Shown here one piece after another: positions 1 to 64,000 of a stretch of DNA of 64,000 bases. The stretch lies in the NCBI GenBank assembly GCA_963696385.1, contig CAVOKF010000003.1:576001-640000 (forward strand), given 5' to 3'. Source of the DNA: an uncultured delta proteobacterium (lineage in GTDB: Bacteria; Myxococcota_A; Polyangia; Polyangiales; Polyangiaceae). The position numbers and the translations under genes are program-made. The notes below the pieces were generated by a model. The model made no database searches, was not told the DNA's origin, and saw only the letters and a list, made by a program, of their open reading frames with translations. Within the stretch, counting starts at the first letter, position 1. Each line of letters starts with the position of its first letter.

Positions 1-267
1 TATGCGGGGCTCACCAGCTTCGCGACGCTGGAGCCCGAGTTCGTCAAGCTCGACATGTCCCTCGTCCGCGACGTGCACAAGAGCCCCATGAAGGAAAAGT
101 TGGTGGGGTCGATCACTTCGCTTTGCAAAGAATTAGGAATGATGGTCGTCGCGGAGGGCGTCGAGACGGCCCTCGAACGCGACATGCTCGTGGCGCTCGG
201 CTGCGACCTCTTGCAGGGGTATCTTCTCGCCATGCCCGGCCGGCCGTTTCCGACGTTTGCCTGGTGA
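1..267 (+). CDS. EAL-domain protein (c-di-GMP phosphodiesterase family), 3' part only; 5' end lies outside the window
   Basis: Frame 1 reads YAGLTSFATLEPEFVKLDMSLV...VVAEGVET...GCDLLQGY, the C-terminal EAL motifs (KLD, AEGVE, QGY). Confidence 0.9.
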   Translation, partial: YAGLTSFATLEPEFVKLDMSLVRDVHKSPMKEKLVGSITSLCKELGMMVVAEGVETALERDMLVALGCDLLQGYLLAMPGRPFPTFAW

Positions 268-372
268 ATGTGCCGAAAAGACTGGCGCTTGCCGCCCGTT
301 CACGGTTGAAATCCACGCGTGGCGCCCAGGCTCCCCTCCGCCGATTCCGAAACCGTACCGATCGCCCTTCCG

Positions 373-1065
373 ATGCCGGCGACGCCCCCCACCCACGTCG
401 CCGTCGTCCCGACTGCACCGGCCTTGGCCGACCTACCCCGACCGCCCGCAATCCAAATCGCCGTCGCTCGCGATTGCTCGGCCGACGCGGGCGCGACGGG
501 AGGCTTTCTCGACGTCCGCCGTCTCGACCTGGTGGCGCAATATCCGGACGGCACCCGAAGCGAACCATTCCCGTACGACATCGGAACGCGCAAGGCACTC
601 GATGCGGTCGTCATCGCTGCCCATTACTTCCGAGAAGGCTCGCGCTTCGTCTACCTTCGGTCGGCCGTCCGTCCACCTTGCGCTCTGCGCCCGATCGCGC
701 CGGCGCATGATGGATCCCTATGGGAGTTTCCGGCCGGCTTGGTCGAAGTGGGCGAAGAGCCACGGACCACCGCCGCACGCGAGCTCGGCGAAGAGCTCGG
801 CTTCTTCGTCGAGGCCGAAACCATCCGAGCGCTCGGCCCCTGGACATTTCCGGCCCCGGGGATGATCGGCGAACGTCATATTTTCTTCGAGGTCGAGGTC
901 GATCCCAACACACGATCGGTCCCGACGGAGGACGGATCGGCGCTCGAGCGCGCGGCCGCGATCCTCGTCGTTTCGCTCCGCGACGTCATCGAGAACTGCC
1001 GCACGGGTGCGATCCGGGATTCGAAGACCGAGCTCGCTGCGCGTCGGCTGGCGGAGCGCCTGTGA
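373..1065 (+). CDS. NUDIX hydrolase (ADP-ribose pyrophosphatase-like)
   Basis: Nudix box GLVEVGEEPRTTAARELGEELG, preceded by WEFPAG, followed by PAPGMIGE and C-terminal IRDSKT. ATG 373 chosen; the ORF is open from 319. Confidence 0.85.
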   Translation: MPATPPTHVAVVPTAPALADLPRPPAIQIAVARDCSADAGATGGFLDVRRLDLVAQYPDGTRSEPFPYDIGTRKALDAVVIAAHYFREGSRFVYLRSAVRPPCALRPIAPAHDGSLWEFPAGLVEVGEEPRTTAARELGEELGFFVEAETIRALGPWTFPAPGMIGERHIFFEVEVDPNTRSVPTEDGSALERAAAILVVSLRDVIENCRTGAIRDSKTELAARRLAERL

Positions 1066-2036
1066 GTGCTCCGACCGACGAGGATACGACCGCAGGCAGC
1101 GCGCCGCGTGTGTGCGTCGTTCTCAAACAGTCCTCCTGGCAGCGTTGGGTCGACGAGGAAGCGGATCCGCGGATCTTGGCGCTGCTCGAGGCGGGCGACG
1201 AGACGGTCCAGCGCATGCGCGCAAGTCATGTCGACCACCTTGAAACCATCGACGAGGTTCGTGCCGCCCTCGCCGAGTTGCGAGTCGAATCGATGTGGTC
1301 CGATCATCCGCATGGGTTTAGCGTCGAGGGTCGTTGCAATCTCGTCGTCACGGTCGGCGGAGACGGGACGCTTCTCGGTGCCTCGCACGGAATCGGCACC
1401 GGCGTTCCGCTCCTCGGGGTCAACAGCGCGCCCGACCACTCCGTGGGTTTTTTCTGCGGCGCTAGCAAAGGCCACGTCCATGCGGCCCTTGCGGCCGCAT
1501 TGCGCGGCGCCCTTCCACGCACGGAGCTCACACGGATGAGCGTCGATCTGAACGGACGCAGGCTGTTCGACCGAGTGCTCAACGAGTCGCTCTTTTGCCA
1601 CGTCTCGCCCGCCGCAACTTCAAGGTATATCTTGCGCAAAATCGATGCGCGCCGGCAGGTTTTGGCCGGCGAAGAACAGAAATCCAGCGGGCTCTGGGTG
1701 GGGCCGGCCGCGGGATCCACGGCAGCGCAGCAGAGCGCGGGGGGCCGCGTATTGCCGCTTAGCTCTCAAAGCTTGCAATACGTCGTACGCGAACCGTATC
1801 GGCCCCATGGTGAAGCCCTCGAACTTACGTGTGGGTTGATTGACCAGGGAGAGGTCTTGGCCATCAAGAGCAAGATGAAGCAATCCTGTCTCTTCGTGGA
1901 TGGTGACCACCTCGTCGCAGAAGTGACGATCGGCGACGTCGTCGAGATGCGCCGCTCCGACCAGCCGCTGCTTGTGCTAGGTCTCGGCGCAAATGGCCGT
2001 AGGCGTAGCGCGCTCGGGAGCCCCGCCGCCGGTTAG
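1062..2036 (+). CDS. nadK: NAD(+)/NADH kinase
   Basis: GGDGT motif (VTVGGDGTLL), LNE motif, KSSGLWVGPAAGSTAA...SAGG. GTG start overlaps the NUDIX stop (GTGA). Confidence 0.9.
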   Translation: MSAPTDEDTTAGSAPRVCVVLKQSSWQRWVDEEADPRILALLEAGDETVQRMRASHVDHLETIDEVRAALAELRVESMWSDHPHGFSVEGRCNLVVTVGGDGTLLGASHGIGTGVPLLGVNSAPDHSVGFFCGASKGHVHAALAAALRGALPRTELTRMSVDLNGRRLFDRVLNESLFCHVSPAATSRYILRKIDARRQVLAGEEQKSSGLWVGPAAGSTAAQQSAGGRVLPLSSQSLQYVVREPYRPHGEALELTCGLIDQGEVLAIKSKMKQSCLFVDGDHLVAEVTIGDVVEMRRSDQPLLVLGLGANGRRRSALGSPAAG

Positions 2037-2227
2037 GCCAAACGAGCGCCGATGCCGCCAAGCGGCCCGGGCGGGGCACGGGCCCCGACCCCTTGTCTCG
2101 TTCGGATCGCTGCGTACGATGCTGCGCGCCGCTACCTGCGTTTTGCAGGCGTGTGGAACTGTCGTCCGGCATGAGTCGGGATTAAGGTTTGTTGGAACCG
2201 TCGCGAGTGGGTCGGCCGAGGCGCTGC

Positions 2228-3334
2228 ATGTCCATTTTTGATGCAGGAAAGCCCCATCCCCGCCGACCGCGCCAAGGATCGGCTCTGCGAGTTCAATCGC
2301 CCGCCGTGTCGCAGGCGCTCGGGATGCGCTCCTTTGGCCTGGACTCCAGCGGACCCGAACGCCTCGCGAGCGGAGCCGCCCTGCTGGTGGGCAACTTCGC
2401 TTCCCAGGATTGGCTGATTCTCGGGTATTTGGTCGCGTTGCTCGTCGCTCTCGCCCTCGGCGCCGGGCACAACCGGGCGGCCTGCGCGGTGCGAGTGTGT
2501 GCCGATCTTACGGGGTACCTATTCGTGCTCACGATGGTACGGCTTCCGGTGCTTCGCTGGAGCGGCTCGCTGAGTTCGCTACTTTATCGGCTCGCGGTCG
2601 TCGCGACAGTGGTTGGATCGTTCTTCCAACTGCGCGAGATTCTTCCCGCCGTGAGTCCCTGGGCGGATGACTCGCGCATCTACGCTTTCGACTTGCATGT
2701 GTTCGGGTTCGAGCCGAGCGTGTGGCTCGATCGGTTCGTATCGCGACCGTCGACGGAGTGGTTCGCCTTCTTCTATTTTCTGTATTTCTTGATCCTGACC
2801 ATTCACGTGCTGCCCATGCTTTTGTTCGAGCGCAACGTTCAAGTGCTGGGTCGTTTCGCGGTGGGGCTGTTGCTGGTGTTCTTGACGGCTCACCTGCTTT
2901 ATATGGTCGTGCCCGGTTGGGGGCCGTACTGGTACCTGCATGGATCGTTTCGCCGTCCGCTCGTCGGTGGACCCTTCTGGAAGCTCGTCGGTGCCACGGT
3001 CGATGCCGGGGGAGCGCAGAAGGACATTTTCCCCTCCCTTCATACGGCCGTGCCTACGTTCTTTGCGATCTTCAGCTGCCGTCACCGAAAATTGGCGCCT
3101 TTCAAGTATACCTGGGTCGTCATGTCGTTTTTTGCGACGCAGATGATCCTCGCAACCATGTTCTTGCGTTGGCATTACCTCGTGGACGTCGTCGCCGGCG
3201 TCACGTTGGCCGTCGCCGGCGCCTACGCCGGGGCTCGGATCGCCGATTGGGAGCACGCGAAGCGCGAACGACTCGGGCTTCAGGCCGCGTGGATGCCGCT
3301 CGTATACCCTTGGGAGCGCACGGGCGGCGGCTGA
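2228..3334 (+). CDS. PAP2-superfamily membrane phosphoesterase/phosphotransferase (AUR1/IPC-synthase-like, PAP2_3)
   Basis: Multiple TM segments; motifs VVPGWGP, FPSLHTA and RWHYLVDVVAG. Start uncertain. Confidence 0.8.
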   Translation: MSIFDAGKPHPRRPRQGSALRVQSPAVSQALGMRSFGLDSSGPERLASGAALLVGNFASQDWLILGYLVALLVALALGAGHNRAACAVRVCADLTGYLFVLTMVRLPVLRWSGSLSSLLYRLAVVATVVGSFFQLREILPAVSPWADDSRIYAFDLHVFGFEPSVWLDRFVSRPSTEWFAFFYFLYFLILTIHVLPMLLFERNVQVLGRFAVGLLLVFLTAHLLYMVVPGWGPYWYLHGSFRRPLVGGPFWKLVGATVDAGGAQKDIFPSLHTAVPTFFAIFSCRHRKLAPFKYTWVVMSFFATQMILATMFLRWHYLVDVVAGVTLAVAGAYAGARIADWEHAKRERLGLQAAWMPLVYPWERTGGG

Positions 3335-3346
3335 GCGGACGACCCC

Positions 3347-4399
3347 ATGCTCGGATTCGAGATTATCGGCACGGGCCACTATGTGCCGGGGCGCCCCGTG
3401 TCGAACGACGACTTGTCGCGGGTCATGGACACGAGCGACGAATGGATCTTCAAGCGGTCGGGGATCCGGCAACGGCACTATGCCCCTGAAGGCGTAGGCG
3501 CAAGCGACCTCGCCGTGGAGGCGAGCAAGCGGGCGCTCGAGGCCGCCTGCGTTCGGCCGGACGAGATCGATTACGTCATTTTTTCTACGATGACGCCGGA
3601 CTACATTTTTCCGGGACCGGGAGCGCTGCTCGCGCACAAGCTCGGGCTAAGCGGCACGCCGGCCCTCGACATCCGGCAGCAATGCGCGGCGATGCTCTTC
3701 GGGTTGCAGATCGTCGACGGGCTCGTGCAAAGTCGAGCGGCCCGCACGATTCTGTTCGTCGGCGCCGAAGCGCACGCTGGGTTCATGCCTTGGGAGGACT
3801 GGGATGCGCTCGAACCCGGCGGCCGCAGCGCCAGCCCCGAAGCCAAAGCCCGCGCCAACAAGCATCGGGCTCTCGCCGTGCTCTTCGGCGATGGTGCAGG
3901 GGCATTGGTGTTTCGAGCGACCGAACGCGACGCGGGGCTGCGCGGAATCAAACTTCACACGGACGGGGCCGCGGCGAAACTTTTGTACGTGGAAGGGGGC
4001 GGCTTTCGGTCACGCCCTTACTGGAAGCACTCGGACTACGACGAGCAACGGTACATCCCGACGATGGACGGGCGCGAGCTTTTCAAGTTCGCAGTCACAC
4101 GTCTTCCGGAATGCGCCCGCGCGCTGTGCACCGAGACCGATACGCCCATGGACACCATTGACCTGTTCTTGGCACACCAGGCCAATTCAAGAATCAACGA
4201 CTATGTCCGCGATCAGCTGGGTGTTCCACCCCACAAGCTGCCTTCGAACATCGACCGCTTCGGCAACACCAGCGCGGCCACGCTTCCCATTTTGATCGAC
4301 GAACAAACGCGCGCGGGCCATCTGAAGGCGGGTGATTTGTGCATGCTTTTGGCGCTGGGCGCAGGCGTGCATTGGGGATGTGCGCTCGTGCGCTGGTAG
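3347..4399 (+). CDS. fabH: 3-oxoacyl-ACP synthase III (FabH family)
   Basis: GTGHYVP, DTSDEWI..RSGI, catalytic Cys (QQCAA), LFGDGAGA, His (AHQAN), Asn (GNTSAA). Confidence 0.9.
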   Translation: MLGFEIIGTGHYVPGRPVSNDDLSRVMDTSDEWIFKRSGIRQRHYAPEGVGASDLAVEASKRALEAACVRPDEIDYVIFSTMTPDYIFPGPGALLAHKLGLSGTPALDIRQQCAAMLFGLQIVDGLVQSRAARTILFVGAEAHAGFMPWEDWDALEPGGRSASPEAKARANKHRALAVLFGDGAGALVFRATERDAGLRGIKLHTDGAAAKLLYVEGGGFRSRPYWKHSDYDEQRYIPTMDGRELFKFAVTRLPECARALCTETDTPMDTIDLFLAHQANSRINDYVRDQLGVPPHKLPSNIDRFGNTSAATLPILIDEQTRAGHLKAGDLCMLLALGAGVHWGCALVRW

Positions 4400-4440
4400 G
4401 CTGAAAGCGAGCTACGCATCCGCGTGACCCCGTCCGCGCG

Positions 4441-4449
4441 TGCTACGCT
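4441..4449 (+). promoter_or_regulatory. Extended -10 element (TGcTACGCT), 8 nt upstream of ATG 4458
   Basis: Matches TGnTAnnnT; no Shine-Dalgarno sequence between it and the ATG. Confidence 0.4.
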
Positions 4450-4457
4450 TGTCCTTC

Positions 4458-5078
4458 ATGCTGCGCGCGAAGCTCCGTACACGGGCCGCGGGCCTCTTGC
4501 TCGGGTTAGTTGGGGCGGCGTTCGGGCCCATCGTTCCGAAAGCGGCACAGGCTTCGGTCTCGATTGCAGCCACATGGGACGGTCTCTTGCGCGAATCGAC
4601 GGCCGTCGCCATCGTCACGCCCACCGATACCACATCGGTCTGGGAGAACGGCCGGATCTACAGCTATACGCAGCTGAGCGTCGATCGCGCGATTGCCGGA
4701 CCGCTGACGACAGGAAGCGCCGCAGTCGTTCGGACACTTGGCGGCATCGTGGGCAACCTCGGGCAAGAGGTCGAGGGAGAAGCGGTCTTTACGCCGGGCA
4801 AGTCATCGCTCGTTTTCTTCCGGGCCTACGCGCAAAGCGCCGCGATCCATACCTTCGAAGTCGCGGCACGCGGTCAGGGCCAGTTTCCCGTCGTCGCCGG
4901 TGATGGCCAACAACCCGCGCGCGTGGTGCGCAGCCACAACGCCGGAATGATCGTTTTGCCTCGCGTCCCCTCCCCCGTCATCGAGCCCCTTCTCGCGGCG
5001 GACGTCCTTCACGGAAGCACGGTCGACGACGCCGCGCGGAACATCCAGTCCGCGTGGGAACGCCTGCATGTTCCGTGA
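4458..5078 (+). CDS. Secreted hypothetical protein (beta-rich, possibly OB/TIMP-like fold)
   Basis: Sec-type signal peptide ending AAQA; pattern L..S..V...T.S.W....I.S...L.V...I.G.......VRTLGG.VG. Overlaps the matrixin start by 11 nt. Confidence 0.7.
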   Translation: MLRAKLRTRAAGLLLGLVGAAFGPIVPKAAQASVSIAATWDGLLRESTAVAIVTPTDTTSVWENGRIYSYTQLSVDRAIAGPLTTGSAAVVRTLGGIVGNLGQEVEGEAVFTPGKSSLVFFRAYAQSAAIHTFEVAARGQGQFPVVAGDGQQPARVVRSHNAGMIVLPRVPSPVIEPLLAADVLHGSTVDDAARNIQSAWERLHVP

Positions 5079-6072
5079 AACGCCGGCGGTCCTTATCTTC
5101 GTCGCCATCGTCGTAGCGGCACGGAGCGCAGGCGGGTACTGCCGGACGTCGACGTGTACCCTGCCGGCGGACTATTCGCCTTCGGTGGAGGGCGAATGCT
5201 ACCCCACCGATTTCGTTGCAACGTGCCAGGCCCAAACGACCCCCGTCACCCCGGTTCCGCTCTGGTGGCGAAACGCGTGCGTCAGCTACGACATTCAACA
5301 GAATGCGAGCCTCCAGGTCCCTTACGATACGGCTGCACTGCTCGCCGCCGAAGCGTTCTCGAAGTGGACAGAAACGATCTGCCAAACCGCTGGAGGCTGG
5401 GGTCGCGTCAGCATCGACGCCCGCGATCTCGGACCCGTGAGCTGCGACCAGGTGCAGTACAATTCGGACCAAGGAAATCAGCACGTCATCATCTTTCGAG
5501 ACGACGGTTCGAGCGATTTCGACACGATTAACACACTCGGGTTGACGACCGTGACCTTCGACCCCACCACGGGCGAGATCTACGACGCCGACATGGAGAT
5601 CAACAGCAGCGTGACGCTCGCCATCGGCGACCCGGTGCCCGCGGATGGGTACGATTTTCAGAGCATCATTACGCACGAAGCCGGCCACTTCCTGGGACTG
5701 GCGCATTCGGTGGCTACCGACACCACGATGTATGCGATCTATTCCCCCGGATCGACGAGCAAACGAATTCTGACTGCGGACGACATGGCCGGAATCTGCG
5801 CTATCTATCCTCCGGACGGCACCCGGTCGGTGGACCCCTCGGTCGCCCCGAGCGGCCAAGTGGCCCGGGACGTTTGCGATCCGACTCCGCGCCACGGCTT
5901 TCAGAGCCAGTGTGCAGAGCCGGTGAGTGCGTCCTGCAGTGCGTCACCCGTAGAGCCCTCTTCCTCGCCGGTGCCTCTCGTTTCGGGGGCCGCAGCACTC
6001 GTGAGTGCAGCCGGCGCATTCCGGCGCTGGCATCGCCGCTCAGACACGCGCGGTCGCGCGTCGTCCGGGTGA
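5068..6072 (+). CDS. Matrixin/M10-family Zn metalloprotease with MYXO-CTERM-like tail
   Basis: HEAGHFLGLAH (HExxHxxGxxH), Met-turn TTMYA, DADMEIN; signal peptide; C-terminal SCSAS + hydrophobic segment + RRWHRR. Confidence 0.9.
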   Translation: MFRETPAVLIFVAIVVAARSAGGYCRTSTCTLPADYSPSVEGECYPTDFVATCQAQTTPVTPVPLWWRNACVSYDIQQNASLQVPYDTAALLAAEAFSKWTETICQTAGGWGRVSIDARDLGPVSCDQVQYNSDQGNQHVIIFRDDGSSDFDTINTLGLTTVTFDPTTGEIYDADMEINSSVTLAIGDPVPADGYDFQSIITHEAGHFLGLAHSVATDTTMYAIYSPGSTSKRILTADDMAGICAIYPPDGTRSVDPSVAPSGQVARDVCDPTPRHGFQSQCAEPVSASCSASPVEPSSSPVPLVSGAAALVSAAGAFRRWHRRSDTRGRASSG

Positions 6073-7268
6073 GGGCCGCGCACGAGACCGTCCTGAAGTC
6101 GACATCCGCTGCGAAACCGCGGGTCGTGGCGGTCCAGGACGACTTGCAGAGCGTCGCCACGGATGCGGCCCGGGCACGATTCGTGGCGGTAGACGTCGAG
6201 GCGAGCGGCATGCACGCCTACCGCGCGCGCGCGTGCACCGTTCAATTGGCGTGGGAGGATGGCGGCCACATCGCCGTCATCGATGCCGTCGAAATGTCGA
6301 TCTCGGGTCTGTCGGATCTGTTCGGCGCGCGTGGACCGACCAAGATCGTGCACGACGTCGCATTCGATGCCCGCCTTCTCGCCGACAGTGGCCTCGAGCT
6401 GGAAGGGGTTCACGACACGGCTATCGCGGCCCGAATGCTCGGCCGGCCCGCTACCGGACTCGCCTCTCTGCTCGATTCCGAGCTCGGCCTGCGTATCGGC
6501 AAGGACATGCAGCATCACGACTGGCGACTGCGCCCGCTCGACGACCGAATGGTCGCTTATCTCGCCCAGGACGTGCAGCACCTGGAAGCGCTGCATCGAA
6601 GGCTATGGGGCGAGGTCGTCGACAAAGGCATCGATGAAGCCGTCGTCGAGGAGACGCGCTATCGCATTGCGTGCGCCATCGCGGCGGCCAGACAAGACCC
6701 TACCCTTCCGACGTATCTGCGTCTGAAAGGGGCCGATCGGCTCGGCGAGCGAGAACTCGCCGCATTGCGCGCGCTCGTGCTGCTGCGTGAACTCGAGGCG
6801 CAAGCACGCGACGTACCCCCGCACAAGGTTGCCGCCCACGAACTGGTGTTGGCGATGGCCAGCGCGAGACCCGCGACGTGGGGCGAGCTCGAACGCATAC
6901 GAGGCATCTCGATCTCACCCGAAACACGGCCGTTCTTCGAGAATGCTCTCCGTGCGCTCGCTGACGCCCACGATCGCGTGCCCGACGAGGAGCGAGCTCT
7001 CATCCATCCGGAACGGCTGCCGACGGGCATCCTCCAGGCGCGCAGGGAGCGCGAAAAGCGACTTGTCGCCTGGCGGCGCGCGGAGGCAAGACGGCGAGGG
7101 GTGGACGAACAGGTCGTGCTTCCGGGGCATTGCCTCAAGACCGCCACGGCGGCGGAGATCGCGACCGTGGAGGCGCTCGCGACCGTCCCCGGTATCGGTG
7201 CATTTCGAATCCGGCGCGACGGCGAAGCGATTGTCGCAGCGTTGATCGGCGACGGGGCACCCGCGTGA
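6069..7268 (+). CDS. rnd: Ribonuclease D (DEDDy exonuclease + HRDC)
   Basis: AVDVEA, HDVAFD, DTAIAA, DWRLRPL, YLAQDV; REXXAXXRDVPP HRDC region. GTG overlaps the upstream stop. Confidence 0.85.
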   Translation: MRAAHETVLKSTSAAKPRVVAVQDDLQSVATDAARARFVAVDVEASGMHAYRARACTVQLAWEDGGHIAVIDAVEMSISGLSDLFGARGPTKIVHDVAFDARLLADSGLELEGVHDTAIAARMLGRPATGLASLLDSELGLRIGKDMQHHDWRLRPLDDRMVAYLAQDVQHLEALHRRLWGEVVDKGIDEAVVEETRYRIACAIAAARQDPTLPTYLRLKGADRLGERELAALRALVLLRELEAQARDVPPHKVAAHELVLAMASARPATWGELERIRGISISPETRPFFENALRALADAHDRVPDEERALIHPERLPTGILQARREREKRLVAWRRAEARRRGVDEQVVLPGHCLKTATAAEIATVEALATVPGIGAFRIRRDGEAIVAALIGDGAPA

Positions 7269-8404
7269 CGTCGCTGCTGGTGGTAGCGGGCGAGGCGTCC
7301 GGAGATCGCGCAGCGGCTGCCGTCGTGGGACGGTTGAACGGCGTCCAGGCGTTCGGCCTGGGCGGCCCAGCTCTCGCCGAACAAGGGGTCGAACTGGTGA
7401 GCGACCTTCGCTCCTCGACGGCACTGGGCGTCGGCGAAACCGCCGTCCGCGCGTGGCACGTGCTCAGGGCTTGGCGGGCGGTCCTCCAGGCATCGCGGCG
7501 CCGCCGCCCGTGCGCTGCGCTCCTCGTCAACTACAGCGAGTTCAATACTCACGTCGCCCGACGCCTTCACGCGATGGACGTTCGGGTCGTCTGGTACGGC
7601 GCCCCCCAAGTGTGGGCCTGGCGCCCGCGCCGCGTCACCACGTTGGGTCCCTTCGTAGACCGCATGGCGGTCGTACTGCCGTTCGAGGAACGCATCTGGC
7701 GCGAGGCAGGAGTCGACGCGCGCTACGTGGGACATCCGGCGCTCGAGGCGAACGCGCTCGACCGCGAGAGCGCGCGACGCGCGCTTGCCATGACGCCTTA
7801 CGCGGCCGCGATCGCCGTTCTACCCGGGAGCCGGCCGCATGAGGCGCGCCAGTTGCTCGAGCCCATGCTCGAAGCCTACGACCGCGTTCGGTCCAATCGC
7901 GCCAGCATCGATGCGCGCGTCCTGATTGCACCCAGCCTCGACGACTCAACCCGCCGCTGGGTGCGACGGCGCGCCTCGGAGCGACGCGTGCCGACGTTTG
8001 ATGTTTCGCCGCAGGCAGGCGCATCTCGCGTCCTGCGAGCGTTCGACGCAGCGCTCTGTGCTTCAGGTACCGCGTCGCTCGAGGCGACGCTCGCGCGAGC
8101 CGTGCCCATCGTCGCTTATCGCGTTGGACTCACCACCGAGATCGCGGCACGACTTTGGGTGCGGACGGCCAACGTGGCCCTGCCAAACGTCGTGCTCGGC
8201 CGCAGAGTCTTCGCCGAGCTACTCCAGCGGGAAGCTCGAGCTCGCGACATGGCCGACGCGGTCGCCGATGCGCTCGATCGACGGCCGGGGTTCGTGGCCG
8301 CCTGCGACGAGGTGGAGGCGGTATTGGGTACCCAGCACACGCCATCGATCGCGGTCGCAGAGATGCTAGCGCCATGGCTCGGCAAGAGCAGCCATGCGGG
8401 CTGA
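7265..8404 (+). CDS. lpxB: Lipid-A-disaccharide synthase
   Basis: VAGEASGD, PQVWAWR, LPFE, YVGHP, LPGSR, SGTASLE, LPNVV, ELLQ. Confidence 0.92.
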   Translation: MTSLLVVAGEASGDRAAAAVVGRLNGVQAFGLGGPALAEQGVELVSDLRSSTALGVGETAVRAWHVLRAWRAVLQASRRRRPCAALLVNYSEFNTHVARRLHAMDVRVVWYGAPQVWAWRPRRVTTLGPFVDRMAVVLPFEERIWREAGVDARYVGHPALEANALDRESARRALAMTPYAAAIAVLPGSRPHEARQLLEPMLEAYDRVRSNRASIDARVLIAPSLDDSTRRWVRRRASERRVPTFDVSPQAGASRVLRAFDAALCASGTASLEATLARAVPIVAYRVGLTTEIAARLWVRTANVALPNVVLGRRVFAELLQREARARDMADAVADALDRRPGFVAACDEVEAVLGTQHTPSIAVAEMLAPWLGKSSHAG

Positions 8405-8410
8405 TTCGTC

Positions 8411-9904
8411 GTGATCGCACCGGTCAAGGCCAACATCGAGTGCGCATGGCTCGCTGCGGTGTCCGTGGTGCTCATGGCCGTGCGCGCCTACGCTGCGACG
8501 CGGATCGGTTTTGGGGACTCCGAAGCGCTGTACGCGAGCTATGCACTTCACGCCCAGCCCGCCTACCTCGACCATCCCGGTCTCGTAGGAATATTTGCGC
8601 GCGCTCTAGGGGCAGGCGCACCTCCCACCCCCGCAAGCGCTCACCTCGCGACCGCGGCACTCGCCACGGCGGCGCCCTGGGTCATGGCGCTCGCCTGCCG
8701 CGCAGCCGGTGCGTCGTGGCGACGCTCGTTCGGAACCGCCTTGGTCGTGGCACTCGTCCCGGAGATGGCGATCGGGCTATTTGCCATGACGCCCGATCTG
8801 TTGTTGTCGCTCGCATGGACCGGCAGCCTCGGCTTCGCTGCATTCGCCATGTGTGCGGCGCCGGGAAGCGCGCGCGCCACGCTGGGCTTTGGGGCGGCCG
8901 GTCTTCTCGCCGGCATCGCTGCGGCGTCGAAGGTCAGCGGCTTGCTGCTATTGCCCGCCCTCGCTGTCGCCTACGCCCTGCGTCCGGCGCGCTGTCACGC
9001 GCGTACGGCGGCGCCCTGGGCGGGCCTCGCGGCGGGGCTCGTCGTCGTCTTGCCCATCGCGGCGTTCGAATCGCGTACGGGCTGGCCGATGATCCGGCAT
9101 CGCCTCGTCGACACGCAGCTCGCTGCCGGGCTTTCGCTGCGTAACGCTGGCGCGCTCATCGGGGGTCAGCTCGCTTACCTATCTCCTCTCGTCATCGCGC
9201 TCTTCGCATACGCGGGCCGCGCGCTGTGGCGAGAGCGCAACGAACCCGTCGGCGGACTTCTGCTGGCAAGCTGCGCGCTGCCCGCGGCCGTGCTGGTACC
9301 GTTGTGCCTCTGGAGCCGCGTCGCCGAACCGCACTGGCTAGCGCCCGCCTGGCTCGCGCTCGCGCCAGCCGCCGCGCGCGCCCGACAGCCCGTTCCCAGA
9401 CGCCTCGTCGTGGCCGCCGTTGCGCTCGGCGCATGCATGATCGCACTGGTACACGCTTGGGTGCTCATTCCTGCCGTCTCGAACCTCGCGCCCGCCTCGT
9501 GCGATCCGCGCCTGGACATCACCCACGAGCTTTACGGCTGGGACGTCGTCGCGGCCGAGGTCCGAGCGGAAGTCCGCGAGGCCGAAATCCCCGGCTCGCC
9601 CCGAGGAGACGTCGTCGTCGTCGGCCCTCACTGGATCGTCTGCGCACAGGTCGAAGCGGCCATACGCGGTGACGTCCCGGTCGGCTGCGATACGCCGGTC
9701 GACGATGACTTCGACACGTGGTGGCCGCGCAAGCGCTGGCGTGCGGCCGACACCATCGTCTGGGTCACGGACACGCGCTTCAATCCACCGCCCACCCTTG
9801 GCTCCTACGCGGAATTGCGTAGGCGCCAAATCCGCATTCGGCGCGGCGGACGCGTCATTCGAGTCTTCACCGTCGCGACACTCTCGCGTCGAGCAGCCGC
9901 TTAG
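8411..9904 (+). CDS. GT-C membrane glycosyltransferase (GT39/GT83, ArnT/PMT-like)
   Basis: GDSEALY...YLDHPGL, TPD, G.A..SK, EPHW; about 11 hydrophobic segments and a C-terminal soluble domain. Confidence 0.8.
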   Translation: MIAPVKANIECAWLAAVSVVLMAVRAYAATRIGFGDSEALYASYALHAQPAYLDHPGLVGIFARALGAGAPPTPASAHLATAALATAAPWVMALACRAAGASWRRSFGTALVVALVPEMAIGLFAMTPDLLLSLAWTGSLGFAAFAMCAAPGSARATLGFGAAGLLAGIAAASKVSGLLLLPALAVAYALRPARCHARTAAPWAGLAAGLVVVLPIAAFESRTGWPMIRHRLVDTQLAAGLSLRNAGALIGGQLAYLSPLVIALFAYAGRALWRERNEPVGGLLLASCALPAAVLVPLCLWSRVAEPHWLAPAWLALAPAAARARQPVPRRLVVAAVALGACMIALVHAWVLIPAVSNLAPASCDPRLDITHELYGWDVVAAEVRAEVREAEIPGSPRGDVVVVGPHWIVCAQVEAAIRGDVPVGCDTPVDDDFDTWWPRKRWRAADTIVWVTDTRFNPPPTLGSYAELRRRQIRIRRGGRVIRVFTVATLSRRAAA

Positions 9905-10002
9905 GCACAACGGCCCACGCACCCAAAGGCGGCGAGCCCGAATTCGTCTTTGTCCGCTTCGTGGGTAGGGATCCTCCGCAGATCGGCGGGGCGCCTCCCG
10001 AC

Positions 10003-10332
10003 TCATTGGCCCGATCGTTTCGCATTCGAATCGAACCAGGGCAGGTCGCCATTCGTTTCGATCTGCCGGTCCTCGTAGGGCGTAGCGACTCGCCGGTAGA
10101 ACTCGTCGGCGACGTTCTTGAACACACCGGTGACGGTTGCAATCGTGCCGTAACGGATCTGCCCGAAGCGTGCCTCGATGACCCGCATGGCGAGCGAAGT
10201 GCACGCGTAATTGAGCAGACCCGCGAACGCGGTTTCTTCCGGCATGCGATGGGCGAGCTCCGCAATGCGCTCCGACAGCTCGCGAATTGCCGGGTCGAGA
10301 GCGCTCCGGTAATCGGGTTTGACGTACGGCAT
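10003..10332 (-). CDS. Small conserved hypothetical protein (resembles DUF6899, recalled from memory)
   Basis: MPYVK..R, GLLNY, EFYRRVATPYEDRQIETNGD; 5 nt downstream of bioB on the same strand. Confidence 0.75.
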   Translation of the reverse strand: MPYVKPDYRSALDPAIRELSERIAELAHRMPEETAFAGLLNYACTSLAMRVIEARFGQIRYGTIATVTGVFKNVADEFYRRVATPYEDRQIETNGDLPWFDSNAKRSGQ

Positions 10333-10337
10333 GGTTG

Positions 10338-11306
10338 TCAGCCCGATACCGGCTCGAGCGTTCGCAGGCCCGCATCGCGGAGCAGCGCGCGGTCCCTATC
10401 GACGTCCGGATTGGGCGTCGTCAGAAGCCTGTCGCGACCGAAGAAGATCGAATTCGCGCCGGCGTACATCGCAAGGAGCTGCGCCTCGCGCGACAAATCG
10501 CTCCGGCCAGCGCTGAGCCGCACCCGCGCACGCGGCATGAGGATGCGGGCGCAGGCGACCATTCGAACGATGTCGAGTGGTTCGACCGGGGGCCCGTGCT
10601 CAAGTGGCGTCCCCGGAACGCGAACGAGCGCGTTGATCGGGACACTCTCGGGTTGAGGCTGGAGGCTCGCGAGCGTACGAAGCATCTCGCAACGGTCATC
10701 GGCGCTCTCGCCCATTCCGATGATTCCTCCAGAGCAAACTGTGATTCCGGCTGCGCGAACGGTCGCCAGCGTGCGGAGCCTATCGTCGTACGTGCGTGTC
10801 GAGATGATCGACCGGTAGTGCTCGCGACTCGTATCCAGATTATGGTTGTAGGCGTCGAGCCCCGCCTCTTTCAGTCGCGCCGCCTGGTCGTCATCCAGCA
10901 TCCCGAGCGTCGCGCACGCCTCGAGTCCCATCGCCTTTACCCCGCGAACCATCGCGAGAAGGCGATCGAACGCAGGTCCGTCCTTCACCTGGCGCCACGC
11001 TGCACCCATGCAAAAACGCGTCGACCCGTCGGCTCGAGCGCGCGCGGCGACGGCAAGCACTTCATCGACACCGAGCATCTTTTCCGACTCGGTGGACGTG
11101 GCGTAGTGGCTCGATTGGGGGCAATACGCGCAGTCTTCGGGGCAGCCGCCCGTCTTGACGCTGAGCAGCGTGCACAACTGAACGTGCCCGTCGGCATGGT
11201 GAGCGCGATGAACGACACGCGCCTGGTCGATCAGAGCAAACAAAGGGCGGCCATAGAGCTCGCGCACGAAAGCGCTCGTCGGGCCGCCCGAAGGGGAGAT
11301 GGTCAT
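10338..11306 (-). CDS. bioB: Biotin synthase (radical SAM)
   Basis: [60 protein letters not shown]. Confidence 0.97.
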
Positions 11307-11381
11307 GCGATGCGCGGGAGATTAGCAGACGGATTCGCTTCGATTGGGCTATGGTGCGCGCCTGGTGGGGGGAACTGCTTC

Positions 11382-11741
11382 ATGCCTACGGTTCTTCTCG
11401 TCGACGACTCGCCTTTGGTGCGCCTAGCGCTCGGGAGACGCCTGGTCGCCGAGGGGTTCGCCGTTCGTGAGGCGCAGTCCGTTCAAAGTGCGCGAGCGAG
11501 CGAGGCGAGCGCTACCGTCGCGCCGGCTTGCGCCGTTCTCGATCTGCAGCTTCCTGACGGAGATGGCACCATGCTGGCCGCTGCCCTCGCCGCCAAGCAT
11601 CCCGGGATCCCCGTGGCATTCTTCACGGCGGGCTGCGTCCCGTCGCTCATGGAATGCGCACGAGGAAGGGGCCCCGTCTTCATCAAGCCCGACGACAAGC
11701 TGGTCATCGCGTGGGTAAGGCGGGTGCTGCGCCCGAGTTAG
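11382..11741 (+). CDS. Single-domain response regulator receiver
   Basis: LLVDDS, phospho-Asp in VLDLQLPDGDG, FFTA, FIKP. It is the C-terminal part of the 10335..11741 shadow ORF. Confidence 0.85.
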   Translation: MPTVLLVDDSPLVRLALGRRLVAEGFAVREAQSVQSARASEASATVAPACAVLDLQLPDGDGTMLAAALAAKHPGIPVAFFTAGCVPSLMECARGRGPVFIKPDDKLVIAWVRRVLRPS

Positions 11742-11938
11742 CCTCCGCCTACGAAGTGAACGATCTCCACGATGTCGCCCGCAACCACCGGGCGCGTGAC
11801 GTGGTCAACGCGAAGCACGACGGCCCCGTTGATCTCGACCGCGACCGGCCCTTCTGTGAACCCCAGATGACGCACGAGCGCGCGAACCGTCATGCCGTCG
11901 GGGACGTCTCGGAGCGTACCGTTGACCGTGATTTGCAT
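11738..11938 (-). CDS. thiS: Sulfur carrier protein ThiS
   Basis: MQITVNG...VAVEINGAVV...GDIVEIVHFVGGG with C-terminal GG. Confidence 0.95.
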   Translation of the reverse strand: MQITVNGTLRDVPDGMTVRALVRHLGFTEGPVAVEINGAVVLRVDHVTRPVVAGDIVEIVHFVGGG

Positions 11939-11952
11939 CGTCGAAAAGACGT

Positions 11953-13161
11953 TCATAGCAAAAGGCGCGCCCGCACGCGGTCGAGGATGATGTCGGCGAG
12001 CTCCCCCTTCGGCATCGTCCGCAATGGTTCGATCGCTCCCGCTGCAACGATCGTCGCGCGGTTGTCGTCGAGGCCGAACGAGTTGTCGGCTTCGTTCGCC
12101 ACGACGAAGTCGACGCGCTTTTCAACGAGTTTGCGGGAAGCTGACGCGACGAGCGCCTCGCCGCCATCGGTTTCGACAGCGAATGCGACAAGCACGGGTC
12201 GCCTTCCGCCTGTTCGCGCGACGCCAATTTCGGCGATGAGATCCGGATTCTTGACGAGATCGATCGTCACCCGTTCGTGGGTCCTCTTCAGTTTGGTCGC
12301 GCATGGTTCAGTCGGGCGGTAGTCGGCCACCGCGGCCGCCATCACCAGCGCGTCGGTGCCCGACAGGTCGGCGCCCGTCGCCTGCCAGAGCGCCGCGCGC
12401 ATGGCGTTTGCGTCGCGAACATCGACGCGGCGCACGCCTTGCGGCGTCTGCAGCTGCACGGGGCCGGCGATCAGCGTGACGTTCGCTCCGCGTTCGGCTG
12501 CTCGCCGCGCGATCTCGAAGCCCATCCGCCCACTGGAACGATTGCCTATGAACCTCACGGGGTCGAGGTCTTCCAGGGTCGGCCCAGCCGTGACGATCAA
12601 TCGGAAACCGGACAGGTCGTGGGGCGAAAGCAAATTCGCCAGAGCCACGGCGATCTCGGCCGGATCCGCCATGCGTCCAAGCCCCATTTCGCCGGATGCC
12701 ACCGGGCCGTGTTCGGGCCCGACGAGGCTCACGCGCCGTTGCGAAGCTAGCTCCGCCACGTTGCGTTGCGTTGCCGGGTGAAGCCACATCCGCGGGTGCA
12801 TCGCTGGCGCAGCGAGCACCGGACCGCGTGCGCACAGGGCCAGCGCGGCAACCAGGTCGTCGGCGCGACCCTGAGCGAGGCGCGCAAGAACATCCGCCGT
12901 AGCGGGCACGATGGCGACGGCGTCTGCCCGCCGCGCCAGCGCCACGTGCATCTCCCCCGCAAACGACACATCCCACATATCGGCTGCTACGGGCTCTCCG
13001 CAGATGCCCGCGAGCGTGAGTGGGCCGACGAAACGCTGCGCGGACGTCGTCATGACCGGGATCACTTTGGCACCCGACGCGATGAGCAATCGAGCCAGCT
13101 CGACGGCCTTGTACGCCGCAATGCTGCCCGTCACGCAAAGGGCGATCGTCGTGCCTTTCAT
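11953..13161 (-). CDS. coaBC: Bifunctional phosphopantothenoylcysteine decarboxylase / synthase
   Basis: TGSIAAYKA, PATAD, APAMHPRM, TAGPT.E.LDPVRFIGNRSSGRMG, AAAVADY, KNPD. Confidence 0.96.
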   Translation of the reverse strand: MKGTTIALCVTGSIAAYKAVELARLLIASGAKVIPVMTTSAQRFVGPLTLAGICGEPVAADMWDVSFAGEMHVALARRADAVAIVPATADVLARLAQGRADDLVAALALCARGPVLAAPAMHPRMWLHPATQRNVAELASQRRVSLVGPEHGPVASGEMGLGRMADPAEIAVALANLLSPHDLSGFRLIVTAGPTLEDLDPVRFIGNRSSGRMGFEIARRAAERGANVTLIAGPVQLQTPQGVRRVDVRDANAMRAALWQATGADLSGTDALVMAAAVADYRPTEPCATKLKRTHERVTIDLVKNPDLIAEIGVARTGGRRPVLVAFAVETDGGEALVASASRKLVEKRVDFVVANEADNSFGLDDNRATIVAAGAIEPLRTMPKGELADIILDRVRARLLL

Positions 13162-13252
13162 GCGGCGCTGTCTTCTAGCTTACCGCGACACGGCCCAAGG
13201 CCGGTCGGGCTTGCGACTGCCGGAGGCGCATGATACGTCGCGCCCCCTCGTC

Positions 13253-14359
13253 ATGGGCCTCGCCGTCGGAATCGTTGGCCTGCCGAACGTTGGTAAGTCG
13301 ACGCTCTTCAACGCCCTTTCGTCGGCGAAGGCCGAAGCCGCGAACTACCCGTTCTGCACAATCGAGCCGAACGTCGGCGTGGTCGCCGTACCCGACGATC
13401 GTCTGCGAGCGCTCGACGGTGTGGTCCACGCCGAACGCATCGTGCCAGCTACGATCGACTTCGTCGACATCGCCGGCCTCGTCCGAGGAGCGCATACGGG
13501 CGAAGGCTTGGGCAATCAGTTTCTGTCGCACATTCGCGAAGTCGACGCCGTCGTCCAAGTCGTGCGCTGTTTCGAAGACGAGAACGTCGTTCACGTCGAA
13601 AACCGCGTCGATCCGGTGGCCGACATCGCGACGGTCACGACCGAACTTTGCCTCAAGGATCTCGAGACCGTCACGAAGCGTGGCGATCGCGCGCGCAAAT
13701 TGCTGAAGGCCAACAGCGCGCTGGAAAGGCTCGCGGTCGAGATATGCGATGGCCTGGCGCGACACCTCGACGAGGGAGGGCCGGCGCGAACGTTCCGGGT
13801 ACCCGACCATCCGGAGGCCGCGGGGGTCGTACGGGACCTGCATCTGCTCACCGCGAAGCCCACGTTTTACGTGGCCAACGTGGACGAGGCATCGCTCGGC
13901 CAGCTCGACGCGAACAAGCACTTCCGAGCGCTCAAGAAATACGCGGATGCAGAAGGGGCGCTCGTCGCCCCCATCTGCGCAGCACTCGAGGCGCAGATCG
14001 CCGAGCTCGATCCCGCCGACCGTCCCGAGTTCCTTGCGGGCGCCGGCCTCCGAGAGCCAGGCCTTTACGCGGTCGTGAGGACCGCCTTCGAGCTCTTGGG
14101 TCTCATCACGTTCTTCACCGCCGGAAAGCAGGAGGTACGTGCCTGGACAGTCCGCCGAGGCGCAAAGGCTCCTCAGGCCGCCGGAGTCATCCATACCGAC
14201 TTCGAGAAGGGCTTCATTAAGGCCGAGGTGATCTGGTGGGAAGACTTCGTGAAGCTAGGCGGGGAGGCGAAGGCGCGAGACGCCGGCAAATTGGGAATCG
14301 AGGGAAAGGAGTACATCGTCCGTGACGGCGACGTAATGCACTTCCGCTTCAATCTCTAG
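13253..14359 (+). CDS. ychF: Redox-regulated ribosome-binding ATPase YchF
   Basis: GIVGLPNVGKSTLFN, ANYPFCTIEPN, DIAGLV, GEGLGNQFL, APQAAGVIHTDF, EGKEYIVRDGD. Confidence 0.97.
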   Translation: MGLAVGIVGLPNVGKSTLFNALSSAKAEAANYPFCTIEPNVGVVAVPDDRLRALDGVVHAERIVPATIDFVDIAGLVRGAHTGEGLGNQFLSHIREVDAVVQVVRCFEDENVVHVENRVDPVADIATVTTELCLKDLETVTKRGDRARKLLKANSALERLAVEICDGLARHLDEGGPARTFRVPDHPEAAGVVRDLHLLTAKPTFYVANVDEASLGQLDANKHFRALKKYADAEGALVAPICAALEAQIAELDPADRPEFLAGAGLREPGLYAVVRTAFELLGLITFFTAGKQEVRAWTVRRGAKAPQAAGVIHTDFEKGFIKAEVIWWEDFVKLGGEAKARDAGKLGIEGKEYIVRDGDVMHFRFNL

Positions 14360-14432
14360 ATCCGAACTTCGAGGAGATCGTTTTGGCGTGAGGCGATCGG
14401 GCCGTCGCTGCAGCGCTCTCGCCCCCGCAGCA

Positions 14433-15602
14433 TCAGGCGGCGCACAGATCGTTCAAGTCGGACGCGAGCGCGTAGTGCCATAAAAACAAATAAAGCACGA
14501 TCGACCGGGGCGGTCGTTGAACCCCACTTCGTTGCTTGGCGCTCGCAACCTCTCGAGGAACGAGGATCAAGGCCCAGTACCAATTGTAGATTGGAACGAA
14601 TAGCGGCCACCAGACGAACGTCTCGCTCCGCGTCACGGACTTGAGCTCGTTCGCCATGACAATGGCGAGCACGAGCGACCAGACGGCTCCGGCCAAGGTG
14701 ACGAGCGCGCCCAAGATCCCAAGCGCGGGACTCAGCAGCGAAAGGACGCCATTCAGAATGGCGCCGGCGAACATGACGGCAACGGGCAGAACGAACGTCA
14801 GAAGCGCATTCCGTCGGGTCGGCCCAGCGCCCCAGCCCGTCCCCAGACCCAGAGCCGCCAACGACGACGACGTCGGTTGCGAGTACGGCATCATGGTCCC
14901 CAATCCGCCTGCGGACGCGCCCACCCCTCCGGGTTGCGGGACGTAGCCTCCGGGACCCGCACCCCCATACGGACCGGGCGCAACGGGGAAAGCGTAAGGG
15001 TTTCCCCCGTGGGCTTGCGGCGACGCATCCCCGGGTGGGGGCGGTCCGTACTGCCCAAAGGGGGAGGCCCCGCCTGACCCGGGCATCAACTGGGTGCCGG
15101 GCATGTGCTGGTGAGGTAAAGGGGCAGAGTAAGGCGAGCCTACCGGCGGCTGCGCTCCGAAGCCGCCCGGAAAACCTCTCGAGTCCGCTGCGACCGTTCC
15201 GCCGAGCGGGTTCACGCCCGGCTGCGGGACCGGTGGCGCGAACGCCGATGCCCCTTCGGCCGCGGAAAAGGGTCCGCGGGGGGAACCGGCCGGCGGCCCG
15301 GGAGGCGGAACGGCCGCCGACGGCGGGGCGGGCGTGAGACCCGCCATCGGCGCGACGCCGACCATCGTTCCCTTCAGCTTGTTCGGGATGGACGGCGCCC
15401 CCGCCCCCGGAGGGTGCGGCCCGAGGCCCGGACGCGGCGCCGCAGCACCCGGCGGAGGCGTACTCGACGCGGCAGCCGCTTGATTCATCATCAGCATGGT
15501 GCCCTTGAACTTCGGTGCGGCCACGCTCTTGAGGTGAAAATTGCACTTCGAACACGTTTGAGCCGCATCCGGGTTCTGCGTGCCACAGTTCGGACAGAAC
15601 AC
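14433..15602 (-). CDS. Zinc-ribbon / Pro-Gly-rich linker / C-terminal membrane domain protein (DUF4234-like)
   Basis: GTG start with GGAGGT SD; CPNCG...CSKC zinc ribbon; about 250-aa P/G/A-rich region; 3-4 TM C-terminus ending in DLN. Confidence 0.8.
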   Translation of the reverse strand: MFCPNCGTQNPDAAQTCSKCNFHLKSVAAPKFKGTMLMMNQAAAASSTPPPGAAAPRPGLGPHPPGAGAPSIPNKLKGTMVGVAPMAGLTPAPPSAAVPPPGPPAGSPRGPFSAAEGASAFAPPVPQPGVNPLGGTVAADSRGFPGGFGAQPPVGSPYSAPLPHQHMPGTQLMPGSGGASPFGQYGPPPPGDASPQAHGGNPYAFPVAPGPYGGAGPGGYVPQPGGVGASAGGLGTMMPYSQPTSSSLAALGLGTGWGAGPTRRNALLTFVLPVAVMFAGAILNGVLSLLSPALGILGALVTLAGAVWSLVLAIVMANELKSVTRSETFVWWPLFVPIYNWYWALILVPREVASAKQRSGVQRPPRSIVLYLFLWHYALASDLNDLCAA

Positions 15603-15800
15603 TCGCGCACCTCCGTGCATGGGGCGGCGCCGCAAGCGAAACCGGCCCGCGCGGCCGCGTCGGGGAATTCCGAAGCACGACCCAATCGCGCCCCCTAAGC
15701 ATAGCGGTTCGCGATCGGGCCGCTCAAGCAATTTTCGGCATCGCCGCTCCGTACCGCACCGCCTCGCATCGTGACAACCCGGCCGGCTCGGCCGCGTGGC

Positions 15801-15830
15801 TTGACACGCGTGCATCGACCCCACTAGCTT
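15801..15830 (+). promoter_or_regulatory. Sigma70-type promoter upstream of nuoE
   Basis: TTGACA-N18-TAGCTT about 105 nt upstream of the nuoE ATG. Confidence 0.55.
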
Positions 15831-15936
15831 TCGCGCGGGTTTTGCTGGAGTTTCGCGCATTTCCCGCGCGACTCCGGCCCCTGGCCGCGGAGCGGTATCG
15901 ACCGCAGCCGACGACTTCGCTAAGGACTGCCGCGCG

Positions 15937-16413
15937 ATGCCCTTTGCTCTCACCCCGGAACGTGAGCACAAGCTTCAGGAGATCCTGGAGCGGTACCCGA
16001 CCAAGATGGCGGCGACACTCCCTCTCCTTCACCTCTGCCAAGAACAAGAAGGGTACATCGGGGCGGACGCCATCGACTTCGTATCGAAGCGACTCGACGT
16101 TTCGACCGCCCACGTCGAAGGCGTCGTCACCTTCTACACCTTGTTCAATCAACACCCGGTCGGCAAGCACCAGGTCTGGGTCTGCCGCACGCTTCCGTGC
16201 GCGCTCCGGGGCGCCGACGACGTCCTCGCGCACTGCGAGCGGAGGCTGGGGATCCGGCGCGGCGAGACGACGCCGGACGGAAAGGTGACCCTGCGGACCG
16301 CGGAATGCCTGGCGAGCTGCGGCACCGCGCCGATGATGCAAGTCGACCGCAATTACTACGAGAACCTGACACGCGCGCGGGTCGACGAAATTCTCGCAAA
16401 GCTCGTGGAGTAA
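15937..16413 (+). CDS. nuoE: NADH-quinone oxidoreductase subunit E
   Basis: VVTFYTLF, 2Fe-2S ligands VCRTLPC and ECLASC, APMMQV, YYENLT. Confidence 0.95.
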   Translation: MPFALTPEREHKLQEILERYPTKMAATLPLLHLCQEQEGYIGADAIDFVSKRLDVSTAHVEGVVTFYTLFNQHPVGKHQVWVCRTLPCALRGADDVLAHCERRLGIRRGETTPDGKVTLRTAECLASCGTAPMMQVDRNYYENLTRARVDEILAKLVE

Positions 16414-16416
16414 CCC

Positions 16417-17787
16417 TTGCTCAAGCGCACCGACTATCTGACCCGGACGTACGCGAAGCCGCAGGGCTGGACGCTGAACGCGTACGAGCGGGATCTGGAC
16501 GGCTATCAAGTTGCGCGCCGTGTGCTCACCACGATGACGCGCGAGCAGGTGGTCGACCAAGCGAAGAAGGCGAACCTGCGAGGGCGAGGCGGGGCAGGAT
16601 TCCCCATGGGGGTCAAATGGAGCTTCATGCCGAAGACGGTCGGCGCGAAGCCCCATTATCTCGTCGTCAATGCCGACGAGGGCGAGCCGGGCACGCACAA
16701 GGACCGCACGCTGATGGAGCTCAATCCGCATGCGTGCATCGAAGGCACCCTCATCGCCAGCTACGCCATCGGGGCGCGCGTCGCCTATGTCTACGTGCGC
16801 GACGAGCTGCACTTGTCGAAGGCTCGTCTCGAAGGGGCTCTGATCGAGGCGCGCGCGAAGGGCTACGTGGGAAATTCGCCGTTCGGCACCCCGGGCCCGA
16901 TCGAGATTTACGTGCATTCCGGCGCGGGCGCGTACATCTGCGGCGAAGAAACGTCCATGCTCAACTCGATTGAGGGCCGCCGCGGCGAACCGCGTATGAA
17001 GCCGCCCTTCCCGGCCAACGCCGGCGTCTTTGGGTGCCCGACGACGGTCAATAACCTCGAGACGGTGGCCGCGGTTCCGACGGCGTTCGGGCTGGGCTGC
17101 GAAGAGTTCAGCAAGTTGTCGGCGCTGCACGGGATCGGCGACGGGGGCGTCCGGTTGTACGGGCTGAACGGGCACGTCAAGCGCCCTCAAATCGTCGAAC
17201 TGGCGGTGGGCCCCACCCTCAATGAGCTCATCTATGAAGTCGGCGGCGGGGTGATCGGCGACCGCGGGGTGATGTGCGCCGTTCCGGGAGGCTCTTCGAC
17301 CCCGGTGCTCCGTCCCGACGAGATCGTGCAAGCGTCGGACCCGAAGTCACCCCTTTACCCGTGGCACGGCAAGAGCGTGTTCGACGTGCCGCTCGGGGTG
17401 GACACCATGCGCGGCGTCGGAACGATGCTCGGGACCTGCTGCGTTACGGTGATTGCGGAGGGTACCGATCCCGTACGGTGCATGCACAACCTGATGCAAT
17501 TCTACCGTCATGAATCGTGCGGGCAGTGTACTCCTTGCCGCGAGGGCAGCGCTTGGCTGGAGCGCGTCTGCCGCAAGCTCCTCGACGGCCGAGCATCCAT
17601 GGCGGAGCTCGATACGCTTTCCGACGTCGCAAACGGGATCATGGGCAATACGATTTGCGCGTTCGGAGAAGGAACAGCCATGCCGGCGCTCGCATTTCTC
17701 CAGAAGTTCAGACGCGAGTTCGAGAGCCATGTCCGCGGCGAGACGTCGGGCGCCGACGCGACGCTGATCGTGGAGCCCTGGACCTAA
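16417..17787 (+). CDS. nuoF: NADH-quinone oxidoreductase subunit F
   Basis: LRGRGGAGFP, NADEGEPGT, GAGAYICGEETS, NNLET, ESCGQCTPCREG, TICAFG. TTG start. Confidence 0.96.
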   Translation: MLKRTDYLTRTYAKPQGWTLNAYERDLDGYQVARRVLTTMTREQVVDQAKKANLRGRGGAGFPMGVKWSFMPKTVGAKPHYLVVNADEGEPGTHKDRTLMELNPHACIEGTLIASYAIGARVAYVYVRDELHLSKARLEGALIEARAKGYVGNSPFGTPGPIEIYVHSGAGAYICGEETSMLNSIEGRRGEPRMKPPFPANAGVFGCPTTVNNLETVAAVPTAFGLGCEEFSKLSALHGIGDGGVRLYGLNGHVKRPQIVELAVGPTLNELIYEVGGGVIGDRGVMCAVPGGSSTPVLRPDEIVQASDPKSPLYPWHGKSVFDVPLGVDTMRGVGTMLGTCCVTVIAEGTDPVRCMHNLMQFYRHESCGQCTPCREGSAWLERVCRKLLDGRASMAELDTLSDVANGIMGNTICAFGEGTAMPALAFLQKFRREFESHVRGETSGADATLIVEPWT

Positions 17788-17802
17788 AGGACGAGACCGC
17801 GC

Positions 17803-18459
17803 ATGAACGCCCTGGACACGCTCTATTTCTACTTTTTCGCCGCGTGCGCCGTGGGCGGAGCCGTAGCGGTCGTCGTGGCGACCAATCCCATTCGCGGTGC
17901 GATGGGGCTCCTCTTGCTCATTCTGAGTGTCGCGGCGCTGTTTCTGCAATTGCACGCGGAATTCCTTGCGGCCATTCAGCTGATTGTCTACGCGGGCGCC
18001 ATTGTCGTCCTCTTCCTCTTCGTCATCATGCTTCTCGGGCCGAACGCCACGGCTCCCCACGACCGGCGCGGGCTCGCCGTTCGCGCGCTGAGCGGCGGTC
18101 TGTTCGGACTCTTCGGGGTCGGCGCCGTCGCTTCGCTCGTTCGGGCGGCCGGTCCCCTGGCGCCCATGCCGCGCGCAGAGTCCTCGTACGGTGGAATCGA
18201 AGCGTTCGGGAGCATCCTCTTTTCCGACGCCCTCGTCCCATTCGAGGTGTCGAGCGCCCTGTTGATGGTCGCGGTGGTCGGCGCAATCGCCGTCGCGCGC
18301 GGGCGTCAAGGATTTCAGTCGCTGTCGAGGGCCGAACGAGTTGTCGCGCAGGGCGCGCCGCCCGTCTCGGATATCGGCGGCCAGCGCCCGGCCCACAATC
18401 ATGCGGGCGTGTTCTCCCACGAAATCCACGCGGGTGAAGCGAAGGAGCACACGGCATGA
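17803..18459 (+). CDS. nuoJ: NADH-quinone oxidoreductase subunit J
   Basis: NPIRGA, AEFLAAIQLIVYAGAIVVLFLFVIMLL, PFEVSSALL. Confidence 0.95.
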   Translation: MNALDTLYFYFFAACAVGGAVAVVVATNPIRGAMGLLLLILSVAALFLQLHAEFLAAIQLIVYAGAIVVLFLFVIMLLGPNATAPHDRRGLAVRALSGGLFGLFGVGAVASLVRAAGPLAPMPRAESSYGGIEAFGSILFSDALVPFEVSSALLMVAVVGAIAVARGRQGFQSLSRAERVVAQGAPPVSDIGGQRPAHNHAGVFSHEIHAGEAKEHTA

Positions 18460-18791
18460 TCGCAGCCGAACACTACGTTCTGGTCAGTGCGGCGCTCTTT
18501 CTCCTGGGTGGCGTCGGCTTCCTGGTCCGACGCAACGTTCTCGTGAGCTTGATGAGCATCGAAGTCATGCTCAACGCGGCGAACCTCGCGCTCGTCGCCT
18601 TCAACCGTTCCCACCTCGCCCACGACGCAACGCAGACGTATCCGGGGCAAAGCCACACGGGCCAAATTTTCGTGTTTTTCATCATTGCCGCCGAGGCGGC
18701 TGAGGTGGCCGTAGGACTCGCCATCGTGCTTGCCCTTTATCGCCTTCGGCGGACTGTTTGCTCCGACGAGGCCGATCTTTTGAAAAACTGA
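18456..18791 (+). CDS. nuoK: NADH-quinone oxidoreductase subunit K
   Basis: RRNVL..LMSIEVMLNAANL, GQIF, AAEVAVGLA. Confidence 0.95.
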   Translation: MIAAEHYVLVSAALFLLGGVGFLVRRNVLVSLMSIEVMLNAANLALVAFNRSHLAHDATQTYPGQSHTGQIFVFFIIAAEAAEVAVGLAIVLALYRLRRTVCSDEADLLKN

Positions 18792-18816
18792 CCGACGCCG
18801 CAGGGGCCCATCGCCA

Positions 18817-21372
18817 ATGCTCACGCTATTCCCGCAAAACGACTACGCGCTCATCGCCGTCATCCTCGGGATGCCGCTTTGTGGCGCATTCGTGAACGGC
18901 GTCTGGGGCAAGCGCCTCGGCAAGCCGGCCGTGCGCCTGATGACGCTGGCGGCCGTGGGCATCAGCTTCGTCGCCGCAGTGGCCGCGTTCATCGAACTCG
19001 CACAGCTCGTAGGCCAGCAAAAGGACGCGCAGGTCAAACTGTCATGGAGCGCGTGGGAGTGGATGCACACGAGCGGTCGGGACGGTGCGGACATTCCCAT
19101 CGCCGTCAAGTTCAGCATCGATCAGCTGAGCGGCGTGATGATGCTCGTCGTTACCGGCGTGGGTTTCCTCATTCACCTCTACGCGACGTCCTACATGGCC
19201 GAAGACCAGGGATACGCACGTTTCTTCGCGTATCTCAATTTGTTCATCTTCGCGATGCTCACGCTGATTCTCGCGGACAACCTTCCGCTGCTCTTCGTCG
19301 GCTGGGAAGGCGTCGGCCTGTGCTCCTACTTGCTCATCGGCTTCTGGTACGAGAGCAATACGAACGCAGCAGCCGGCAAGAAGGCGTTCATCGCCAACCG
19401 AATCGGTGACTTCGGCTTGTTGTGCGCCATGTTTCTTTTGGCGCACTACACCGGCGCGCTCGACTGGAACGGCATCGCCAATGGCGCGAGCAACCTGCTG
19501 CATCCCGGCGAGGCCTGGCGCGTTCACGTGTGGCCGCTCGGAGGCGGCGAATACCCCGCGGGGCCCTTGCATTTCTTGCAGCCGGCCCGACCCTTCACGA
19601 TCAGCGCCGCAACGGCCGTGGCCCTTGCGCTGCTCCTTGGGTGTACGGGAAAGAGCGCGCAGATTCCCCTGTACGTCTGGTTGCCGGACGCCATGGCTGG
19701 CCCCACGCCGGTTTCGGCGCTCATCCACGCAGCCACCATGGTCACCGCCGGCATCTATCTCGTCTGCCGGCTGTCGTTCGTCTTCGTCCTTTCGCCCTTC
19801 ACGATGATGGTCATCGCCATCATTGGAGCCGCCACCGCCCTCTTCGCAGCGACCATCGCGCTCGTGCAGACGGATATCAAGAAGGTTCTCGCGTACTCGA
19901 CGGTGAGCCAGCTCGGATACATGTTCCTCGGCGTCGGGGTTGGCGCGTTCTCCGCCGGTTTTTTCCACGTCTTCACGCACGCCTTCTTCAAAGCCTGCCT
20001 GTTCTTGTGCGCCGGGTCCGTCATCCACGCGATGCACGGTCGCATCCACGACGATGACAAGGCGCAGGACATTCGCAACATGGGAGGCTTGCGCAAGTGG
20101 ATGCCGCTGACGCACTGGACGTTCGCCGCGGCGACCGCCGCGATCATCGGTCTGCCACTGACCAGCGGATTTTTCTCAAAAGACGAGATCCTGTACGACG
20201 CCTTCGTCAACCACACGGTCAACCCGCTCGCGAACTCGCCGATGTTGCGCAAACTGAGGGTGTACGAGCCGCCCGCGTGGCTAGGGGGAGCGCTTTACTG
20301 GGTCGGCGTTCTGGCCGCGACGCTGACGGCCTTCTATATGTGCCGTCTCTATTTCTTGACGTTCTGGGGCGACTTTCGAGGCTGGACGGTGGGTCGACCG
20401 TCGCTGCTCGCCCGGCAAGAAGTGGAAGTCGGGCCCGAACGGCAGCACGGTCCGGATTCGGCCCCAGGGCAGCACCTGCCCCAACACGAGGATCTCTCGA
20501 AGCCCGGTCACCCGCCTCACGAGTCACCGTGGCCGATGACCGTCCCTCTCATCATCCTGGCCGCGTTCTCGCTTTTCGCCGGCATTTTGAATCCCGGGTT
20601 TGGCATCGTCGCGCAAAAGCCGCTCGACCATTGGCTCGAACCGGTATTCAAGGGGGCGATGGAAGGGGCGGTTCTGTTCCGCCATGGAAACGACCCGGCT
20701 TGGGCGCAACACTTGGAGTGGCCACTCGCGATCGGTGGCCTCTCGGCTTTTGCCGTCGGAACGGCGATCGCCTGGTGGGTCTACGTGATGGAGAAAGGCG
20801 AGCCCGCACGGCGTCTCGCCGCCGCCCAGCCGCGGCTCTACCAGCTGGTTCTCGACAAGTGGCGAATCGACGAACTCTACGATGCGACCATCATCGCCGG
20901 AGTCGACGCGCTGGCAGAGACCAGTGCCGCGGTCGATCAATCCATCGTGGACGGCATCCTCGCGCGGCTCACGTCATGGATCGTCGCCGCGGCGGGCACC
21001 GTTCTCCGGGCGTTCCAAACCGGCGTCGTTCACATGTACGCGGCGATGATGGTCTTCGGTCTCGCATTCGTCGGCTGGTTTCTGACGGTGCCTCACCCCG
21101 AGGCCACGGTCGCAGACGGGGGCGGCGATGACTACGTGGTCACCGCCGCGCCGGGCGTCGGCTACGGGTACCGCTGGCACACCGAAACCGACACCGCCAA
21201 AGACACGCCGTTTGGCGCAGACCCGGCCGATCGCACGCTCAAGCTTCGCGTCGAGCCGGGCAAGACCACAACCGTAAGTCTCGCGGTCCGAAACGCGTTC
21301 GGGTTCGTTGGCACGAAGACCCTCAAGATCGCTCGACCTGCCGCACGGCCCCTCGTCTCTTCTGCACTCTAA
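18817..21372 (+). CDS. nuoL: NADH-quinone oxidoreductase subunit L (with C-terminal extension)
   Basis: GWEGVGLCSYLLIGFW, KAFIANRIGD, GKSAQIPLYVWLPDAMAGPTPVSALIHAATMV, HAFFKA, FFSKD. Confidence 0.96.
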   Translation: MLTLFPQNDYALIAVILGMPLCGAFVNGVWGKRLGKPAVRLMTLAAVGISFVAAVAAFIELAQLVGQQKDAQVKLSWSAWEWMHTSGRDGADIPIAVKFSIDQLSGVMMLVVTGVGFLIHLYATSYMAEDQGYARFFAYLNLFIFAMLTLILADNLPLLFVGWEGVGLCSYLLIGFWYESNTNAAAGKKAFIANRIGDFGLLCAMFLLAHYTGALDWNGIANGASNLLHPGEAWRVHVWPLGGGEYPAGPLHFLQPARPFTISAATAVALALLLGCTGKSAQIPLYVWLPDAMAGPTPVSALIHAATMVTAGIYLVCRLSFVFVLSPFTMMVIAIIGAATALFAATIALVQTDIKKVLAYSTVSQLGYMFLGVGVGAFSAGFFHVFTHAFFKACLFLCAGSVIHAMHGRIHDDDKAQDIRNMGGLRKWMPLTHWTFAAATAAIIGLPLTSGFFSKDEILYDAFVNHTVNPLANSPMLRKLRVYEPPAWLGGALYWVGVLAATLTAFYMCRLYFLTFWGDFRGWTVGRPSLLARQEVEVGPERQHGPDSAPGQHLPQHEDLSKPGHPPHESPWPMTVPLIILAAFSLFAGILNPGFGIVAQKPLDHWLEPVFKGAMEGAVLFRHGNDPAWAQHLEWPLAIGGLSAFAVGTAIAWWVYVMEKGEPARRLAAAQPRLYQLVLDKWRIDELYDATIIAGVDALAETSAAVDQSIVDGILARLTSWIVAAAGTVLRAFQTGVVHMYAAMMVFGLAFVGWFLTVPHPEATVADGGGDDYVVTAAPGVGYGYRWHTETDTAKDTPFGADPADRTLKLRVEPGKTTTVSLAVRNAFGFVGTKTLKIARPAARPLVSSAL

Positions 21373-21387
21373 GGGAACGACCCACCC

Positions 21388-23289
21388 ATGGCCAACGCGG
21401 AAGCAACACCTCCCAAGCAGGAAGAGCCGTCGCCCCTGCAACCGGTGCATGTCGCCGGGATGCTGTTCGTCGCCCTCGTCGCCGTGGTCGCCGCGCGCTT
21501 CTTCGACGGCGCGATCCCCGTCATCGGCGCCGCGCTTGTGGGTGCGCTGGTTCCGAAGCAGCAGACCCGGAGCGTTCGCGGAGCGATCGGGATCATGGCT
21601 GCACTCGTCGCTCTGTTCATCGCGCGCATGTGGCCAACCGGTGCCTCGATCGTCGACGCGGCGCAAGCACCTTCACGAGAAGGCGCTCACGTTCTCAGTT
21701 GGCTCCTCGGAGTGCCTATCGGTGGAGCGATCGCGGTGCTGTTTCTGCCCCGGCAGTCGCACGACTTGCTCCGCATGACGACCCTGCTCGTCATGCTCGT
21801 CTCGCTCGCGGTCGCCCTCCCGCTCCTGGGCATCCCGATGGGCCGCGCCTACCACTTCAACGAGTATGCGGCGTGGATGCCACGATTCGGCATTCATTAT
21901 CACGTCGCGATCGACGGGATTTCGCTCTGGCTTGTGATGCTCACGGTGTTCATCACTCCGATCGCCGCCTTCGCCTCGTTCGGCTCGATCCACGTCCGCA
22001 TAAAGGACTGGTGCTTCGCGCTGCTGTTGCTCGAAGGAGCGATGCTCGGCGCTTTCGTATCCGTCGACCTGTTCCTGTTCTACGTCTTCTGGGAGCTCAT
22101 GCTGATCCCGATGTACGTGATGATTGGGGTTTGGGGCGGGACCCATCGCATCCGAAGCGCTATGAAGTTTTTTATCTATACGATGTTCGGATCGGTCTTG
22201 ATGCTGGGTGCCATCTTGTACGTGGCCTACGCGTACGCCGAAGTCAACGGCGGCCAACCGAGCTTTGACTACTTCGATTTGAAGCGCCTCGTCCTGCCAC
22301 GCCACTTGCAAATCTGGCTTTGGGCGGCATTCACACTGGCGTTCGTGATCAAGGTGCCCATGTTCCCGGTGCATACATGGCTCCCCGATGCGCACACCGA
22401 AGCGCCCACCGCAGGATCCATCATCTTGGCGGCCGTGATGCTGAAAATGGGAACGTACGGCTACTTGCGATTCGCGATCGGGCTGTTCCCGGAGGCTAGC
22501 AGGGAGCTTGCCGCCAACCTCGCGGGAGTGGCGGTTTTGGGTGGCATCCTTTACGGGGCGCTCTGCGCGTGGAAACAACAGGACGTCAAGCGACTCATCG
22601 CCTATTCGTCGGTCGCTCATCTCGGATACGTCATGTTGGGCCTCTTCGCGCTCACGCAAGCATCCGTCGAGGGGAGCGTTCTTCAAATGGTGAACCACGG
22701 CATCTCGACCGGAATGCTCTTTCTCCTGTTCGGCGTCATTTATGATCGGCGCCATACGCGCAACATCGATCAATTCGGCGGCCTCACCAAGCCGATGCCG
22801 GTCTATGCCACGCTATTCCTGGTGGCGACTCTCGCGAGCATCGGATTGCCTGGTACCAACGGCTTCATCGGTGAATTCATGGTGATCACTGGCGCGTTCG
22901 CGTCCAAAGCACTTGGGCATTTCGCCGGAATCCAAGCGGCCGGGGCCGCCATCGGCGTGATTCTCGGTGCCGTCTACATGCTGATGGTCGTCCAGAAGAT
23001 GTTTTTCGGTCCAATCACCAAAGAGGAGAACCGACACCTTCGCGACATGTCACCGCGCGAGCTCGTAGCCGTTGCTCCGCTGGCGATGATGATTTTCGTC
23101 GTGGGGCTATTTCCGAATATTTTTCTCGCCCAGATCAAGGGCGCAGCCGCCCGCGTGCAAGACGAGGTCGAGGCCCGATTGGACGCGAATCCCGCCCCAC
23201 GATTCTACGAGGGACCTCTCAAACTCGCGCCTCCCCGCCCGGAGGACCCCCCCGTCGGGTCTCGTTCTCCAGGCGGCGGCACGCACTGA
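21388..23289 (+). CDS. nuoM: NADH-quinone oxidoreductase subunit M (with N-terminal extension)
   Basis: DGISL, FYVFWELMLIPMY, KVPMFPVHTWLPDAH, LKMGTYG, KRLIAYSS, QMVNHG, GLPGTNGFIGEF. Confidence 0.96.
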   Translation: MANAEATPPKQEEPSPLQPVHVAGMLFVALVAVVAARFFDGAIPVIGAALVGALVPKQQTRSVRGAIGIMAALVALFIARMWPTGASIVDAAQAPSREGAHVLSWLLGVPIGGAIAVLFLPRQSHDLLRMTTLLVMLVSLAVALPLLGIPMGRAYHFNEYAAWMPRFGIHYHVAIDGISLWLVMLTVFITPIAAFASFGSIHVRIKDWCFALLLLEGAMLGAFVSVDLFLFYVFWELMLIPMYVMIGVWGGTHRIRSAMKFFIYTMFGSVLMLGAILYVAYAYAEVNGGQPSFDYFDLKRLVLPRHLQIWLWAAFTLAFVIKVPMFPVHTWLPDAHTEAPTAGSIILAAVMLKMGTYGYLRFAIGLFPEASRELAANLAGVAVLGGILYGALCAWKQQDVKRLIAYSSVAHLGYVMLGLFALTQASVEGSVLQMVNHGISTGMLFLLFGVIYDRRHTRNIDQFGGLTKPMPVYATLFLVATLASIGLPGTNGFIGEFMVITGAFASKALGHFAGIQAAGAAIGVILGAVYMLMVVQKMFFGPITKEENRHLRDMSPRELVAVAPLAMMIFVVGLFPNIFLAQIKGAAARVQDEVEARLDANPAPRFYEGPLKLAPPRPEDPPVGSRSPGGGTH

Positions 23290-23298
23290 GGACGCGCC

Positions 23299-24780
23299 AT
23301 GATGATCGCTCTCGCACTCTCTCCGCTGCTCGTCGTCGGTATTGGCGCGCTTGCCTTGATGATGGTCGAGGCATTCTCCACCCACCTCTCGGGCTTTGCC
23401 CTGGGCGCCGCGGTCATTCTGTTTGCAGGCGGCGCTTCGGCGGGGGGCGTGTGGCTGTTCGGCGTCGAGCACCTCAGCGGCATCGAATCGCTCGCGCCAT
23501 GGCTGATCATCGATGATTTCACCCTCTTCTTCGACATCTTGCTCTGCCTAGGGGCCGGCATTGCCGCTCTGCTCGCAGGCGGATACTTGCGCGAGCATCG
23601 CATCGATCGCGGCGAATTTTACGCGCTGCTGCTCTTCGCGACTGTCGGCGCCATGACGCTCGTGTCGTCCGGCGACGCGCTCACGCTCTTTCTCGGTCTC
23701 GAAACCATGAGCATCGGTGCGTACGCAATGACTGCGTTCCGCCGCTCCAGCCCTCGCGCGGCCGAAGGCGCGCTCAAGTACTTCCTGCTGGGATCGTTCG
23801 CCGCAGCCCTTCTCCTCTACGGCTTCGCGCTCATCTACGGGGCCACCGGGCATACCGACTTGATCGGCATCGGCGCCGCCGCCCACACGGCCGCCGGACG
23901 CAGCCCGATGCTCGTCATGGGAGTCGCGTTGGTCCTCGTCGGAATACTATTTGAGGTGAGCGCGGTCCCGTTTCACGCTTGGGCCCCCGATGCTTACGAG
24001 GGAGCGCCGACACCTACTACGGCATTCATGGCCGTCGCGGTGAAGGCAGCCGCTTTCGCGATGCTTCTCCGCGTTCTTTTGCTGGCGGTCAACGACGAAG
24101 CGTGGAGGTCGTGGGGCAGCGGGTGGCCTCCCGTGGTCGCCGGACTGGCGGTGGCCACGATGACCGTCGCGAACCTCGTCGCCGGCCGGCAGGAGTCGGT
24201 CAAGCGCATGCTCGCGTACTCGAGCATCGCGCACGCGGGCTACGCGCTGGTCGGCGTAACCGCGATCGTACGAGCGCCTGCCGAGGCGACCGCAAGCGTA
24301 CTGTACTATTTGCTGGCTTACGCGGTGTCGACCGCTGGGGCCTTCGGGACACTCGTGATCTGCGGCAGCTACGGCCGTGAGGCCGTCACGTTCGAAGACC
24401 TTTCGGGTATCGGAAAGCGCAACCCGGCCGTCGCACTCGCCTTTTCGCTGTTTCTCGTATCGCTCGCCGGAATTCCGCCTACCGCTGGGTTCTTCGGCAA
24501 GTGGTTCGTTTTCAGGGCCGCGATCGACGGTGGGCTTTATTGGTTGGCCGTCATCGCTCTTATCAACAGCGTGATCGCCGCGTACTACTACCTGCGAGTC
24601 CTCGTTTACATGTACATGAGAGAGCCGGCCGCCGGAGCAGCGGTGGCCCGTCCGATGCGGTCGGGTTACGTGACGGCCGCCCTGCTGGTGAGTGCCGCGC
24701 TGGTGCTGGCACTCGGACTCACGCCAACGCATTACCTCGACGCCGCCGTCGACGCGGCCAGCTTCGGACCCAAAGGATGA
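23299..24780 (+). CDS. nuoN: NADH-quinone oxidoreductase subunit N
   Basis: EGALKYFLLG, PFHAWAPDAYEGAP, KRMLAYSSIAH, SLAGIPPTAGFFGK, YYYLR. Confidence 0.96.
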   Translation: MMIALALSPLLVVGIGALALMMVEAFSTHLSGFALGAAVILFAGGASAGGVWLFGVEHLSGIESLAPWLIIDDFTLFFDILLCLGAGIAALLAGGYLREHRIDRGEFYALLLFATVGAMTLVSSGDALTLFLGLETMSIGAYAMTAFRRSSPRAAEGALKYFLLGSFAAALLLYGFALIYGATGHTDLIGIGAAAHTAAGRSPMLVMGVALVLVGILFEVSAVPFHAWAPDAYEGAPTPTTAFMAVAVKAAAFAMLLRVLLLAVNDEAWRSWGSGWPPVVAGLAVATMTVANLVAGRQESVKRMLAYSSIAHAGYALVGVTAIVRAPAEATASVLYYLLAYAVSTAGAFGTLVICGSYGREAVTFEDLSGIGKRNPAVALAFSLFLVSLAGIPPTAGFFGKWFVFRAAIDGGLYWLAVIALINSVIAAYYYLRVLVYMYMREPAAGAAVARPMRSGYVTAALLVSAALVLALGLTPTHYLDAAVDAASFGPKG

Positions 24781-24787
24781 CAGGGCG

Positions 24788-25723
24788 ATGCCGCTCGCGC
24801 AGAGCTTGCAAGTGTTCGCCCTCATGTGCCCCTCTGCCATCGTTATCGCCACGCTTGTTGGCACGGCCGCATGTGTGGTGGGCTGCCGCAGTCCCCGGGA
24901 AGAGATCTCCGGTGGCGACTCGGGTGGCTCGTCGGGAGGACGGGGCACCGGTCCCCCGAATGCCCTTCCCCTTCCGAGCAGTAGTGTCGAAGCTCAAGTC
25001 AACCCTGCAAAGCTACCGCCGTACGACGGCCCCACCGGAAGCGTCGAGGGGTTCGTGTTCGTAAAAGGACCGACCGCTCCCGACGTTCCGATGCTCGACT
25101 TTCGAACTTGCCCTGCGGGGATCGACACCTATGGAAAGCTCTTCCGCGCCGGGCCGGTCAACGAACAAGGCTTGCGCCCCCTGGCGGACGCCGTCGTCGT
25201 CGTGACCGGGTACGCGGGCTATTATCTGCCGGACAAGAACCCCGCCGCCAGCGTTACGATTAGCGCAAACTGCGGGTACCCCCAGCGCGCCATCGCGATC
25301 ACATTTGGTCAGCGTCTCGAGATTGCGAACGATTCCAAGTATCCATTTGCGCCTTATCTCGAAGGAACTTTTCAGCCGGCGATCATGATCGCTCCCCCGC
25401 AACGCAGCGGCGATCCCGTTAAGCTCTATCCGCCGTCGCCCGGACACTTCCTGATGGCGGATCGAATGCAGTCCTTCGTCACGGAGGACATCTACGTCTT
25501 GCGCCACCCGCTGCACGCCGTAACCGACCTGAGCGGGCACTATCGCATCGACGGGGTACCCGCCACGAGTGTCAAGGTGGGCGCGATCCTCAACGCGATC
25601 CGGGACGAGCGGCAGCTGGACATCGACGTCCGAGCCCATGTCGTCGAGAAGGTCGACATCGTTTTGACATACGCGCCCGACGCCCATGCGCCCGGAAGCG
25701 GCTCTTCACACGTCATTCCGTGA
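24788..25723 (+). CDS. Putative lipoprotein, carboxypeptidase-regulatory-like/cupredoxin-like beta domains
   Basis: Lipobox-like VVGC; GSVEG.V, CGYP....I..GQ.LEI.N, HPLHAVTD..G.YRIDGVP. Confidence 0.65.
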   Translation: MPLAQSLQVFALMCPSAIVIATLVGTAACVVGCRSPREEISGGDSGGSSGGRGTGPPNALPLPSSSVEAQVNPAKLPPYDGPTGSVEGFVFVKGPTAPDVPMLDFRTCPAGIDTYGKLFRAGPVNEQGLRPLADAVVVVTGYAGYYLPDKNPAASVTISANCGYPQRAIAITFGQRLEIANDSKYPFAPYLEGTFQPAIMIAPPQRSGDPVKLYPPSPGHFLMADRMQSFVTEDIYVLRHPLHAVTDLSGHYRIDGVPATSVKVGAILNAIRDERQLDIDVRAHVVEKVDIVLTYAPDAHAPGSGSSHVIP

Positions 25724-27320
25724 CGGCTCCGAAATGACCCTCCGCCAGTGCGGTGAGTGCTGCGCGGGCCCGTCTCGCCATGTCGATATCGCCCGTCCTT
25801 TCCGCCACCCGCAGCGCGGCTGCCGCGATCAGCGGATCCGCCGGGTCACGCGCCAGCAGCGTCTGCGCGGTCGCCGGCGGGATGGGGGCACCGGATGCGA
25901 TCATGACGAGGCTCCGGGCGACGACCACGACGCGGTCGTCGGGATTCAACCGCGTCAAACGCTCGCCGAGCTCCCGCGTACGTCCGGCGGACGGTTGCGC
26001 GAGAGCGAGGGCGAGATACTCGTGCCGGACGTCGACCGCTCCCGGCGGCGGCGGGGCCCATCCCTCCCCCGGACGCCCGCCGCGCAACACGCGCAGCTCG
26101 ATGACCGCGTCGGCCGACAGGTCGCCGGCATCGACAAGCCCGCGCGACGCGAGCTCGGCCGCGGGGCGCTCGACCAGTTCGTCTCCAGCGACGATGGCCT
26201 GGTGGTCGATGCCGGAGAAGCCTTGCGCACGCTCACTCGAGCGGGCGTGGACGCGCGTTCCGGCGAAAGCAATCCATGCCGCGCCACTGACTTGCCCGGC
26301 GGCAGCGCCGCGGCTCGGGGTGGGCACTTGCACGGCGCTGCCTTCAACGGCCGCGATGACGACTCGCGCCCCGTCGTCACGCGGATCCGCGCGCACCAAC
26401 GTCGATGCAAGCTCTCGCGCCATCGCCGCGTCTCCGGCGAGCAAGGCACGCGCCGCGACCTCGTCGAGCGCCAGGTGCGCATGGGTTGCTCGCTCGCGCA
26501 CCCCTCGCGAATCGCGACGCGCGATCGCTTCGTCGACCGCCAGTCGTGCTGCGAGGGGATAGCGACTCGACAGCGGCTGCTCGGACGCATCGACCGCGGC
26601 GGCAGCGACGAGCCGAGCTGAGCCGCCGGCGCCCAGCCCCGCCAACGCCTCGGCCGATTGAGCGACCTCATCGCGCTCCAAAGGTGCGATTTTCGCGAGT
26701 GCGACCAACGCGCGCGCCCAGAGCGCGATTTCGCCATGGCTCTCACCCCAAACGACGAGAGCGCGCAACGCAGCGCTCGGCAAGCCCCCGGCGACGGTGA
26801 ACGCCACCAGAGCGTCACCCTTGGCATCGTCGCCCTCGCCCAGGTCTGGACGCGCGAGACGCGAGGGCGACGCTCCGAGCGGTGCCAGCGCCGCGCGGCG
26901 GGCGGCTGCGCGGGCTCCAATTTCGTCCCCCCGGATGCGAGCGCACTTCGCCTTCTCGGCCCAGACCCTCGCGTAGGCGTCGTCCACCGCCAGGGCCCTG
27001 TCGAACGCTGCATCCGCACCGGGATCGCGCGGATTCTCGGCGCAACGGACCGCGCCGATACGCGTCCAAATTTCGGGGCCGCCCGGATCCAACCGCTCGG
27101 CTCTATGGTACGCCTTCAGAGCTTCGACGTCGTCGCCTTCCGCCTCCGCGATCGATCCGCGCAGAAACGCGGAATACGTCTCCGGCTCAATGAAACGCCC
27201 CGAGACGACGTGCCCCTCGTACGAGCGGTCGACCGTTGCTTCACGCGCACATCCGGTGGCGACCAGCGTCAGGGCCGTTGCGATCGCTGCGCTTCGTGTC
27301 GCGCCGGAACCTCGCGTCAC
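25713..27320 (-). CDS. Putative TPR-like helical lipoprotein
   Basis: GTG overlaps the hisC stop; lipobox LVATGC; TPR-like helices (AYHRAERLDP, AFDRALAVDD); Ala-rich helical sequence. Confidence 0.65.
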   Translation of the reverse strand: MTRGSGATRSAAIATALTLVATGCAREATVDRSYEGHVVSGRFIEPETYSAFLRGSIAEAEGDDVEALKAYHRAERLDPGGPEIWTRIGAVRCAENPRDPGADAAFDRALAVDDAYARVWAEKAKCARIRGDEIGARAAARRAALAPLGASPSRLARPDLGEGDDAKGDALVAFTVAGGLPSAALRALVVWGESHGEIALWARALVALAKIAPLERDEVAQSAEALAGLGAGGSARLVAAAAVDASEQPLSSRYPLAARLAVDEAIARRDSRGVRERATHAHLALDEVAARALLAGDAAMARELASTLVRADPRDDGARVVIAAVEGSAVQVPTPSRGAAAGQVSGAAWIAFAGTRVHARSSERAQGFSGIDHQAIVAGDELVERPAAELASRGLVDAGDLSADAVIELRVLRGGRPGEGWAPPPPGAVDVRHEYLALALAQPSAGRTRELGERLTRLNPDDRVVVVARSLVMIASGAPIPPATAQTLLARDPADPLIAAAALRVAERTGDIDMARRARAALTALAEGHFGAVTE

Positions 27321-28411
27321 GACGCCACAGCCTCGCGCAACGCATCGATGAAGCGATCGTTGTCGCTCGACGCGCCGATGGTAACCCTCAACCGGTTGGC
27401 CAGCCGACCTCCGGCGGCGTGAAAGCTCCTGACGAGGACACCGCGGCTGACCAACGAATCGAACACTTGACCGGCCGGGCGAGGCGTAGCCACCCACAGA
27501 AAGTTGGCGTGACTCGGCGCGACATGGACCCCCGACAGGTCGCGCAACGCTACAGCCACCCGTTCACGCTCGCGAACGATTGCATCGACGTGAGATCGGA
27601 CCTCGTCCCACGCTTCGGCGAGCACCGCCGAAGCCGCGGCCTGACTCGTCGCGCTCACGTTGAACGGCTGTCTCGCCTTGTCGAGTTGCACGACGAGCCC
27701 TTCGTCGGCTTCGATCCATCCGATGCGGAGCGCCGCAAGCCCGACTTTACTCAATGTCCGCATCAACGCCAAATTCGGATAACGCGAACGCCAAGCGCGG
27801 AGCGAGTCTCCGGCGTAATCGACGTAGGCCTCATCGACGACGACGAGCGCGTCGCGTGCTGCTTCGAGCACGGCGGCGATGCGGTCGTCGGACATGCGAT
27901 TGCCCGTTGGATTGTTCGGGCTCGCGATGAAAACGATGTTGGGCCGCGTTACTTCGATGGCGCGCCCCATCGCTGCAACGTCCAGGTCCCATTTCGCGTC
28001 GAGCGGCACTTCGATGGGCTTGTAGCCGTGCAATTTAGCCGTGACCCGATACATCACGAACGTGGGCGTCGGCACGACGACAACGGGTTGCGCCGCTCTC
28101 GGACGTGGCTGGGCCATCGCGGAGAGGAGAATGCCAATGACCTCGTCGGATCCCGACCCGATGAGCAGCTCGTCGGGTCGGGCGCGCGTCCGCTCGGCAA
28201 TCCGACCTCTGAGCTCGCGCATCCGTGCGTCGGGATAGCGCTCGAGCGGGGTACGCTCGATCGCGCGAGTCACGGCCTCGCGCACTCGAGCGCCCGGGTT
28301 CGGGGGGGCTTCATTGGCGTCAAGACGGACGTGAATGCCAGGGGGATCCGCGGGGACGTACGACGACAGCTCGGCAAGCTCGGCGCGAAGGAGGTTCGAC
28401 CAGTCCGGCAC
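27317..28411 (-). CDS. hisC: Histidinol-phosphate aminotransferase
   Basis: RLDANE, RYPD, GSDE, SPNNPTG, DEAY, PLP lysine RTLSK.GLAALRIG, SHANF, LRVTIG. GTG 28411 chosen. Confidence 0.95.
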   Translation of the reverse strand: MPDWSNLLRAELAELSSYVPADPPGIHVRLDANEAPPNPGARVREAVTRAIERTPLERYPDARMRELRGRIAERTRARPDELLIGSGSDEVIGILLSAMAQPRPRAAQPVVVVPTPTFVMYRVTAKLHGYKPIEVPLDAKWDLDVAAMGRAIEVTRPNIVFIASPNNPTGNRMSDDRIAAVLEAARDALVVVDEAYVDYAGDSLRAWRSRYPNLALMRTLSKVGLAALRIGWIEADEGLVVQLDKARQPFNVSATSQAAASAVLAEAWDEVRSHVDAIVRERERVAVALRDLSGVHVAPSHANFLWVATPRPAGQVFDSLVSRGVLVRSFHAAGGRLANRLRVTIGASSDNDRFIDALREAVAS

Positions 28412-28550
28412 GGCAGTTCTATAGCACCCGGGCTCGATCGCCCCGAATCGGCTTGCCCTTCGAGGAAGCGGTCGCTCGCGAACTGCCAAATTTTGGCAGC
28501 GTCCGGGCCACTGCCCGAAGGATGACGCGGACGACGGATCCCGCTTTGCT

Positions 28551-31280
28551 TCACCGCTTGCGGGCGTTGTGCCCCTCGATGCGGTCGGGACCGGCGCCCT
28601 CTTCGTGTCCGTCGCTCGCATCGTGCGAAATGTGCCCTTCGGCCTCCCGAAGTTTTTCCGCGATTTCGATGATTCGCCGTTCGACCCGGCCGAACACGCT
28701 CGATGCAGGAAAGCGCCCGCTCGCGTCGCGCTCGCCAGCGGGAAGCCCGGTCAAAACCTCGATTCCCTGCGCAGCGCGGTCGACGGCGTAGAGCTGAAAG
28801 TGTCCGGCCGCGACGGCCGCGGCGACATCGTCACGAAGCACAAGGTGCGGGCGATTCGCGCTCGGGATCAGGACACCCTGAACACCGTTCAGGCCCCGCG
28901 CCTTGCAGAGATCGAAGAACCCTTCGATCTTTGCGCATACCCCGCCGATCGCCTGCATTTCGCCGAGCTGATTCACGCTCCCGGTCACGGCGATCCCCTG
29001 ATCGATTCCAACGTCGGCCAACGCGCTCAACACGGCGAACAATTCGCTCGAACTTGCGCTGTCTCCATCGATCTCGCCGTAGCTCTGCTCGAAGGCGAGC
29101 TGGGCGCGCAGGCTGAGCGGCCGCTCCTGACCGAACATGCGCGCGAGATAACCGCGCAGAATGGCCACTCCCTTCGTATGAATACTCCCTCCGAGTTGCG
29201 CCTCGCGTTCGACGTCGATGATCCCCTCTCGCCCGATGCCGACCACCGCGGTGATCCGCATCGGCTGGCCGAACTCGACATCGCCGGCGCTGAACACGCT
29301 CAGGCCGTTCACGACGCCGACCCGCCATCCGGCGGTATCGAGGGCGACTTCTCCGCGCAGCGTGATCTCGCGAATGTGCCGTTCCGCACTCCCGGCACGC
29401 TCGCGGCGTTCCAGCCACGCCGCCTGGATGTCTTCTGCAGAGACCACGGACACGGGAGGCGGAGCGATGGATGCTCGAAACGGGCGCGCGGCCCCTTCGC
29501 TCGCGAGCCCATCGGCCTCCCCTTCCGCACCGGTCGCCCTAGCGACCGCAAGCGCGCTGGCAAACGCCATCGTTTCCTCGAGCGGTGACAGTGTCAGCGC
29601 AAGTTTTTCGCGATCCGCGGCCAAACGGGTGGCTAGATCGAGCAACTGCGCGCGTGCGGACTGATCGAACCGCCCCCACGCGCGCTCCTTGGCCATGGCC
29701 ATGAGGTACGCGTCGAGCGCGGCCAGACTCTTGGGTGACCGTGGAATGACCGGGTCGACTTCGACCTTCACGCGAAAGAGCGAAGCGAAATCCGGGTCCG
29801 CTTCGAGGAGCGTGGCGTAGAGCTCGGGCGGGCCGACGAGCACGACGCGGACGTGGATCGGGACCGGCACCGGCCGCAACGACGTGGCGTACAGGCCGAG
29901 CGGTCCGAGCGGATCTTCCGCACCGATTCGCTGCTCGCGCATGACACGCTTCATTCGCTCCCAGATGATCGGATCGGTGAGCAAATCACCGGCGCGCACA
30001 ACGAGCACGCCACCGCTCGCCTTGTGCAGGGATCCCGCCCGAATGCGCGTGAAGTCCGTCAAGAGCGCGCCGTAGCGCGCACGGCGTTCCAGGTAACCGA
30101 AGAGGCTGGGATAGGTGGGGTTGGTGTCGTAGACGACGGGCGCAGGCACCCCTGGCTCGTGGGACACGAGAAGATTGACCTTGAATCGATTCAGGCGCGT
30201 CGCGAGCTCCGGATCGTCCTTTTCCTCTCGCGAGCGCTTCTCTTGCTCGTCTTCGTCGTCGACTTCGACGAGATCTTCCCAGTCTTCAACGAGGGCTTCG
30301 TGGACTCGATCCACCCACTCACGCACGGGATCGCCGAGAGCCGCTACCGATCGGCTGACCTCCTTCATCGCGGACTCGATGACACCTGCAGCCGCCTTGG
30401 AAAACGCCGCCTCACGCGCGGCGTCGAACCGCGCGCTCTGCGCCCGCACGTTATGGGCGGCTTTCTCCACCTCTCGGGTCAGCTTGTGCTCCGATTCGGC
30501 GAGCGCGCGCTTGGTCGAATCGTCGAGCACGTCGAACTGCTCGGCGCTCACGGGCTTGCCGTGGAGAATGGGGAACGTCTGCACGCCCCCGTGCACCGGA
30601 CGAACGCCGAATCCGAAGGTCTTCGCGAGCGACTCGAGTTCATGGATGACTGCGCGGTTCTTCGCTTCAAGCTCGGAGGCGAGCTGCGTCTGCGCGTGCT
30701 TGAACTCTTCGCCCTCGACCACGGTAGGGATGCGTTCCTTGAGGCGATCGATGAGCGCGTCCATCGTTCGAACGAGCGTCGGCCCCTGCCCCGCAGGAAG
30801 CACGAGCGGGCGGGGCGCCTCGGGGTGATCGAAGTCGTGAACGTACGCAATGTCGTTCGGGGTCGGACGCGTGCTTGCGAATCGGGAGGCATAGCGAACG
30901 ATGTCGTCCTCGATCATCACCTCCGGCGCGGCCGCCACGAAAACGTGAAAACTCGGCTCTCGCGCGCTCAAACCGAGCTCGAGTGCCCTCCGGGCCACGC
31001 TAGGTACCAGTTCCAACATGCCATGGGTTTCGAGCGGATCGGCCGGCAGGAGCGCAGGGTCGGTCCTCATCACGGCATCCTCGCTTCCGACCCGGAATGC
31101 GGCCCGCGCACGCGACAGCGCGCTGTCGCCATTTTCCGCTGCGGGGCTGCTCGCCGCACGGCCGTTCGCGGACCGACTTCGGGCGGCTGAAGGATTCGGC
31201 GAAGTCGCTGAGGCCGGTTTCGAGTGACGCGCCGCAGCCGGCTCGGACTTCGTGCGCGCTCTCGGTCGGCGAGTCGGCAT
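28551..31280 (-). CDS. LonC-like S16 protease (AAA_32-type module + Lon_C)
   Basis: Ser-Lys dyad DGDSASS / GGVCAKIEGF, VNGLSV, DVERE...G.IH.KG, AVTGSVNQ. ATG 31280 chosen because the longer ORF overlaps the divergent cyclase gene. Confidence 0.88.
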   Translation of the reverse strand: MPTRRPRARTKSEPAAARHSKPASATSPNPSAARSRSANGRAASSPAAENGDSALSRARAAFRVGSEDAVMRTDPALLPADPLETHGMLELVPSVARRALELGLSAREPSFHVFVAAAPEVMIEDDIVRYASRFASTRPTPNDIAYVHDFDHPEAPRPLVLPAGQGPTLVRTMDALIDRLKERIPTVVEGEEFKHAQTQLASELEAKNRAVIHELESLAKTFGFGVRPVHGGVQTFPILHGKPVSAEQFDVLDDSTKRALAESEHKLTREVEKAAHNVRAQSARFDAAREAAFSKAAAGVIESAMKEVSRSVAALGDPVREWVDRVHEALVEDWEDLVEVDDEDEQEKRSREEKDDPELATRLNRFKVNLLVSHEPGVPAPVVYDTNPTYPSLFGYLERRARYGALLTDFTRIRAGSLHKASGGVLVVRAGDLLTDPIIWERMKRVMREQRIGAEDPLGPLGLYATSLRPVPVPIHVRVVLVGPPELYATLLEADPDFASLFRVKVEVDPVIPRSPKSLAALDAYLMAMAKERAWGRFDQSARAQLLDLATRLAADREKLALTLSPLEETMAFASALAVARATGAEGEADGLASEGAARPFRASIAPPPVSVVSAEDIQAAWLERRERAGSAERHIREITLRGEVALDTAGWRVGVVNGLSVFSAGDVEFGQPMRITAVVGIGREGIIDVEREAQLGGSIHTKGVAILRGYLARMFGQERPLSLRAQLAFEQSYGEIDGDSASSSELFAVLSALADVGIDQGIAVTGSVNQLGEMQAIGGVCAKIEGFFDLCKARGLNGVQGVLIPSANRPHLVLRDDVAAAVAAGHFQLYAVDRAAQGIEVLTGLPAGERDASGRFPASSVFGRVERRIIEIAEKLREAEGHISHDASDGHEEGAGPDRIEGHNARKR

Positions 31281-31385
31281 AGGGGCGGTATCGACCTCGA
31301 CGACACTAGCATTTTCCGCTCCCCCATGCGGCTCTCGCGTGGGCGCTGTTCGCCCCCCTCGAAACCGCGCTACCATAGAGGTCTC

Positions 31386-33203
31386 ATGGCGAAGCTGATC
31401 CTTGCGACTGCCGAAGGACAGCAGTTCATCGACCTTCGGCCCGCGAACAGCCTCGGCCGTCACCCGAACAACACGATTCAGCTCCTCGACAAGATCGTCT
31501 CGAAAGAGCACTGCATCCTCGAGCAACGCGACGGTCAGTTCGTTCTGCGGGATCTCGGCAGCTTGAATGGGACGTACGTCAACAGTGAGCGCGTTCGGGG
31601 CGAGATCTACCTCAAGCACGGCGACGAAATCGCCCTCGGCTCCACGCGCGCACGATTCGACGATGAGTCGGGCACGGCGTTTCCTCCACCGCCCATCGGC
31701 CCCGGCGCCGTCCAGCACGCAGCGACCGGCGGCTCGTCATGGCCCGCGGTATCGACGGCGCCACGAGCACAGCCCGCACCCGCGCAGGCGGTTTCACCTT
31801 CTGCCGGTCACGTTCCTATCGTCGGCTCCCATGACCCGAGTTCGCGATCACCCCACCCGCACGGTAACCCGGCCGCGCAGCCTACGCCTATTCACCGGCC
31901 CGCGGGCGCGACGCGGGTCGACGTCCTCGACGCGGCGCGGGCCATCGGCACGCAGATCGCCGCACAAACGAAGGGGTTCGTGCCGTTCGAAGCCATGGGC
32001 CACGATCCCCAACAGCTCCGGCTCGATTACGAGCGACTGCGCATCAGCTGGGAGCTTACGCGAGACATCGGTCTCGAACGCGACCTTGATCAGCTTCTCG
32101 ACAAGATTTTGCTCGCTATCTTCAAGTTCACGAAGGCGGACCGTGGCGTCATTTTGCTTCGCGAGACCGACGGAAACCTGCAACCGAGGGCGGCGCGACG
32201 GCGCGACGGCAGCGACTCGCCCATCCAGGTGAGCTCGACCATCCTGAACCACGTGATCCAGGAGCGAGCAGGCGTGCTGACCCATGACGCCTCCTTGGAC
32301 TTCGCCGCTTCGAAGGGCAAGTCGATGATCCTCAATCGGATCTCGAGCGCCATGGTCGTGCCTTTCTTGCACGACAATGAAAAAGAAGTCCTCGGGGTGT
32401 TGTGGCTCGACTCCGAAGCGCTTGCGCAATTTCAACCCAAGGACCTCGAAGTCATCACTTCGGTCGCAGGCCAGGCATCGATGTTCATCGAGAACACCAT
32501 CCTCGCGAAGAAAGTCGAACAGGAGATCGTTCTGCGGGAGCGGTTCATGCGCTTGGTCGCGCCGAACGTCGCCGAGCAAATGGTCAGCGGGAAGCTCGAA
32601 GTGAAAAAAGGCGGTCAGCTGGTCTCTGAACTGAACGTCTTCAACAGCGACATCCGCGGCTTTACTGCCATGAGCGAGGGCACATCCGCCGAGACTCTCG
32701 TCGAAATGCTCAACGAGTACTTCGAGCTCATGGTCGAGACCGTATTCAAATACGAGGGGACGCTCGACAAGTTCATGGGCGACGGGATCATGGCCTTTTG
32801 GGGGGCCCCTCTTGCGCACCGCGACGACACGATTCGGTGCGTGCACTGCGCCCTCGATCAAATGCACGTGCTCGGCCGCTTCAATCGGCAACGAGTCGGC
32901 GAGGGCAAGCCCCCGATCGCGGTCGGCTTCGGTATCCACACGGGGCCGGGCGTGGTCGGCTATGTCGGTAGCTCCAAAGCGCTCTCGTATACCGTCATCG
33001 GCGATACCGCAAACACCAGCGCAAGGCTCTGCGCGAGCGCCGCGGCCGGGCAAATCGTCGTCAGCGAGTCGACGCTCGCCCGCCTTGGCGGCCGCTTCGA
33101 GATCGAAGAGATCGAACCCCGGTCGCTCAAAGGCAAAGAGAAACCGATGCGGCGGTTCAACGTCGTCCGGCAGAAAGCCAGCGCCGTGGCCATGGTTGGA
33201 TGA
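31386..33203 (+). CDS. FHA-GAF-class III adenylate/guanylate cyclase
   Basis: FHA (LGRH, VSKEH, DLGSLNGT), GAF (SAMVVP, GVLWLD, F...DL), cyclase (SDIRGFT, DKFMGDG, YTVIGDTANTSARL, LKGK). Confidence 0.93.
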   Translation: MAKLILATAEGQQFIDLRPANSLGRHPNNTIQLLDKIVSKEHCILEQRDGQFVLRDLGSLNGTYVNSERVRGEIYLKHGDEIALGSTRARFDDESGTAFPPPPIGPGAVQHAATGGSSWPAVSTAPRAQPAPAQAVSPSAGHVPIVGSHDPSSRSPHPHGNPAAQPTPIHRPAGATRVDVLDAARAIGTQIAAQTKGFVPFEAMGHDPQQLRLDYERLRISWELTRDIGLERDLDQLLDKILLAIFKFTKADRGVILLRETDGNLQPRAARRRDGSDSPIQVSSTILNHVIQERAGVLTHDASLDFAASKGKSMILNRISSAMVVPFLHDNEKEVLGVLWLDSEALAQFQPKDLEVITSVAGQASMFIENTILAKKVEQEIVLRERFMRLVAPNVAEQMVSGKLEVKKGGQLVSELNVFNSDIRGFTAMSEGTSAETLVEMLNEYFELMVETVFKYEGTLDKFMGDGIMAFWGAPLAHRDDTIRCVHCALDQMHVLGRFNRQRVGEGKPPIAVGFGIHTGPGVVGYVGSSKALSYTVIGDTANTSARLCASAAAGQIVVSESTLARLGGRFEIEEIEPRSLKGKEKPMRRFNVVRQKASAVAMVG

Positions 33204-33227
33204 ACCTCGACGGCCGACCTCGCTTGC

Positions 33228-34685
33228 TCAGGAATGTCCGCCGAGTACGACGGTCGCCACAGATCTCGGGGGTAAAGCGACGAGGCCGCTCGGGGGAAGG
33301 CTTCCGAGCACCGACCATACTTCGGATCCCCCGGGACGATACGTCGTCCGGTAGATCGCCGATGTGACGACGGCGTAGCGTTGGGGATCGATTCGAACGT
33401 CCATCTCCGTCTGTCCGACGTTGAGCAGGACGGCCGTCAAGCGGTCGCCGGTCGGCGACAAGAACGCCGAGACCTTCAACGCGCTGACTTCGCTGCGGGC
33501 GCCGATCCGCACGTACCCCGGATCCGTAAAGCGCGCATAATGCCGCAAGGAATAGTATTGGTCTCGCACCGTATAACGGCTCCCGTCCACCGAAACGAGC
33601 CCCCCCGGCGGACGCCACAAGAGATCCCAGTACAGGAAGGCCGCCACACCCTCCTCCACCAGCGAATTGTGGATGAGCCACGCGGTTTCGAAGCCGCCTT
33701 CGATGCCGCGGTCTTCGTCCGTTTGGAATTCGGTCTGGAATAGCGGCTTGCCCTTGGCCGCCGCGACCGCACTCTTCATCGGTTGGACGTAGCTATCGGG
33801 CCCCGGACTTCGCCAGTCCCAAATGCCGTCATCGCCCTTCTCGTAGAGATGGTGGGCGACCCCGTACAGGAGGTCGAGATTCATGGCTCGGGTGTACACT
33901 TCGACTTTCTTGGCATGTACCCCCACGACCTCGGGACCCAACACTTTGGGCGGGGATGGCAAGGTCGACAGTCTCTCCTGCACGGCTTCAAGCGCGCGAT
34001 CGTAGCCTGGATACCGGTCGGTCTCGGTCGGATCGAATTTGCACCCTTCCCAGTCGGGTGGAATGAAGTCCGGCTCGTTCTGCAGGGTCACATAGTCCGG
34101 GACGATACCCAGAGACGCGTAGTGCTCGAGGGACTCCAACCAGTAGTCCGCGAACTTCTCGTAAACGAAGTGACCGTTTTCTCTGCGTAGAGTGCAATCT
34201 TCGTTGCCTCGGCACCGCTCCTGACCATTGGCCTTCAGCCCTGCAGGGGGCGACCACGAGCTCAGCATGATCTTTGGGCGCGATCCGAGCGCTTCCGTCG
34301 CGCGACGCAGAATCTCGGCTTCCTGCGCCAGATCGCCATCACCCGGTTCGCTGCGCCGGTGGCGATTGCGGAAGCGCAGGATATCGAGGCCGAGATCCGG
34401 AAACAGCACCCTGTACAGGTCCGCGGGCGTCGCGCCGACGGCGAGGTCGATGTTGAACGCCACGGAGGCCCCGAACCCCTCCAGCGTCTGATGGCGCTCC
34501 GCCGAGAAGAGCGAGACTACCGCAACCGGTGCCCGATTTGCCGGACCCACGGGCTCAGGGGACCCTGCCGGAGGTCCCGCCTGGATGCATGAGACGAGGA
34601 CGATCGCAGTCGATCGACGTGCGTAATGGCCCAACCGCTGCACGCGGGAAGCATACGAAGACGCGTGCCGCAGTGCATGCGTCAT
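33228..34685 (-). CDS. Glycoside hydrolase family 30 (xylanase/galactanase-like), probable lipoprotein
   Basis: HQTLEGFGA, SWSPPA, acid/base QNEPD, nucleophile QTEF, AFLYW, HYARF..PG; LVSC lipobox candidate. Start uncertain. Confidence 0.85.
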   Translation of the reverse strand: MTHALRHASSYASRVQRLGHYARRSTAIVLVSCIQAGPPAGSPEPVGPANRAPVAVVSLFSAERHQTLEGFGASVAFNIDLAVGATPADLYRVLFPDLGLDILRFRNRHRRSEPGDGDLAQEAEILRRATEALGSRPKIMLSSWSPPAGLKANGQERCRGNEDCTLRRENGHFVYEKFADYWLESLEHYASLGIVPDYVTLQNEPDFIPPDWEGCKFDPTETDRYPGYDRALEAVQERLSTLPSPPKVLGPEVVGVHAKKVEVYTRAMNLDLLYGVAHHLYEKGDDGIWDWRSPGPDSYVQPMKSAVAAAKGKPLFQTEFQTDEDRGIEGGFETAWLIHNSLVEEGVAAFLYWDLLWRPPGGLVSVDGSRYTVRDQYYSLRHYARFTDPGYVRIGARSEVSALKVSAFLSPTGDRLTAVLLNVGQTEMDVRIDPQRYAVVTSAIYRTTYRPGGSEVWSVLGSLPPSGLVALPPRSVATVVLGGHS

Positions 34686-34767
34686 CGGGCCACCCGGACG
34701 TCAAAACGACCGACTTCGGTGCCGGACCGGCCGAGCCACGGCCACGGTCCCCGTCCAGGAGCCCGGC

Positions 34768-37188
34768 TCAATACGGCGGGGCCGCATAGATGTATCCGCG
34801 CCCCGACGTCGTCGCATACACACGGCCGAACACGCTTTCGTCGCCGGCAATGAAACAAGCACCGCACCAGCCGTATTGGTGGGCCGCGTCGTTGATCTGA
34901 GTCCAGGAGGTCCCCATTCCGTCATCGGACCGGAAGAAGCCGTATTGGCCTTGCACGGTCCCCGTCAGGAACACCGCGGGATGCGTTTGCCCCGTGGCCG
35001 CCATGCCGAAGCCCACCGCGTAGGGAGTCGTCACGTTGGCGACGACGGCGCTCGTGGCTCCGGCGTCCGTAAAGCGGTAGAGGCTCCCGCCGCTCGAGGC
35101 AATCCACACTTCGCCGGCCACTCCAAACACCGTGCGTGGTGCACCCGATCCGGTGAACGTGTTTGCGACCCTGAACGTGGCTCCGCCGTTGGTGCTGACG
35201 TACAAGTTCCCGCCGCTCGTCGCGTAGAACGTACCGGCGGTCACCCGATCGGAGGCCAGCAGGGCCCCGGACGGCAATCCGGTCGAAGCCGTCCACGTCA
35301 CGCATTGGTTGGTGGTGTACGCTGGACTCCCATAGCCAGCGTACGGAGAAACGACGAAGCCGCTGCCATCGGCTGCCACCGCCACGGACTGCATCTCCGA
35401 AGCCGTCGTGTACCCCGCAGGAGCGGAAGGGCACGGAGTCCAGGTCTGACCGTTGTCGTTCGAGTAGGCTACGTCCGACGCAACCATGCCGCTGTTGCCG
35501 ACCCGCACGACGAAGTTCGTGTTGCTCTCGGCAAAGTCAATCCCGTTGGTCTGGCTAAAGAGGGGGGTCAGGTACTCTCCCGTGGTCGAGTAGGTGTCGA
35601 GGCTCGTGTTGCGCATCCCGCCGAGATCTTTGATCGCCCCCAAGAAAGCGCCCTTGATGGCTGGCATCAGGTATTGGGGCACGGTCTCCTCGAGACCTTC
35701 GTCCAGAAAGGCCCAGGTAATGCCCTGGGCATTGGCGCCCGTGGCACCCATGATGTTGGTACTGACCCACACCCCCGCGCCCGTCCCGTACATCGCCCGG
35801 TTGGAGTCGAAGGGGTCGATCGCAAGCGCCTCGACCCAGTTGGTGGCGCCCGTGCCGATGTACATTCCGCCCGACATCCAATACTCGGCTCCCTCGATGT
35901 CGTAGGTGTCGAGGCCGGTCGTGTTGTACGAGACTTGCGGCTCTGCGATGAGGGTCCAGGTGGTGCCGCCATCGACGGTGCCGAGAATGCAGTCGGGTTG
36001 ATACGAGTCGAGTGTCGAAACGATGACGTGCTGCGCGTTCTGTGCGTCGACGCTGATTCCGCCCGCCATCCCGGCCCAATGGCTCGGAGGCGTGACGTTG
36101 GTCCACGTCCCGGCGGCGGTCGCGTACTTCCAGACCTGTCCGCTGAGCGTGCCGCCACCCACGTTGTAGGGCCCGTAGTCGCTCGAATACGCGAGCCAAA
36201 GCGTCCCATCGCTGCCCAGGGAAGCGTGGTGTACCATGAGGCCGGAGGGCCCACCGGCCACCTCAGCCCAGGTCGTCCCCCCGTTCGTCGTTTGATAGAG
36301 GTTGCTCCCGGTGCTCGTGCTCGCGGCGGCCACGTAAATGTTTGTCGAGCCCGACGTGGTTCCGCCCTGCTTGTCGAAGAGGACGATGGGCAGCCCGTAG
36401 GTGGCATCGCCTTGAGTCGGAAAGGTGGCTACGACGGCCCACGATGAACCGGAATCGGTACTCTTGTACAGGCCACCGGTTCGGGTCCCGAAAAGAAGAA
36501 TGGAGTTGTTGTTCGGATCGACGGCCAGGCGCTCGCCCATTCCACGCCCCGTTTCGTTGCCGCCCATGGGCAACGGAAACGGGTTTACGGTCCACGTATT
36601 TCCCTGATCGGTCGACCGCAGGATCACGCCGTTGCCTTGGCCGGTAAGGTATGTCCCTCCCGCGGCGTAGACGATGTTGGCGTCCGTCGGATCGGGCGCG
36701 ATGCTCTCACCGCCCATGTCATTGCCTTGGGACACGGACAAGAAATCGGTCAACGGAATCCAGCGGGTGTTGGCGTCGTCCCAGCGGTAGAAGCCCCCGA
36801 CGTCCGTGCGGGCATACGCCAAGCCCTGTTGCGCCGGGCTGAAGACGATGCCGTCGACGAAGCCGCCGCCCCCAATCGCGATACTGTTCCAGCCCGTCAG
36901 GGCCGCCCCGGCATCTGCGCCGCCGGAACTTCCGCTGGCGGAAGAGCCGTCGGGTTGAACGCTCGCGTCGGTCGACGAGCTCGAGTTGCTGCCAGCGCCC
37001 GAGGCGGAAGACCGGGACGACGCCGTCGAGGCGGCCGATGTCGTCGAGCCGGTCGAAGAAGACGTCGCCGTCTGGTCCCGTTGCGTGTTTCCGGCCGTGC
37101 TGGAACCGCAGCCTCCGCTTGCGGAGGCAAAAACGGCGAGCGCCGTGCCGGCAAGCACCCATCTCACTGCAAGGCGAACGGTCGTCAT
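34768..37188 (-). CDS. Glycoside hydrolase family 74 xyloglucanase-like lipoprotein
   Basis: IGGGGFVDGI, YARTDVGG, GGNETGRGMGERLAVDP, BNR S.D.G..W repeats, second catalytic Asp in AIKDLGG; lipobox SGGC then a Ser/Thr-rich linker. Confidence 0.9.
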   Translation of the reverse strand: MTTVRLAVRWVLAGTALAVFASASGGCGSSTAGNTQRDQTATSSSTGSTTSAASTASSRSSASGAGSNSSSSTDASVQPDGSSASGSSGGADAGAALTGWNSIAIGGGGFVDGIVFSPAQQGLAYARTDVGGFYRWDDANTRWIPLTDFLSVSQGNDMGGESIAPDPTDANIVYAAGGTYLTGQGNGVILRSTDQGNTWTVNPFPLPMGGNETGRGMGERLAVDPNNNSILLFGTRTGGLYKSTDSGSSWAVVATFPTQGDATYGLPIVLFDKQGGTTSGSTNIYVAAASTSTGSNLYQTTNGGTTWAEVAGGPSGLMVHHASLGSDGTLWLAYSSDYGPYNVGGGTLSGQVWKYATAAGTWTNVTPPSHWAGMAGGISVDAQNAQHVIVSTLDSYQPDCILGTVDGGTTWTLIAEPQVSYNTTGLDTYDIEGAEYWMSGGMYIGTGATNWVEALAIDPFDSNRAMYGTGAGVWVSTNIMGATGANAQGITWAFLDEGLEETVPQYLMPAIKGAFLGAIKDLGGMRNTSLDTYSTTGEYLTPLFSQTNGIDFAESNTNFVVRVGNSGMVASDVAYSNDNGQTWTPCPSAPAGYTTASEMQSVAVAADGSGFVVSPYAGYGSPAYTTNQCVTWTASTGLPSGALLASDRVTAGTFYATSGGNLYVSTNGGATFRVANTFTGSGAPRTVFGVAGEVWIASSGGSLYRFTDAGATSAVVANVTTPYAVGFGMAATGQTHPAVFLTGTVQGQYGFFRSDDGMGTSWTQINDAAHQYGWCGACFIAGDESVFGRVYATTSGRGYIYAAPPY

Positions 37189-37544
37189 AGGAGTGGAAAC
37201 GCCTTCGATAGGCTGCCCTCAGGCGGGAAGCGGTGCGCGCGAACTATGCCACAGCTCGCCAGTCGAGCCCATACGCGTCGGCGAGCCCGTCCCGCCTTGA
37301 ATTCGGGCGGCGGCGCGCGCCACCCGTCCACTCGTCCGCGCTTCCCAGGCAGGTCACCGATCGGACAACAGTAGAACATGACTAACAAATGCCGGGCTGA
37401 CGAGGCGGGAGCTGAATGCGACAGCCGCGACCCCTCGACGGGGCCACGAAGCCCCGGCACGCAGAGCCGGCCGTCCCTGGCCGCTCCGAGCCCACCCGGA
37501 GAGAGTCGATGTAGGCCTTCTCGTGCTAGCTTGGGAGCGGTCGG

Positions 37545-38507
37545 ATGTCCGCCGCGAGCTACGTGCTGCCATTCGAGAAGCCGATCGTCGATCTGGTCGC
37601 GCGAGTCCGCGAGCTCCGCACCATGGCGCGAAATGACGGGGCGCTCGAGCCCGAGCTGCGGCGACTCGAAGAAAGGGCGTCGAAGCTCGCGCGCGAGCTC
37701 TTCGCCGATCTCAAGCCGTGGCAAAAAGTGCAGCTTTCGCGACACCCCAATCGACCCTATATGCTCGACTACGTCGAGCGCATGTGCGAGGACTTCGTCG
37801 AGCTCCGTGGGGATCGGCGCTTTGGTGATGACGCCGCAATCGTATCCGGGCTAACTCGCTTCCACGGTCGATCGGTCGTGGTGGTCGGCCACCAGAAAGG
37901 GCGGAGCACCAAGGAGAAAGTGGCTCGCAACTTCGGCCAGGCCAACCCCGAGGGGTACCGCAAGGCCCTTCGCATGTACGAAATGGCGAGCCGTTTTGGA
38001 TTGCCCATTCTCACCCTCATCGACACGGCCGGAGCGTATCCCGGCATTGGCGCGGAGGAGCGTGGGCAGAGCGAAGCGATCGGTGCCTGCCTGGCGGCGA
38101 TGTCCCGGGCGCGGGTGCCGATCGTCGCCACCATCATCGGCGAAGGCGGCAGCGGCGGAGCGCTGGCCCTCGGCGTCGCAAACCGCGTTTTGGTACTCGA
38201 ATACGGTACTTACAGCGTCATCTCGCCGGAGGGCGGAGCGTCCATCTTATGGAAGGACGGATCGAAGGCCGATGAAGCTGCCGTTCGCTTCAAGATGACA
38301 GCACCGGACCTACTGCGGCTCAAGGTGGTCGACAGCATCGTCGAAGAACCGGCGGGCGGAGCCCATCAGGATCACGACGCCGCAGCACGACTGGTCGAGG
38401 CCGCGATTTCCCGCGCCCTTCACGAGGTGGATGCGCTCGGCGGGCCGGACGAGTGGGTGGAGCATCGCTACCAACGGTTCCGCACGATGGGCGCGTTCGG
38501 TACATGA
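37545..38507 (+). CDS. accA: Acetyl-CoA carboxylase carboxyltransferase alpha
   Basis: LPFEKPI, SRHPNRP, GDRRFGDD, PEGYRKALR, AEERGQ, IGEGGSGGALA, SVISPEG. Confidence 0.97.
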   Translation: MSAASYVLPFEKPIVDLVARVRELRTMARNDGALEPELRRLEERASKLARELFADLKPWQKVQLSRHPNRPYMLDYVERMCEDFVELRGDRRFGDDAAIVSGLTRFHGRSVVVVGHQKGRSTKEKVARNFGQANPEGYRKALRMYEMASRFGLPILTLIDTAGAYPGIGAEERGQSEAIGACLAAMSRARVPIVATIIGEGGSGGALALGVANRVLVLEYGTYSVISPEGGASILWKDGSKADEAAVRFKMTAPDLLRLKVVDSIVEEPAGGAHQDHDAAARLVEAAISRALHEVDALGGPDEWVEHRYQRFRTMGAFGT

Positions 38508-38794
38508 CGCGGCCCTCGCCGGGGAACTGAGACGTCGGCCCCGCCATCCCGCAAAGTCCGGGGAAGTGACCGCAACCTAAAAAAATCAACCGATGGAATG
38601 ACGCATCGAGTCGCGCGCGGCCTCTCGGTTGGCTACACTGCCTCAGCCACAGCTGAATCCCGGTGCAATCGTCATCATTTTCTTGACGCGAGACGTCTTC
38701 CTGATCGACGGCTAATGCGATCATCGGAAAAATTCTACCTCAGTCCGGCGGCCCCTTTGCCGCGGTGGTAGCCATCGGAGAGCGGGGAGCACAC

Positions 38795-40354
38795 ATGGAG
38801 GCAGGTCAAACGATCGCAGGCAAGTATCGCCTGAACCGACCGCTGGGCGCGGGTGGAATGGCGTCGGTCTGGTCGGCCACAAACGTCTACACGGACCGAC
38901 AATTCGCCATCAAGTTCATGCTCCCGCAAGTCGCGGGCACGCCGGAAGCGGCACGCCGGTTCCTGCGCGAGGCGAAGGTCAGCGGGCGCATCAACCATCC
39001 CAATATCATCGAGGTGATCGACGTCGGACAAGCGCAGGACGGTGCGCTGTTCCTGGTGATGGAGCTTCTCAGCGGTCTATCGCTCGACGCCGCCGTGCGA
39101 CGGCGGAATCCTCCGATGACCGTACGCGACTTTTTGGCCATCATGCGCGACGTCGCGAGTGCGCTCGGAGCGGCCCACGCCGCTGGCGTCATCCACCGCG
39201 ATCTGAAGCCTACCAACATTTTTCTGCACACGGACCGCAACGGGAAGGTCGTACCTAAGCTGCTCGACTTTGGCGTCAGCAAGGTTCTCGAGGAGGGACG
39301 CGAGGGCCTCACGGCGGTCGGAACCGTGCTCGGTTCTCCCCTGTACATGAGCCCGGAACAGGCCATGGGGGCCGACGGAATCGACGGACGAACCGACGTG
39401 TTCGCGTTCGGTGCGATCCTCTTCGAGGCACTGTGCGGACGTCGCGCGTATTCGGGCGCCAATCTGCATGCACTCATCGTCGCCATCGCGACCACGGCGC
39501 CAAGAAATATCGACGACCTGGCACCCGAACTGCCGCCGACACTTCGGGCCCTCATTCGCGAATGCATGGCGAGAGACAAGGCGCAGCGACTGGCGTCGTT
39601 CCAAGTGGTCGCCGAGCGGCTTACCGCGGTGATCGATCACCTCGAGGCACCCGACCGCCGGCTTCCGGACGCATCTCAAGGAAGCCTCCCGGAGGAGGGC
39701 AAGACGCCGCGTCCGAACGAACCGAACCACAACCGCACCGGCGAGCGCGCCGCCCCGCCTGCGGCCGGAGACTCCGGAGGCACGTCGCCCCCCATCTCCA
39801 TCCCCATGTCTGCCCCCGTGTTGGCGCCGCCCGGCTTGGCTCGACCTCGTGGTCGTTTCGTATCCCGCGCTCTAGGGTATGCCCGAGTGGGGCTCCCTTC
39901 GGCGACGGGGGTGCTTGCGTTCTTGGCCCTCGTCGTTGCGGTCGCCGGACTGGTGCGTCGCGGTGGGTCCCCGCATGCCGAGACGGCGGGGCTCAGGCCT
40001 GCGACCGCCGCTCCGACGGTTCCGCTCGCCGAGGGGCTGAGCCCGTTGGCCGGATCGGAGCCATCGCGAAACGTCCCGACGGTCTCCGTCGACGCATTGC
40101 CCGTGGCCGCTCATGCGATTGCCTCGCGTGCGAGAAACGGCGGGCGACTCAGTATCGCCGCCACCCCTGGGTCTTGTTCGGTCTCGATCGACGGCATCCC
40201 ACACGGCGTCACTCCCACGCGCGGTCTCGAGGTGAGCGCCGGTACGCATCACGTCGAATGCGTGACGCCGAGCGGGCAGCCAAAGACCGCCACGGTCACG
40301 GTGAGCGAAGGAAGCGAGTCGCGCTACCGATTCACGCTCCCCGATGAGCCGTGA
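38795..40354 (+). CDS. Hanks-type Ser/Thr protein kinase with TM helix and C-terminal PEGA-like domain
   Basis: LGAGGMASV, AIK, HRDLKPTN, DFGVSK, YMSPEQ; TM VLAFLALVVAVAGLV; LSI.A.P...V.IDG...G.TP...V.AG.H; SD GGGGAG. Confidence 0.93.
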   Translation: MEAGQTIAGKYRLNRPLGAGGMASVWSATNVYTDRQFAIKFMLPQVAGTPEAARRFLREAKVSGRINHPNIIEVIDVGQAQDGALFLVMELLSGLSLDAAVRRRNPPMTVRDFLAIMRDVASALGAAHAAGVIHRDLKPTNIFLHTDRNGKVVPKLLDFGVSKVLEEGREGLTAVGTVLGSPLYMSPEQAMGADGIDGRTDVFAFGAILFEALCGRRAYSGANLHALIVAIATTAPRNIDDLAPELPPTLRALIRECMARDKAQRLASFQVVAERLTAVIDHLEAPDRRLPDASQGSLPEEGKTPRPNEPNHNRTGERAAPPAAGDSGGTSPPISIPMSAPVLAPPGLARPRGRFVSRALGYARVGLPSATGVLAFLALVVAVAGLVRRGGSPHAETAGLRPATAAPTVPLAEGLSPLAGSEPSRNVPTVSVDALPVAAHAIASRARNGGRLSIAATPGSCSVSIDGIPHGVTPTRGLEVSAGTHHVECVTPSGQPKTATVTVSEGSESRYRFTLPDEP

Positions 40355-41174
40355 CGAAGCGCTGCACCGCGCCATCGGCGACGCCTGCCTAGGCGTGGAT
40401 GCGGGCGAAGAGATCGCACGCGACTTGCCAGGCTTTCTCATCGCGCGCGGCGTCAAAGGCCATGACGTGGCTTCCTCTCTCAGCCATCGACGAGGGCTCG
40501 CCGTGTATCGGAGCTTGGTTCGAAACGGACTCTCGAGCGTCGCTTTGGGCCGACTGTCACGCACGCGCGCCCGTCTGAACGGCGCTTGCGAGGGACGCTT
40601 CGATGAGGATCTCGCCCAGTTTCTCGCCGAACGCGGACCCCGGACGCGCTACCTTCGAGACGTTCCCGCCGAGTTCTTCGCGTGGGCGGTGGCGGGATGG
40701 ATTGCAGACCCTCGAGTGCCCCGATATTTGCCCGATCTGGCTCGGTATGAGCTCGCCTGCTTCGACCTGGCAACCTTCGAACATGCGCGGCCACCGGAGC
40801 CGCTCGCGGCCGTGGCGCTCGACCGAGCCCTCGTGTTTGCGCCATCGACGCGGATCCGACGCTACGCCTGGGCCATTCACGAGTTGCACGATGCCGGCGA
40901 CTCGACCGAGACGCCGGCTTGCCTCGATGTCAGCCTGCTCGGGTACCGGGACAGCGAACACGTCGTCCGCTGGCTCGCCCTCACTCCACTGGCGGCAGAC
41001 ATCGTCGACCGACTCCTTGGGGGGGAGCCCGTGGGACAAGCGATCGAACGAGCCTGTGAAGCATCGCACGCCTCGGCGGATCGGGACGAGATGGCACGGT
41101 TGTTCGCCGATCTGGCCAACCGGGGCGTCCTCCTCGGCGCAAAAGAGCATGGACCCAAGTCGAACGACGTCTAG
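40344..41174 (+). CDS. DUF2063/HvfC-like MNIO partner protein (RiPP chaperone, C-terminal RRE/wHTH-like)
   Basis: GLAVYRSLVRN, F...LAQFL...GP...Y..DVP.EF, YLPDLARYELA, C-terminal LLGYRD...LTPLAA...LADLANRGVLLG; adjacent to the DUF692 gene. Confidence 0.82.
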   Translation: MSRDEALHRAIGDACLGVDAGEEIARDLPGFLIARGVKGHDVASSLSHRRGLAVYRSLVRNGLSSVALGRLSRTRARLNGACEGRFDEDLAQFLAERGPRTRYLRDVPAEFFAWAVAGWIADPRVPRYLPDLARYELACFDLATFEHARPPEPLAAVALDRALVFAPSTRIRRYAWAIHELHDAGDSTETPACLDVSLLGYRDSEHVVRWLALTPLAADIVDRLLGGEPVGQAIERACEASHASADRDEMARLFADLANRGVLLGAKEHGPKSNDV

Positions 41175-42136
41175 ATTTGTGCGCGCCCATGTTCTGCGCG
41201 CGCCCCGTCCGTCGTTGCATCGGTCGCGTCGAAGGATCTCCAGATGGCGCGAATGCGCATCAGCTCGTCGATTAGCTCAGCCAAAGGCGGGACATTCCGA
41301 TCACGCTCCAGAACGATCGGCACGGGCCCGGTTCGCGCGAGGACGCGTCGAAGAAGGCCAAGCACCGGCGGGGGTGCGGTGGCCCCGTGGGTATCGACGA
41401 TCATCGCGCCGGGAGAGCCCGCGGACTGCCGGTCGCCCAGGCCCCGATCGTCGACTGCGAACCATTCGTGACCCGCTACATGGATCTCCACGACGCGTTC
41501 GAGCGGTGCAGCGCGCATCCAGGCGTCCACATCGAAACCGAAGTTCGATGCGTTGACGTACGCGTTGTTGACGTCCAAGAGGAGACTGCAATCGGCCTCG
41601 TGGCATACGCTGGAAAGGAATTCCGGCTCACTCAGATCGGCGCGACCGGGATGCCAGTAGTAGCTCACGTTCTCGACCGCGAGCGGGCGGCGGATTGCGT
41701 CGCGCGCCCTTCGAATGCGGTCGGCGATCCGCGTGACGTTGCTGCGCGTGAAGGCCACAGGCAAAAGCTCGTGCAGAACGCGACCCCCGGCTTCACAAAA
41801 GCACAGGTGATCCGAATGCCAGGGCGCGCCCACGCGATCGAGCACAACGGCCAGCTCGCCAAGATGGCGTTGGTCGAGGGGCTCCAGTCCCCCCAGCGAG
41901 AGGGTCAGGCCGTGCGTCACGATCGGAAACCGATCCGCGACCCATTCGAGAGCGGCCGCAACCGACCCACCGCGTCGCACGTAGTTTTCCGGCGTTATTT
42001 CGAAAAAATCGATCGGGACCGCGGACGATGGCAAAGCGCAAGATCGCTCACCACCCGACGCGCTGCCCTTCTGAATCAACTCGTCGACGAAGTCCCAGCG
42101 AAGGCCGAGCCCCACGCCCCGGACAGGACTCGTCAC
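41171..42136 (-). CDS. DUF692 multinuclear non-heme iron oxidative enzyme (MNIO)
   Basis: GVGLGLR, EITPENY, HGLTLSLGG, SDHLC, HELLP, ENVSYY, LLLDVNNAYVN, EIHVAGH, DTHG, LERD; GTG overlaps the precursor stop. Confidence 0.96.
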   Translation of the reverse strand: MTSPVRGVGLGLRWDFVDELIQKGSASGGERSCALPSSAVPIDFFEITPENYVRRGGSVAAALEWVADRFPIVTHGLTLSLGGLEPLDQRHLGELAVVLDRVGAPWHSDHLCFCEAGGRVLHELLPVAFTRSNVTRIADRIRRARDAIRRPLAVENVSYYWHPGRADLSEPEFLSSVCHEADCSLLLDVNNAYVNASNFGFDVDAWMRAAPLERVVEIHVAGHEWFAVDDRGLGDRQSAGSPGAMIVDTHGATAPPPVLGLLRRVLARTGPVPIVLERDRNVPPLAELIDELMRIRAIWRSFDATDATTDGARAEHGRAQI

Positions 42137-42597
42137 AAGACTTTCTTCTTCGTATCGCTACCGCACGTGCCCGCGCCGCAGCTGGCCTCCGCATCCGAGG
42201 CCTTCGGCGCAGCGGTCTTCTTGACGGCCACCTTGGGCGCGATCGGCCTCGCCGGGGCCATGCTCGCCGCCGACGAGGATGTCGTCGAAGGCGCCGGAAT
42301 CGGTGAGGGTGGCGTCGGGGCGCTCGTTGGCGCGGTCACCGCGACCGCCGCCACCGTCCGTTGAGCACTGGCCGAGGCCGCGGGTGAGGTGGCATTCGAA
42401 TCCGCGGAAGCCTTGGCGTCGCCTCCGCAACCTCCGGCCGAGCACGACGCCTGCGCGTTGCCGCTCGACGGCGCCGGCTTCGTGGGCGCCACGACCTGCA
42501 CCGGTTGCGGCGCCGCACCCGCACACCCCACGACGGCCGTGGTTCCCAATGCGGTCAGGATCGCAGCAAAGCTTTCGAACGACAAATCGTGGCGCAT
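42133..42597 (-). CDS. Putative MNIO RiPP precursor lipoprotein with two CxAGxCG cores
   Basis: SD AAGAGGAG; signal peptide and lipobox AVVG-C25; NAQASCSAGGCGGDAK (C52, C57) and DAEASCGAGTCGSDTK (C140, C145) separated by an A/S/P/T-rich linker; translationally coupled to DUF692. Confidence 0.8.
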   Translation of the reverse strand: MRHDLSFESFAAILTALGTTAVVGCAGAAPQPVQVVAPTKPAPSSGNAQASCSAGGCGGDAKASADSNATSPAASASAQRTVAAVAVTAPTSAPTPPSPIPAPSTTSSSAASMAPARPIAPKVAVKKTAAPKASDAEASCGAGTCGSDTKKKVL

Positions 42598-42695
42598 GTC
42601 TCGCGGGCTCCTCTTTAGGCTGGGCTTCTTCGCTCGTCATGTGGGTGAGATCATGGCTCTCGCAGTACTCGACCGCCCAACATGCAGCTGCAGAA

Positions 42696-42721
42696 TACGG
42701 CACGGAGCACGGATGGTTTCA
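42696..42721 (-). promoter_or_regulatory. ECF-sigma-type promoter upstream of the RiPP precursor
   Basis: The minus strand reads TGAAAC-catccgtgctccgtgc(16)-CGTA, about 100 nt upstream of ATG 42597. Confidence 0.55.
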
Positions 42722-42847
42722 CAATTGTCGCTCGAGCCCCACGCGCACGATGTCCGGAAGGCGCCCGCCCCCCTCCGGGTCTGGTCACCGACGTTCCCAT
42801 GAGCTCGCACGTCCGTGAGCCGCACCGAAGGTGAACAAGTCCGCGTA

Positions 42848-42869
42848 CATCGACTCGTCCGAGTCGATG
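42848..42869. repeat. Perfect inverted repeat (candidate operator)
   Basis: CATCGACTCG-tc-CGAGTCGATG: 10-bp arms with a 2-bp spacer, in the divergent intergenic region. Confidence 0.5.
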
Positions 42870-42915
42870 CGATCGATCTCGCTTCGGACGTCGCCAGGGC
42901 GAGTAGAATCATCCG

Positions 42916-43491
42916 ATGCTCGAAGCCGACCGGCGCCTCTACCCGCTGTTCGTGAACCTTGCGGGACGCCGGGTTCTCGTTGCGGGAGCCGGAGTGGTCG
43001 CGACTCGGAAGATTGCGGCTCTCATCGAGATCGGTGCACGGGTGTGCGTCGTCGCTCCGAAGGCGACCGCCGACGTGGAGCGACTCGCCCGCCAGGGGGC
43101 GATCGACTGGCGCGAGCGGCCATTCCAAGGCAGCGACGTCGACGGCGCGTGGCTGGTCATCGCGGCCACGTCGGACGGCGCCGCGCAGCGGGCCATCGCA
43201 GCGGAAGCCGAAGCGCGGAGGGTCTTCGTCGTCGCCGTGAACGGGCATCCCGACGCGACCGCATGTTCGGGTGCGATCGTGCGGCGCGATCCGCTTCTCA
43301 TCTCGATCTCGTCGTCGGGATCGGCGCCCGCCCTGAGCCGGCTAGTCCGGGAGATCCTCGAGCAGGTCCTTCCGGCAGACGACTGGATTGAGCACGCCAA
43401 GAGGATGCGCGCGAAATGGATCGAGGCGGGCACGCCGAGCTCCCAGCGGTTCGGCGAATTGGTCAAGGAGATCGCTGCAAGAGCGCGGTAA
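42916..43491 (+). CDS. Precorrin-2 dehydrogenase/sirohydrochlorin ferrochelatase (CysG N-terminal/SirC-like)
   Basis: LYPLFVNLAGRRVLVAGAGVVATRK, LVIAAT, ISISSSGSAPAL; no methyltransferase domain. TAGAAT 6 nt before the ATG. Confidence 0.88.
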   Translation: MLEADRRLYPLFVNLAGRRVLVAGAGVVATRKIAALIEIGARVCVVAPKATADVERLARQGAIDWRERPFQGSDVDGAWLVIAATSDGAAQRAIAAEAEARRVFVVAVNGHPDATACSGAIVRRDPLLISISSSGSAPALSRLVREILEQVLPADDWIEHAKRMRAKWIEAGTPSSQRFGELVKEIAARAR

Positions 43492-43554
43492 CGGGCGCGT
43501 CCGAGGCCATGGCTTCGACGCGACGAACGGCACGCACGGCGTACGCTCGCGGCC

Positions 43555-44307
43555 TCACGCCTCTTCGACTCCCCAGCGGCGGGCAATGGCGCGATCGATG
43601 GGCGAAAATAAGACGATCTCGCTCGAGCGACTGAGCGCGACGATGACTACGACCACGGCAAGCACGAGCGCCGTATCGCCGAGATCGCGACCGGTTTCCA
43701 GCAGCTGACCTAGCCCGCCCGAAACGAACAGTAGCTCGCCGGCCATGAGCGAACGAAGTGCAAACGTCCAGCCCAGCTTCGCGCCCCCCAGGATGCCCGG
43801 CAGTGCCGCCGGCATGGTTACGGCGAACATCAGCCGCGCGCCGCGCGCTCCCATCGTCCGGGCCGCCCGTTCGATGGAAGGCGTCACGTGGCGCACTGCA
43901 TTTTCCGTGGCCACCGCCACCGGCAACGCGGCGCCAAGAACCACGACAAGCTGGATTGCGAGCTCGCTCAGCCCAAACCACAGGATGGCCAGCGGGAGCC
44001 AACAAATAGAAGGTACCGAGCTCAAGCCAAGCACGACGGGGCCGGCCGTATCCTTGAAAACACGAACGCGAGCTAGCCCTATTCCGAGCGGAATTCCGAG
44101 CGTCAGCGCCGTCCCATAGCCCAGGACGAGCCGGACGGCGCTCGTGGCGACGGCGCGCACGAGCGTTCCGTCGCGCACCCCGGCGATCATGGATCGACCC
44201 ACCTCGAGAGGCCCAGGCGCGAGCGGCGTGCGAGCGATCTCAGATGCCCCCGCCCAGATGACGACGAGGATCGCTGGGACCACGACTCCCCGGAGCCAGC
44301 CACGCAT
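43555..44307 (-). CDS. ABC transporter permease (SsuC/TauC/NitT family)
   Basis: SVPSICWLPLAILWFG, EAA-like ERAARTMGA, PAALP, LMAGELL. Confidence 0.9.
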   Translation of the reverse strand: MRGWLRGVVVPAILVVIWAGASEIARTPLAPGPLEVGRSMIAGVRDGTLVRAVATSAVRLVLGYGTALTLGIPLGIGLARVRVFKDTAGPVVLGLSSVPSICWLPLAILWFGLSELAIQLVVVLGAALPVAVATENAVRHVTPSIERAARTMGARGARLMFAVTMPAALPGILGGAKLGWTFALRSLMAGELLFVSGGLGQLLETGRDLGDTALVLAVVVVIVALSRSSEIVLFSPIDRAIARRWGVEEA

Positions 44308-45166
44308 CGTCCGCCTCCTCTCGCGCCACTTTTTCGACCTCGCTGGCGATGCGGCGCGCTATGCCGGCCGCGAGGCTGGAGACGCGCGTGTCGTTGGCAG
44401 CGCGCGGCCGCGGTACGTCAACGTATTCCTCGTGAAGGACACGCCCCGGGCGTGTCGCCATGAGCACGACGCGATCCGCCAGCCGGACAGCCTCCCTCAC
44501 ATTGTGAGTCACGAAAATCACCGTTTTCCGCGTCGCGGTCCAGATGCGCTCGAGCTCTCCCTGGAGAATCTCGCGCGTCTGCGCGTCGAGTGCTGCGAAG
44601 GGCTCGTCCATCAGAAGGACCGCCGGATTGGTTGCCAGAGCGCGCGCGATCGCCCCACGCTGACGCATGCCTCCCGACAGCTCGTGTGGATAACGATCCG
44701 CAAAGCGCCAGAGATGCACCAGCCGCAGAAGCTCTTCGCTGCGAGCGGCGCGAGCCGCCCGCGGCAGGCCCTGCAATTTCAAAGGGAACTCGACGTTGCC
44801 GCGAAGCGCGAGCCACGGAAAAAGGGCCGAGTCCTGGAAGACCATGGCCCGGTCGGGTCCAGGTGACGTGACCTCCGCGCCCCGATAGAGAACGTGGCCC
44901 TCCGTGGGCCTCACCAGCCCCGCCACCAAGTTCAGAATCGTCGATTTGCCACTCCCGGACGGGCCCAAAAGGCAAACGAACTCTCCGGCGGCGATACGAA
45001 GCGAAACAGTTTGCAGGATTTCGATGGACCCTTGCTTCGCACGGAGGGTGAGCGATACGGCATCGAGTGTCACGTTCGCGTCGGCGCGCGCGCCAGGCGT
45101 CGAGATCGCAGTCGCCCCCAGCGACGTCGGCGGCGGATCCATCCAGGCCTTCGCAAATGCGAACAC
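44240..45166 (-). CDS. ABC transporter ATP-binding subunit (SsuB/TauB family)
   Basis: GPSGSGKST, FQDSALFPW, LSGGMRQR, LLMDEPFAALDAQTR, FVTH. Start is GTG 45166 or ATG 45142, downstream of a sigma70 promoter. Confidence 0.92.
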   Translation of the reverse strand: MFAFAKAWMDPPPTSLGATAISTPGARADANVTLDAVSLTLRAKQGSIEILQTVSLRIAAGEFVCLLGPSGSGKSTILNLVAGLVRPTEGHVLYRGAEVTSPGPDRAMVFQDSALFPWLALRGNVEFPLKLQGLPRAARAARSEELLRLVHLWRFADRYPHELSGGMRQRGAIARALATNPAVLLMDEPFAALDAQTREILQGELERIWTATRKTVIFVTHNVREAVRLADRVVLMATRPGRVLHEEYVDVPRPRAANDTRVSSLAAGIARRIASEVEKVAREEADDAWLAPGSRGPSDPRRHLGGGI

Positions 45167-45172
45167 GGGCTC

Positions 45173-45201
45173 GTTATATTGAACCGAGCCCCTTGCGTCA
45201 A
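45173..45201 (-). promoter_or_regulatory. Sigma70 promoter of the ABC ATPase/permease operon
   Basis: The minus strand reads TTGACG-N17-TATAAC, 6 nt before the in-frame GTG 45166. Confidence 0.65.
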
Positions 45202-45271
45202 AGGCGTTCCGGCCCTCTCGTGCGTCGATGGAGCCCTGCCTCGCGCTGACATCCGGCGTCACGGAGGGGCG

Positions 45272-45907
45272 TCACCGTTCGTAGACGATGACGTTGTGGT
45301 AACGAGCCTCTCCGCTCGACGGGTTCTCGTAGGCATGGGGGCGGTCCGCGGCAAACGCGACCGAATCGCCTGCAGCAAGGTCGTGCATCTCTTCGGCAAC
45401 ACGCATCCTCAACTGCCCGGTCAGCACCACGAGGACTTCATGGGTTCCGGGCGCGTGCGCTTCGGAAGCGTGCACCGCGCGGGCCGCCAATCGAAGCTCG
45501 TAAAGCTCCACGAGTGGCGACGCACCGAGCGGTGACAGCGGACGGCTTTCGAACTTGCCGTCTGCAGAACGAAGCACCTGAGCGTCTCCCCGCTTGAGCA
45601 CGACGACTCCCGATCGGGGAGCGCCGATCAGCTCCGCAAAGGGCACACCCAGACCGACCGCGATCTTCCAGAGCACGCCGACCGTAGGATTGCTTTTGCA
45701 TGTCTCGATCTGCGAGAGGGCGGCACGGCTGACTCCGGAAGATCGCGCCAAGTCGTCCAACGAAAGCCCGCGAGCCTTCCGCCTTTGTCGCAGGTTCTCG
45801 GCGACACGGCGACCGAGTTCGGCTGCGCCGACGTCGTCGCCGGGGCCGGCCAGGGGCCGATTCGCCTTGCGCGTAACCACTTTTGCCTCCATTTCTTTTG
45901 CTCGCAT
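45272..45907 (-). CDS. XRE-cupin transcriptional regulator (SutR/PuuR-like)
   Basis: HTH LRQRRKARGLSLDDLARSSGVSRAALSQIE...NPT..LWKIA; cupin H...T.E...V..G...L..GDS..F.AD.PH.Y.N. Confidence 0.9.
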   Translation of the reverse strand: MRAKEMEAKVVTRKANRPLAGPGDDVGAAELGRRVAENLRQRRKARGLSLDDLARSSGVSRAALSQIETCKSNPTVGVLWKIAVGLGVPFAELIGAPRSGVVVLKRGDAQVLRSADGKFESRPLSPLGASPLVELYELRLAARAVHASEAHAPGTHEVLVVLTGQLRMRVAEEMHDLAAGDSVAFAADRPHAYENPSSGEARYHNVIVYER

Positions 45908-46089
45908 GATGGAACGGATTAAGGGCTGCAACGCCACTCCCGACCCGACGCGCGGCTCGCACCGTATCACGGCAGTCCGCCCGTGAACTCCGTTCGCGCT
46001 TGGGAGCATCGAGAGCGCCCGCTCGCCCGAAGCGCCTTTCCAGAGGCGCAAGCCATCCTGCGGGCGAGGCCCGCCGCCTCGCCCAAGCC

Positions 46090-47064
46090 GTGAAAACCCG
46101 CCCGCCCACGCGCCGGGAGTTGCTGGCGGGAGCCTGCTCGACCGCCTTGATGGGTGCGAGCGGATGCCGGAGGCCGAGCGACGGCATCGTACGCATCGGG
46201 TTCATGACGAACCTCACGCACGCTCCCGCCATCGTCGGCCTGGCGTCCGGACGCATTGCGCGAGCGCTCGGGGTCCCCGTCGAGCCGCGCAGTTTTCGGG
46301 TGGGACCGCGCGTCGCCGAAGCGCTCGTCGGCGACGCCATCGACGTCGGGGTTGCTGGTCCCTCTGCGCTCATTTACACGAATGCACGACACCGCAACGG
46401 AGTGCTGCGGGTGCTGTCCGGATGCTGCTCCGGCGGCGCCTCCTTCCTCGTTGGGACCCACTCCGGGATTCGAGTGCCCGGCGACTTGCGCGGCAAGACG
46501 CTTGCAACCACGCAGATCGGGACGACGCAGTACATTTCGCTGCGCAAGTATCTCCGGACGCACGGATTCGCGCCTGCCGAGCGGGGCGGTGACGTAACCG
46601 TCCACGCACTCGACGCCACCACCATCCTAACCGAGATGCGTCGAGGCGCTCTCGATGGCGCATGGCTGCCGGAACCGTGGGCCACGCGCGTCGTGCAGGA
46701 CGCCGGCGCCGTCCGCCTCATCGACGAGCGCGACCTGTGGCCCGCTCGTCGATTCCCGACAGCGCTCGTCGCCGCTCGGGGAGAGTTCGTTCGGCGGCGG
46801 CCGGATCTCGCAAAGCGCCTGACGGTCGCCATCGGCGACGAGATCGATCGCGCAGTCGGTGGAGCAACGGAGACTTGCGAAGAAGCGCGCATCGAACTCG
46901 GCCGTCTCGTCGGCAAGACACTGCCAAGCTCGCTCATGAGCGAGGCCTGGCGATGGGTCGACTTCACAAGCGACCCGCTGCGCGACGCTCTGGAAACACT
47001 GGCGGCGGACGCCGCCGCCCTGGGCCTCGCCCCGGCATCCACGTGCCGTAACCTGTTCACCTGA
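46090..47064 (+). CDS. ABC substrate-binding lipoprotein (SsuA-like), Tat-exported
   Basis: Twin-Arg TRRELL + lipobox ASGC; NLTHAPA, GP...EAL, ATTQIGTTQ, WLPEPW, FPT. Confidence 0.88.
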   Translation: MKTRPPTRRELLAGACSTALMGASGCRRPSDGIVRIGFMTNLTHAPAIVGLASGRIARALGVPVEPRSFRVGPRVAEALVGDAIDVGVAGPSALIYTNARHRNGVLRVLSGCCSGGASFLVGTHSGIRVPGDLRGKTLATTQIGTTQYISLRKYLRTHGFAPAERGGDVTVHALDATTILTEMRRGALDGAWLPEPWATRVVQDAGAVRLIDERDLWPARRFPTALVAARGEFVRRRPDLAKRLTVAIGDEIDRAVGGATETCEEARIELGRLVGKTLPSSLMSEAWRWVDFTSDPLRDALETLAADAAALGLAPASTCRNLFT

Positions 47065-47141
47065 CTCGGCCCCTGCCGCGGGTGGCTTGCCGGTTCTGAG
47101 TTCACCGACAACCGCCCGAAATCGGAAAAGAGCTCGCGCGC

Positions 47142-48770
47142 TCATGCCTTGCCGGCTCGACGCGCACGCTTTGCTGCGATCTTCGCGAGCAGTTCTTCGC
47201 GCGTCACGCCAAGCCTCGCAGCGGTCTTCTGCGCCAGCGACGTTCGCGCGACACCGGGCACGAAGCGGTAGGTTGCCCTCTCGGACCCATCGAGTTCCAC
47301 CTGGATGAACTCGAGTGGGGTGGCACCGTTCTTCGCCTCGCGGGCAAGGCCCGTTGCGAACTGCAGCAAATGAGTCGTGGCGAACGCTCGGACCCCAAGC
47401 TCCGGCAAGAGCGACAGAACCAGCCGGGCGATCTCCTCCCCTTCGGAAGGATTCGTCCCGGAGCACAGCTCGTCGAGGACCACGAGCGCGCCCGGATCGA
47501 GCTCGTCGAACAGGCGACGAATTCGAAGCAGCTCCATCCCCAGATGTCCTTCCGGCTGATCGGAACGCGCTTCCTCGAACAGGGAGGCAAAGAGCCCCGA
47601 CGCGTGCGGAACGCGAGCCCCCCTCGCCGGAACAAATAGACCCGCTTGGGAAAGCAGTTGCGCAATGGCCACGGACTGCAAAAGCCTCGTCTTGCCTCCG
47701 GAGTTGGGACCCGTTACGACGACAATCGCGTTCGGCCCTGTGTGCAAATCGCAGGGTACGGGTTGAACACCCGCGGCAAGCAGCAGCGGATTGAACAGGC
47801 CTTGTAGATCGAGCGACGTGTCGGGCGCCGTCAACGTGGCCAGAGTCACCGACAGGCCCAAAGCGCGCGCCCGATCGCGAAAGCAAAGGGCGCCCAGAAA
47901 GACTTCGATGTCTCCCAGAAGCTGAAAGAGCGGCGCAATCGAGACTTCGACACCGGCGAAAACCTCGGAGAGCAACCGCTCCGCGATTTCGCCGGCGTTT
48001 GTCCGGAACCCCCGCGCGAAGAGAACGACACGAGCGAAAAATCGGCGCAATGCCGGGACGTAGAACGGATTGGAGCGGTTTTCTTCGACGCGCACGATTT
48101 GCAGCGCTCGCACCTCTCCGTCCGCTCCCACTCGTACGCGAAGATCGAGCGAGCCGAGATGCTCGTCGTGCTCGAGGAACGCGACGAGGCGCCGATAGCC
48201 GTCGCTGTCGGCCACCGCGGCACCGAACGCCCGAAGTCGACTCAGCGCCGACGTTGCGCCCACGAACGACGACGCCAGAAGGTCGAACGCGCCGCGCACC
48301 GCCCGAAGAATCTCAACCCGCCGTACGCGAGGCGCGGGCTGTCGCGGCGCGCAGAGAAGTCCGCGAATCCTCAAGATCGCGAAGTAGACGCTCTCGAGCT
48401 CGGACCGCGCGGCCGGTACATCGACGAGCTCGGCCAGCACGCTCTGCCGGGTCTCGACGTGGCGTGGGTCGCTGGGCGGAGCCGCAAGCACTCGCGCTGC
48501 GTACCGTCCGGAAGCGTGGTAGGCGTCGCCACCGATGCGAAGGGCCAGGCATTTATCGACGATTTCGTCGACGTAAACGTCCCGCACGAAGCCATCGCGC
48601 TCCCACGACGATGGGGGGAGATCGGCTGCAGCGACCACGTCGTCGAACGCCGTCTGAGGAGCGCCCGCGGCAAAGGCGAAAACGAGAGCCTGCCGCAGCG
48701 CAGCGGTGCTTGTGCGCATGCGCGGGTCGGCGCTGAGCAAGTCCGGGATGGGTAACGCGACAGGGGACAT
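47142..48770 (-). CDS. Stand-alone MutS domain V-like ATPase
   Basis: LQGLFNPLL, Walker A TGPNSGGKT, Q.GLFVPA, GHLGMEL, Walker B LDELCSGTNP.EG, ATTH, YRFVPG; no N-terminal mismatch-binding or Smr domain recognisable. Confidence 0.85.
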   Translation of the reverse strand: MSPVALPIPDLLSADPRMRTSTAALRQALVFAFAAGAPQTAFDDVVAAADLPPSSWERDGFVRDVYVDEIVDKCLALRIGGDAYHASGRYAARVLAAPPSDPRHVETRQSVLAELVDVPAARSELESVYFAILRIRGLLCAPRQPAPRVRRVEILRAVRGAFDLLASSFVGATSALSRLRAFGAAVADSDGYRRLVAFLEHDEHLGSLDLRVRVGADGEVRALQIVRVEENRSNPFYVPALRRFFARVVLFARGFRTNAGEIAERLLSEVFAGVEVSIAPLFQLLGDIEVFLGALCFRDRARALGLSVTLATLTAPDTSLDLQGLFNPLLLAAGVQPVPCDLHTGPNAIVVVTGPNSGGKTRLLQSVAIAQLLSQAGLFVPARGARVPHASGLFASLFEEARSDQPEGHLGMELLRIRRLFDELDPGALVVLDELCSGTNPSEGEEIARLVLSLLPELGVRAFATTHLLQFATGLAREAKNGATPLEFIQVELDGSERATYRFVPGVARTSLAQKTAARLGVTREELLAKIAAKRARRAGKA

Positions 48771-48852
48771 CGCTGAGAGGGTCGCCTTTCAACCGCACCG
48801 TTGGACGGAAACCCTCTCGTTGGCCTTCTCGACCTAGTCCCGTGGCCGGGCG

Positions 48853-49455
48853 TCACTTCTTTTTCGTGTGACACCCCAAGCAACCGAACCCTTGGCCCGT
48901 CTTCGGATCGTACGGCGACTCGCCGAGCAGCTCGGCCATCGTCGGCTCGACTTGCTTCATCATGAAATCCACAGCCTTCGGATGCTTCGCGTGCAGGGCC
49001 TTCATCCCCGCGGGCGTAAGCTCAAGCTTGGGAAGGTCGGGGTTCGGCATTTTGAAACTGCCATCTTTGACCCCGGCGCCATGGCACAGGACGCATTTGG
49101 TCTCGGCGTAGGCCTTTGCGTCAAAATCATGAAAAAGTGCGCCCATCTTGGGCATTACCGTCGACTTCATGTACGCCAACTTCTGATCGTGCGTCCATTT
49201 CTCCCAGTCGCCTGGTCCAGGAGGACCCGCGGCTTCGGCGCTTGCCGAAGTCGAAGGCGCCGCGCTCGGCGCCGGAGCAGCACTCTCGGCAGCGGCGGCG
49301 CTGCTCGCCGGTTGGGCGCTCGCCGCCTCGGAGACCGAGCTCGACGTGGCCGGGGGATTGCTCGGCTGTGTGGCCTCCGGCTGGCCGCCGCCGCACGCAA
49401 CGGAGAACGCTGGAACGAAGAGAGCGATTGCGCATAGGGCTATGAGACGCTTCAT
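48853..49455 (-). CDS. Di-heme c-type cytochrome lipoprotein
   Basis: Lipobox SVAC, Ala/Pro/Ser linker, two CxxCH motifs (CVLCH, CLGCH), Met-rich helices as possible axial ligands. Confidence 0.8.
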   Translation of the reverse strand: MKRLIALCAIALFVPAFSVACGGGQPEATQPSNPPATSSSVSEAASAQPASSAAAAESAAPAPSAAPSTSASAEAAGPPGPGDWEKWTHDQKLAYMKSTVMPKMGALFHDFDAKAYAETKCVLCHGAGVKDGSFKMPNPDLPKLELTPAGMKALHAKHPKAVDFMMKQVEPTMAELLGESPYDPKTGQGFGCLGCHTKKK

Positions 49456-49548
49456 GGCGCCCTTGGATGCACCACGAGCCCAGCCGTTGCAAGGCCATTC
49501 GTCCGGTTCACGCCGAAGGCGGCACATCGGCCAACCGGGGCCGCCCGG

Positions 49549-51711
49549 TCACGCGCGCTCGACGGCGACCACCCCCTTGACTTTCTGCAGCGATCGCATC
49601 ACCGCCTTCAACTGCTGCAGATCCTCGCACACGAACGAAAACAGGTTGACGGCTCGGCCGTCGTCACTCGCCCGGCAGTTTGCCTCGCTGATGTTGATAC
49701 CTTGCGCCATGAACGTCTGGCCGACGTTCGCGAGAATGCCGGGGAGATTTGCCGTGACCACGCGAACCTGCACGCTGCGATTAATGCGCGCCTTGCTGTC
49801 CCACGTGATTTCGACACGCCGTTCCGGATCCGTGTCGAACGCCTTGGGACAGCCTCGTCGGTGGATCGTGACGCCGCGCCCGCGCGTGATGAATCCGAGG
49901 ATGTCGTCGCCGGGCAGCGGATTGCAGCACTTTGCGTACCGCACCAATACGTCGTCGATGCCGTTGATCCGAATCGCTCCTTCGTCACGCTTGATGACTT
50001 TGCGAACCAGACCCGCCAGTCTGCCCTCGCGGAGCGACGCCGGTGGCTTGCTCTCGCGCCCGCTTTCGTCCGGTGGCGCGACGAACTTGATGATCTCGTC
50101 CGGATCGATCTTTCCGTAACCGATTCCGATGAAAAGCTCTTCGAGATTCGAGACCTTCAGGTGCTCGAAGAGCCGGCGTAACTCCGACTCGTTCTTAAGG
50201 AGCTTGCTCGCGCTGATCCCTGCGTCGTGAAGTCCGCGCTCGAGAAGCTCTTCGCCGAGCCGACGGCTCTTGTCGCGCTGGTCCTGCCGGAAGTAGTTGC
50301 GGATCTTGGCGCGGGCCCGCGTCGTTCCGATGAAGTCGAGCCAGTCCTTGCTCGGACTCTGATGCGTACTCGTCAGGACCTCGACGACGTCGCCGTTGCG
50401 CAGTTTGTAGCGCAATGACTCCATCTTTCCGTTGATGCGTGCCCCAGTGACGTGATCGCCGAGTTGAGTGTGAATCTGATACGCGAAATCGATGGGGGTC
50501 GCTCCCCGCGGAAACACCCGCACGTCCCCTTTCGGAGTGAAGACATAGACCTCGTCCTGAAACAGGTCGACCTTGACGCCTTCGAGGAATTCGGCCGGAT
50601 CCTTGAGTTCCTTTTGCCACTCGAGAAGCTGCCGCAGCCACGAGAAGCGCTGCGCATCTTGCTCAGCGATGCCACCGCCGCGTTCCTTGTACTTCCAGTG
50701 CGCCGCTATTCCGCGCTCGGCCACCCGGTGCATCTCTTGCGTTCGAATCTGAATCTCGATCCGCTCGCGCCCCGGGCCGATGACCGTCGTATGCAACGAC
50801 TGATACATGTTCGGCTTGGGCAGCGCGACGTAATCCTTGAATCGGCCCGGGACGGGCGTCCACTGCGAATGGATGACCCCCAGCGCGGCATAGCAATCGC
50901 TCACGCTCTCCACGAGGACGCGAAACGCAATGAGATCCTGCACGCCTTCGAGGCCGGACTCCTGCGCCTTCATCTTGCGGTAAACGCTATAGAGGTGCTT
51001 CGCCCTGCCCGTGACCTCGGCTGCGAAGCCCTGCTCGGCCAGACGGCTCGACAGCGTCTTGCAGACCTCCGCGATATACTTATCGCGCTCGCGCTTCGTC
51101 TTCGTCATTTGCGCGACGAGCTCGGCGCAAGCCTCGGGCTCGAGATATCGGAAACTCAGGTCCTCGAGTTCACTCTTGAACGCCTGGATGCCGAGCCGGT
51201 TCGCGAGCGGCGCATAGATCTCCAGCGTTTCCTGCGCGATTCGCTGCTGGGAGTCGTGCCCCATGTGCTCGAGCGTCCGCATGTTGTCGAGGCGATCGCA
51301 GAGTTTGATCAGCAAGACGCGGATGTCCCGCGCCATGGCAACGACCATCTTGCGGAAATTCTCGGCCTGGCGATCCTCCTTGGAGGTGAAGTTGATCTTG
51401 GAGAGCTTCGTGACGCCGTCGACCAATTCGGCGACTTCCACGCCAAATTCCTTCGTCAGCTCATCGCTGGTCGCGAGCGTATCCTCGACGACGTCGTGCA
51501 AGAGGCCCGCACAGACGCTTGCCGCATCGAGACGCAGATCCGCCAAAATACCCGCGACACTCACCGGGTGCACGATGTAAGGCTGACCCGATTTGCGCGT
51601 TTGCCCCGCGTGCATGCGGTAGCTGTAGTCGTATGCTCGCTGAATCAGGTCGGGGTCGACCGTGGGCTGGTAGGCCTTGACCCGTTTGATAAGTTGTTCG
51701 GCCTGGAGCAT
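49549..51711 (-). CDS. relA: Bifunctional (p)ppGpp synthetase/hydrolase Rel
   Basis: H.GQ.RKSG.PY..HP, HDVVEDT, DRLDNMRTL, GRAKH, RFKDY, YQSLHT, EIQIRT, TGS (VFTPKG), CCNPLPGD, ACT. Confidence 0.96.
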   Translation of the reverse strand: MLQAEQLIKRVKAYQPTVDPDLIQRAYDYSYRMHAGQTRKSGQPYIVHPVSVAGILADLRLDAASVCAGLLHDVVEDTLATSDELTKEFGVEVAELVDGVTKLSKINFTSKEDRQAENFRKMVVAMARDIRVLLIKLCDRLDNMRTLEHMGHDSQQRIAQETLEIYAPLANRLGIQAFKSELEDLSFRYLEPEACAELVAQMTKTKRERDKYIAEVCKTLSSRLAEQGFAAEVTGRAKHLYSVYRKMKAQESGLEGVQDLIAFRVLVESVSDCYAALGVIHSQWTPVPGRFKDYVALPKPNMYQSLHTTVIGPGRERIEIQIRTQEMHRVAERGIAAHWKYKERGGGIAEQDAQRFSWLRQLLEWQKELKDPAEFLEGVKVDLFQDEVYVFTPKGDVRVFPRGATPIDFAYQIHTQLGDHVTGARINGKMESLRYKLRNGDVVEVLTSTHQSPSKDWLDFIGTTRARAKIRNYFRQDQRDKSRRLGEELLERGLHDAGISASKLLKNESELRRLFEHLKVSNLEELFIGIGYGKIDPDEIIKFVAPPDESGRESKPPASLREGRLAGLVRKVIKRDEGAIRINGIDDVLVRYAKCCNPLPGDDILGFITRGRGVTIHRRGCPKAFDTDPERRVEITWDSKARINRSVQVRVVTANLPGILANVGQTFMAQGINISEANCRASDDGRAVNLFSFVCEDLQQLKAVMRSLQKVKGVVAVERA

Positions 51712-51792
51712 CGGCGGAGCGGCGGATCGTGCGCAGCCCGGACTTGAAGCGTAACACCTCCACTTTCTTCGAGCAATTCAGCCGACCCGCCC

Positions 51793-53133
51793 ATGACGCA
51801 TCCGCCCTTTGGACCTTCCGCTCCGCGCGGGTCGGGAGGCGACGACGGTCCCAAGCCGGCCCGATCTGCGTTGCATGAACAAGAACGGGCAATCCACGAC
51901 TCGCCCGATCGTTTCGTGGTCGAGGCTGCGGCCCGCCGCGCGACCGTATACGTGCACTTTCCTTGGTGTCTGGCCAAGTGCCCTTATTGCGACTTCGTGA
52001 GCTACGTCGACCCGGGAGCCGACGGCACCTCGTACACAGCCGCCGTGTTGCGCGAGCTCGAGGCCCGCGCCCCGCTTCTCGACGGCACGGAGTCGTTTGA
52101 AGTCGAGAGCATTTTTTTTGGCGGCGGCACCCCGAGCCTCTGGGACCCGCGAGAGTTGGCGAAGGTCGTCGCGGCGATTCGCAGTCGCCTGCGCGTCGTG
52201 GATCCTGTCGAGGTCACGGTCGAATGCAACCCGACGTCGCTCGACCACCCGAAGGCGCGCGCTCTGGTCGACGCCGGGGTCAATCGACTGTCGATCGGCG
52301 TGCAATCGCTTCGCGACGAGCGACTGAGATTCCTCGGCCGCCTGCACGACGCTCGGGGCGCGATCGGTGCCGTGCGGGATGCCATTCGCGCTGGCGTCCC
52401 GCGTATTTCCGCCGACCTGATTTTCGGCACACCTGGACAGTCCCCTTCTGAGGCCTGCGCCGAAGCGCTCGAACTGGTCGATCTCGGTCTTGCCCACGTG
52501 TCCTGCTACCAGCTGACCATCGAGGCGGGAACACGATTCGGCGAGCTCGCGCGACGCGGTCGTCTGCCCCTGGCGGACGAGGGTGCCGTGGCCGACGCCT
52601 TTCTCGCGATCGACGCAGCCCTGACCGAGCGTGGACTTCGCCACTACGAAGTCTCCAACTACGCGCGTCCGGGCGAAGAGGCGCGTCACAATCTGGCGTA
52701 TTGGCGCGGCGACGAGTACCTCGGCCTCGGCTGCGCCGCTTACGGCTTCGTCCGTGACCGCTTCCCGGGTCCCGAAACCGCCGTCCGGGGAGTGCGCTGG
52801 CGCAACATCGCGCAGCCGAACCAGTATGTCGCGTCTACCCGCTCGGCGCGTCCCGGTCGGATCGGCGTCGGCGACGGCATTTCGGAATCGAGCGAACGCT
52901 TGGACGCTGAGTCACTCTTGCGCGAGCGGATCATGCTCGGATTGCGCGTACACGACGGCTTGGACGTCGCCGCGGCAGCTCGAGAGCTCGGAGTCCATGG
53001 TTGGACCGTGGAGCGCGAACGCACAGCGAGCTGGCTTCAAGCCCGGCAACGTCTCATTCGGGACGGAGCGCGGATCCGCATCCCCCCAAGCGCGTGGCTA
53101 TGGACCGACGATACGAGCGCGAGACTCTTTTAG
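51793..53133 (+). CDS. hemW: Radical SAM heme chaperone HemW (HemN-like)
   Basis: YVHFPWCLAKCPYCDF, FFGGGTPS, ECNP, NRLSIGVQS, YEVSNY, HNLAYW. The true start may lie further downstream. Confidence 0.9.
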   Translation: MTHPPFGPSAPRGSGGDDGPKPARSALHEQERAIHDSPDRFVVEAAARRATVYVHFPWCLAKCPYCDFVSYVDPGADGTSYTAAVLRELEARAPLLDGTESFEVESIFFGGGTPSLWDPRELAKVVAAIRSRLRVVDPVEVTVECNPTSLDHPKARALVDAGVNRLSIGVQSLRDERLRFLGRLHDARGAIGAVRDAIRAGVPRISADLIFGTPGQSPSEACAEALELVDLGLAHVSCYQLTIEAGTRFGELARRGRLPLADEGAVADAFLAIDAALTERGLRHYEVSNYARPGEEARHNLAYWRGDEYLGLGCAAYGFVRDRFPGPETAVRGVRWRNIAQPNQYVASTRSARPGRIGVGDGISESSERLDAESLLRERIMLGLRVHDGLDVAAAARELGVHGWTVERERTASWLQARQRLIRDGARIRIPPSAWLWTDDTSARLF

Positions 53134-53385
53134 AATTCCGGCCCCAAACTCGCTCCCCCGGTTGACCTCAGCGGCCGATCGACCAACCCCAGCCGTGGCG
53201 GAGGTATCCGCGCCCATCCGAGGTCGGTCCACCTGCGGACGATCGGCCGATGCGGATAAGGTGTGGACTACGCTGAACGGTGCTGGAGAAGATGGGGATC
53301 TCCTGTTCAGATCTTCGGGTGAGGGCGGTTGGCCACGGTCGAGGTCCCTGGATCGCAGGGAGGGGACGCTAGGGGCAGCACACCC

Positions 53386-53431
53386 ACACAATACGTCGTA
53401 CGTTTTGCTGGACAAGCCCAATATCTAGGGG
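53386..53431 (+). promoter_or_regulatory. Tandem NrdR boxes upstream of nrdJ
   Basis: acaCAATAcgTcGtac (53386-53401) and gccCAATATcTAGggg (53416-53431) compared with the consensus acaCwAtATaTwGtgt; 30-nt period; directly upstream of a ribonucleotide reductase. Confidence 0.7.
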
Positions 53432-53685
53432 GTAGCGTCGCATCTCAGCACAAGGCACGGAGCGTCACCACGGCGCTGCCATGGCCATTTTTGTCTACGT
53501 GAACGTACTGAACATACTAGCAACATGCTCGGGTGAAGGCTGCTCAAATCAGGGCAAGGGCCAACGAGCGAAGAGCTAACGAATGGAAGCCTCGCCGGCC
53601 TGACAGGGTGGGCGACGAGGTTGCTTGCGCGCACTTGCCCCGCAGCAGGGAGCGCGGTGGTCTCTGTATTGCCCGGAGGTAGATC

Positions 53686-57216
<3,531 letters not shown>

Positions 57217-57296
57217 CAACGGCTGGCGGGCTCGCATCCGTTGGGCCCGCTACCGTGTGAGCAAGATCGGACGATTCGCTGTAGGCTTGCGTCGAG

Positions 57297-57746
57297 ATGC
57301 CGAGGGTCTGTTCCTGCGTCTTTTTCGCAGTTTTTTCCATTTCCATTCCGGCGTTGCTGGTCGGATGCCCCAGAAGGCAATCCGCTGAGGAAGAGGCGGG
57401 GGCGCCGGCACCGGCCGTGACCAGCGCCCCCTCCGTCACCGAGCTCGCCCCTCTCATCGAGGACGCCGGCGACGACGGGGACGCCGCTGTCGAAGCTGCG
57501 ACGCCCAAGAAGCGGGCTGTGCCCTTGCTCACCTCGAATCAGGCAAAGATCAGGGCATGCTGCAACGCGATGCGCTCGCAAGCCAAGCTGCTCGGCCCAT
57601 CGCCCGAGGGTTACCAGCTGAACACGATGGCGCTTCAGTGCGATGCGTTTGTCGCTCAGATCGGCCCTGAAGGAATGGCGCCAGAACTGACGCAATTTCG
57701 CGAGGTTCTGAAAAACATCAAGCTACCGGGCGCCTGTCAGTTTTGA
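57297..57746 (+). CDS. Hypothetical lipoprotein with a Cys-containing helical C-terminal domain
   Basis: Lipobox LVGC; acidic Ala/Pro linker; IRACCNAM...QCD...LPGAC. Confidence 0.7.
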   Translation: MPRVCSCVFFAVFSISIPALLVGCPRRQSAEEEAGAPAPAVTSAPSVTELAPLIEDAGDDGDAAVEAATPKKRAVPLLTSNQAKIRACCNAMRSQAKLLGPSPEGYQLNTMALQCDAFVAQIGPEGMAPELTQFREVLKNIKLPGACQF

Positions 57747-58718
57747 GTGGTTCGCTGGGCGCGCAACTCGAAAATGATCGAAGCCGCGCGGTTCCAGGGC
57801 ACGCTCCTCTTGCCCCCCGCGGAGTACGAGGCCCTTGCCTTCGCGCACCTCGCCGATGAGTCGAAAACCTTCGATGGCAACCGGACTCGCAACCACAAGC
57901 GCATAGTCTTCGCCGCCATACAAAGCGAGTTCGAGCGCGCTCCCACTCGACGCCTCGGCCGCGCGAAGAAGCGAGTCGTCGGCCGAGAGAGCCCGCTCGT
58001 CGAGCACAATCTGCACTCCGCTCGCTTCCGCAATGTGCCCCACGTCCCGGGCCAGGCCGTCCGATACGTCGATCGCCGCATGCGCCACCGCCGCCATCGC
58101 GCTTCCTTCCCGGACTAGGGCGCGCGGCGTTCGCCACGACGCGACGGCGGCGTGCAATCGCGGGTCCGCGTCGGCACGTCCGGTCTCAAGCGCGCGGAGT
58201 CCTGCCGCCGCCAGGCCGACGGCGCCCGCGAGCCATACGGTGTCGCCCGAGCGGGCGCCGGAGCGCGTGACCGCGCGCTCGCACGTTCCCAGAACGGTCG
58301 TCGAGATGGACAGCTCTCGACCTCGAGCGAGATTCCCTCCCACAACGGGTGCTCCGAGGCTAAGCGCCGCGTCACGCTGGCCAACCGCGATCTGCGCGAG
58401 GGCCGTGTCGTCGACGTCGTCGGGCAATGCCAATGCGCACAAGACGCACCAAGGCTTCGCGCCCATCGCCGCAATGTCGCTGGCCGCGGCCATCAAGCTG
58501 CGCCACCCGACGTCGCGCCACGGCAGGAAGTCGCGCCGGAAGTGTGTGCCCTCGACCTGCGCGTCAATCGTCCAAACGATGCGACGCCCCGTCGCCCTAC
58601 CCCCGTCTAGAACCGCCGCGTCGTCGCCCATTGCGACTTCCACTGCGAACTCCGAGCCCGCACCCGAAGCGTCGCCCAGCGTACGCGCGAGCATCGCGAT
58701 TCGGGCTGCTTCATCCAT
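57723..58718 (-). CDS. thiL: Thiamine-monophosphate kinase
   Basis: MDEAARI, MGDDAAV, VEGTHF, SDIAAMGA, GGN, RSGA..GD, AIDVSDGL, GGEDYAL, GFDHF. Confidence 0.94.
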   Translation of the reverse strand: MDEAARIAMLARTLGDASGAGSEFAVEVAMGDDAAVLDGGRATGRRIVWTIDAQVEGTHFRRDFLPWRDVGWRSLMAAASDIAAMGAKPWCVLCALALPDDVDDTALAQIAVGQRDAALSLGAPVVGGNLARGRELSISTTVLGTCERAVTRSGARSGDTVWLAGAVGLAAAGLRALETGRADADPRLHAAVASWRTPRALVREGSAMAAVAHAAIDVSDGLARDVGHIAEASGVQIVLDERALSADDSLLRAAEASSGSALELALYGGEDYALVVASPVAIEGFRLIGEVREGKGLVLRGGQEERALEPRGFDHFRVARPANHSKLTGAR

Positions 58719-58729
58719 CCGCGCTCCGT

Positions 58730-60166
58730 TTAGGCCACCCGAGATGCTTCGGACATGGTCGGCTCGGGCTGGGGCAGGGTAACGACGAAGACCGTCCCCC
58801 TGGGGTCATTGTCCTCGATTCGAATTGCGCCGCGGTGACCCTCGATCAGCCGTTTGACGATCGACAAGCCTAGTCCCGTGCCCCCGAACTCGCGCGTGCT
58901 CGAGGAGTCGATCTGGTAAAATGCGTCGAACACCCGGAGTCTTTCGCGGGGCGGAATCCCGATTCCGGTGTCCATGACCCTCACCTCGACTCGCGCACGC
59001 GTCGGCGCGAGCAGCGTCAGTCCTTCGTCACCACCGGCTTCCGCGGAGTCTGCCTCGGTCATTCGTGCCCGCAGCGTTACTTCCCCCCCGCTCGGCGTAA
59101 ATTTAAGCGCGTTTTCCACGAGGTTCAAGAACACTTGCCGAAGACGTTCCGGATCACCGCGCAGATCGGGGGTCGGCGCGGCATCGAGGGTAAGCCTCAC
59201 GCCCTTCTTCAGCGCGACAGGGGTCAGCGTCGAGATCACCTCGCGAAGCACAGGCTCCAGGCCCATGATGCGCGTGGCGAGGCGCATCGTGCCACTTTCC
59301 AGCTTGCCCAGATCCAGAAGGCCCATAATGAGCGAGAGAAGCTGGCCACCCTTTTCGTGGATCGTCTTGACGAACTCGAGCTGCTCCGGTTTGAGCTCAC
59401 CAGCGAGGCCCTCGCTCAGCATCTCGCTGTAACCGATGATCGATGTGAGCGGAGTTCGGAGCTCGTGGCTCACCGTCGCGAGGAAGCTCGACTTGAGCCG
59501 ATCGAGTTCCTTGAGACGGTCGAACGCCTCCTGCAACCGCCCGTTCTTCTCCTCGAGCTCGCGGTAACTCTCGCGCACGCTCGCAAGGTGCATTTGGCTC
59601 GTGACGAATGCGCGATGGCCGCTAAAGAGCAAGAGATCGAGCGCGGATTTCAGGTGCGCTGCCATACGCATCACGGTCTGCGGCTTGGCACGCGGCATTT
59701 TTGCGAGCAGCTCTCGGGCTCGCCCCTTGTCGATCGCCGGATCGACCGCGAGCAGCGAGGCAGGGACGTCCTGCACGTTCGCGGGAACGAAAGGGCCGAC
59801 GATGAGCCGGCCGACCCGCCGTCCGTCGTAGTCGAGCGCAAGGATCCGGTACGTTGCGCCGGTAAAGCAGGGGTGCACAACGTCCCCGGTCTCACCTGGA
59901 TCGCGCGATTTCGCGCCGCCGACCGTCGCTGCGCATGCCTGGCGTCCGGCCGCCGTCGCGTTCACGTAAGCACAAAGCTCGCCCTCGACCGGGGCGTCGG
60001 CAAGCAAGCTGCCTCCGCTCGAATAGATGCGAACGGGAATGCCGAAAAGAGTCACGAAGCTCTTGCAAAGCTCACCGAGTCCGTCGCGGTCGATGATGTC
60101 CTCGAGTCGAACTCGGTCATCAAAGAGCAAGTCCTGAACCAAGACGGCGGGTGCATCGACGGTCAT
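58730..60166 (-). CDS. Cytoplasmic PocR-domain sensor histidine kinase
   Basis: PocR-like Cys pattern (LCAYV...AC...HPCFTG), H-box SHELRTPLTSI, NLVENALKFT, DTGIGI, GGTGLGL; no TM segment; ATG overlaps the GTPase stop. Confidence 0.9.
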   Translation of the reverse strand: MTVDAPAVLVQDLLFDDRVRLEDIIDRDGLGELCKSFVTLFGIPVRIYSSGGSLLADAPVEGELCAYVNATAAGRQACAATVGGAKSRDPGETGDVVHPCFTGATYRILALDYDGRRVGRLIVGPFVPANVQDVPASLLAVDPAIDKGRARELLAKMPRAKPQTVMRMAAHLKSALDLLLFSGHRAFVTSQMHLASVRESYRELEEKNGRLQEAFDRLKELDRLKSSFLATVSHELRTPLTSIIGYSEMLSEGLAGELKPEQLEFVKTIHEKGGQLLSLIMGLLDLGKLESGTMRLATRIMGLEPVLREVISTLTPVALKKGVRLTLDAAPTPDLRGDPERLRQVFLNLVENALKFTPSGGEVTLRARMTEADSAEAGGDEGLTLLAPTRARVEVRVMDTGIGIPPRERLRVFDAFYQIDSSSTREFGGTGLGLSIVKRLIEGHRGAIRIEDNDPRGTVFVVTLPQPEPTMSEASRVA

Positions 60167-60903
60167 GGTGGGACCTGTGCTTGCTGATCGAGGCGCCCAC
60201 CGACGCACGAAGAAAGGAGCGTGGCGACGTCCTTCGTCAAGCCAAGCTGCCGTGCGGCCATTGGCAGCAAAGCGCCCGACTCGATGCCGAGCATCTTCGC
60301 GAGTTGATGCTCCGCATCGAGCTTCGCCCACGCGACGTGCAACAGGCCGAAGAACGTCTCGAGAACTCCGTCGCCCGCCACGGCGCTCGCCTTGAAGACG
60401 GGCTCCTTTCCTCGCCTCGCGAGCGCGCTAATCTCCTCGTCAGATCGCACCCTCTCGAGGTCACGCTTGTTGAACTGGATGACCAGCGGCAAGCCCTTAA
60501 TGCTTACCCCAAGGTCCTTCAGATTCTCGCGCAAGTCGAGGAACGACGCGGCATTGTGCTCGGTCTCGCTGGTCTGCGAATCGGCAATGAAGGCCACGGC
60601 GTCGGCGCCCTGCAAGACGAGACGGCGGGTGGACGAGTGCAAAACCTGCCCTGGAACCGTGAAGATCTTGATTCGGAGCGTCATGCCCGACGCTTGTCGC
60701 TCACCCTCGGCCCTCAGAGTGAGCGGCAGCATGTCGAAGAAAAGAGTGCGATCGTCCTTCGTCTCCAGTGTCATCAGGCGCCCCCTGGATCGGTCCGAGG
60801 TGAGCTGATGCAGCGAGCGCAAGTTGGTCGTCTTCCCGCTGAGCGCCGGCCCGTAATACACGAGCTTGAGCGCGATCTCGCGTCCGCCGAAGTTGATTTG
60901 CAC
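60163..60903 (-). CDS. MglA-family small GTPase (SofG-like paralog with C-terminal extension)
   Basis: KLVYYGPALSGKTTNL, DRTLFFD, TVPGQ, TRRLVLQGAD, QFNKRD, ASA; GTG start with GAGG SD. Confidence 0.92.
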   Translation of the reverse strand: MQINFGGREIALKLVYYGPALSGKTTNLRSLHQLTSDRSRGRLMTLETKDDRTLFFDMLPLTLRAEGERQASGMTLRIKIFTVPGQVLHSSTRRLVLQGADAVAFIADSQTSETEHNAASFLDLRENLKDLGVSIKGLPLVIQFNKRDLERVRSDEEISALARRGKEPVFKASAVAGDGVLETFFGLLHVAWAKLDAEHQLAKMLGIESGALLPMAARQLGLTKDVATLLSSCVGGRLDQQAQVPP

Positions 60904-60995
60904 GAGACCTCGCTCGACCCATCGTACCAAACGGCGCGCCGTTTTGCGGCGGCGTCCGCCCTCGAAAGCCGAGTCCGCGCTAGAATGGCCTTACC

Positions 60996-61496
60996 ATGAC
61001 CGTCAAGGTGGGCGCCAAGGCGCCAAATTTCGCGCTGGAGAGTGACGAGGGCAACCGCATCGGTCTCGGGGACTTCTGCGGCCATTGGCTGGTTCTCTAC
61101 TTCTATCCCCGAGACAACACCCCCGGATGCACACGCGAAGCCGTGGAATTTACCGAAGCCGGCACCCGCTTCAAGAAACTCGGCGCCACGGTGGTCGGTA
61201 TCTCGAAGGATTCCGTAAAGAGCCACTGCGGATTTCGAGAGAAGGTCGGCATCACGTTTCCGCTGCTCAGCGATCCGGACCTGGCCGTGCACAAGGCATA
61301 CGGGGCTTGGGGCCCGAAAACCATGTACGGGAAAAGGGTGGAGGGCACGATTCGATCGACCTTTCTCGTGACGCCCGACAGCTCGCTGGCGCACGTGTGG
61401 CGCAGCGTGAAGGTCGATGGCCACGTCGAAAAGGTACTCGATACGCTCCGGAGCCTTCGGGGGGGCATCGCGAACAACAAGTCGGCGCGTTCGTGA
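60996..61496 (+). CDS. bcp: BCP/PrxQ peroxiredoxin
   Basis: LYFYPRDNTPGCTREA, GISKD, FPLLSD, RSTF, VKVDGH. Confidence 0.93.
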   Translation: MTVKVGAKAPNFALESDEGNRIGLGDFCGHWLVLYFYPRDNTPGCTREAVEFTEAGTRFKKLGATVVGISKDSVKSHCGFREKVGITFPLLSDPDLAVHKAYGAWGPKTMYGKRVEGTIRSTFLVTPDSSLAHVWRSVKVDGHVEKVLDTLRSLRGGIANNKSARS

Positions 61497-62509
61497 CTTC
61501 CGACGCGCCTGCGACGCTCGTATGGATCGCGCCGGCTCCGCCAAGCGCCGCCCAACGCTCGGCCATCGCGTCGTGGGCCCTAGCTCATGGCATCGCACTC
61601 GGCGATCCGCTCGACCAACGGCCGGCACCCATCCCGGTCGACACTCGTACGGCCGTTGCGGTTGACGATCTCATCGATCACGCCCGGGACGCGATCGGTG
61701 CGCGCGACGGACCCAGTGTCGACCGAGCCCTTGCATCCGCCGAGGCTCTGCTGCGAGCCCATGCCGACCTGCCCGAGGCGGCGTGGCAAATGGCGGAGGT
61801 CGAGCGGGTTCGCGCAATCCGGTGGCGCCGCGTTGCGCCGATCGACACGGAAGCCGCCGACCGCGCCTGGGCGCGTGCGGAGGCTTTGGATGGCGGGCGA
61901 TCCGAGGGTGTCGGGGAAGAAGCCTCCGAGTTTCGAACGGCAACCGTTTTCGTCGAAATCCAACCGCCGCCTGACGAACAAGCATGGGTCGACTCTCGAG
62001 CGGCCGGGATGGAACCGATGCCGTTGCGCACGGGTCCCCACGCGTTTGTCGTCACGTCGAACGGTGCACCCGTCTGGGCTGCGTGGATGGACGTCCAAGC
62101 GACCAGCTCGATCGTACGGCTCGAAGCCCCCTTCACGGCACCCTGCTCCGCGAGCGACGTCGGGCATGCGGCCTTTGTCTCCCATGCGGTGGTTTCGGAC
62201 CAGGTCCGATGCGGTCGATGGGTCGCTGCCACCGCTGCGCCCGAGCCGGACGGGGCCTTGATAGGGATGTGCAACGCGAACCGGTGCGCACCCTTGCTGG
62301 ACTGGCGCCCTGCGCCGCGAAGCGCACCGTCTTCGGCCGAGTCGCACGCCGAGCATCGGGGCTTTCGTTGGCCAGCGTGGGCCACATGGACGCTGGCCGC
62401 TACGGGCGCCGTCCTCGCTGTCGGCGGGGTCGCCCTCGCGATCGGTGCATTCCGACCGCCTGCCGCGGAGACGCGATTCATCAGCGGGGGCCTCGTGCAC
62501 GGTCGCTGA
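61493..62509 (+). CDS. Hypothetical membrane-anchored protein (PEGA-like central part)
   Basis: GTG overlaps the bcp stop; AWVD...G.H beta segment; C-terminal TM segment after WPAWATW. Confidence 0.6.
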   Translation: MTSDAPATLVWIAPAPPSAAQRSAIASWALAHGIALGDPLDQRPAPIPVDTRTAVAVDDLIDHARDAIGARDGPSVDRALASAEALLRAHADLPEAAWQMAEVERVRAIRWRRVAPIDTEAADRAWARAEALDGGRSEGVGEEASEFRTATVFVEIQPPPDEQAWVDSRAAGMEPMPLRTGPHAFVVTSNGAPVWAAWMDVQATSSIVRLEAPFTAPCSASDVGHAAFVSHAVVSDQVRCGRWVAATAAPEPDGALIGMCNANRCAPLLDWRPAPRSAPSSAESHAEHRGFRWPAWATWTLAATGAVLAVGGVALAIGAFRPPAAETRFISGGLVHGR

Positions 62510-62510
62510 A

Positions 62511-62539
62511 TTGCGGATTGCACCGGAGGTGCTTACGCT
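62511..62539 (+). promoter_or_regulatory. Sigma70-like promoter upstream of the M48 peptidase gene
   Basis: TTGCGG-N17-TACGCT. Confidence 0.4.
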
Positions 62540-62660
62540 CTGTTTCGCCCCATCGGACCCTTGCAGGGACTTCCAACGCACCCCCCCTTTGACTGTTCGC
62601 TTCGCTCCGGATCGTCGGGTGGATTCCGTAGGCTGCGGCGAACCCCATTCGGAGCTAGAC

Positions 62661-63557
62661 ATGGCGCAATCACCCCGACTTGACTTCGAGTCTTTCGTCG
62701 CTCAGAAGCGGGCCGAGCGATCCGGCGGTGGCGCCGGCACGACGGGTCACGACTACACGTATACGTTCGACCGACAGTCGCGCATCGCCTTCGAAAATAC
62801 GAAGCCCGTGGCTCTCGCGGTCGAGGCCAGCGTGCGGATCTTCAAGCAGATCGGCAAGCACCAGCTGCTCGGCCATGCGGTCAAAGTGAGCGAACGCCAA
62901 TTTTCGAACATCTACCGGATCACCAAGACGGCGTCGGACACCCTTCAAATCCCGATGCCGCAGGTGTTCGTGGTCAACAGCCCGACGTTCAACGCTGGAA
63001 CGCTGGGCACGAACGAAGACTCGTTTGTCATGGTCCACTCGGCCCTCGTCGACCAGTACTCGGACGAGGAACTCCTCGCGGTGATTGGCCACGAATGCGG
63101 ACACATTCACAATTCGCACGTCGCCTACCTGACCGCACTCCACTACCTCACGTACATGGCGGGAATGTTCATGCCGTGGATCCTGCAACCCGCCCTGGTC
63201 GCCCTTCGCACCTGGTCTCGGCGCGCCGAGATCACGTGCGACCGCGCGGGAATGCTCGTCGCCAGCGACGCCTCGGCGGCCGAGCGCGCGATCACCAAGC
63301 TCGCGGTCGGGTCACGCAAGCTCTACGAAGAATTCAACGTCGACGCTTTCATCGAACAGCACGAAGAAGGAAGCCACGGCATCGGAAAGTACATGGAAAT
63401 GTTCGCCACACACCCTTGGCTCCCCAAGCGCGTGCTCGCCATGCGCGTTTTCGGCGAGAGCGATCTCTATCGATCGGCGGTCGGCCTTGCGCCGAACGGA
63501 CTCAGCATGAGCGACGTCGATTGCCGCGTGGCCGGGCTTCTGAAGGGCGAGGCGTGA
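62661..63557 (+). CDS. M48-family (HtpX/Ste24-like) Zn metallopeptidase
   Basis: FNAGTLG, EELLAVIGHECGH (HExxH), WSRRAEITCDRAG, ATHP...R; SD GGAG. Confidence 0.9.
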   Translation: MAQSPRLDFESFVAQKRAERSGGGAGTTGHDYTYTFDRQSRIAFENTKPVALAVEASVRIFKQIGKHQLLGHAVKVSERQFSNIYRITKTASDTLQIPMPQVFVVNSPTFNAGTLGTNEDSFVMVHSALVDQYSDEELLAVIGHECGHIHNSHVAYLTALHYLTYMAGMFMPWILQPALVALRTWSRRAEITCDRAGMLVASDASAAERAITKLAVGSRKLYEEFNVDAFIEQHEEGSHGIGKYMEMFATHPWLPKRVLAMRVFGESDLYRSAVGLAPNGLSMSDVDCRVAGLLKGEA

Positions 63558-64000
63558 TGGTGTCCGAAAGCGGAGCGGCTGCGGATGCTCGGACGTTCGA
63601 CCGATTTTTGGAGAGGCGTGACGAAGTCGTCGCCGCGCTGCACGGATTGAGTGAAGTCGCCGCGGCCCTCGGGACGAAGACCCTTCGCGAGCGCGTCAAC
63701 CGCGAGCTCGTGCGCAAGCTCGAAGAAGATCGCTTCCACCTCGTGGTCGTCGGCGAGTTCAACCATGGCAAGACCACATTCGTCAACGCGCTACTCGGCC
63801 AACGGGCCCTGCCCGTCGGCGTGACGCCGACGACGGCGGCGATCCACCACATTCGCTGGGCCGAGCACCCCGAGGCGTTCGTCGTCCGCCCGAACGGCGA
63901 GCGTCACGCCATTGCCTTCGAAGAGGCGAAGCGCTTTTCCGTGGGCGGCGGCGCGGCGACCGAGGAGGTCGATTATCTCGAAATAGGCTACCCCGCGCGG
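63557..64000 (+). CDS. Bacterial dynamin-like GTPase, 5' part (runs off the window; absent from the ORF track)
   Basis: ATG overlaps the M48 stop (TGATG); translation MVSESGA...RFHLVVVGEFNHGKTTFVNALLG..ALPVGVTPTTA gives the dynamin G1/G2 motifs. Confidence 0.9.
   Translation, partial: MVSESGAAADARTFDRFLERRDEVVAALHGLSEVAAALGTKTLRERVNRELVRKLEEDRFHLVVVGEFNHGKTTFVNALLGQRALPVGVTPTTAAIHHIRWAEHPEAFVVRPNGERHAIAFEEAKRFSVGGGAATEEVDYLEIGYPAR

Follow-up and report, generated by a model that had tools for sequence, protein, structure and literature searches.

A conserved gene set of Polyangiaceae predicted to yield a lipid-anchored peptide with CxxxxC cysteines as likely 5-thiooxazole sites

Described MNIO systems and the layout of the locus

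Pairs of an MNIO and a PME1 protein have been described to install 5-thiooxazoles widely (PMC13097082). Among the closest described systems are HvfABC(X) of Haemophilus influenzae, FonABC of Fontimonas thermophila, and NedABC of Neisseria dentiae, which combine an HvfB-like MNIO with a PME1/HvfC-like partner. For HvfBC it has been reported that the Sec signal serves as the leader and that the heterodimer is obtained on co-expression only (bioRxiv 10.64898/2026.07.17.739211), and the assignment of its products has been revised from oxazolone-thioamide to 5-thiooxazole (PMC13097082, bioRxiv 10.64898/2026.07.17.739211). FonB is described to contact the Lys before the Cys, and non-Lys 5-mers are partly processed by FonBC (PMC13097082). 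Experimental evidence for lipidated MNIO products, termed "DAG-RiPPs", has been presented with a chryseobasin-like peptide and with the oxazolin NedA; NedA carries a lipoprotein signal and was recovered in triacylated form (PMC13056109). Bufferin loci, BufA1/BufA2-BufB-BufC-(DoxX), encode an MNIO, a DUF2063 partner, and a Sec-exported precursor in which two Cys become copper-binding thiooxazoles (PMC11626156, PMC12452194). In addition, two precursor families with a CxxxxC motif have been described, namely the uncharacterized "Cluster X" with lipoprotein signals and a highly conserved CxxxxC (PMC13056109), and the signal-peptide-containing "CxxxxC" family beside MNIOs of Antoine et al. (2025), the clusters of which contain DoxX and, in 54% of the cases, Lactamase_B_2 (PMC12452194).

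The window analyzed here, a stretch of 64,000 nucleotides of DNA, is from a soil myxobacterium with a Polyangiaceae-type genome. The labels of the MAGs that contain related loci (Polyangiaceae, Labilithrix or Myxococcales) agree with the myxobacterial host proposed in the sequence-only reading. The genes for the precursor, the MNIO and the partner are real and conserved, and ORF calling reproduced the coordinates given previously. The features of the locus are:

42133-42597, minus strand: precursor gene, an ORF of 154 amino acids with orthologs upstream of the MNIO gene in the genus
42523-42597, minus strand: signal peptide with lipobox, residues 1-25 (MRHDLSFESFAAILTALGTTAVVGC), Cys25 being the predicted lipidation site
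42421-42450, minus strand: internal module QASCSAGGCG (C52, C57), optional in the family
42160-42189, minus strand: C-terminal module EASCGAGTCG (C140, C145), invariant core and predicted site of Cys-to-5-thiooxazole conversion
41171-42136, minus strand: MNIO (DUF692) gene, 321 amino acids, PF05114 match
40344-41174, plus strand: PME1/HvfC-like partner gene, 276 amino acids, by NCBIfam HvfC match and predicted fold
38765-40354, plus strand: Ser/Thr protein kinase gene, 529 amino acids, Pkinase and PEGA matches
42696-42721, minus strand: TGAAAC-N16-CGTA ("ECF-type promoter"), unsupported as a feature

The GTG start codon of the MNIO gene overlaps the precursor stop codon by 4 nt (GTGA), in agreement with the coupling suggested before; across 15 orthologous loci the distance between the two genes ranges from -6 to +36 nt. 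A GAGGAG Shine-Dalgarno motif is located 10 nt 5' of the precursor ATG. The locus had been called a complete three-part set, and all three genes are indeed present, but they are not organized as a single operon: the partner gene is encoded on the opposite strand, convergent to the MNIO gene, with a 4 nt overlap of the two stop codons (CTAG). This convergent arrangement is conserved. The start of the partner gene overlaps the stop of the Ser/Thr kinase gene that lies upstream (ATGAGCCGTGA), and the two genes are coupled; a functional link of the kinase to the system is putative. The kinase has matches to Pkinase (153.7 bits) and to a C-terminal PEGA domain (26.1 bits), and one hydrophobic segment was recognized by eye at about residues 380-400.

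A search within about 10 kb of the locus revealed neither DoxX nor any sigma/anti-sigma or protease gene, which bears out the absence of such neighbors noted earlier, and no copper-resistance gene is present near it. DoxX and Lactamase_B_2 are missing both from the window and from all 60 flanking ORFs in 21 loci of relatives. An HMA-domain heavy-metal P-type ATPase adjoins the locus in two of these 21 loci (L028, L034), a weak tie to metals. In most relatives a gene for a YceI-like lipoprotein is found upstream of the locus. Contigs of RNA libraries, which may contain DNA, cover the 5' half of the precursor gene with 100% identity (42300-42619 and 42459-42649; two runs of one study) as well as the kinase region (38727-40354), while the lack of such contigs over the MNIO and partner genes proves nothing either way.

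An ECF-type promoter had been proposed upstream of the precursor gene, and this candidate was rejected. Of 15 genus loci, TGAAAC-N16-CGTA is shared by no more than two, the window and a relative with 90% identity, and a coding gene occupies this position in the remaining 13. The looser form GAAAC-N16/17-CGT occurs four times in the window, compared to 5.7 occurrences expected by chance, and a sigma-70 scan yielded no site.

Conservation of precursor, MNIO and partner

The precursor comprises a signal peptide of the lipoprotein type, a linker made up to 75% of Ala, Pro, Ser and Thr, a pair of CxxxxC modules, and a basic tail (KKKVL); it is predicted to be disordered rather than a small folded protein. 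C25 is located within the lipobox AVVGC, and the pairs C52/C57 and C140/C145, as had been read from the letters, within modules that are indeed different from EGKCG. Signal peptide and lipobox were assigned by a regular expression and conservation. M1, L5, S6, G18 and C25 do not vary among 20 sequences, and the mean column identity is 0.73 in the signal peptide versus 0.44 in the linker. The C-terminal module is highly conserved, with C140, G141, G143, T144 and C145 invariant in the precursor alignments, and E137, three residues before C140, invariant in the genus. The internal module is present in 12 of the 15 genus precursors (missing from L006, L011 and L020), and its variants among cluster representatives include CSAAGC, CSAKGC and others. 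A profile search retrieved 188 cluster representatives; in a set of 150 representatives, a lipobox-like match to the regular expression was found in 128 and CGAGTC in 77. None of the curated families, including DUF2282 and BufA2, matches the precursor, and the NCBIfam HvfA domain NF050137 has a sub-threshold match to residues 129-148 (13.1 bits, cut-off 19.5).

An ortholog of the MNIO with 59-90% identity is encoded in about 20 of 24 genomes of the same genus, and wherever the contig extends far enough the precursor gene lies upstream of it. The motif had been expected to co-occur with DUF692 genes, and this was found in two data sets. In 41 genomes, 20 of 26 SCG[AQ]GTC-coding matches are located at most about 60 nt upstream of an MNIO ortholog (counted by hand). 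In metagenomes, the MNIO gene directly follows 3' of the precursor gene in 42 of 46 confirmed loci, and the remaining four end within about 130 nt, so that all 42 loci with downstream room carry it.

The MNIO matches PF05114 with 288.1 bits (cut-off 25), and its closest solved structure is PDB 3BWW (E 1.5e-50). The DUF692 motifs had been described as intact, and in 28 aligned sequences all of their residues are invariant (H75, D109, H110, E155, D188, N190, N191, H219, H223, D248, H250, E277 and D279). Of the subfamily models, HvfB (258.5 bits, cut-off 360) and BufB (247.1 bits, cut-off 310) score best, followed by ApyH (92.5 bits), ChrH (53.8 bits, cut-off 600) and MbnB (45.6 bits, cut-off 325). 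By sequence scores, the MNIO is thus placed in the HvfB/BufB (5-thiooxazole-forming) group, below both curated equivalog cut-offs.

The assignment of the partner as DUF2063/HvfC-like is supported by the match to NCBIfam HvfC (80.3 bits, E 1.8e-22, below the cut-off of 142) and by the predicted fold; the score against Pfam DUF2063 is below its threshold (25.2 bits, cut-off 27.2). The AlphaFold2 model (pLDDT 86.5) matches the PME1 structure 3DEE (E 6e-8) and TglI (8HCI_A), the best Foldseek hits. The same genome encodes two other MNIOs, each with its own adjacent partner gene, and therefore the convergent gene is the candidate for the cognate partner of this MNIO. In one genus genome (G006) the partner gene is 4.8 kb away, and in another (G016, 81% complete) none was found with the window query.

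Predicted product and alternative explanations

We consider it probable that this conserved set of Polyangiaceae yields a lipid-anchored peptide with CxxxxC cysteines that are likely converted to metal-binding 5-thiooxazoles. In the cytoplasm, a MNIO-PME1 heterodimer would bind the full-length precursor, and the unusually conserved signal peptide would probably be the leader for the RRE-like C-terminal domain of the partner. The MNIO would oxidize C140 and C145, and probably also C52 and C57, to 5-thiooxazoles, as HvfBC, FonBC and BufBC do. The modified precursor would be exported via the Sec pathway, whereupon Lgt, LspA and Lnt would attach the lipid to Cys25 and cleave off residues 1-24. The product would carry a pair of heterocycles on a disordered Ala/Pro/Ser/Thr tether of about 110 residues; it is likely to be seated on a membrane and, in the envelope, to bind copper or a different soft metal.

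The 5-thiooxazole assignment is based on the scores of the MNIO, which are best against HvfB and BufB and far lower against ApyH, ChrH and MbnB. It is also in agreement with CGAGTC sharing the C-x4-C spacing with the HvfA repeat CGEGKC, and with the weak match of the HvfA model at this position. Several points were counted against the predicted lipid-anchored 5-thiooxazole peptide as a whole: MNIO, partner and precursor are all below the cut-offs of HvfB/BufB, HvfC/DUF2063 and HvfA, respectively; the Lys contacted by FonB in front of Cys is missing from the precursor; MNIO and partner are encoded on opposite strands, while the HvfBC heterodimer needs co-expression; the partner gene is distant in G006 and was missed in G016; DoxX and copper-resistance genes are missing near the locus; and the n-region of the signal peptide contains one basic and two acidic residues.

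The missing Lys, a feature of the characterized 5-thiooxazole substrates, and the scores under both equivalog cut-offs leave some room for a different chemistry of the same three proteins, i.e., a cross-link or rearrangement of CxxxxC (a macrocycle plus heterocycle as with ChrH/DybH) or methanobactin-type oxazolone-thioamides. MNIOs are chemically diverse, and ChrH-type enzymes act on the two-Cys motif CPxCGxG, in some cases in lipoproteins (PMC13056109). However, ChrH-type enzymes are described to have an extra C-terminal helical bundle and to need no partner (PMC13056109), in contrast to the HvfB/BufB-like MNIO with its PME1 partner, the ChrH and MbnB models score far below their cut-offs, and the oxazolone-thioamide precedent of HvfBC has been revised. 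A different chemistry is therefore unlikely.

The kinase gene raises the question whether the modified lipopeptide, instead of buffering metal, has a role in signaling or sensing and is read by the membrane Ser/Thr kinase or matured under its control. The order kinase-then-partner is kept in the genus loci, with overlapping or near-abutting genes, and is present in 12 of 19 convergent metagenome loci. In three distant loci (L036, L037, L076) the strand of the partner gene carries, upstream of it, an ORF with an FGE-sulfatase-like domain. This ORF directly follows a kinase-domain ORF in L036; in L037 a kinase match is located further upstream, and L076 is too short to reveal a kinase. The coverage of both kinase and precursor by RNA-library contigs, the single site per molecule, and the absence of DoxX would also fit. 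Yet kinase genes are missing next to the partner gene in a co-directional clade (L032, L034, L035, L038, and also L089), none was matched in L050 and L062 in spite of sufficient room, and synteny among kin is non-independent evidence. Taken together, a signaling role seems quite improbable.

It is very doubtful that the precursor is an ordinary lipoprotein or membrane-anchored protein with unmodified CxxxxC cysteines (for metal or a disulfide) and that the MNIO has an unseen substrate elsewhere, because, although the precursor is outside every curated family and long and of low complexity for a RiPP, it is strictly adjacent to the MNIO gene in all genus loci and all metagenome loci with room, the coding regions overlap, an invariant core contrasts with a drifting linker, and no other small Cys-rich ORF was seen beside the MNIO gene in the window.

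Relation to described precursor families

The preferred reading, a lipid-anchored 5-thiooxazole peptide, places the locus close to the oxazolin/captophorin systems, which likewise have an exported precursor with Cys at a 5-residue period (C-x4-C), a Gly after the first Cys, and a Glu three residues before it. The lipoprotein signal is shared with NedA. The window family differs from the oxazolins by its core [AS]SCGAGTC, in which Ser/Thr replaces Lys, by one or two modules instead of six or more repeats, by the terminal position of the module on a long disordered tether, and by the inverted partner gene behind a kinase gene; in addition, the DoxX-like HvfX gene of HvfABC(X) is missing. In the chryseobasin/DybA-type DAG-RiPPs of the ChrH subfamily, too, an MNIO modifies a C-terminal motif with two Cys, the precursor carries a lipoprotein signal, and the product is lipidated; however, they are described with CPxCGxG, an extra C-terminal MNIO domain and no partner (PMC13056109).

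The lipid anchor and the core motif had been put forward as new. This claim does not hold, as lipidated MNIO peptides and CxxxxC precursors were published in 2025-2026 (PMC13056109, PMC12452194), and the locus represents a family of a known kind, with products described in 2024-2026, and not a new principle. Cluster X and the "CxxxxC" family of Antoine et al. also share a signal or lipoprotein-signal CxxxxC precursor, an MNIO and a DUF2063 partner with it. Going by the published descriptions, Cluster X may well be the precursor family of the window, while the "CxxxxC" family differs from the loci of the window and its relatives by DoxX and Lactamase_B_2. Three features are apparently undescribed in the accessible portions of the MNIO literature, namely the inversion of the partner gene together with its link to a kinase gene, the lack of DoxX, and the upstream gene for a YceI-like lipoprotein in most relatives.

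Bufferin loci are similar in gene content, but the precursor of the window lacks a DUF2282/BufA2 match and is predicted to be disordered, its MNIO is below the BufB cut-off, and DoxX and sigma/anti-sigma genes are missing from the locus. The same genome also encodes a true BufB (344.9 bits, cut-off 310), which is accompanied by a BufA2-like precursor with a lipobox.

Layout of the locus and its encoded proteins

The locus comprises four genes between positions 38765 and 42597 of the window, with the precursor and MNIO genes on the minus strand and the kinase and partner genes on the plus strand:

42133-42597, minus strand: precursor gene (154 aa), an ORF with GAGGAG 10 nt 5' of its ATG
41171-42136, minus strand: MNIO gene (321 aa), matching PF05114; its GTG start overlaps the TGA stop of the precursor gene
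38765-40354, plus strand: Ser/Thr kinase gene (529 aa) with a Pkinase domain and a C-terminal PEGA domain
40344-41174, plus strand: partner gene (276 aa), matching NCBIfam HvfC; its start overlaps the stop of the kinase gene

The kinase stop and the partner start share the sequence ATGAGCCGTGA, and the stops of the MNIO and partner genes overlap on opposite strands (CTAG). The sequence-only reading had described precursor, MNIO and partner as a three-part set. All three genes exist, but they do not form one operon, because the partner gene lies on the other strand, convergent to the MNIO gene and coupled to the kinase gene. Three other genes of the window have no apparent link to the locus, namely those for a LonB/LonC-like AAA protease (28551-31718, minus strand), an FHA-GAF-adenylate/guanylate cyclase (31224-33203, plus strand) and a RelA/SpoT homologue (49549-51711, minus strand).

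The precursor begins with MRHDLSFESFAAILTALGTTAVVGC (residues 1-25), a hydrophobic signal with the lipobox at its end. It carries an internal module, QASCSAGGCG (residues 50-59), a linker stretch of 75 residues that is 75% Ala, Pro, Ser or Thr, and a C-terminal module, EASCGAGTCG (residues 137-146), which is followed by the tail SDTKKKVL. The cysteine positions named from the sequence, i.e., C52, C57, C140 and C145, are right. All 20 aligned precursors have a lipobox of the form [LVIA][VMI][AG]C with the invariant Cys25, and lipidation is predicted; the residue at position +2 after this cysteine is Ala or Gly. Further residues invariant among the 20 aligned relatives are M1, L5, S6, G18, P32, C140, G141, G143, T144 and C145. 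Mean column identity is 0.89 in the C-terminal motif, 0.73 in the signal peptide and 0.44 in the linker, and the internal module is optional, being missing from 3 of 15 precursors of the genus.

The precursor has no match in Pfam and exceeds the cut-off of no NCBIfam model. Its sole model match is the HvfA domain NF050137 (KCGExKCG_twice) at residues 129-148, with 13.1 bits against a cut-off of 19.5 (E 0.057), and this model is touched by only 3 of the 53 family members at E<=1. Neither DUF2282 (BufA1) nor BufA2 was matched by the precursor in Pfam and NCBIfam at E<=0.01, and neither is among the families listed for the 53 members. In the alignment of these 53 precursors, 22 weakly match the GltJ gliding-motility model, probably because of their Ala/Pro stretches of low complexity, and three touch the 'invert_tail' model (lipo-invert putative C-terminal anchoring domain; best E 0.01).

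The MNIO matches PF05114 (MbnB_TglH_ChrH) with 288.1 bits (gathering score 25) over model positions 2-261 of 263. Thirteen residues are invariant in 28 MNIO sequences (H75, D109, H110, E155, D188, N190, N191, H219, H223, D248, H250, E277 and D279), so that the His/Glu/Asp motifs are indeed intact, as had been noted from the sequence. The conserved motif residues also align to 3BWW, the nearest solved structure by sequence (E 1.5e-50); the motifs HG, SDH, VEN, LDVNN, HVAGH, DTHG and LERD are presumably the His/Asp/Glu metal-binding motifs. The top-scoring family is HvfB (NF003818; 258.5 bits, equivalog cut-off 360), followed by BufB (NF050167; 247.1 bits, equivalog cut-off 310), while ApyH, ChrH (53.8 bits, cut-off 600) and MbnB all score far below these two. 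Judged by these models, the MNIO is closest to the 5-thiooxazole-making families HvfB and BufB and is a member of neither by curated cut-off. It also differs in context from ChrH-type systems, which have a CPxCGxG motif and no partner protein, whereas the motif in the window lacks Pro and a partner gene is present.

The partner protein reaches 80.3 bits with NCBIfam HvfC (NF050145; E 1.8e-22, cut-off 142). In Pfam it falls below the cut-off for DUF2063 (25.2 bits, cut-off 27.2) and above that for NGO1945_C (27.5 bits, cut-off 27). A sequence search of the PDB gave no match for the partner. Its AlphaFold2 model (pLDDT 86.5, pTM 0.80) retrieved PME1 of Neisseria gonorrhoeae (3DEE) at rank 1 in Foldseek (E 6.1e-8, TM 0.75 by target) and TglI (8HCI_A, 8HI7_A) at ranks 2-3. 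The modelled fold of the partner is that of the solved PME1, with a helical N-domain and an RRE-like winged C-domain.

Distribution of the precursor family and conservation of gene order

An ortholog of the MNIO gene (59-90% identity) is present in about 20 of 24 same-genus genomes, and a precursor of the same type precedes it at every genus locus whose contig reaches upstream. In a reverse test, DNA coding for S-C-G-x-G-T-C was sought in 41 genomes and the matches were translated by hand. Twenty-six matches code for S-C-G-[AQ]-G-T-C; 20 of them, all from the same genus, precede an MNIO ortholog by no more than about 60 nt, and the remaining six are found elsewhere (genome:contig G040:C9, G038:C4 with two matches, G036:C637, G023:C214 and G001:C16). 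When metagenome contigs were scanned for SCGAGTC[SAG][AGS], at least 592 stretches were returned, and 46 loci among the matches listed were confirmed as relatives. An MNIO gene is directly downstream in 42 of these 46, and the other four contigs end less than about 130 nt past the motif. The co-occurrence of the cysteine motif with DUF692 genes, which the sequence-only reading had put forward as a check, is thus borne out in genomes and, among the matches listed, in metagenomes.

Because a search with the single precursor sequence gave two proteins only, a profile search was needed. A profile of 20 precursors retrieved 188 cluster representatives (50% identity; E<=0.001), and for 68 of these the E-value was 1e-10 or lower. 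The best 150 of the 188 representatives comprise 128 with a lipobox-like site (by regular expression), 102 with C[GS]xGxC, 84 with both and 77 with CGAGTC; many of those failing the patterns are short fragments. Ten representatives that were looked up are metagenome proteins, either called 'hypothetical protein' or without a name, and the named relatives are MAGs labelled Polyangiaceae, Labilithrix, Myxococcales or 'uncultured delta proteobacterium'. With 188 clusters matching the profile, the family is common in peat and soil Polyangia.

The convergent order of the MNIO and partner genes is kept across the genus, with 3' ends ranging from 84 nt overlapping to 49 nt apart, and it is found in 19 of 20 metagenome loci with a partner match among the matches listed. 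In one genome (G006) the partner gene is 4.8 kb away and still convergent; in another, which is 81% complete (G016), no partner gene was found with the partner of the window as query. Five loci have the partner gene immediately after the MNIO gene in the same direction, with no adjacent kinase gene, namely L032, L034, L035 and L038 in genomes labelled Labilithrix or Polyangiaceae, and L089. The MNIO tree groups the co-directional loci in a single clade (100/99) that lies within the convergent ones; since its root falls on a long paralog branch, no order of the two states is read from it. Three of the five co-directional loci encode a class I SAM methyltransferase a short distance downstream of the partner gene, on the strand opposite to it (L034:6472-7233, L038:5798-6574 and L089:5361-6092, all minus strand), and in L034 a TerC gene stands between the two.

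The kinase gene precedes the partner gene throughout the genus and in 12 of the 19 convergent metagenome loci among the matches listed. Four of the other seven are cut close by, while L050 and L062 have room for the gene and no kinase match, and L076 has an ORF with an FGE-sulfatase domain (5070-6182) at the place of the kinase gene, after which the contig ends. Similar ORFs lie between the kinase match and the partner gene in L036 (6730-7824), where the ORF abuts a kinase-domain ORF, and in L037 (6154-7278). In these three distant relatives the FGE-sulfatase-like ORF is on the partner strand, upstream of the partner gene; the kinase of the window has PEGA instead. A kinase-FGE-sulfatase fusion is also encoded in L050 (144-2228), there upstream of a YceI-like gene on the precursor's side of the locus.

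On that side, the precursor ATG is preceded in 13 of 15 genus loci by a co-directional gene, the end of which is about 25-100 nt away. It is YceI-like, with Pfam scores of 21.6-26.9 bits against a cut-off of 23.7 (above it in L048 and L078), and the encoded protein has its own lipobox. Among the matches listed, 41 of 46 metagenome loci (L045-L089) have this gene directly upstream of the precursor gene; a further example is L027:2669-3508. It is absent from that place in the genome of the window and in the closest relatives, L005 and L044. The ortholog in the genome of the window is on another contig (G000:C1:128206-128967), beside an alpha-amylase-like gene, and therefore not part of the locus, and it was rejected as a functional partner in this genome. 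It may be speculated that the YceI-like gene was part of an ancestral operon, e.g., as a carrier for the lipidated peptide.

An ECF-type promoter had also been proposed for the precursor gene. The motif lies in the rearranged intergenic region, is common only to the window and a 90%-identical relative among 15 genus loci, and occurs at chance frequency (four matches observed versus 5.7 expected), so that the proposal was abandoned. A scan for sigma-70 promoters found no site. The reported absence of an anti-sigma gene holds, and there is neither a sigma nor an anti-sigma gene near the locus.

Relationship to described MNIO systems

The CGAGTC of the precursor agrees with the CGEGKC of the HvfA repeat in its C-x4-C spacing and in the Gly that follows the first Cys. 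However, HvfA has Lys where the precursor has Ser and Thr, and the precursor has neither Lys before the Cys nor the repeated EGKCG. Lipidated MNIO products and CxxxxC precursors are both already in print, which removes the novelty claimed for the system by the sequence-only reading, as far as descriptions can be set side by side. According to the accessible sections of a recent study (PMC13056109, 2026), RiPP-lipoprotein hybrids have been named 'DAG-RiPPs', bufferins and oxazolins include members with lipoprotein signals, and an uncharacterised 'Cluster X' comprises lipoprotein precursors that share a highly conserved CxxxxC motif. The available part of a second study (PMC12452194; Antoine et al., 2025) describes 76 sequences as a 'CxxxxC' precursor family, the clusters of which contain MNIO, DUF2063 and DoxX and, in 54% of cases, also Lactamase_B_2. 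Compared by this description only, that family shares with the family of the window a signal peptide, CxxxxC, MNIO and DUF2063. It differs in its association with DoxX and Lactamase_B_2, neither of which is found among 60 flanking ORFs at 21 loci of the window's family; a search of the window itself found neither of the two. The words 'kinase' and 'Myxococc' are missing from the main text of PMC12452194 in its accessible form, and the accessible portions of the MNIO literature yielded no description of a kinase-linked inverted partner gene or of a YceI-like neighbour.

As far as sequence can tell, the locus is a real, conserved member of the MNIO-PME1 ('captophorin'/bufferin/oxazolin) kind with a lipoprotein-type precursor, and it is ordinary in principle. 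The system has some unexplained gene-order features, and it leaves the current picture of MNIO-PME1 systems unchanged. These systems count among the most widespread RiPP pathways, and experiments have covered only a few of their precursor types. The precursor family would offer a minimal natural substrate, with a single Lys-free CxxxxC unit and a predicted lipid anchor, which would test the reach of the 5-thiooxazole chemistry as well as the rule of the 'signal peptide as leader'. The inverted partner gene behind the kinase gene and the upstream gene for a YceI-like lipoprotein offer handles on the regulation and trafficking of lipidated RiPPs.

Proposed pathway, hints at metal and expression, and other MNIO loci of the genome

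The accessible parts of several reports describe the neighbouring families. MNIO-PME1 pairs form 5-thiooxazole from Cys in fontiphorin, oxazolin, gonophorin and the bufferins (PMC13097082, PMC11626156). For HvfBC, the Sec signal peptide is the leader, and HvfC is required for the active diiron state (bioRxiv 10.64898/2026.07.17.739211). Where a precursor has a lipoprotein signal, the lipidation pathway of the host acts on it, as shown for DybA and the oxazolin NedA (PMC13056109). A mechanism modelled on these families is the best-supported reading, and we infer each of its steps. The cysteines of the CxxxxC modules would be modified in the cytoplasm; export of the modified precursor would follow, with lipidation at Cys25 and cleavage. 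The product would be a pair of heterocycles carried by a long, flexible tether at a membrane, where it would bind copper or a similar metal.

A more far-reaching version is improbable in our view. The lipopeptide would be a membrane-tethered single-site thiooxazole probe rather than a bulk copper buffer, working together with the YceI-like lipid-binding lipoprotein encoded upstream in most relatives and with the membrane Ser/Thr kinase, which has a PEGA or FGE-sulfatase-like outer domain and whose gene is translationally coupled to the partner gene; kinase signalling would set the share of MNIO activated by the partner. If true, a RiPP metallophore would here be controlled by a phosphorylation-linked circuit.

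The local hints at metal consist of the family relationship and of neighbours in two of the relatives' loci. A gene for a heavy-metal P-type ATPase (E1-E2_ATPase and HMA domains) is divergent beside the locus in L028 (427-2793, minus strand) and L034 (299-2581, minus strand), which belong to different lineages, and these are the only metal-related neighbours in the 21 loci.

Metatranscriptome contigs from two runs of one study, the same study as that of the best DNA match, match positions 42300-42619 and 42459-42649 without difference. They cover the 5' half of the precursor gene and extend 22 and 52 nt beyond its start codon on the upstream side, and other RNA-library contigs match the kinase gene exactly (38727-40354). 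Neither the MNIO gene nor the partner gene was covered by any contig found in these libraries, and run X20 had no match, which is not evidence of absence. Since RNA libraries may hold DNA, and the contigs give neither level nor strand, the matches are a weak hint only that the precursor gene is transcribed.

The genome of the window contains two further MNIO genes (L001, L002), each with a co-directional partner gene, and hence every MNIO of the genome has its own neighbouring partner gene. At L001 (G000:C5:986377-990159; locus about 545-2660, minus strand) the genes for a precursor, BufB and a DUF2063/HvfC-like protein are all co-directional in the canonical order. The MNIO is a true BufB (344.9 bits, cut-off 310), and the precursor has a lipobox (…FGAAGCAGE…), two CKGQNDCKGQGGC units and a BufA2 score of 42.8 bits against a cut-off of 60. 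The MNIO of L002 (G000:C7:289025-292807) is a borderline BufB (308.7 bits, cut-off 310), and its co-directional partner-like gene matched no NCBIfam model. An upstream ORF (173-1333) reads as FGE-sulfatase-like from its sequence, and a small Cys-rich ORF (3155-3565) lies downstream on the opposite strand.
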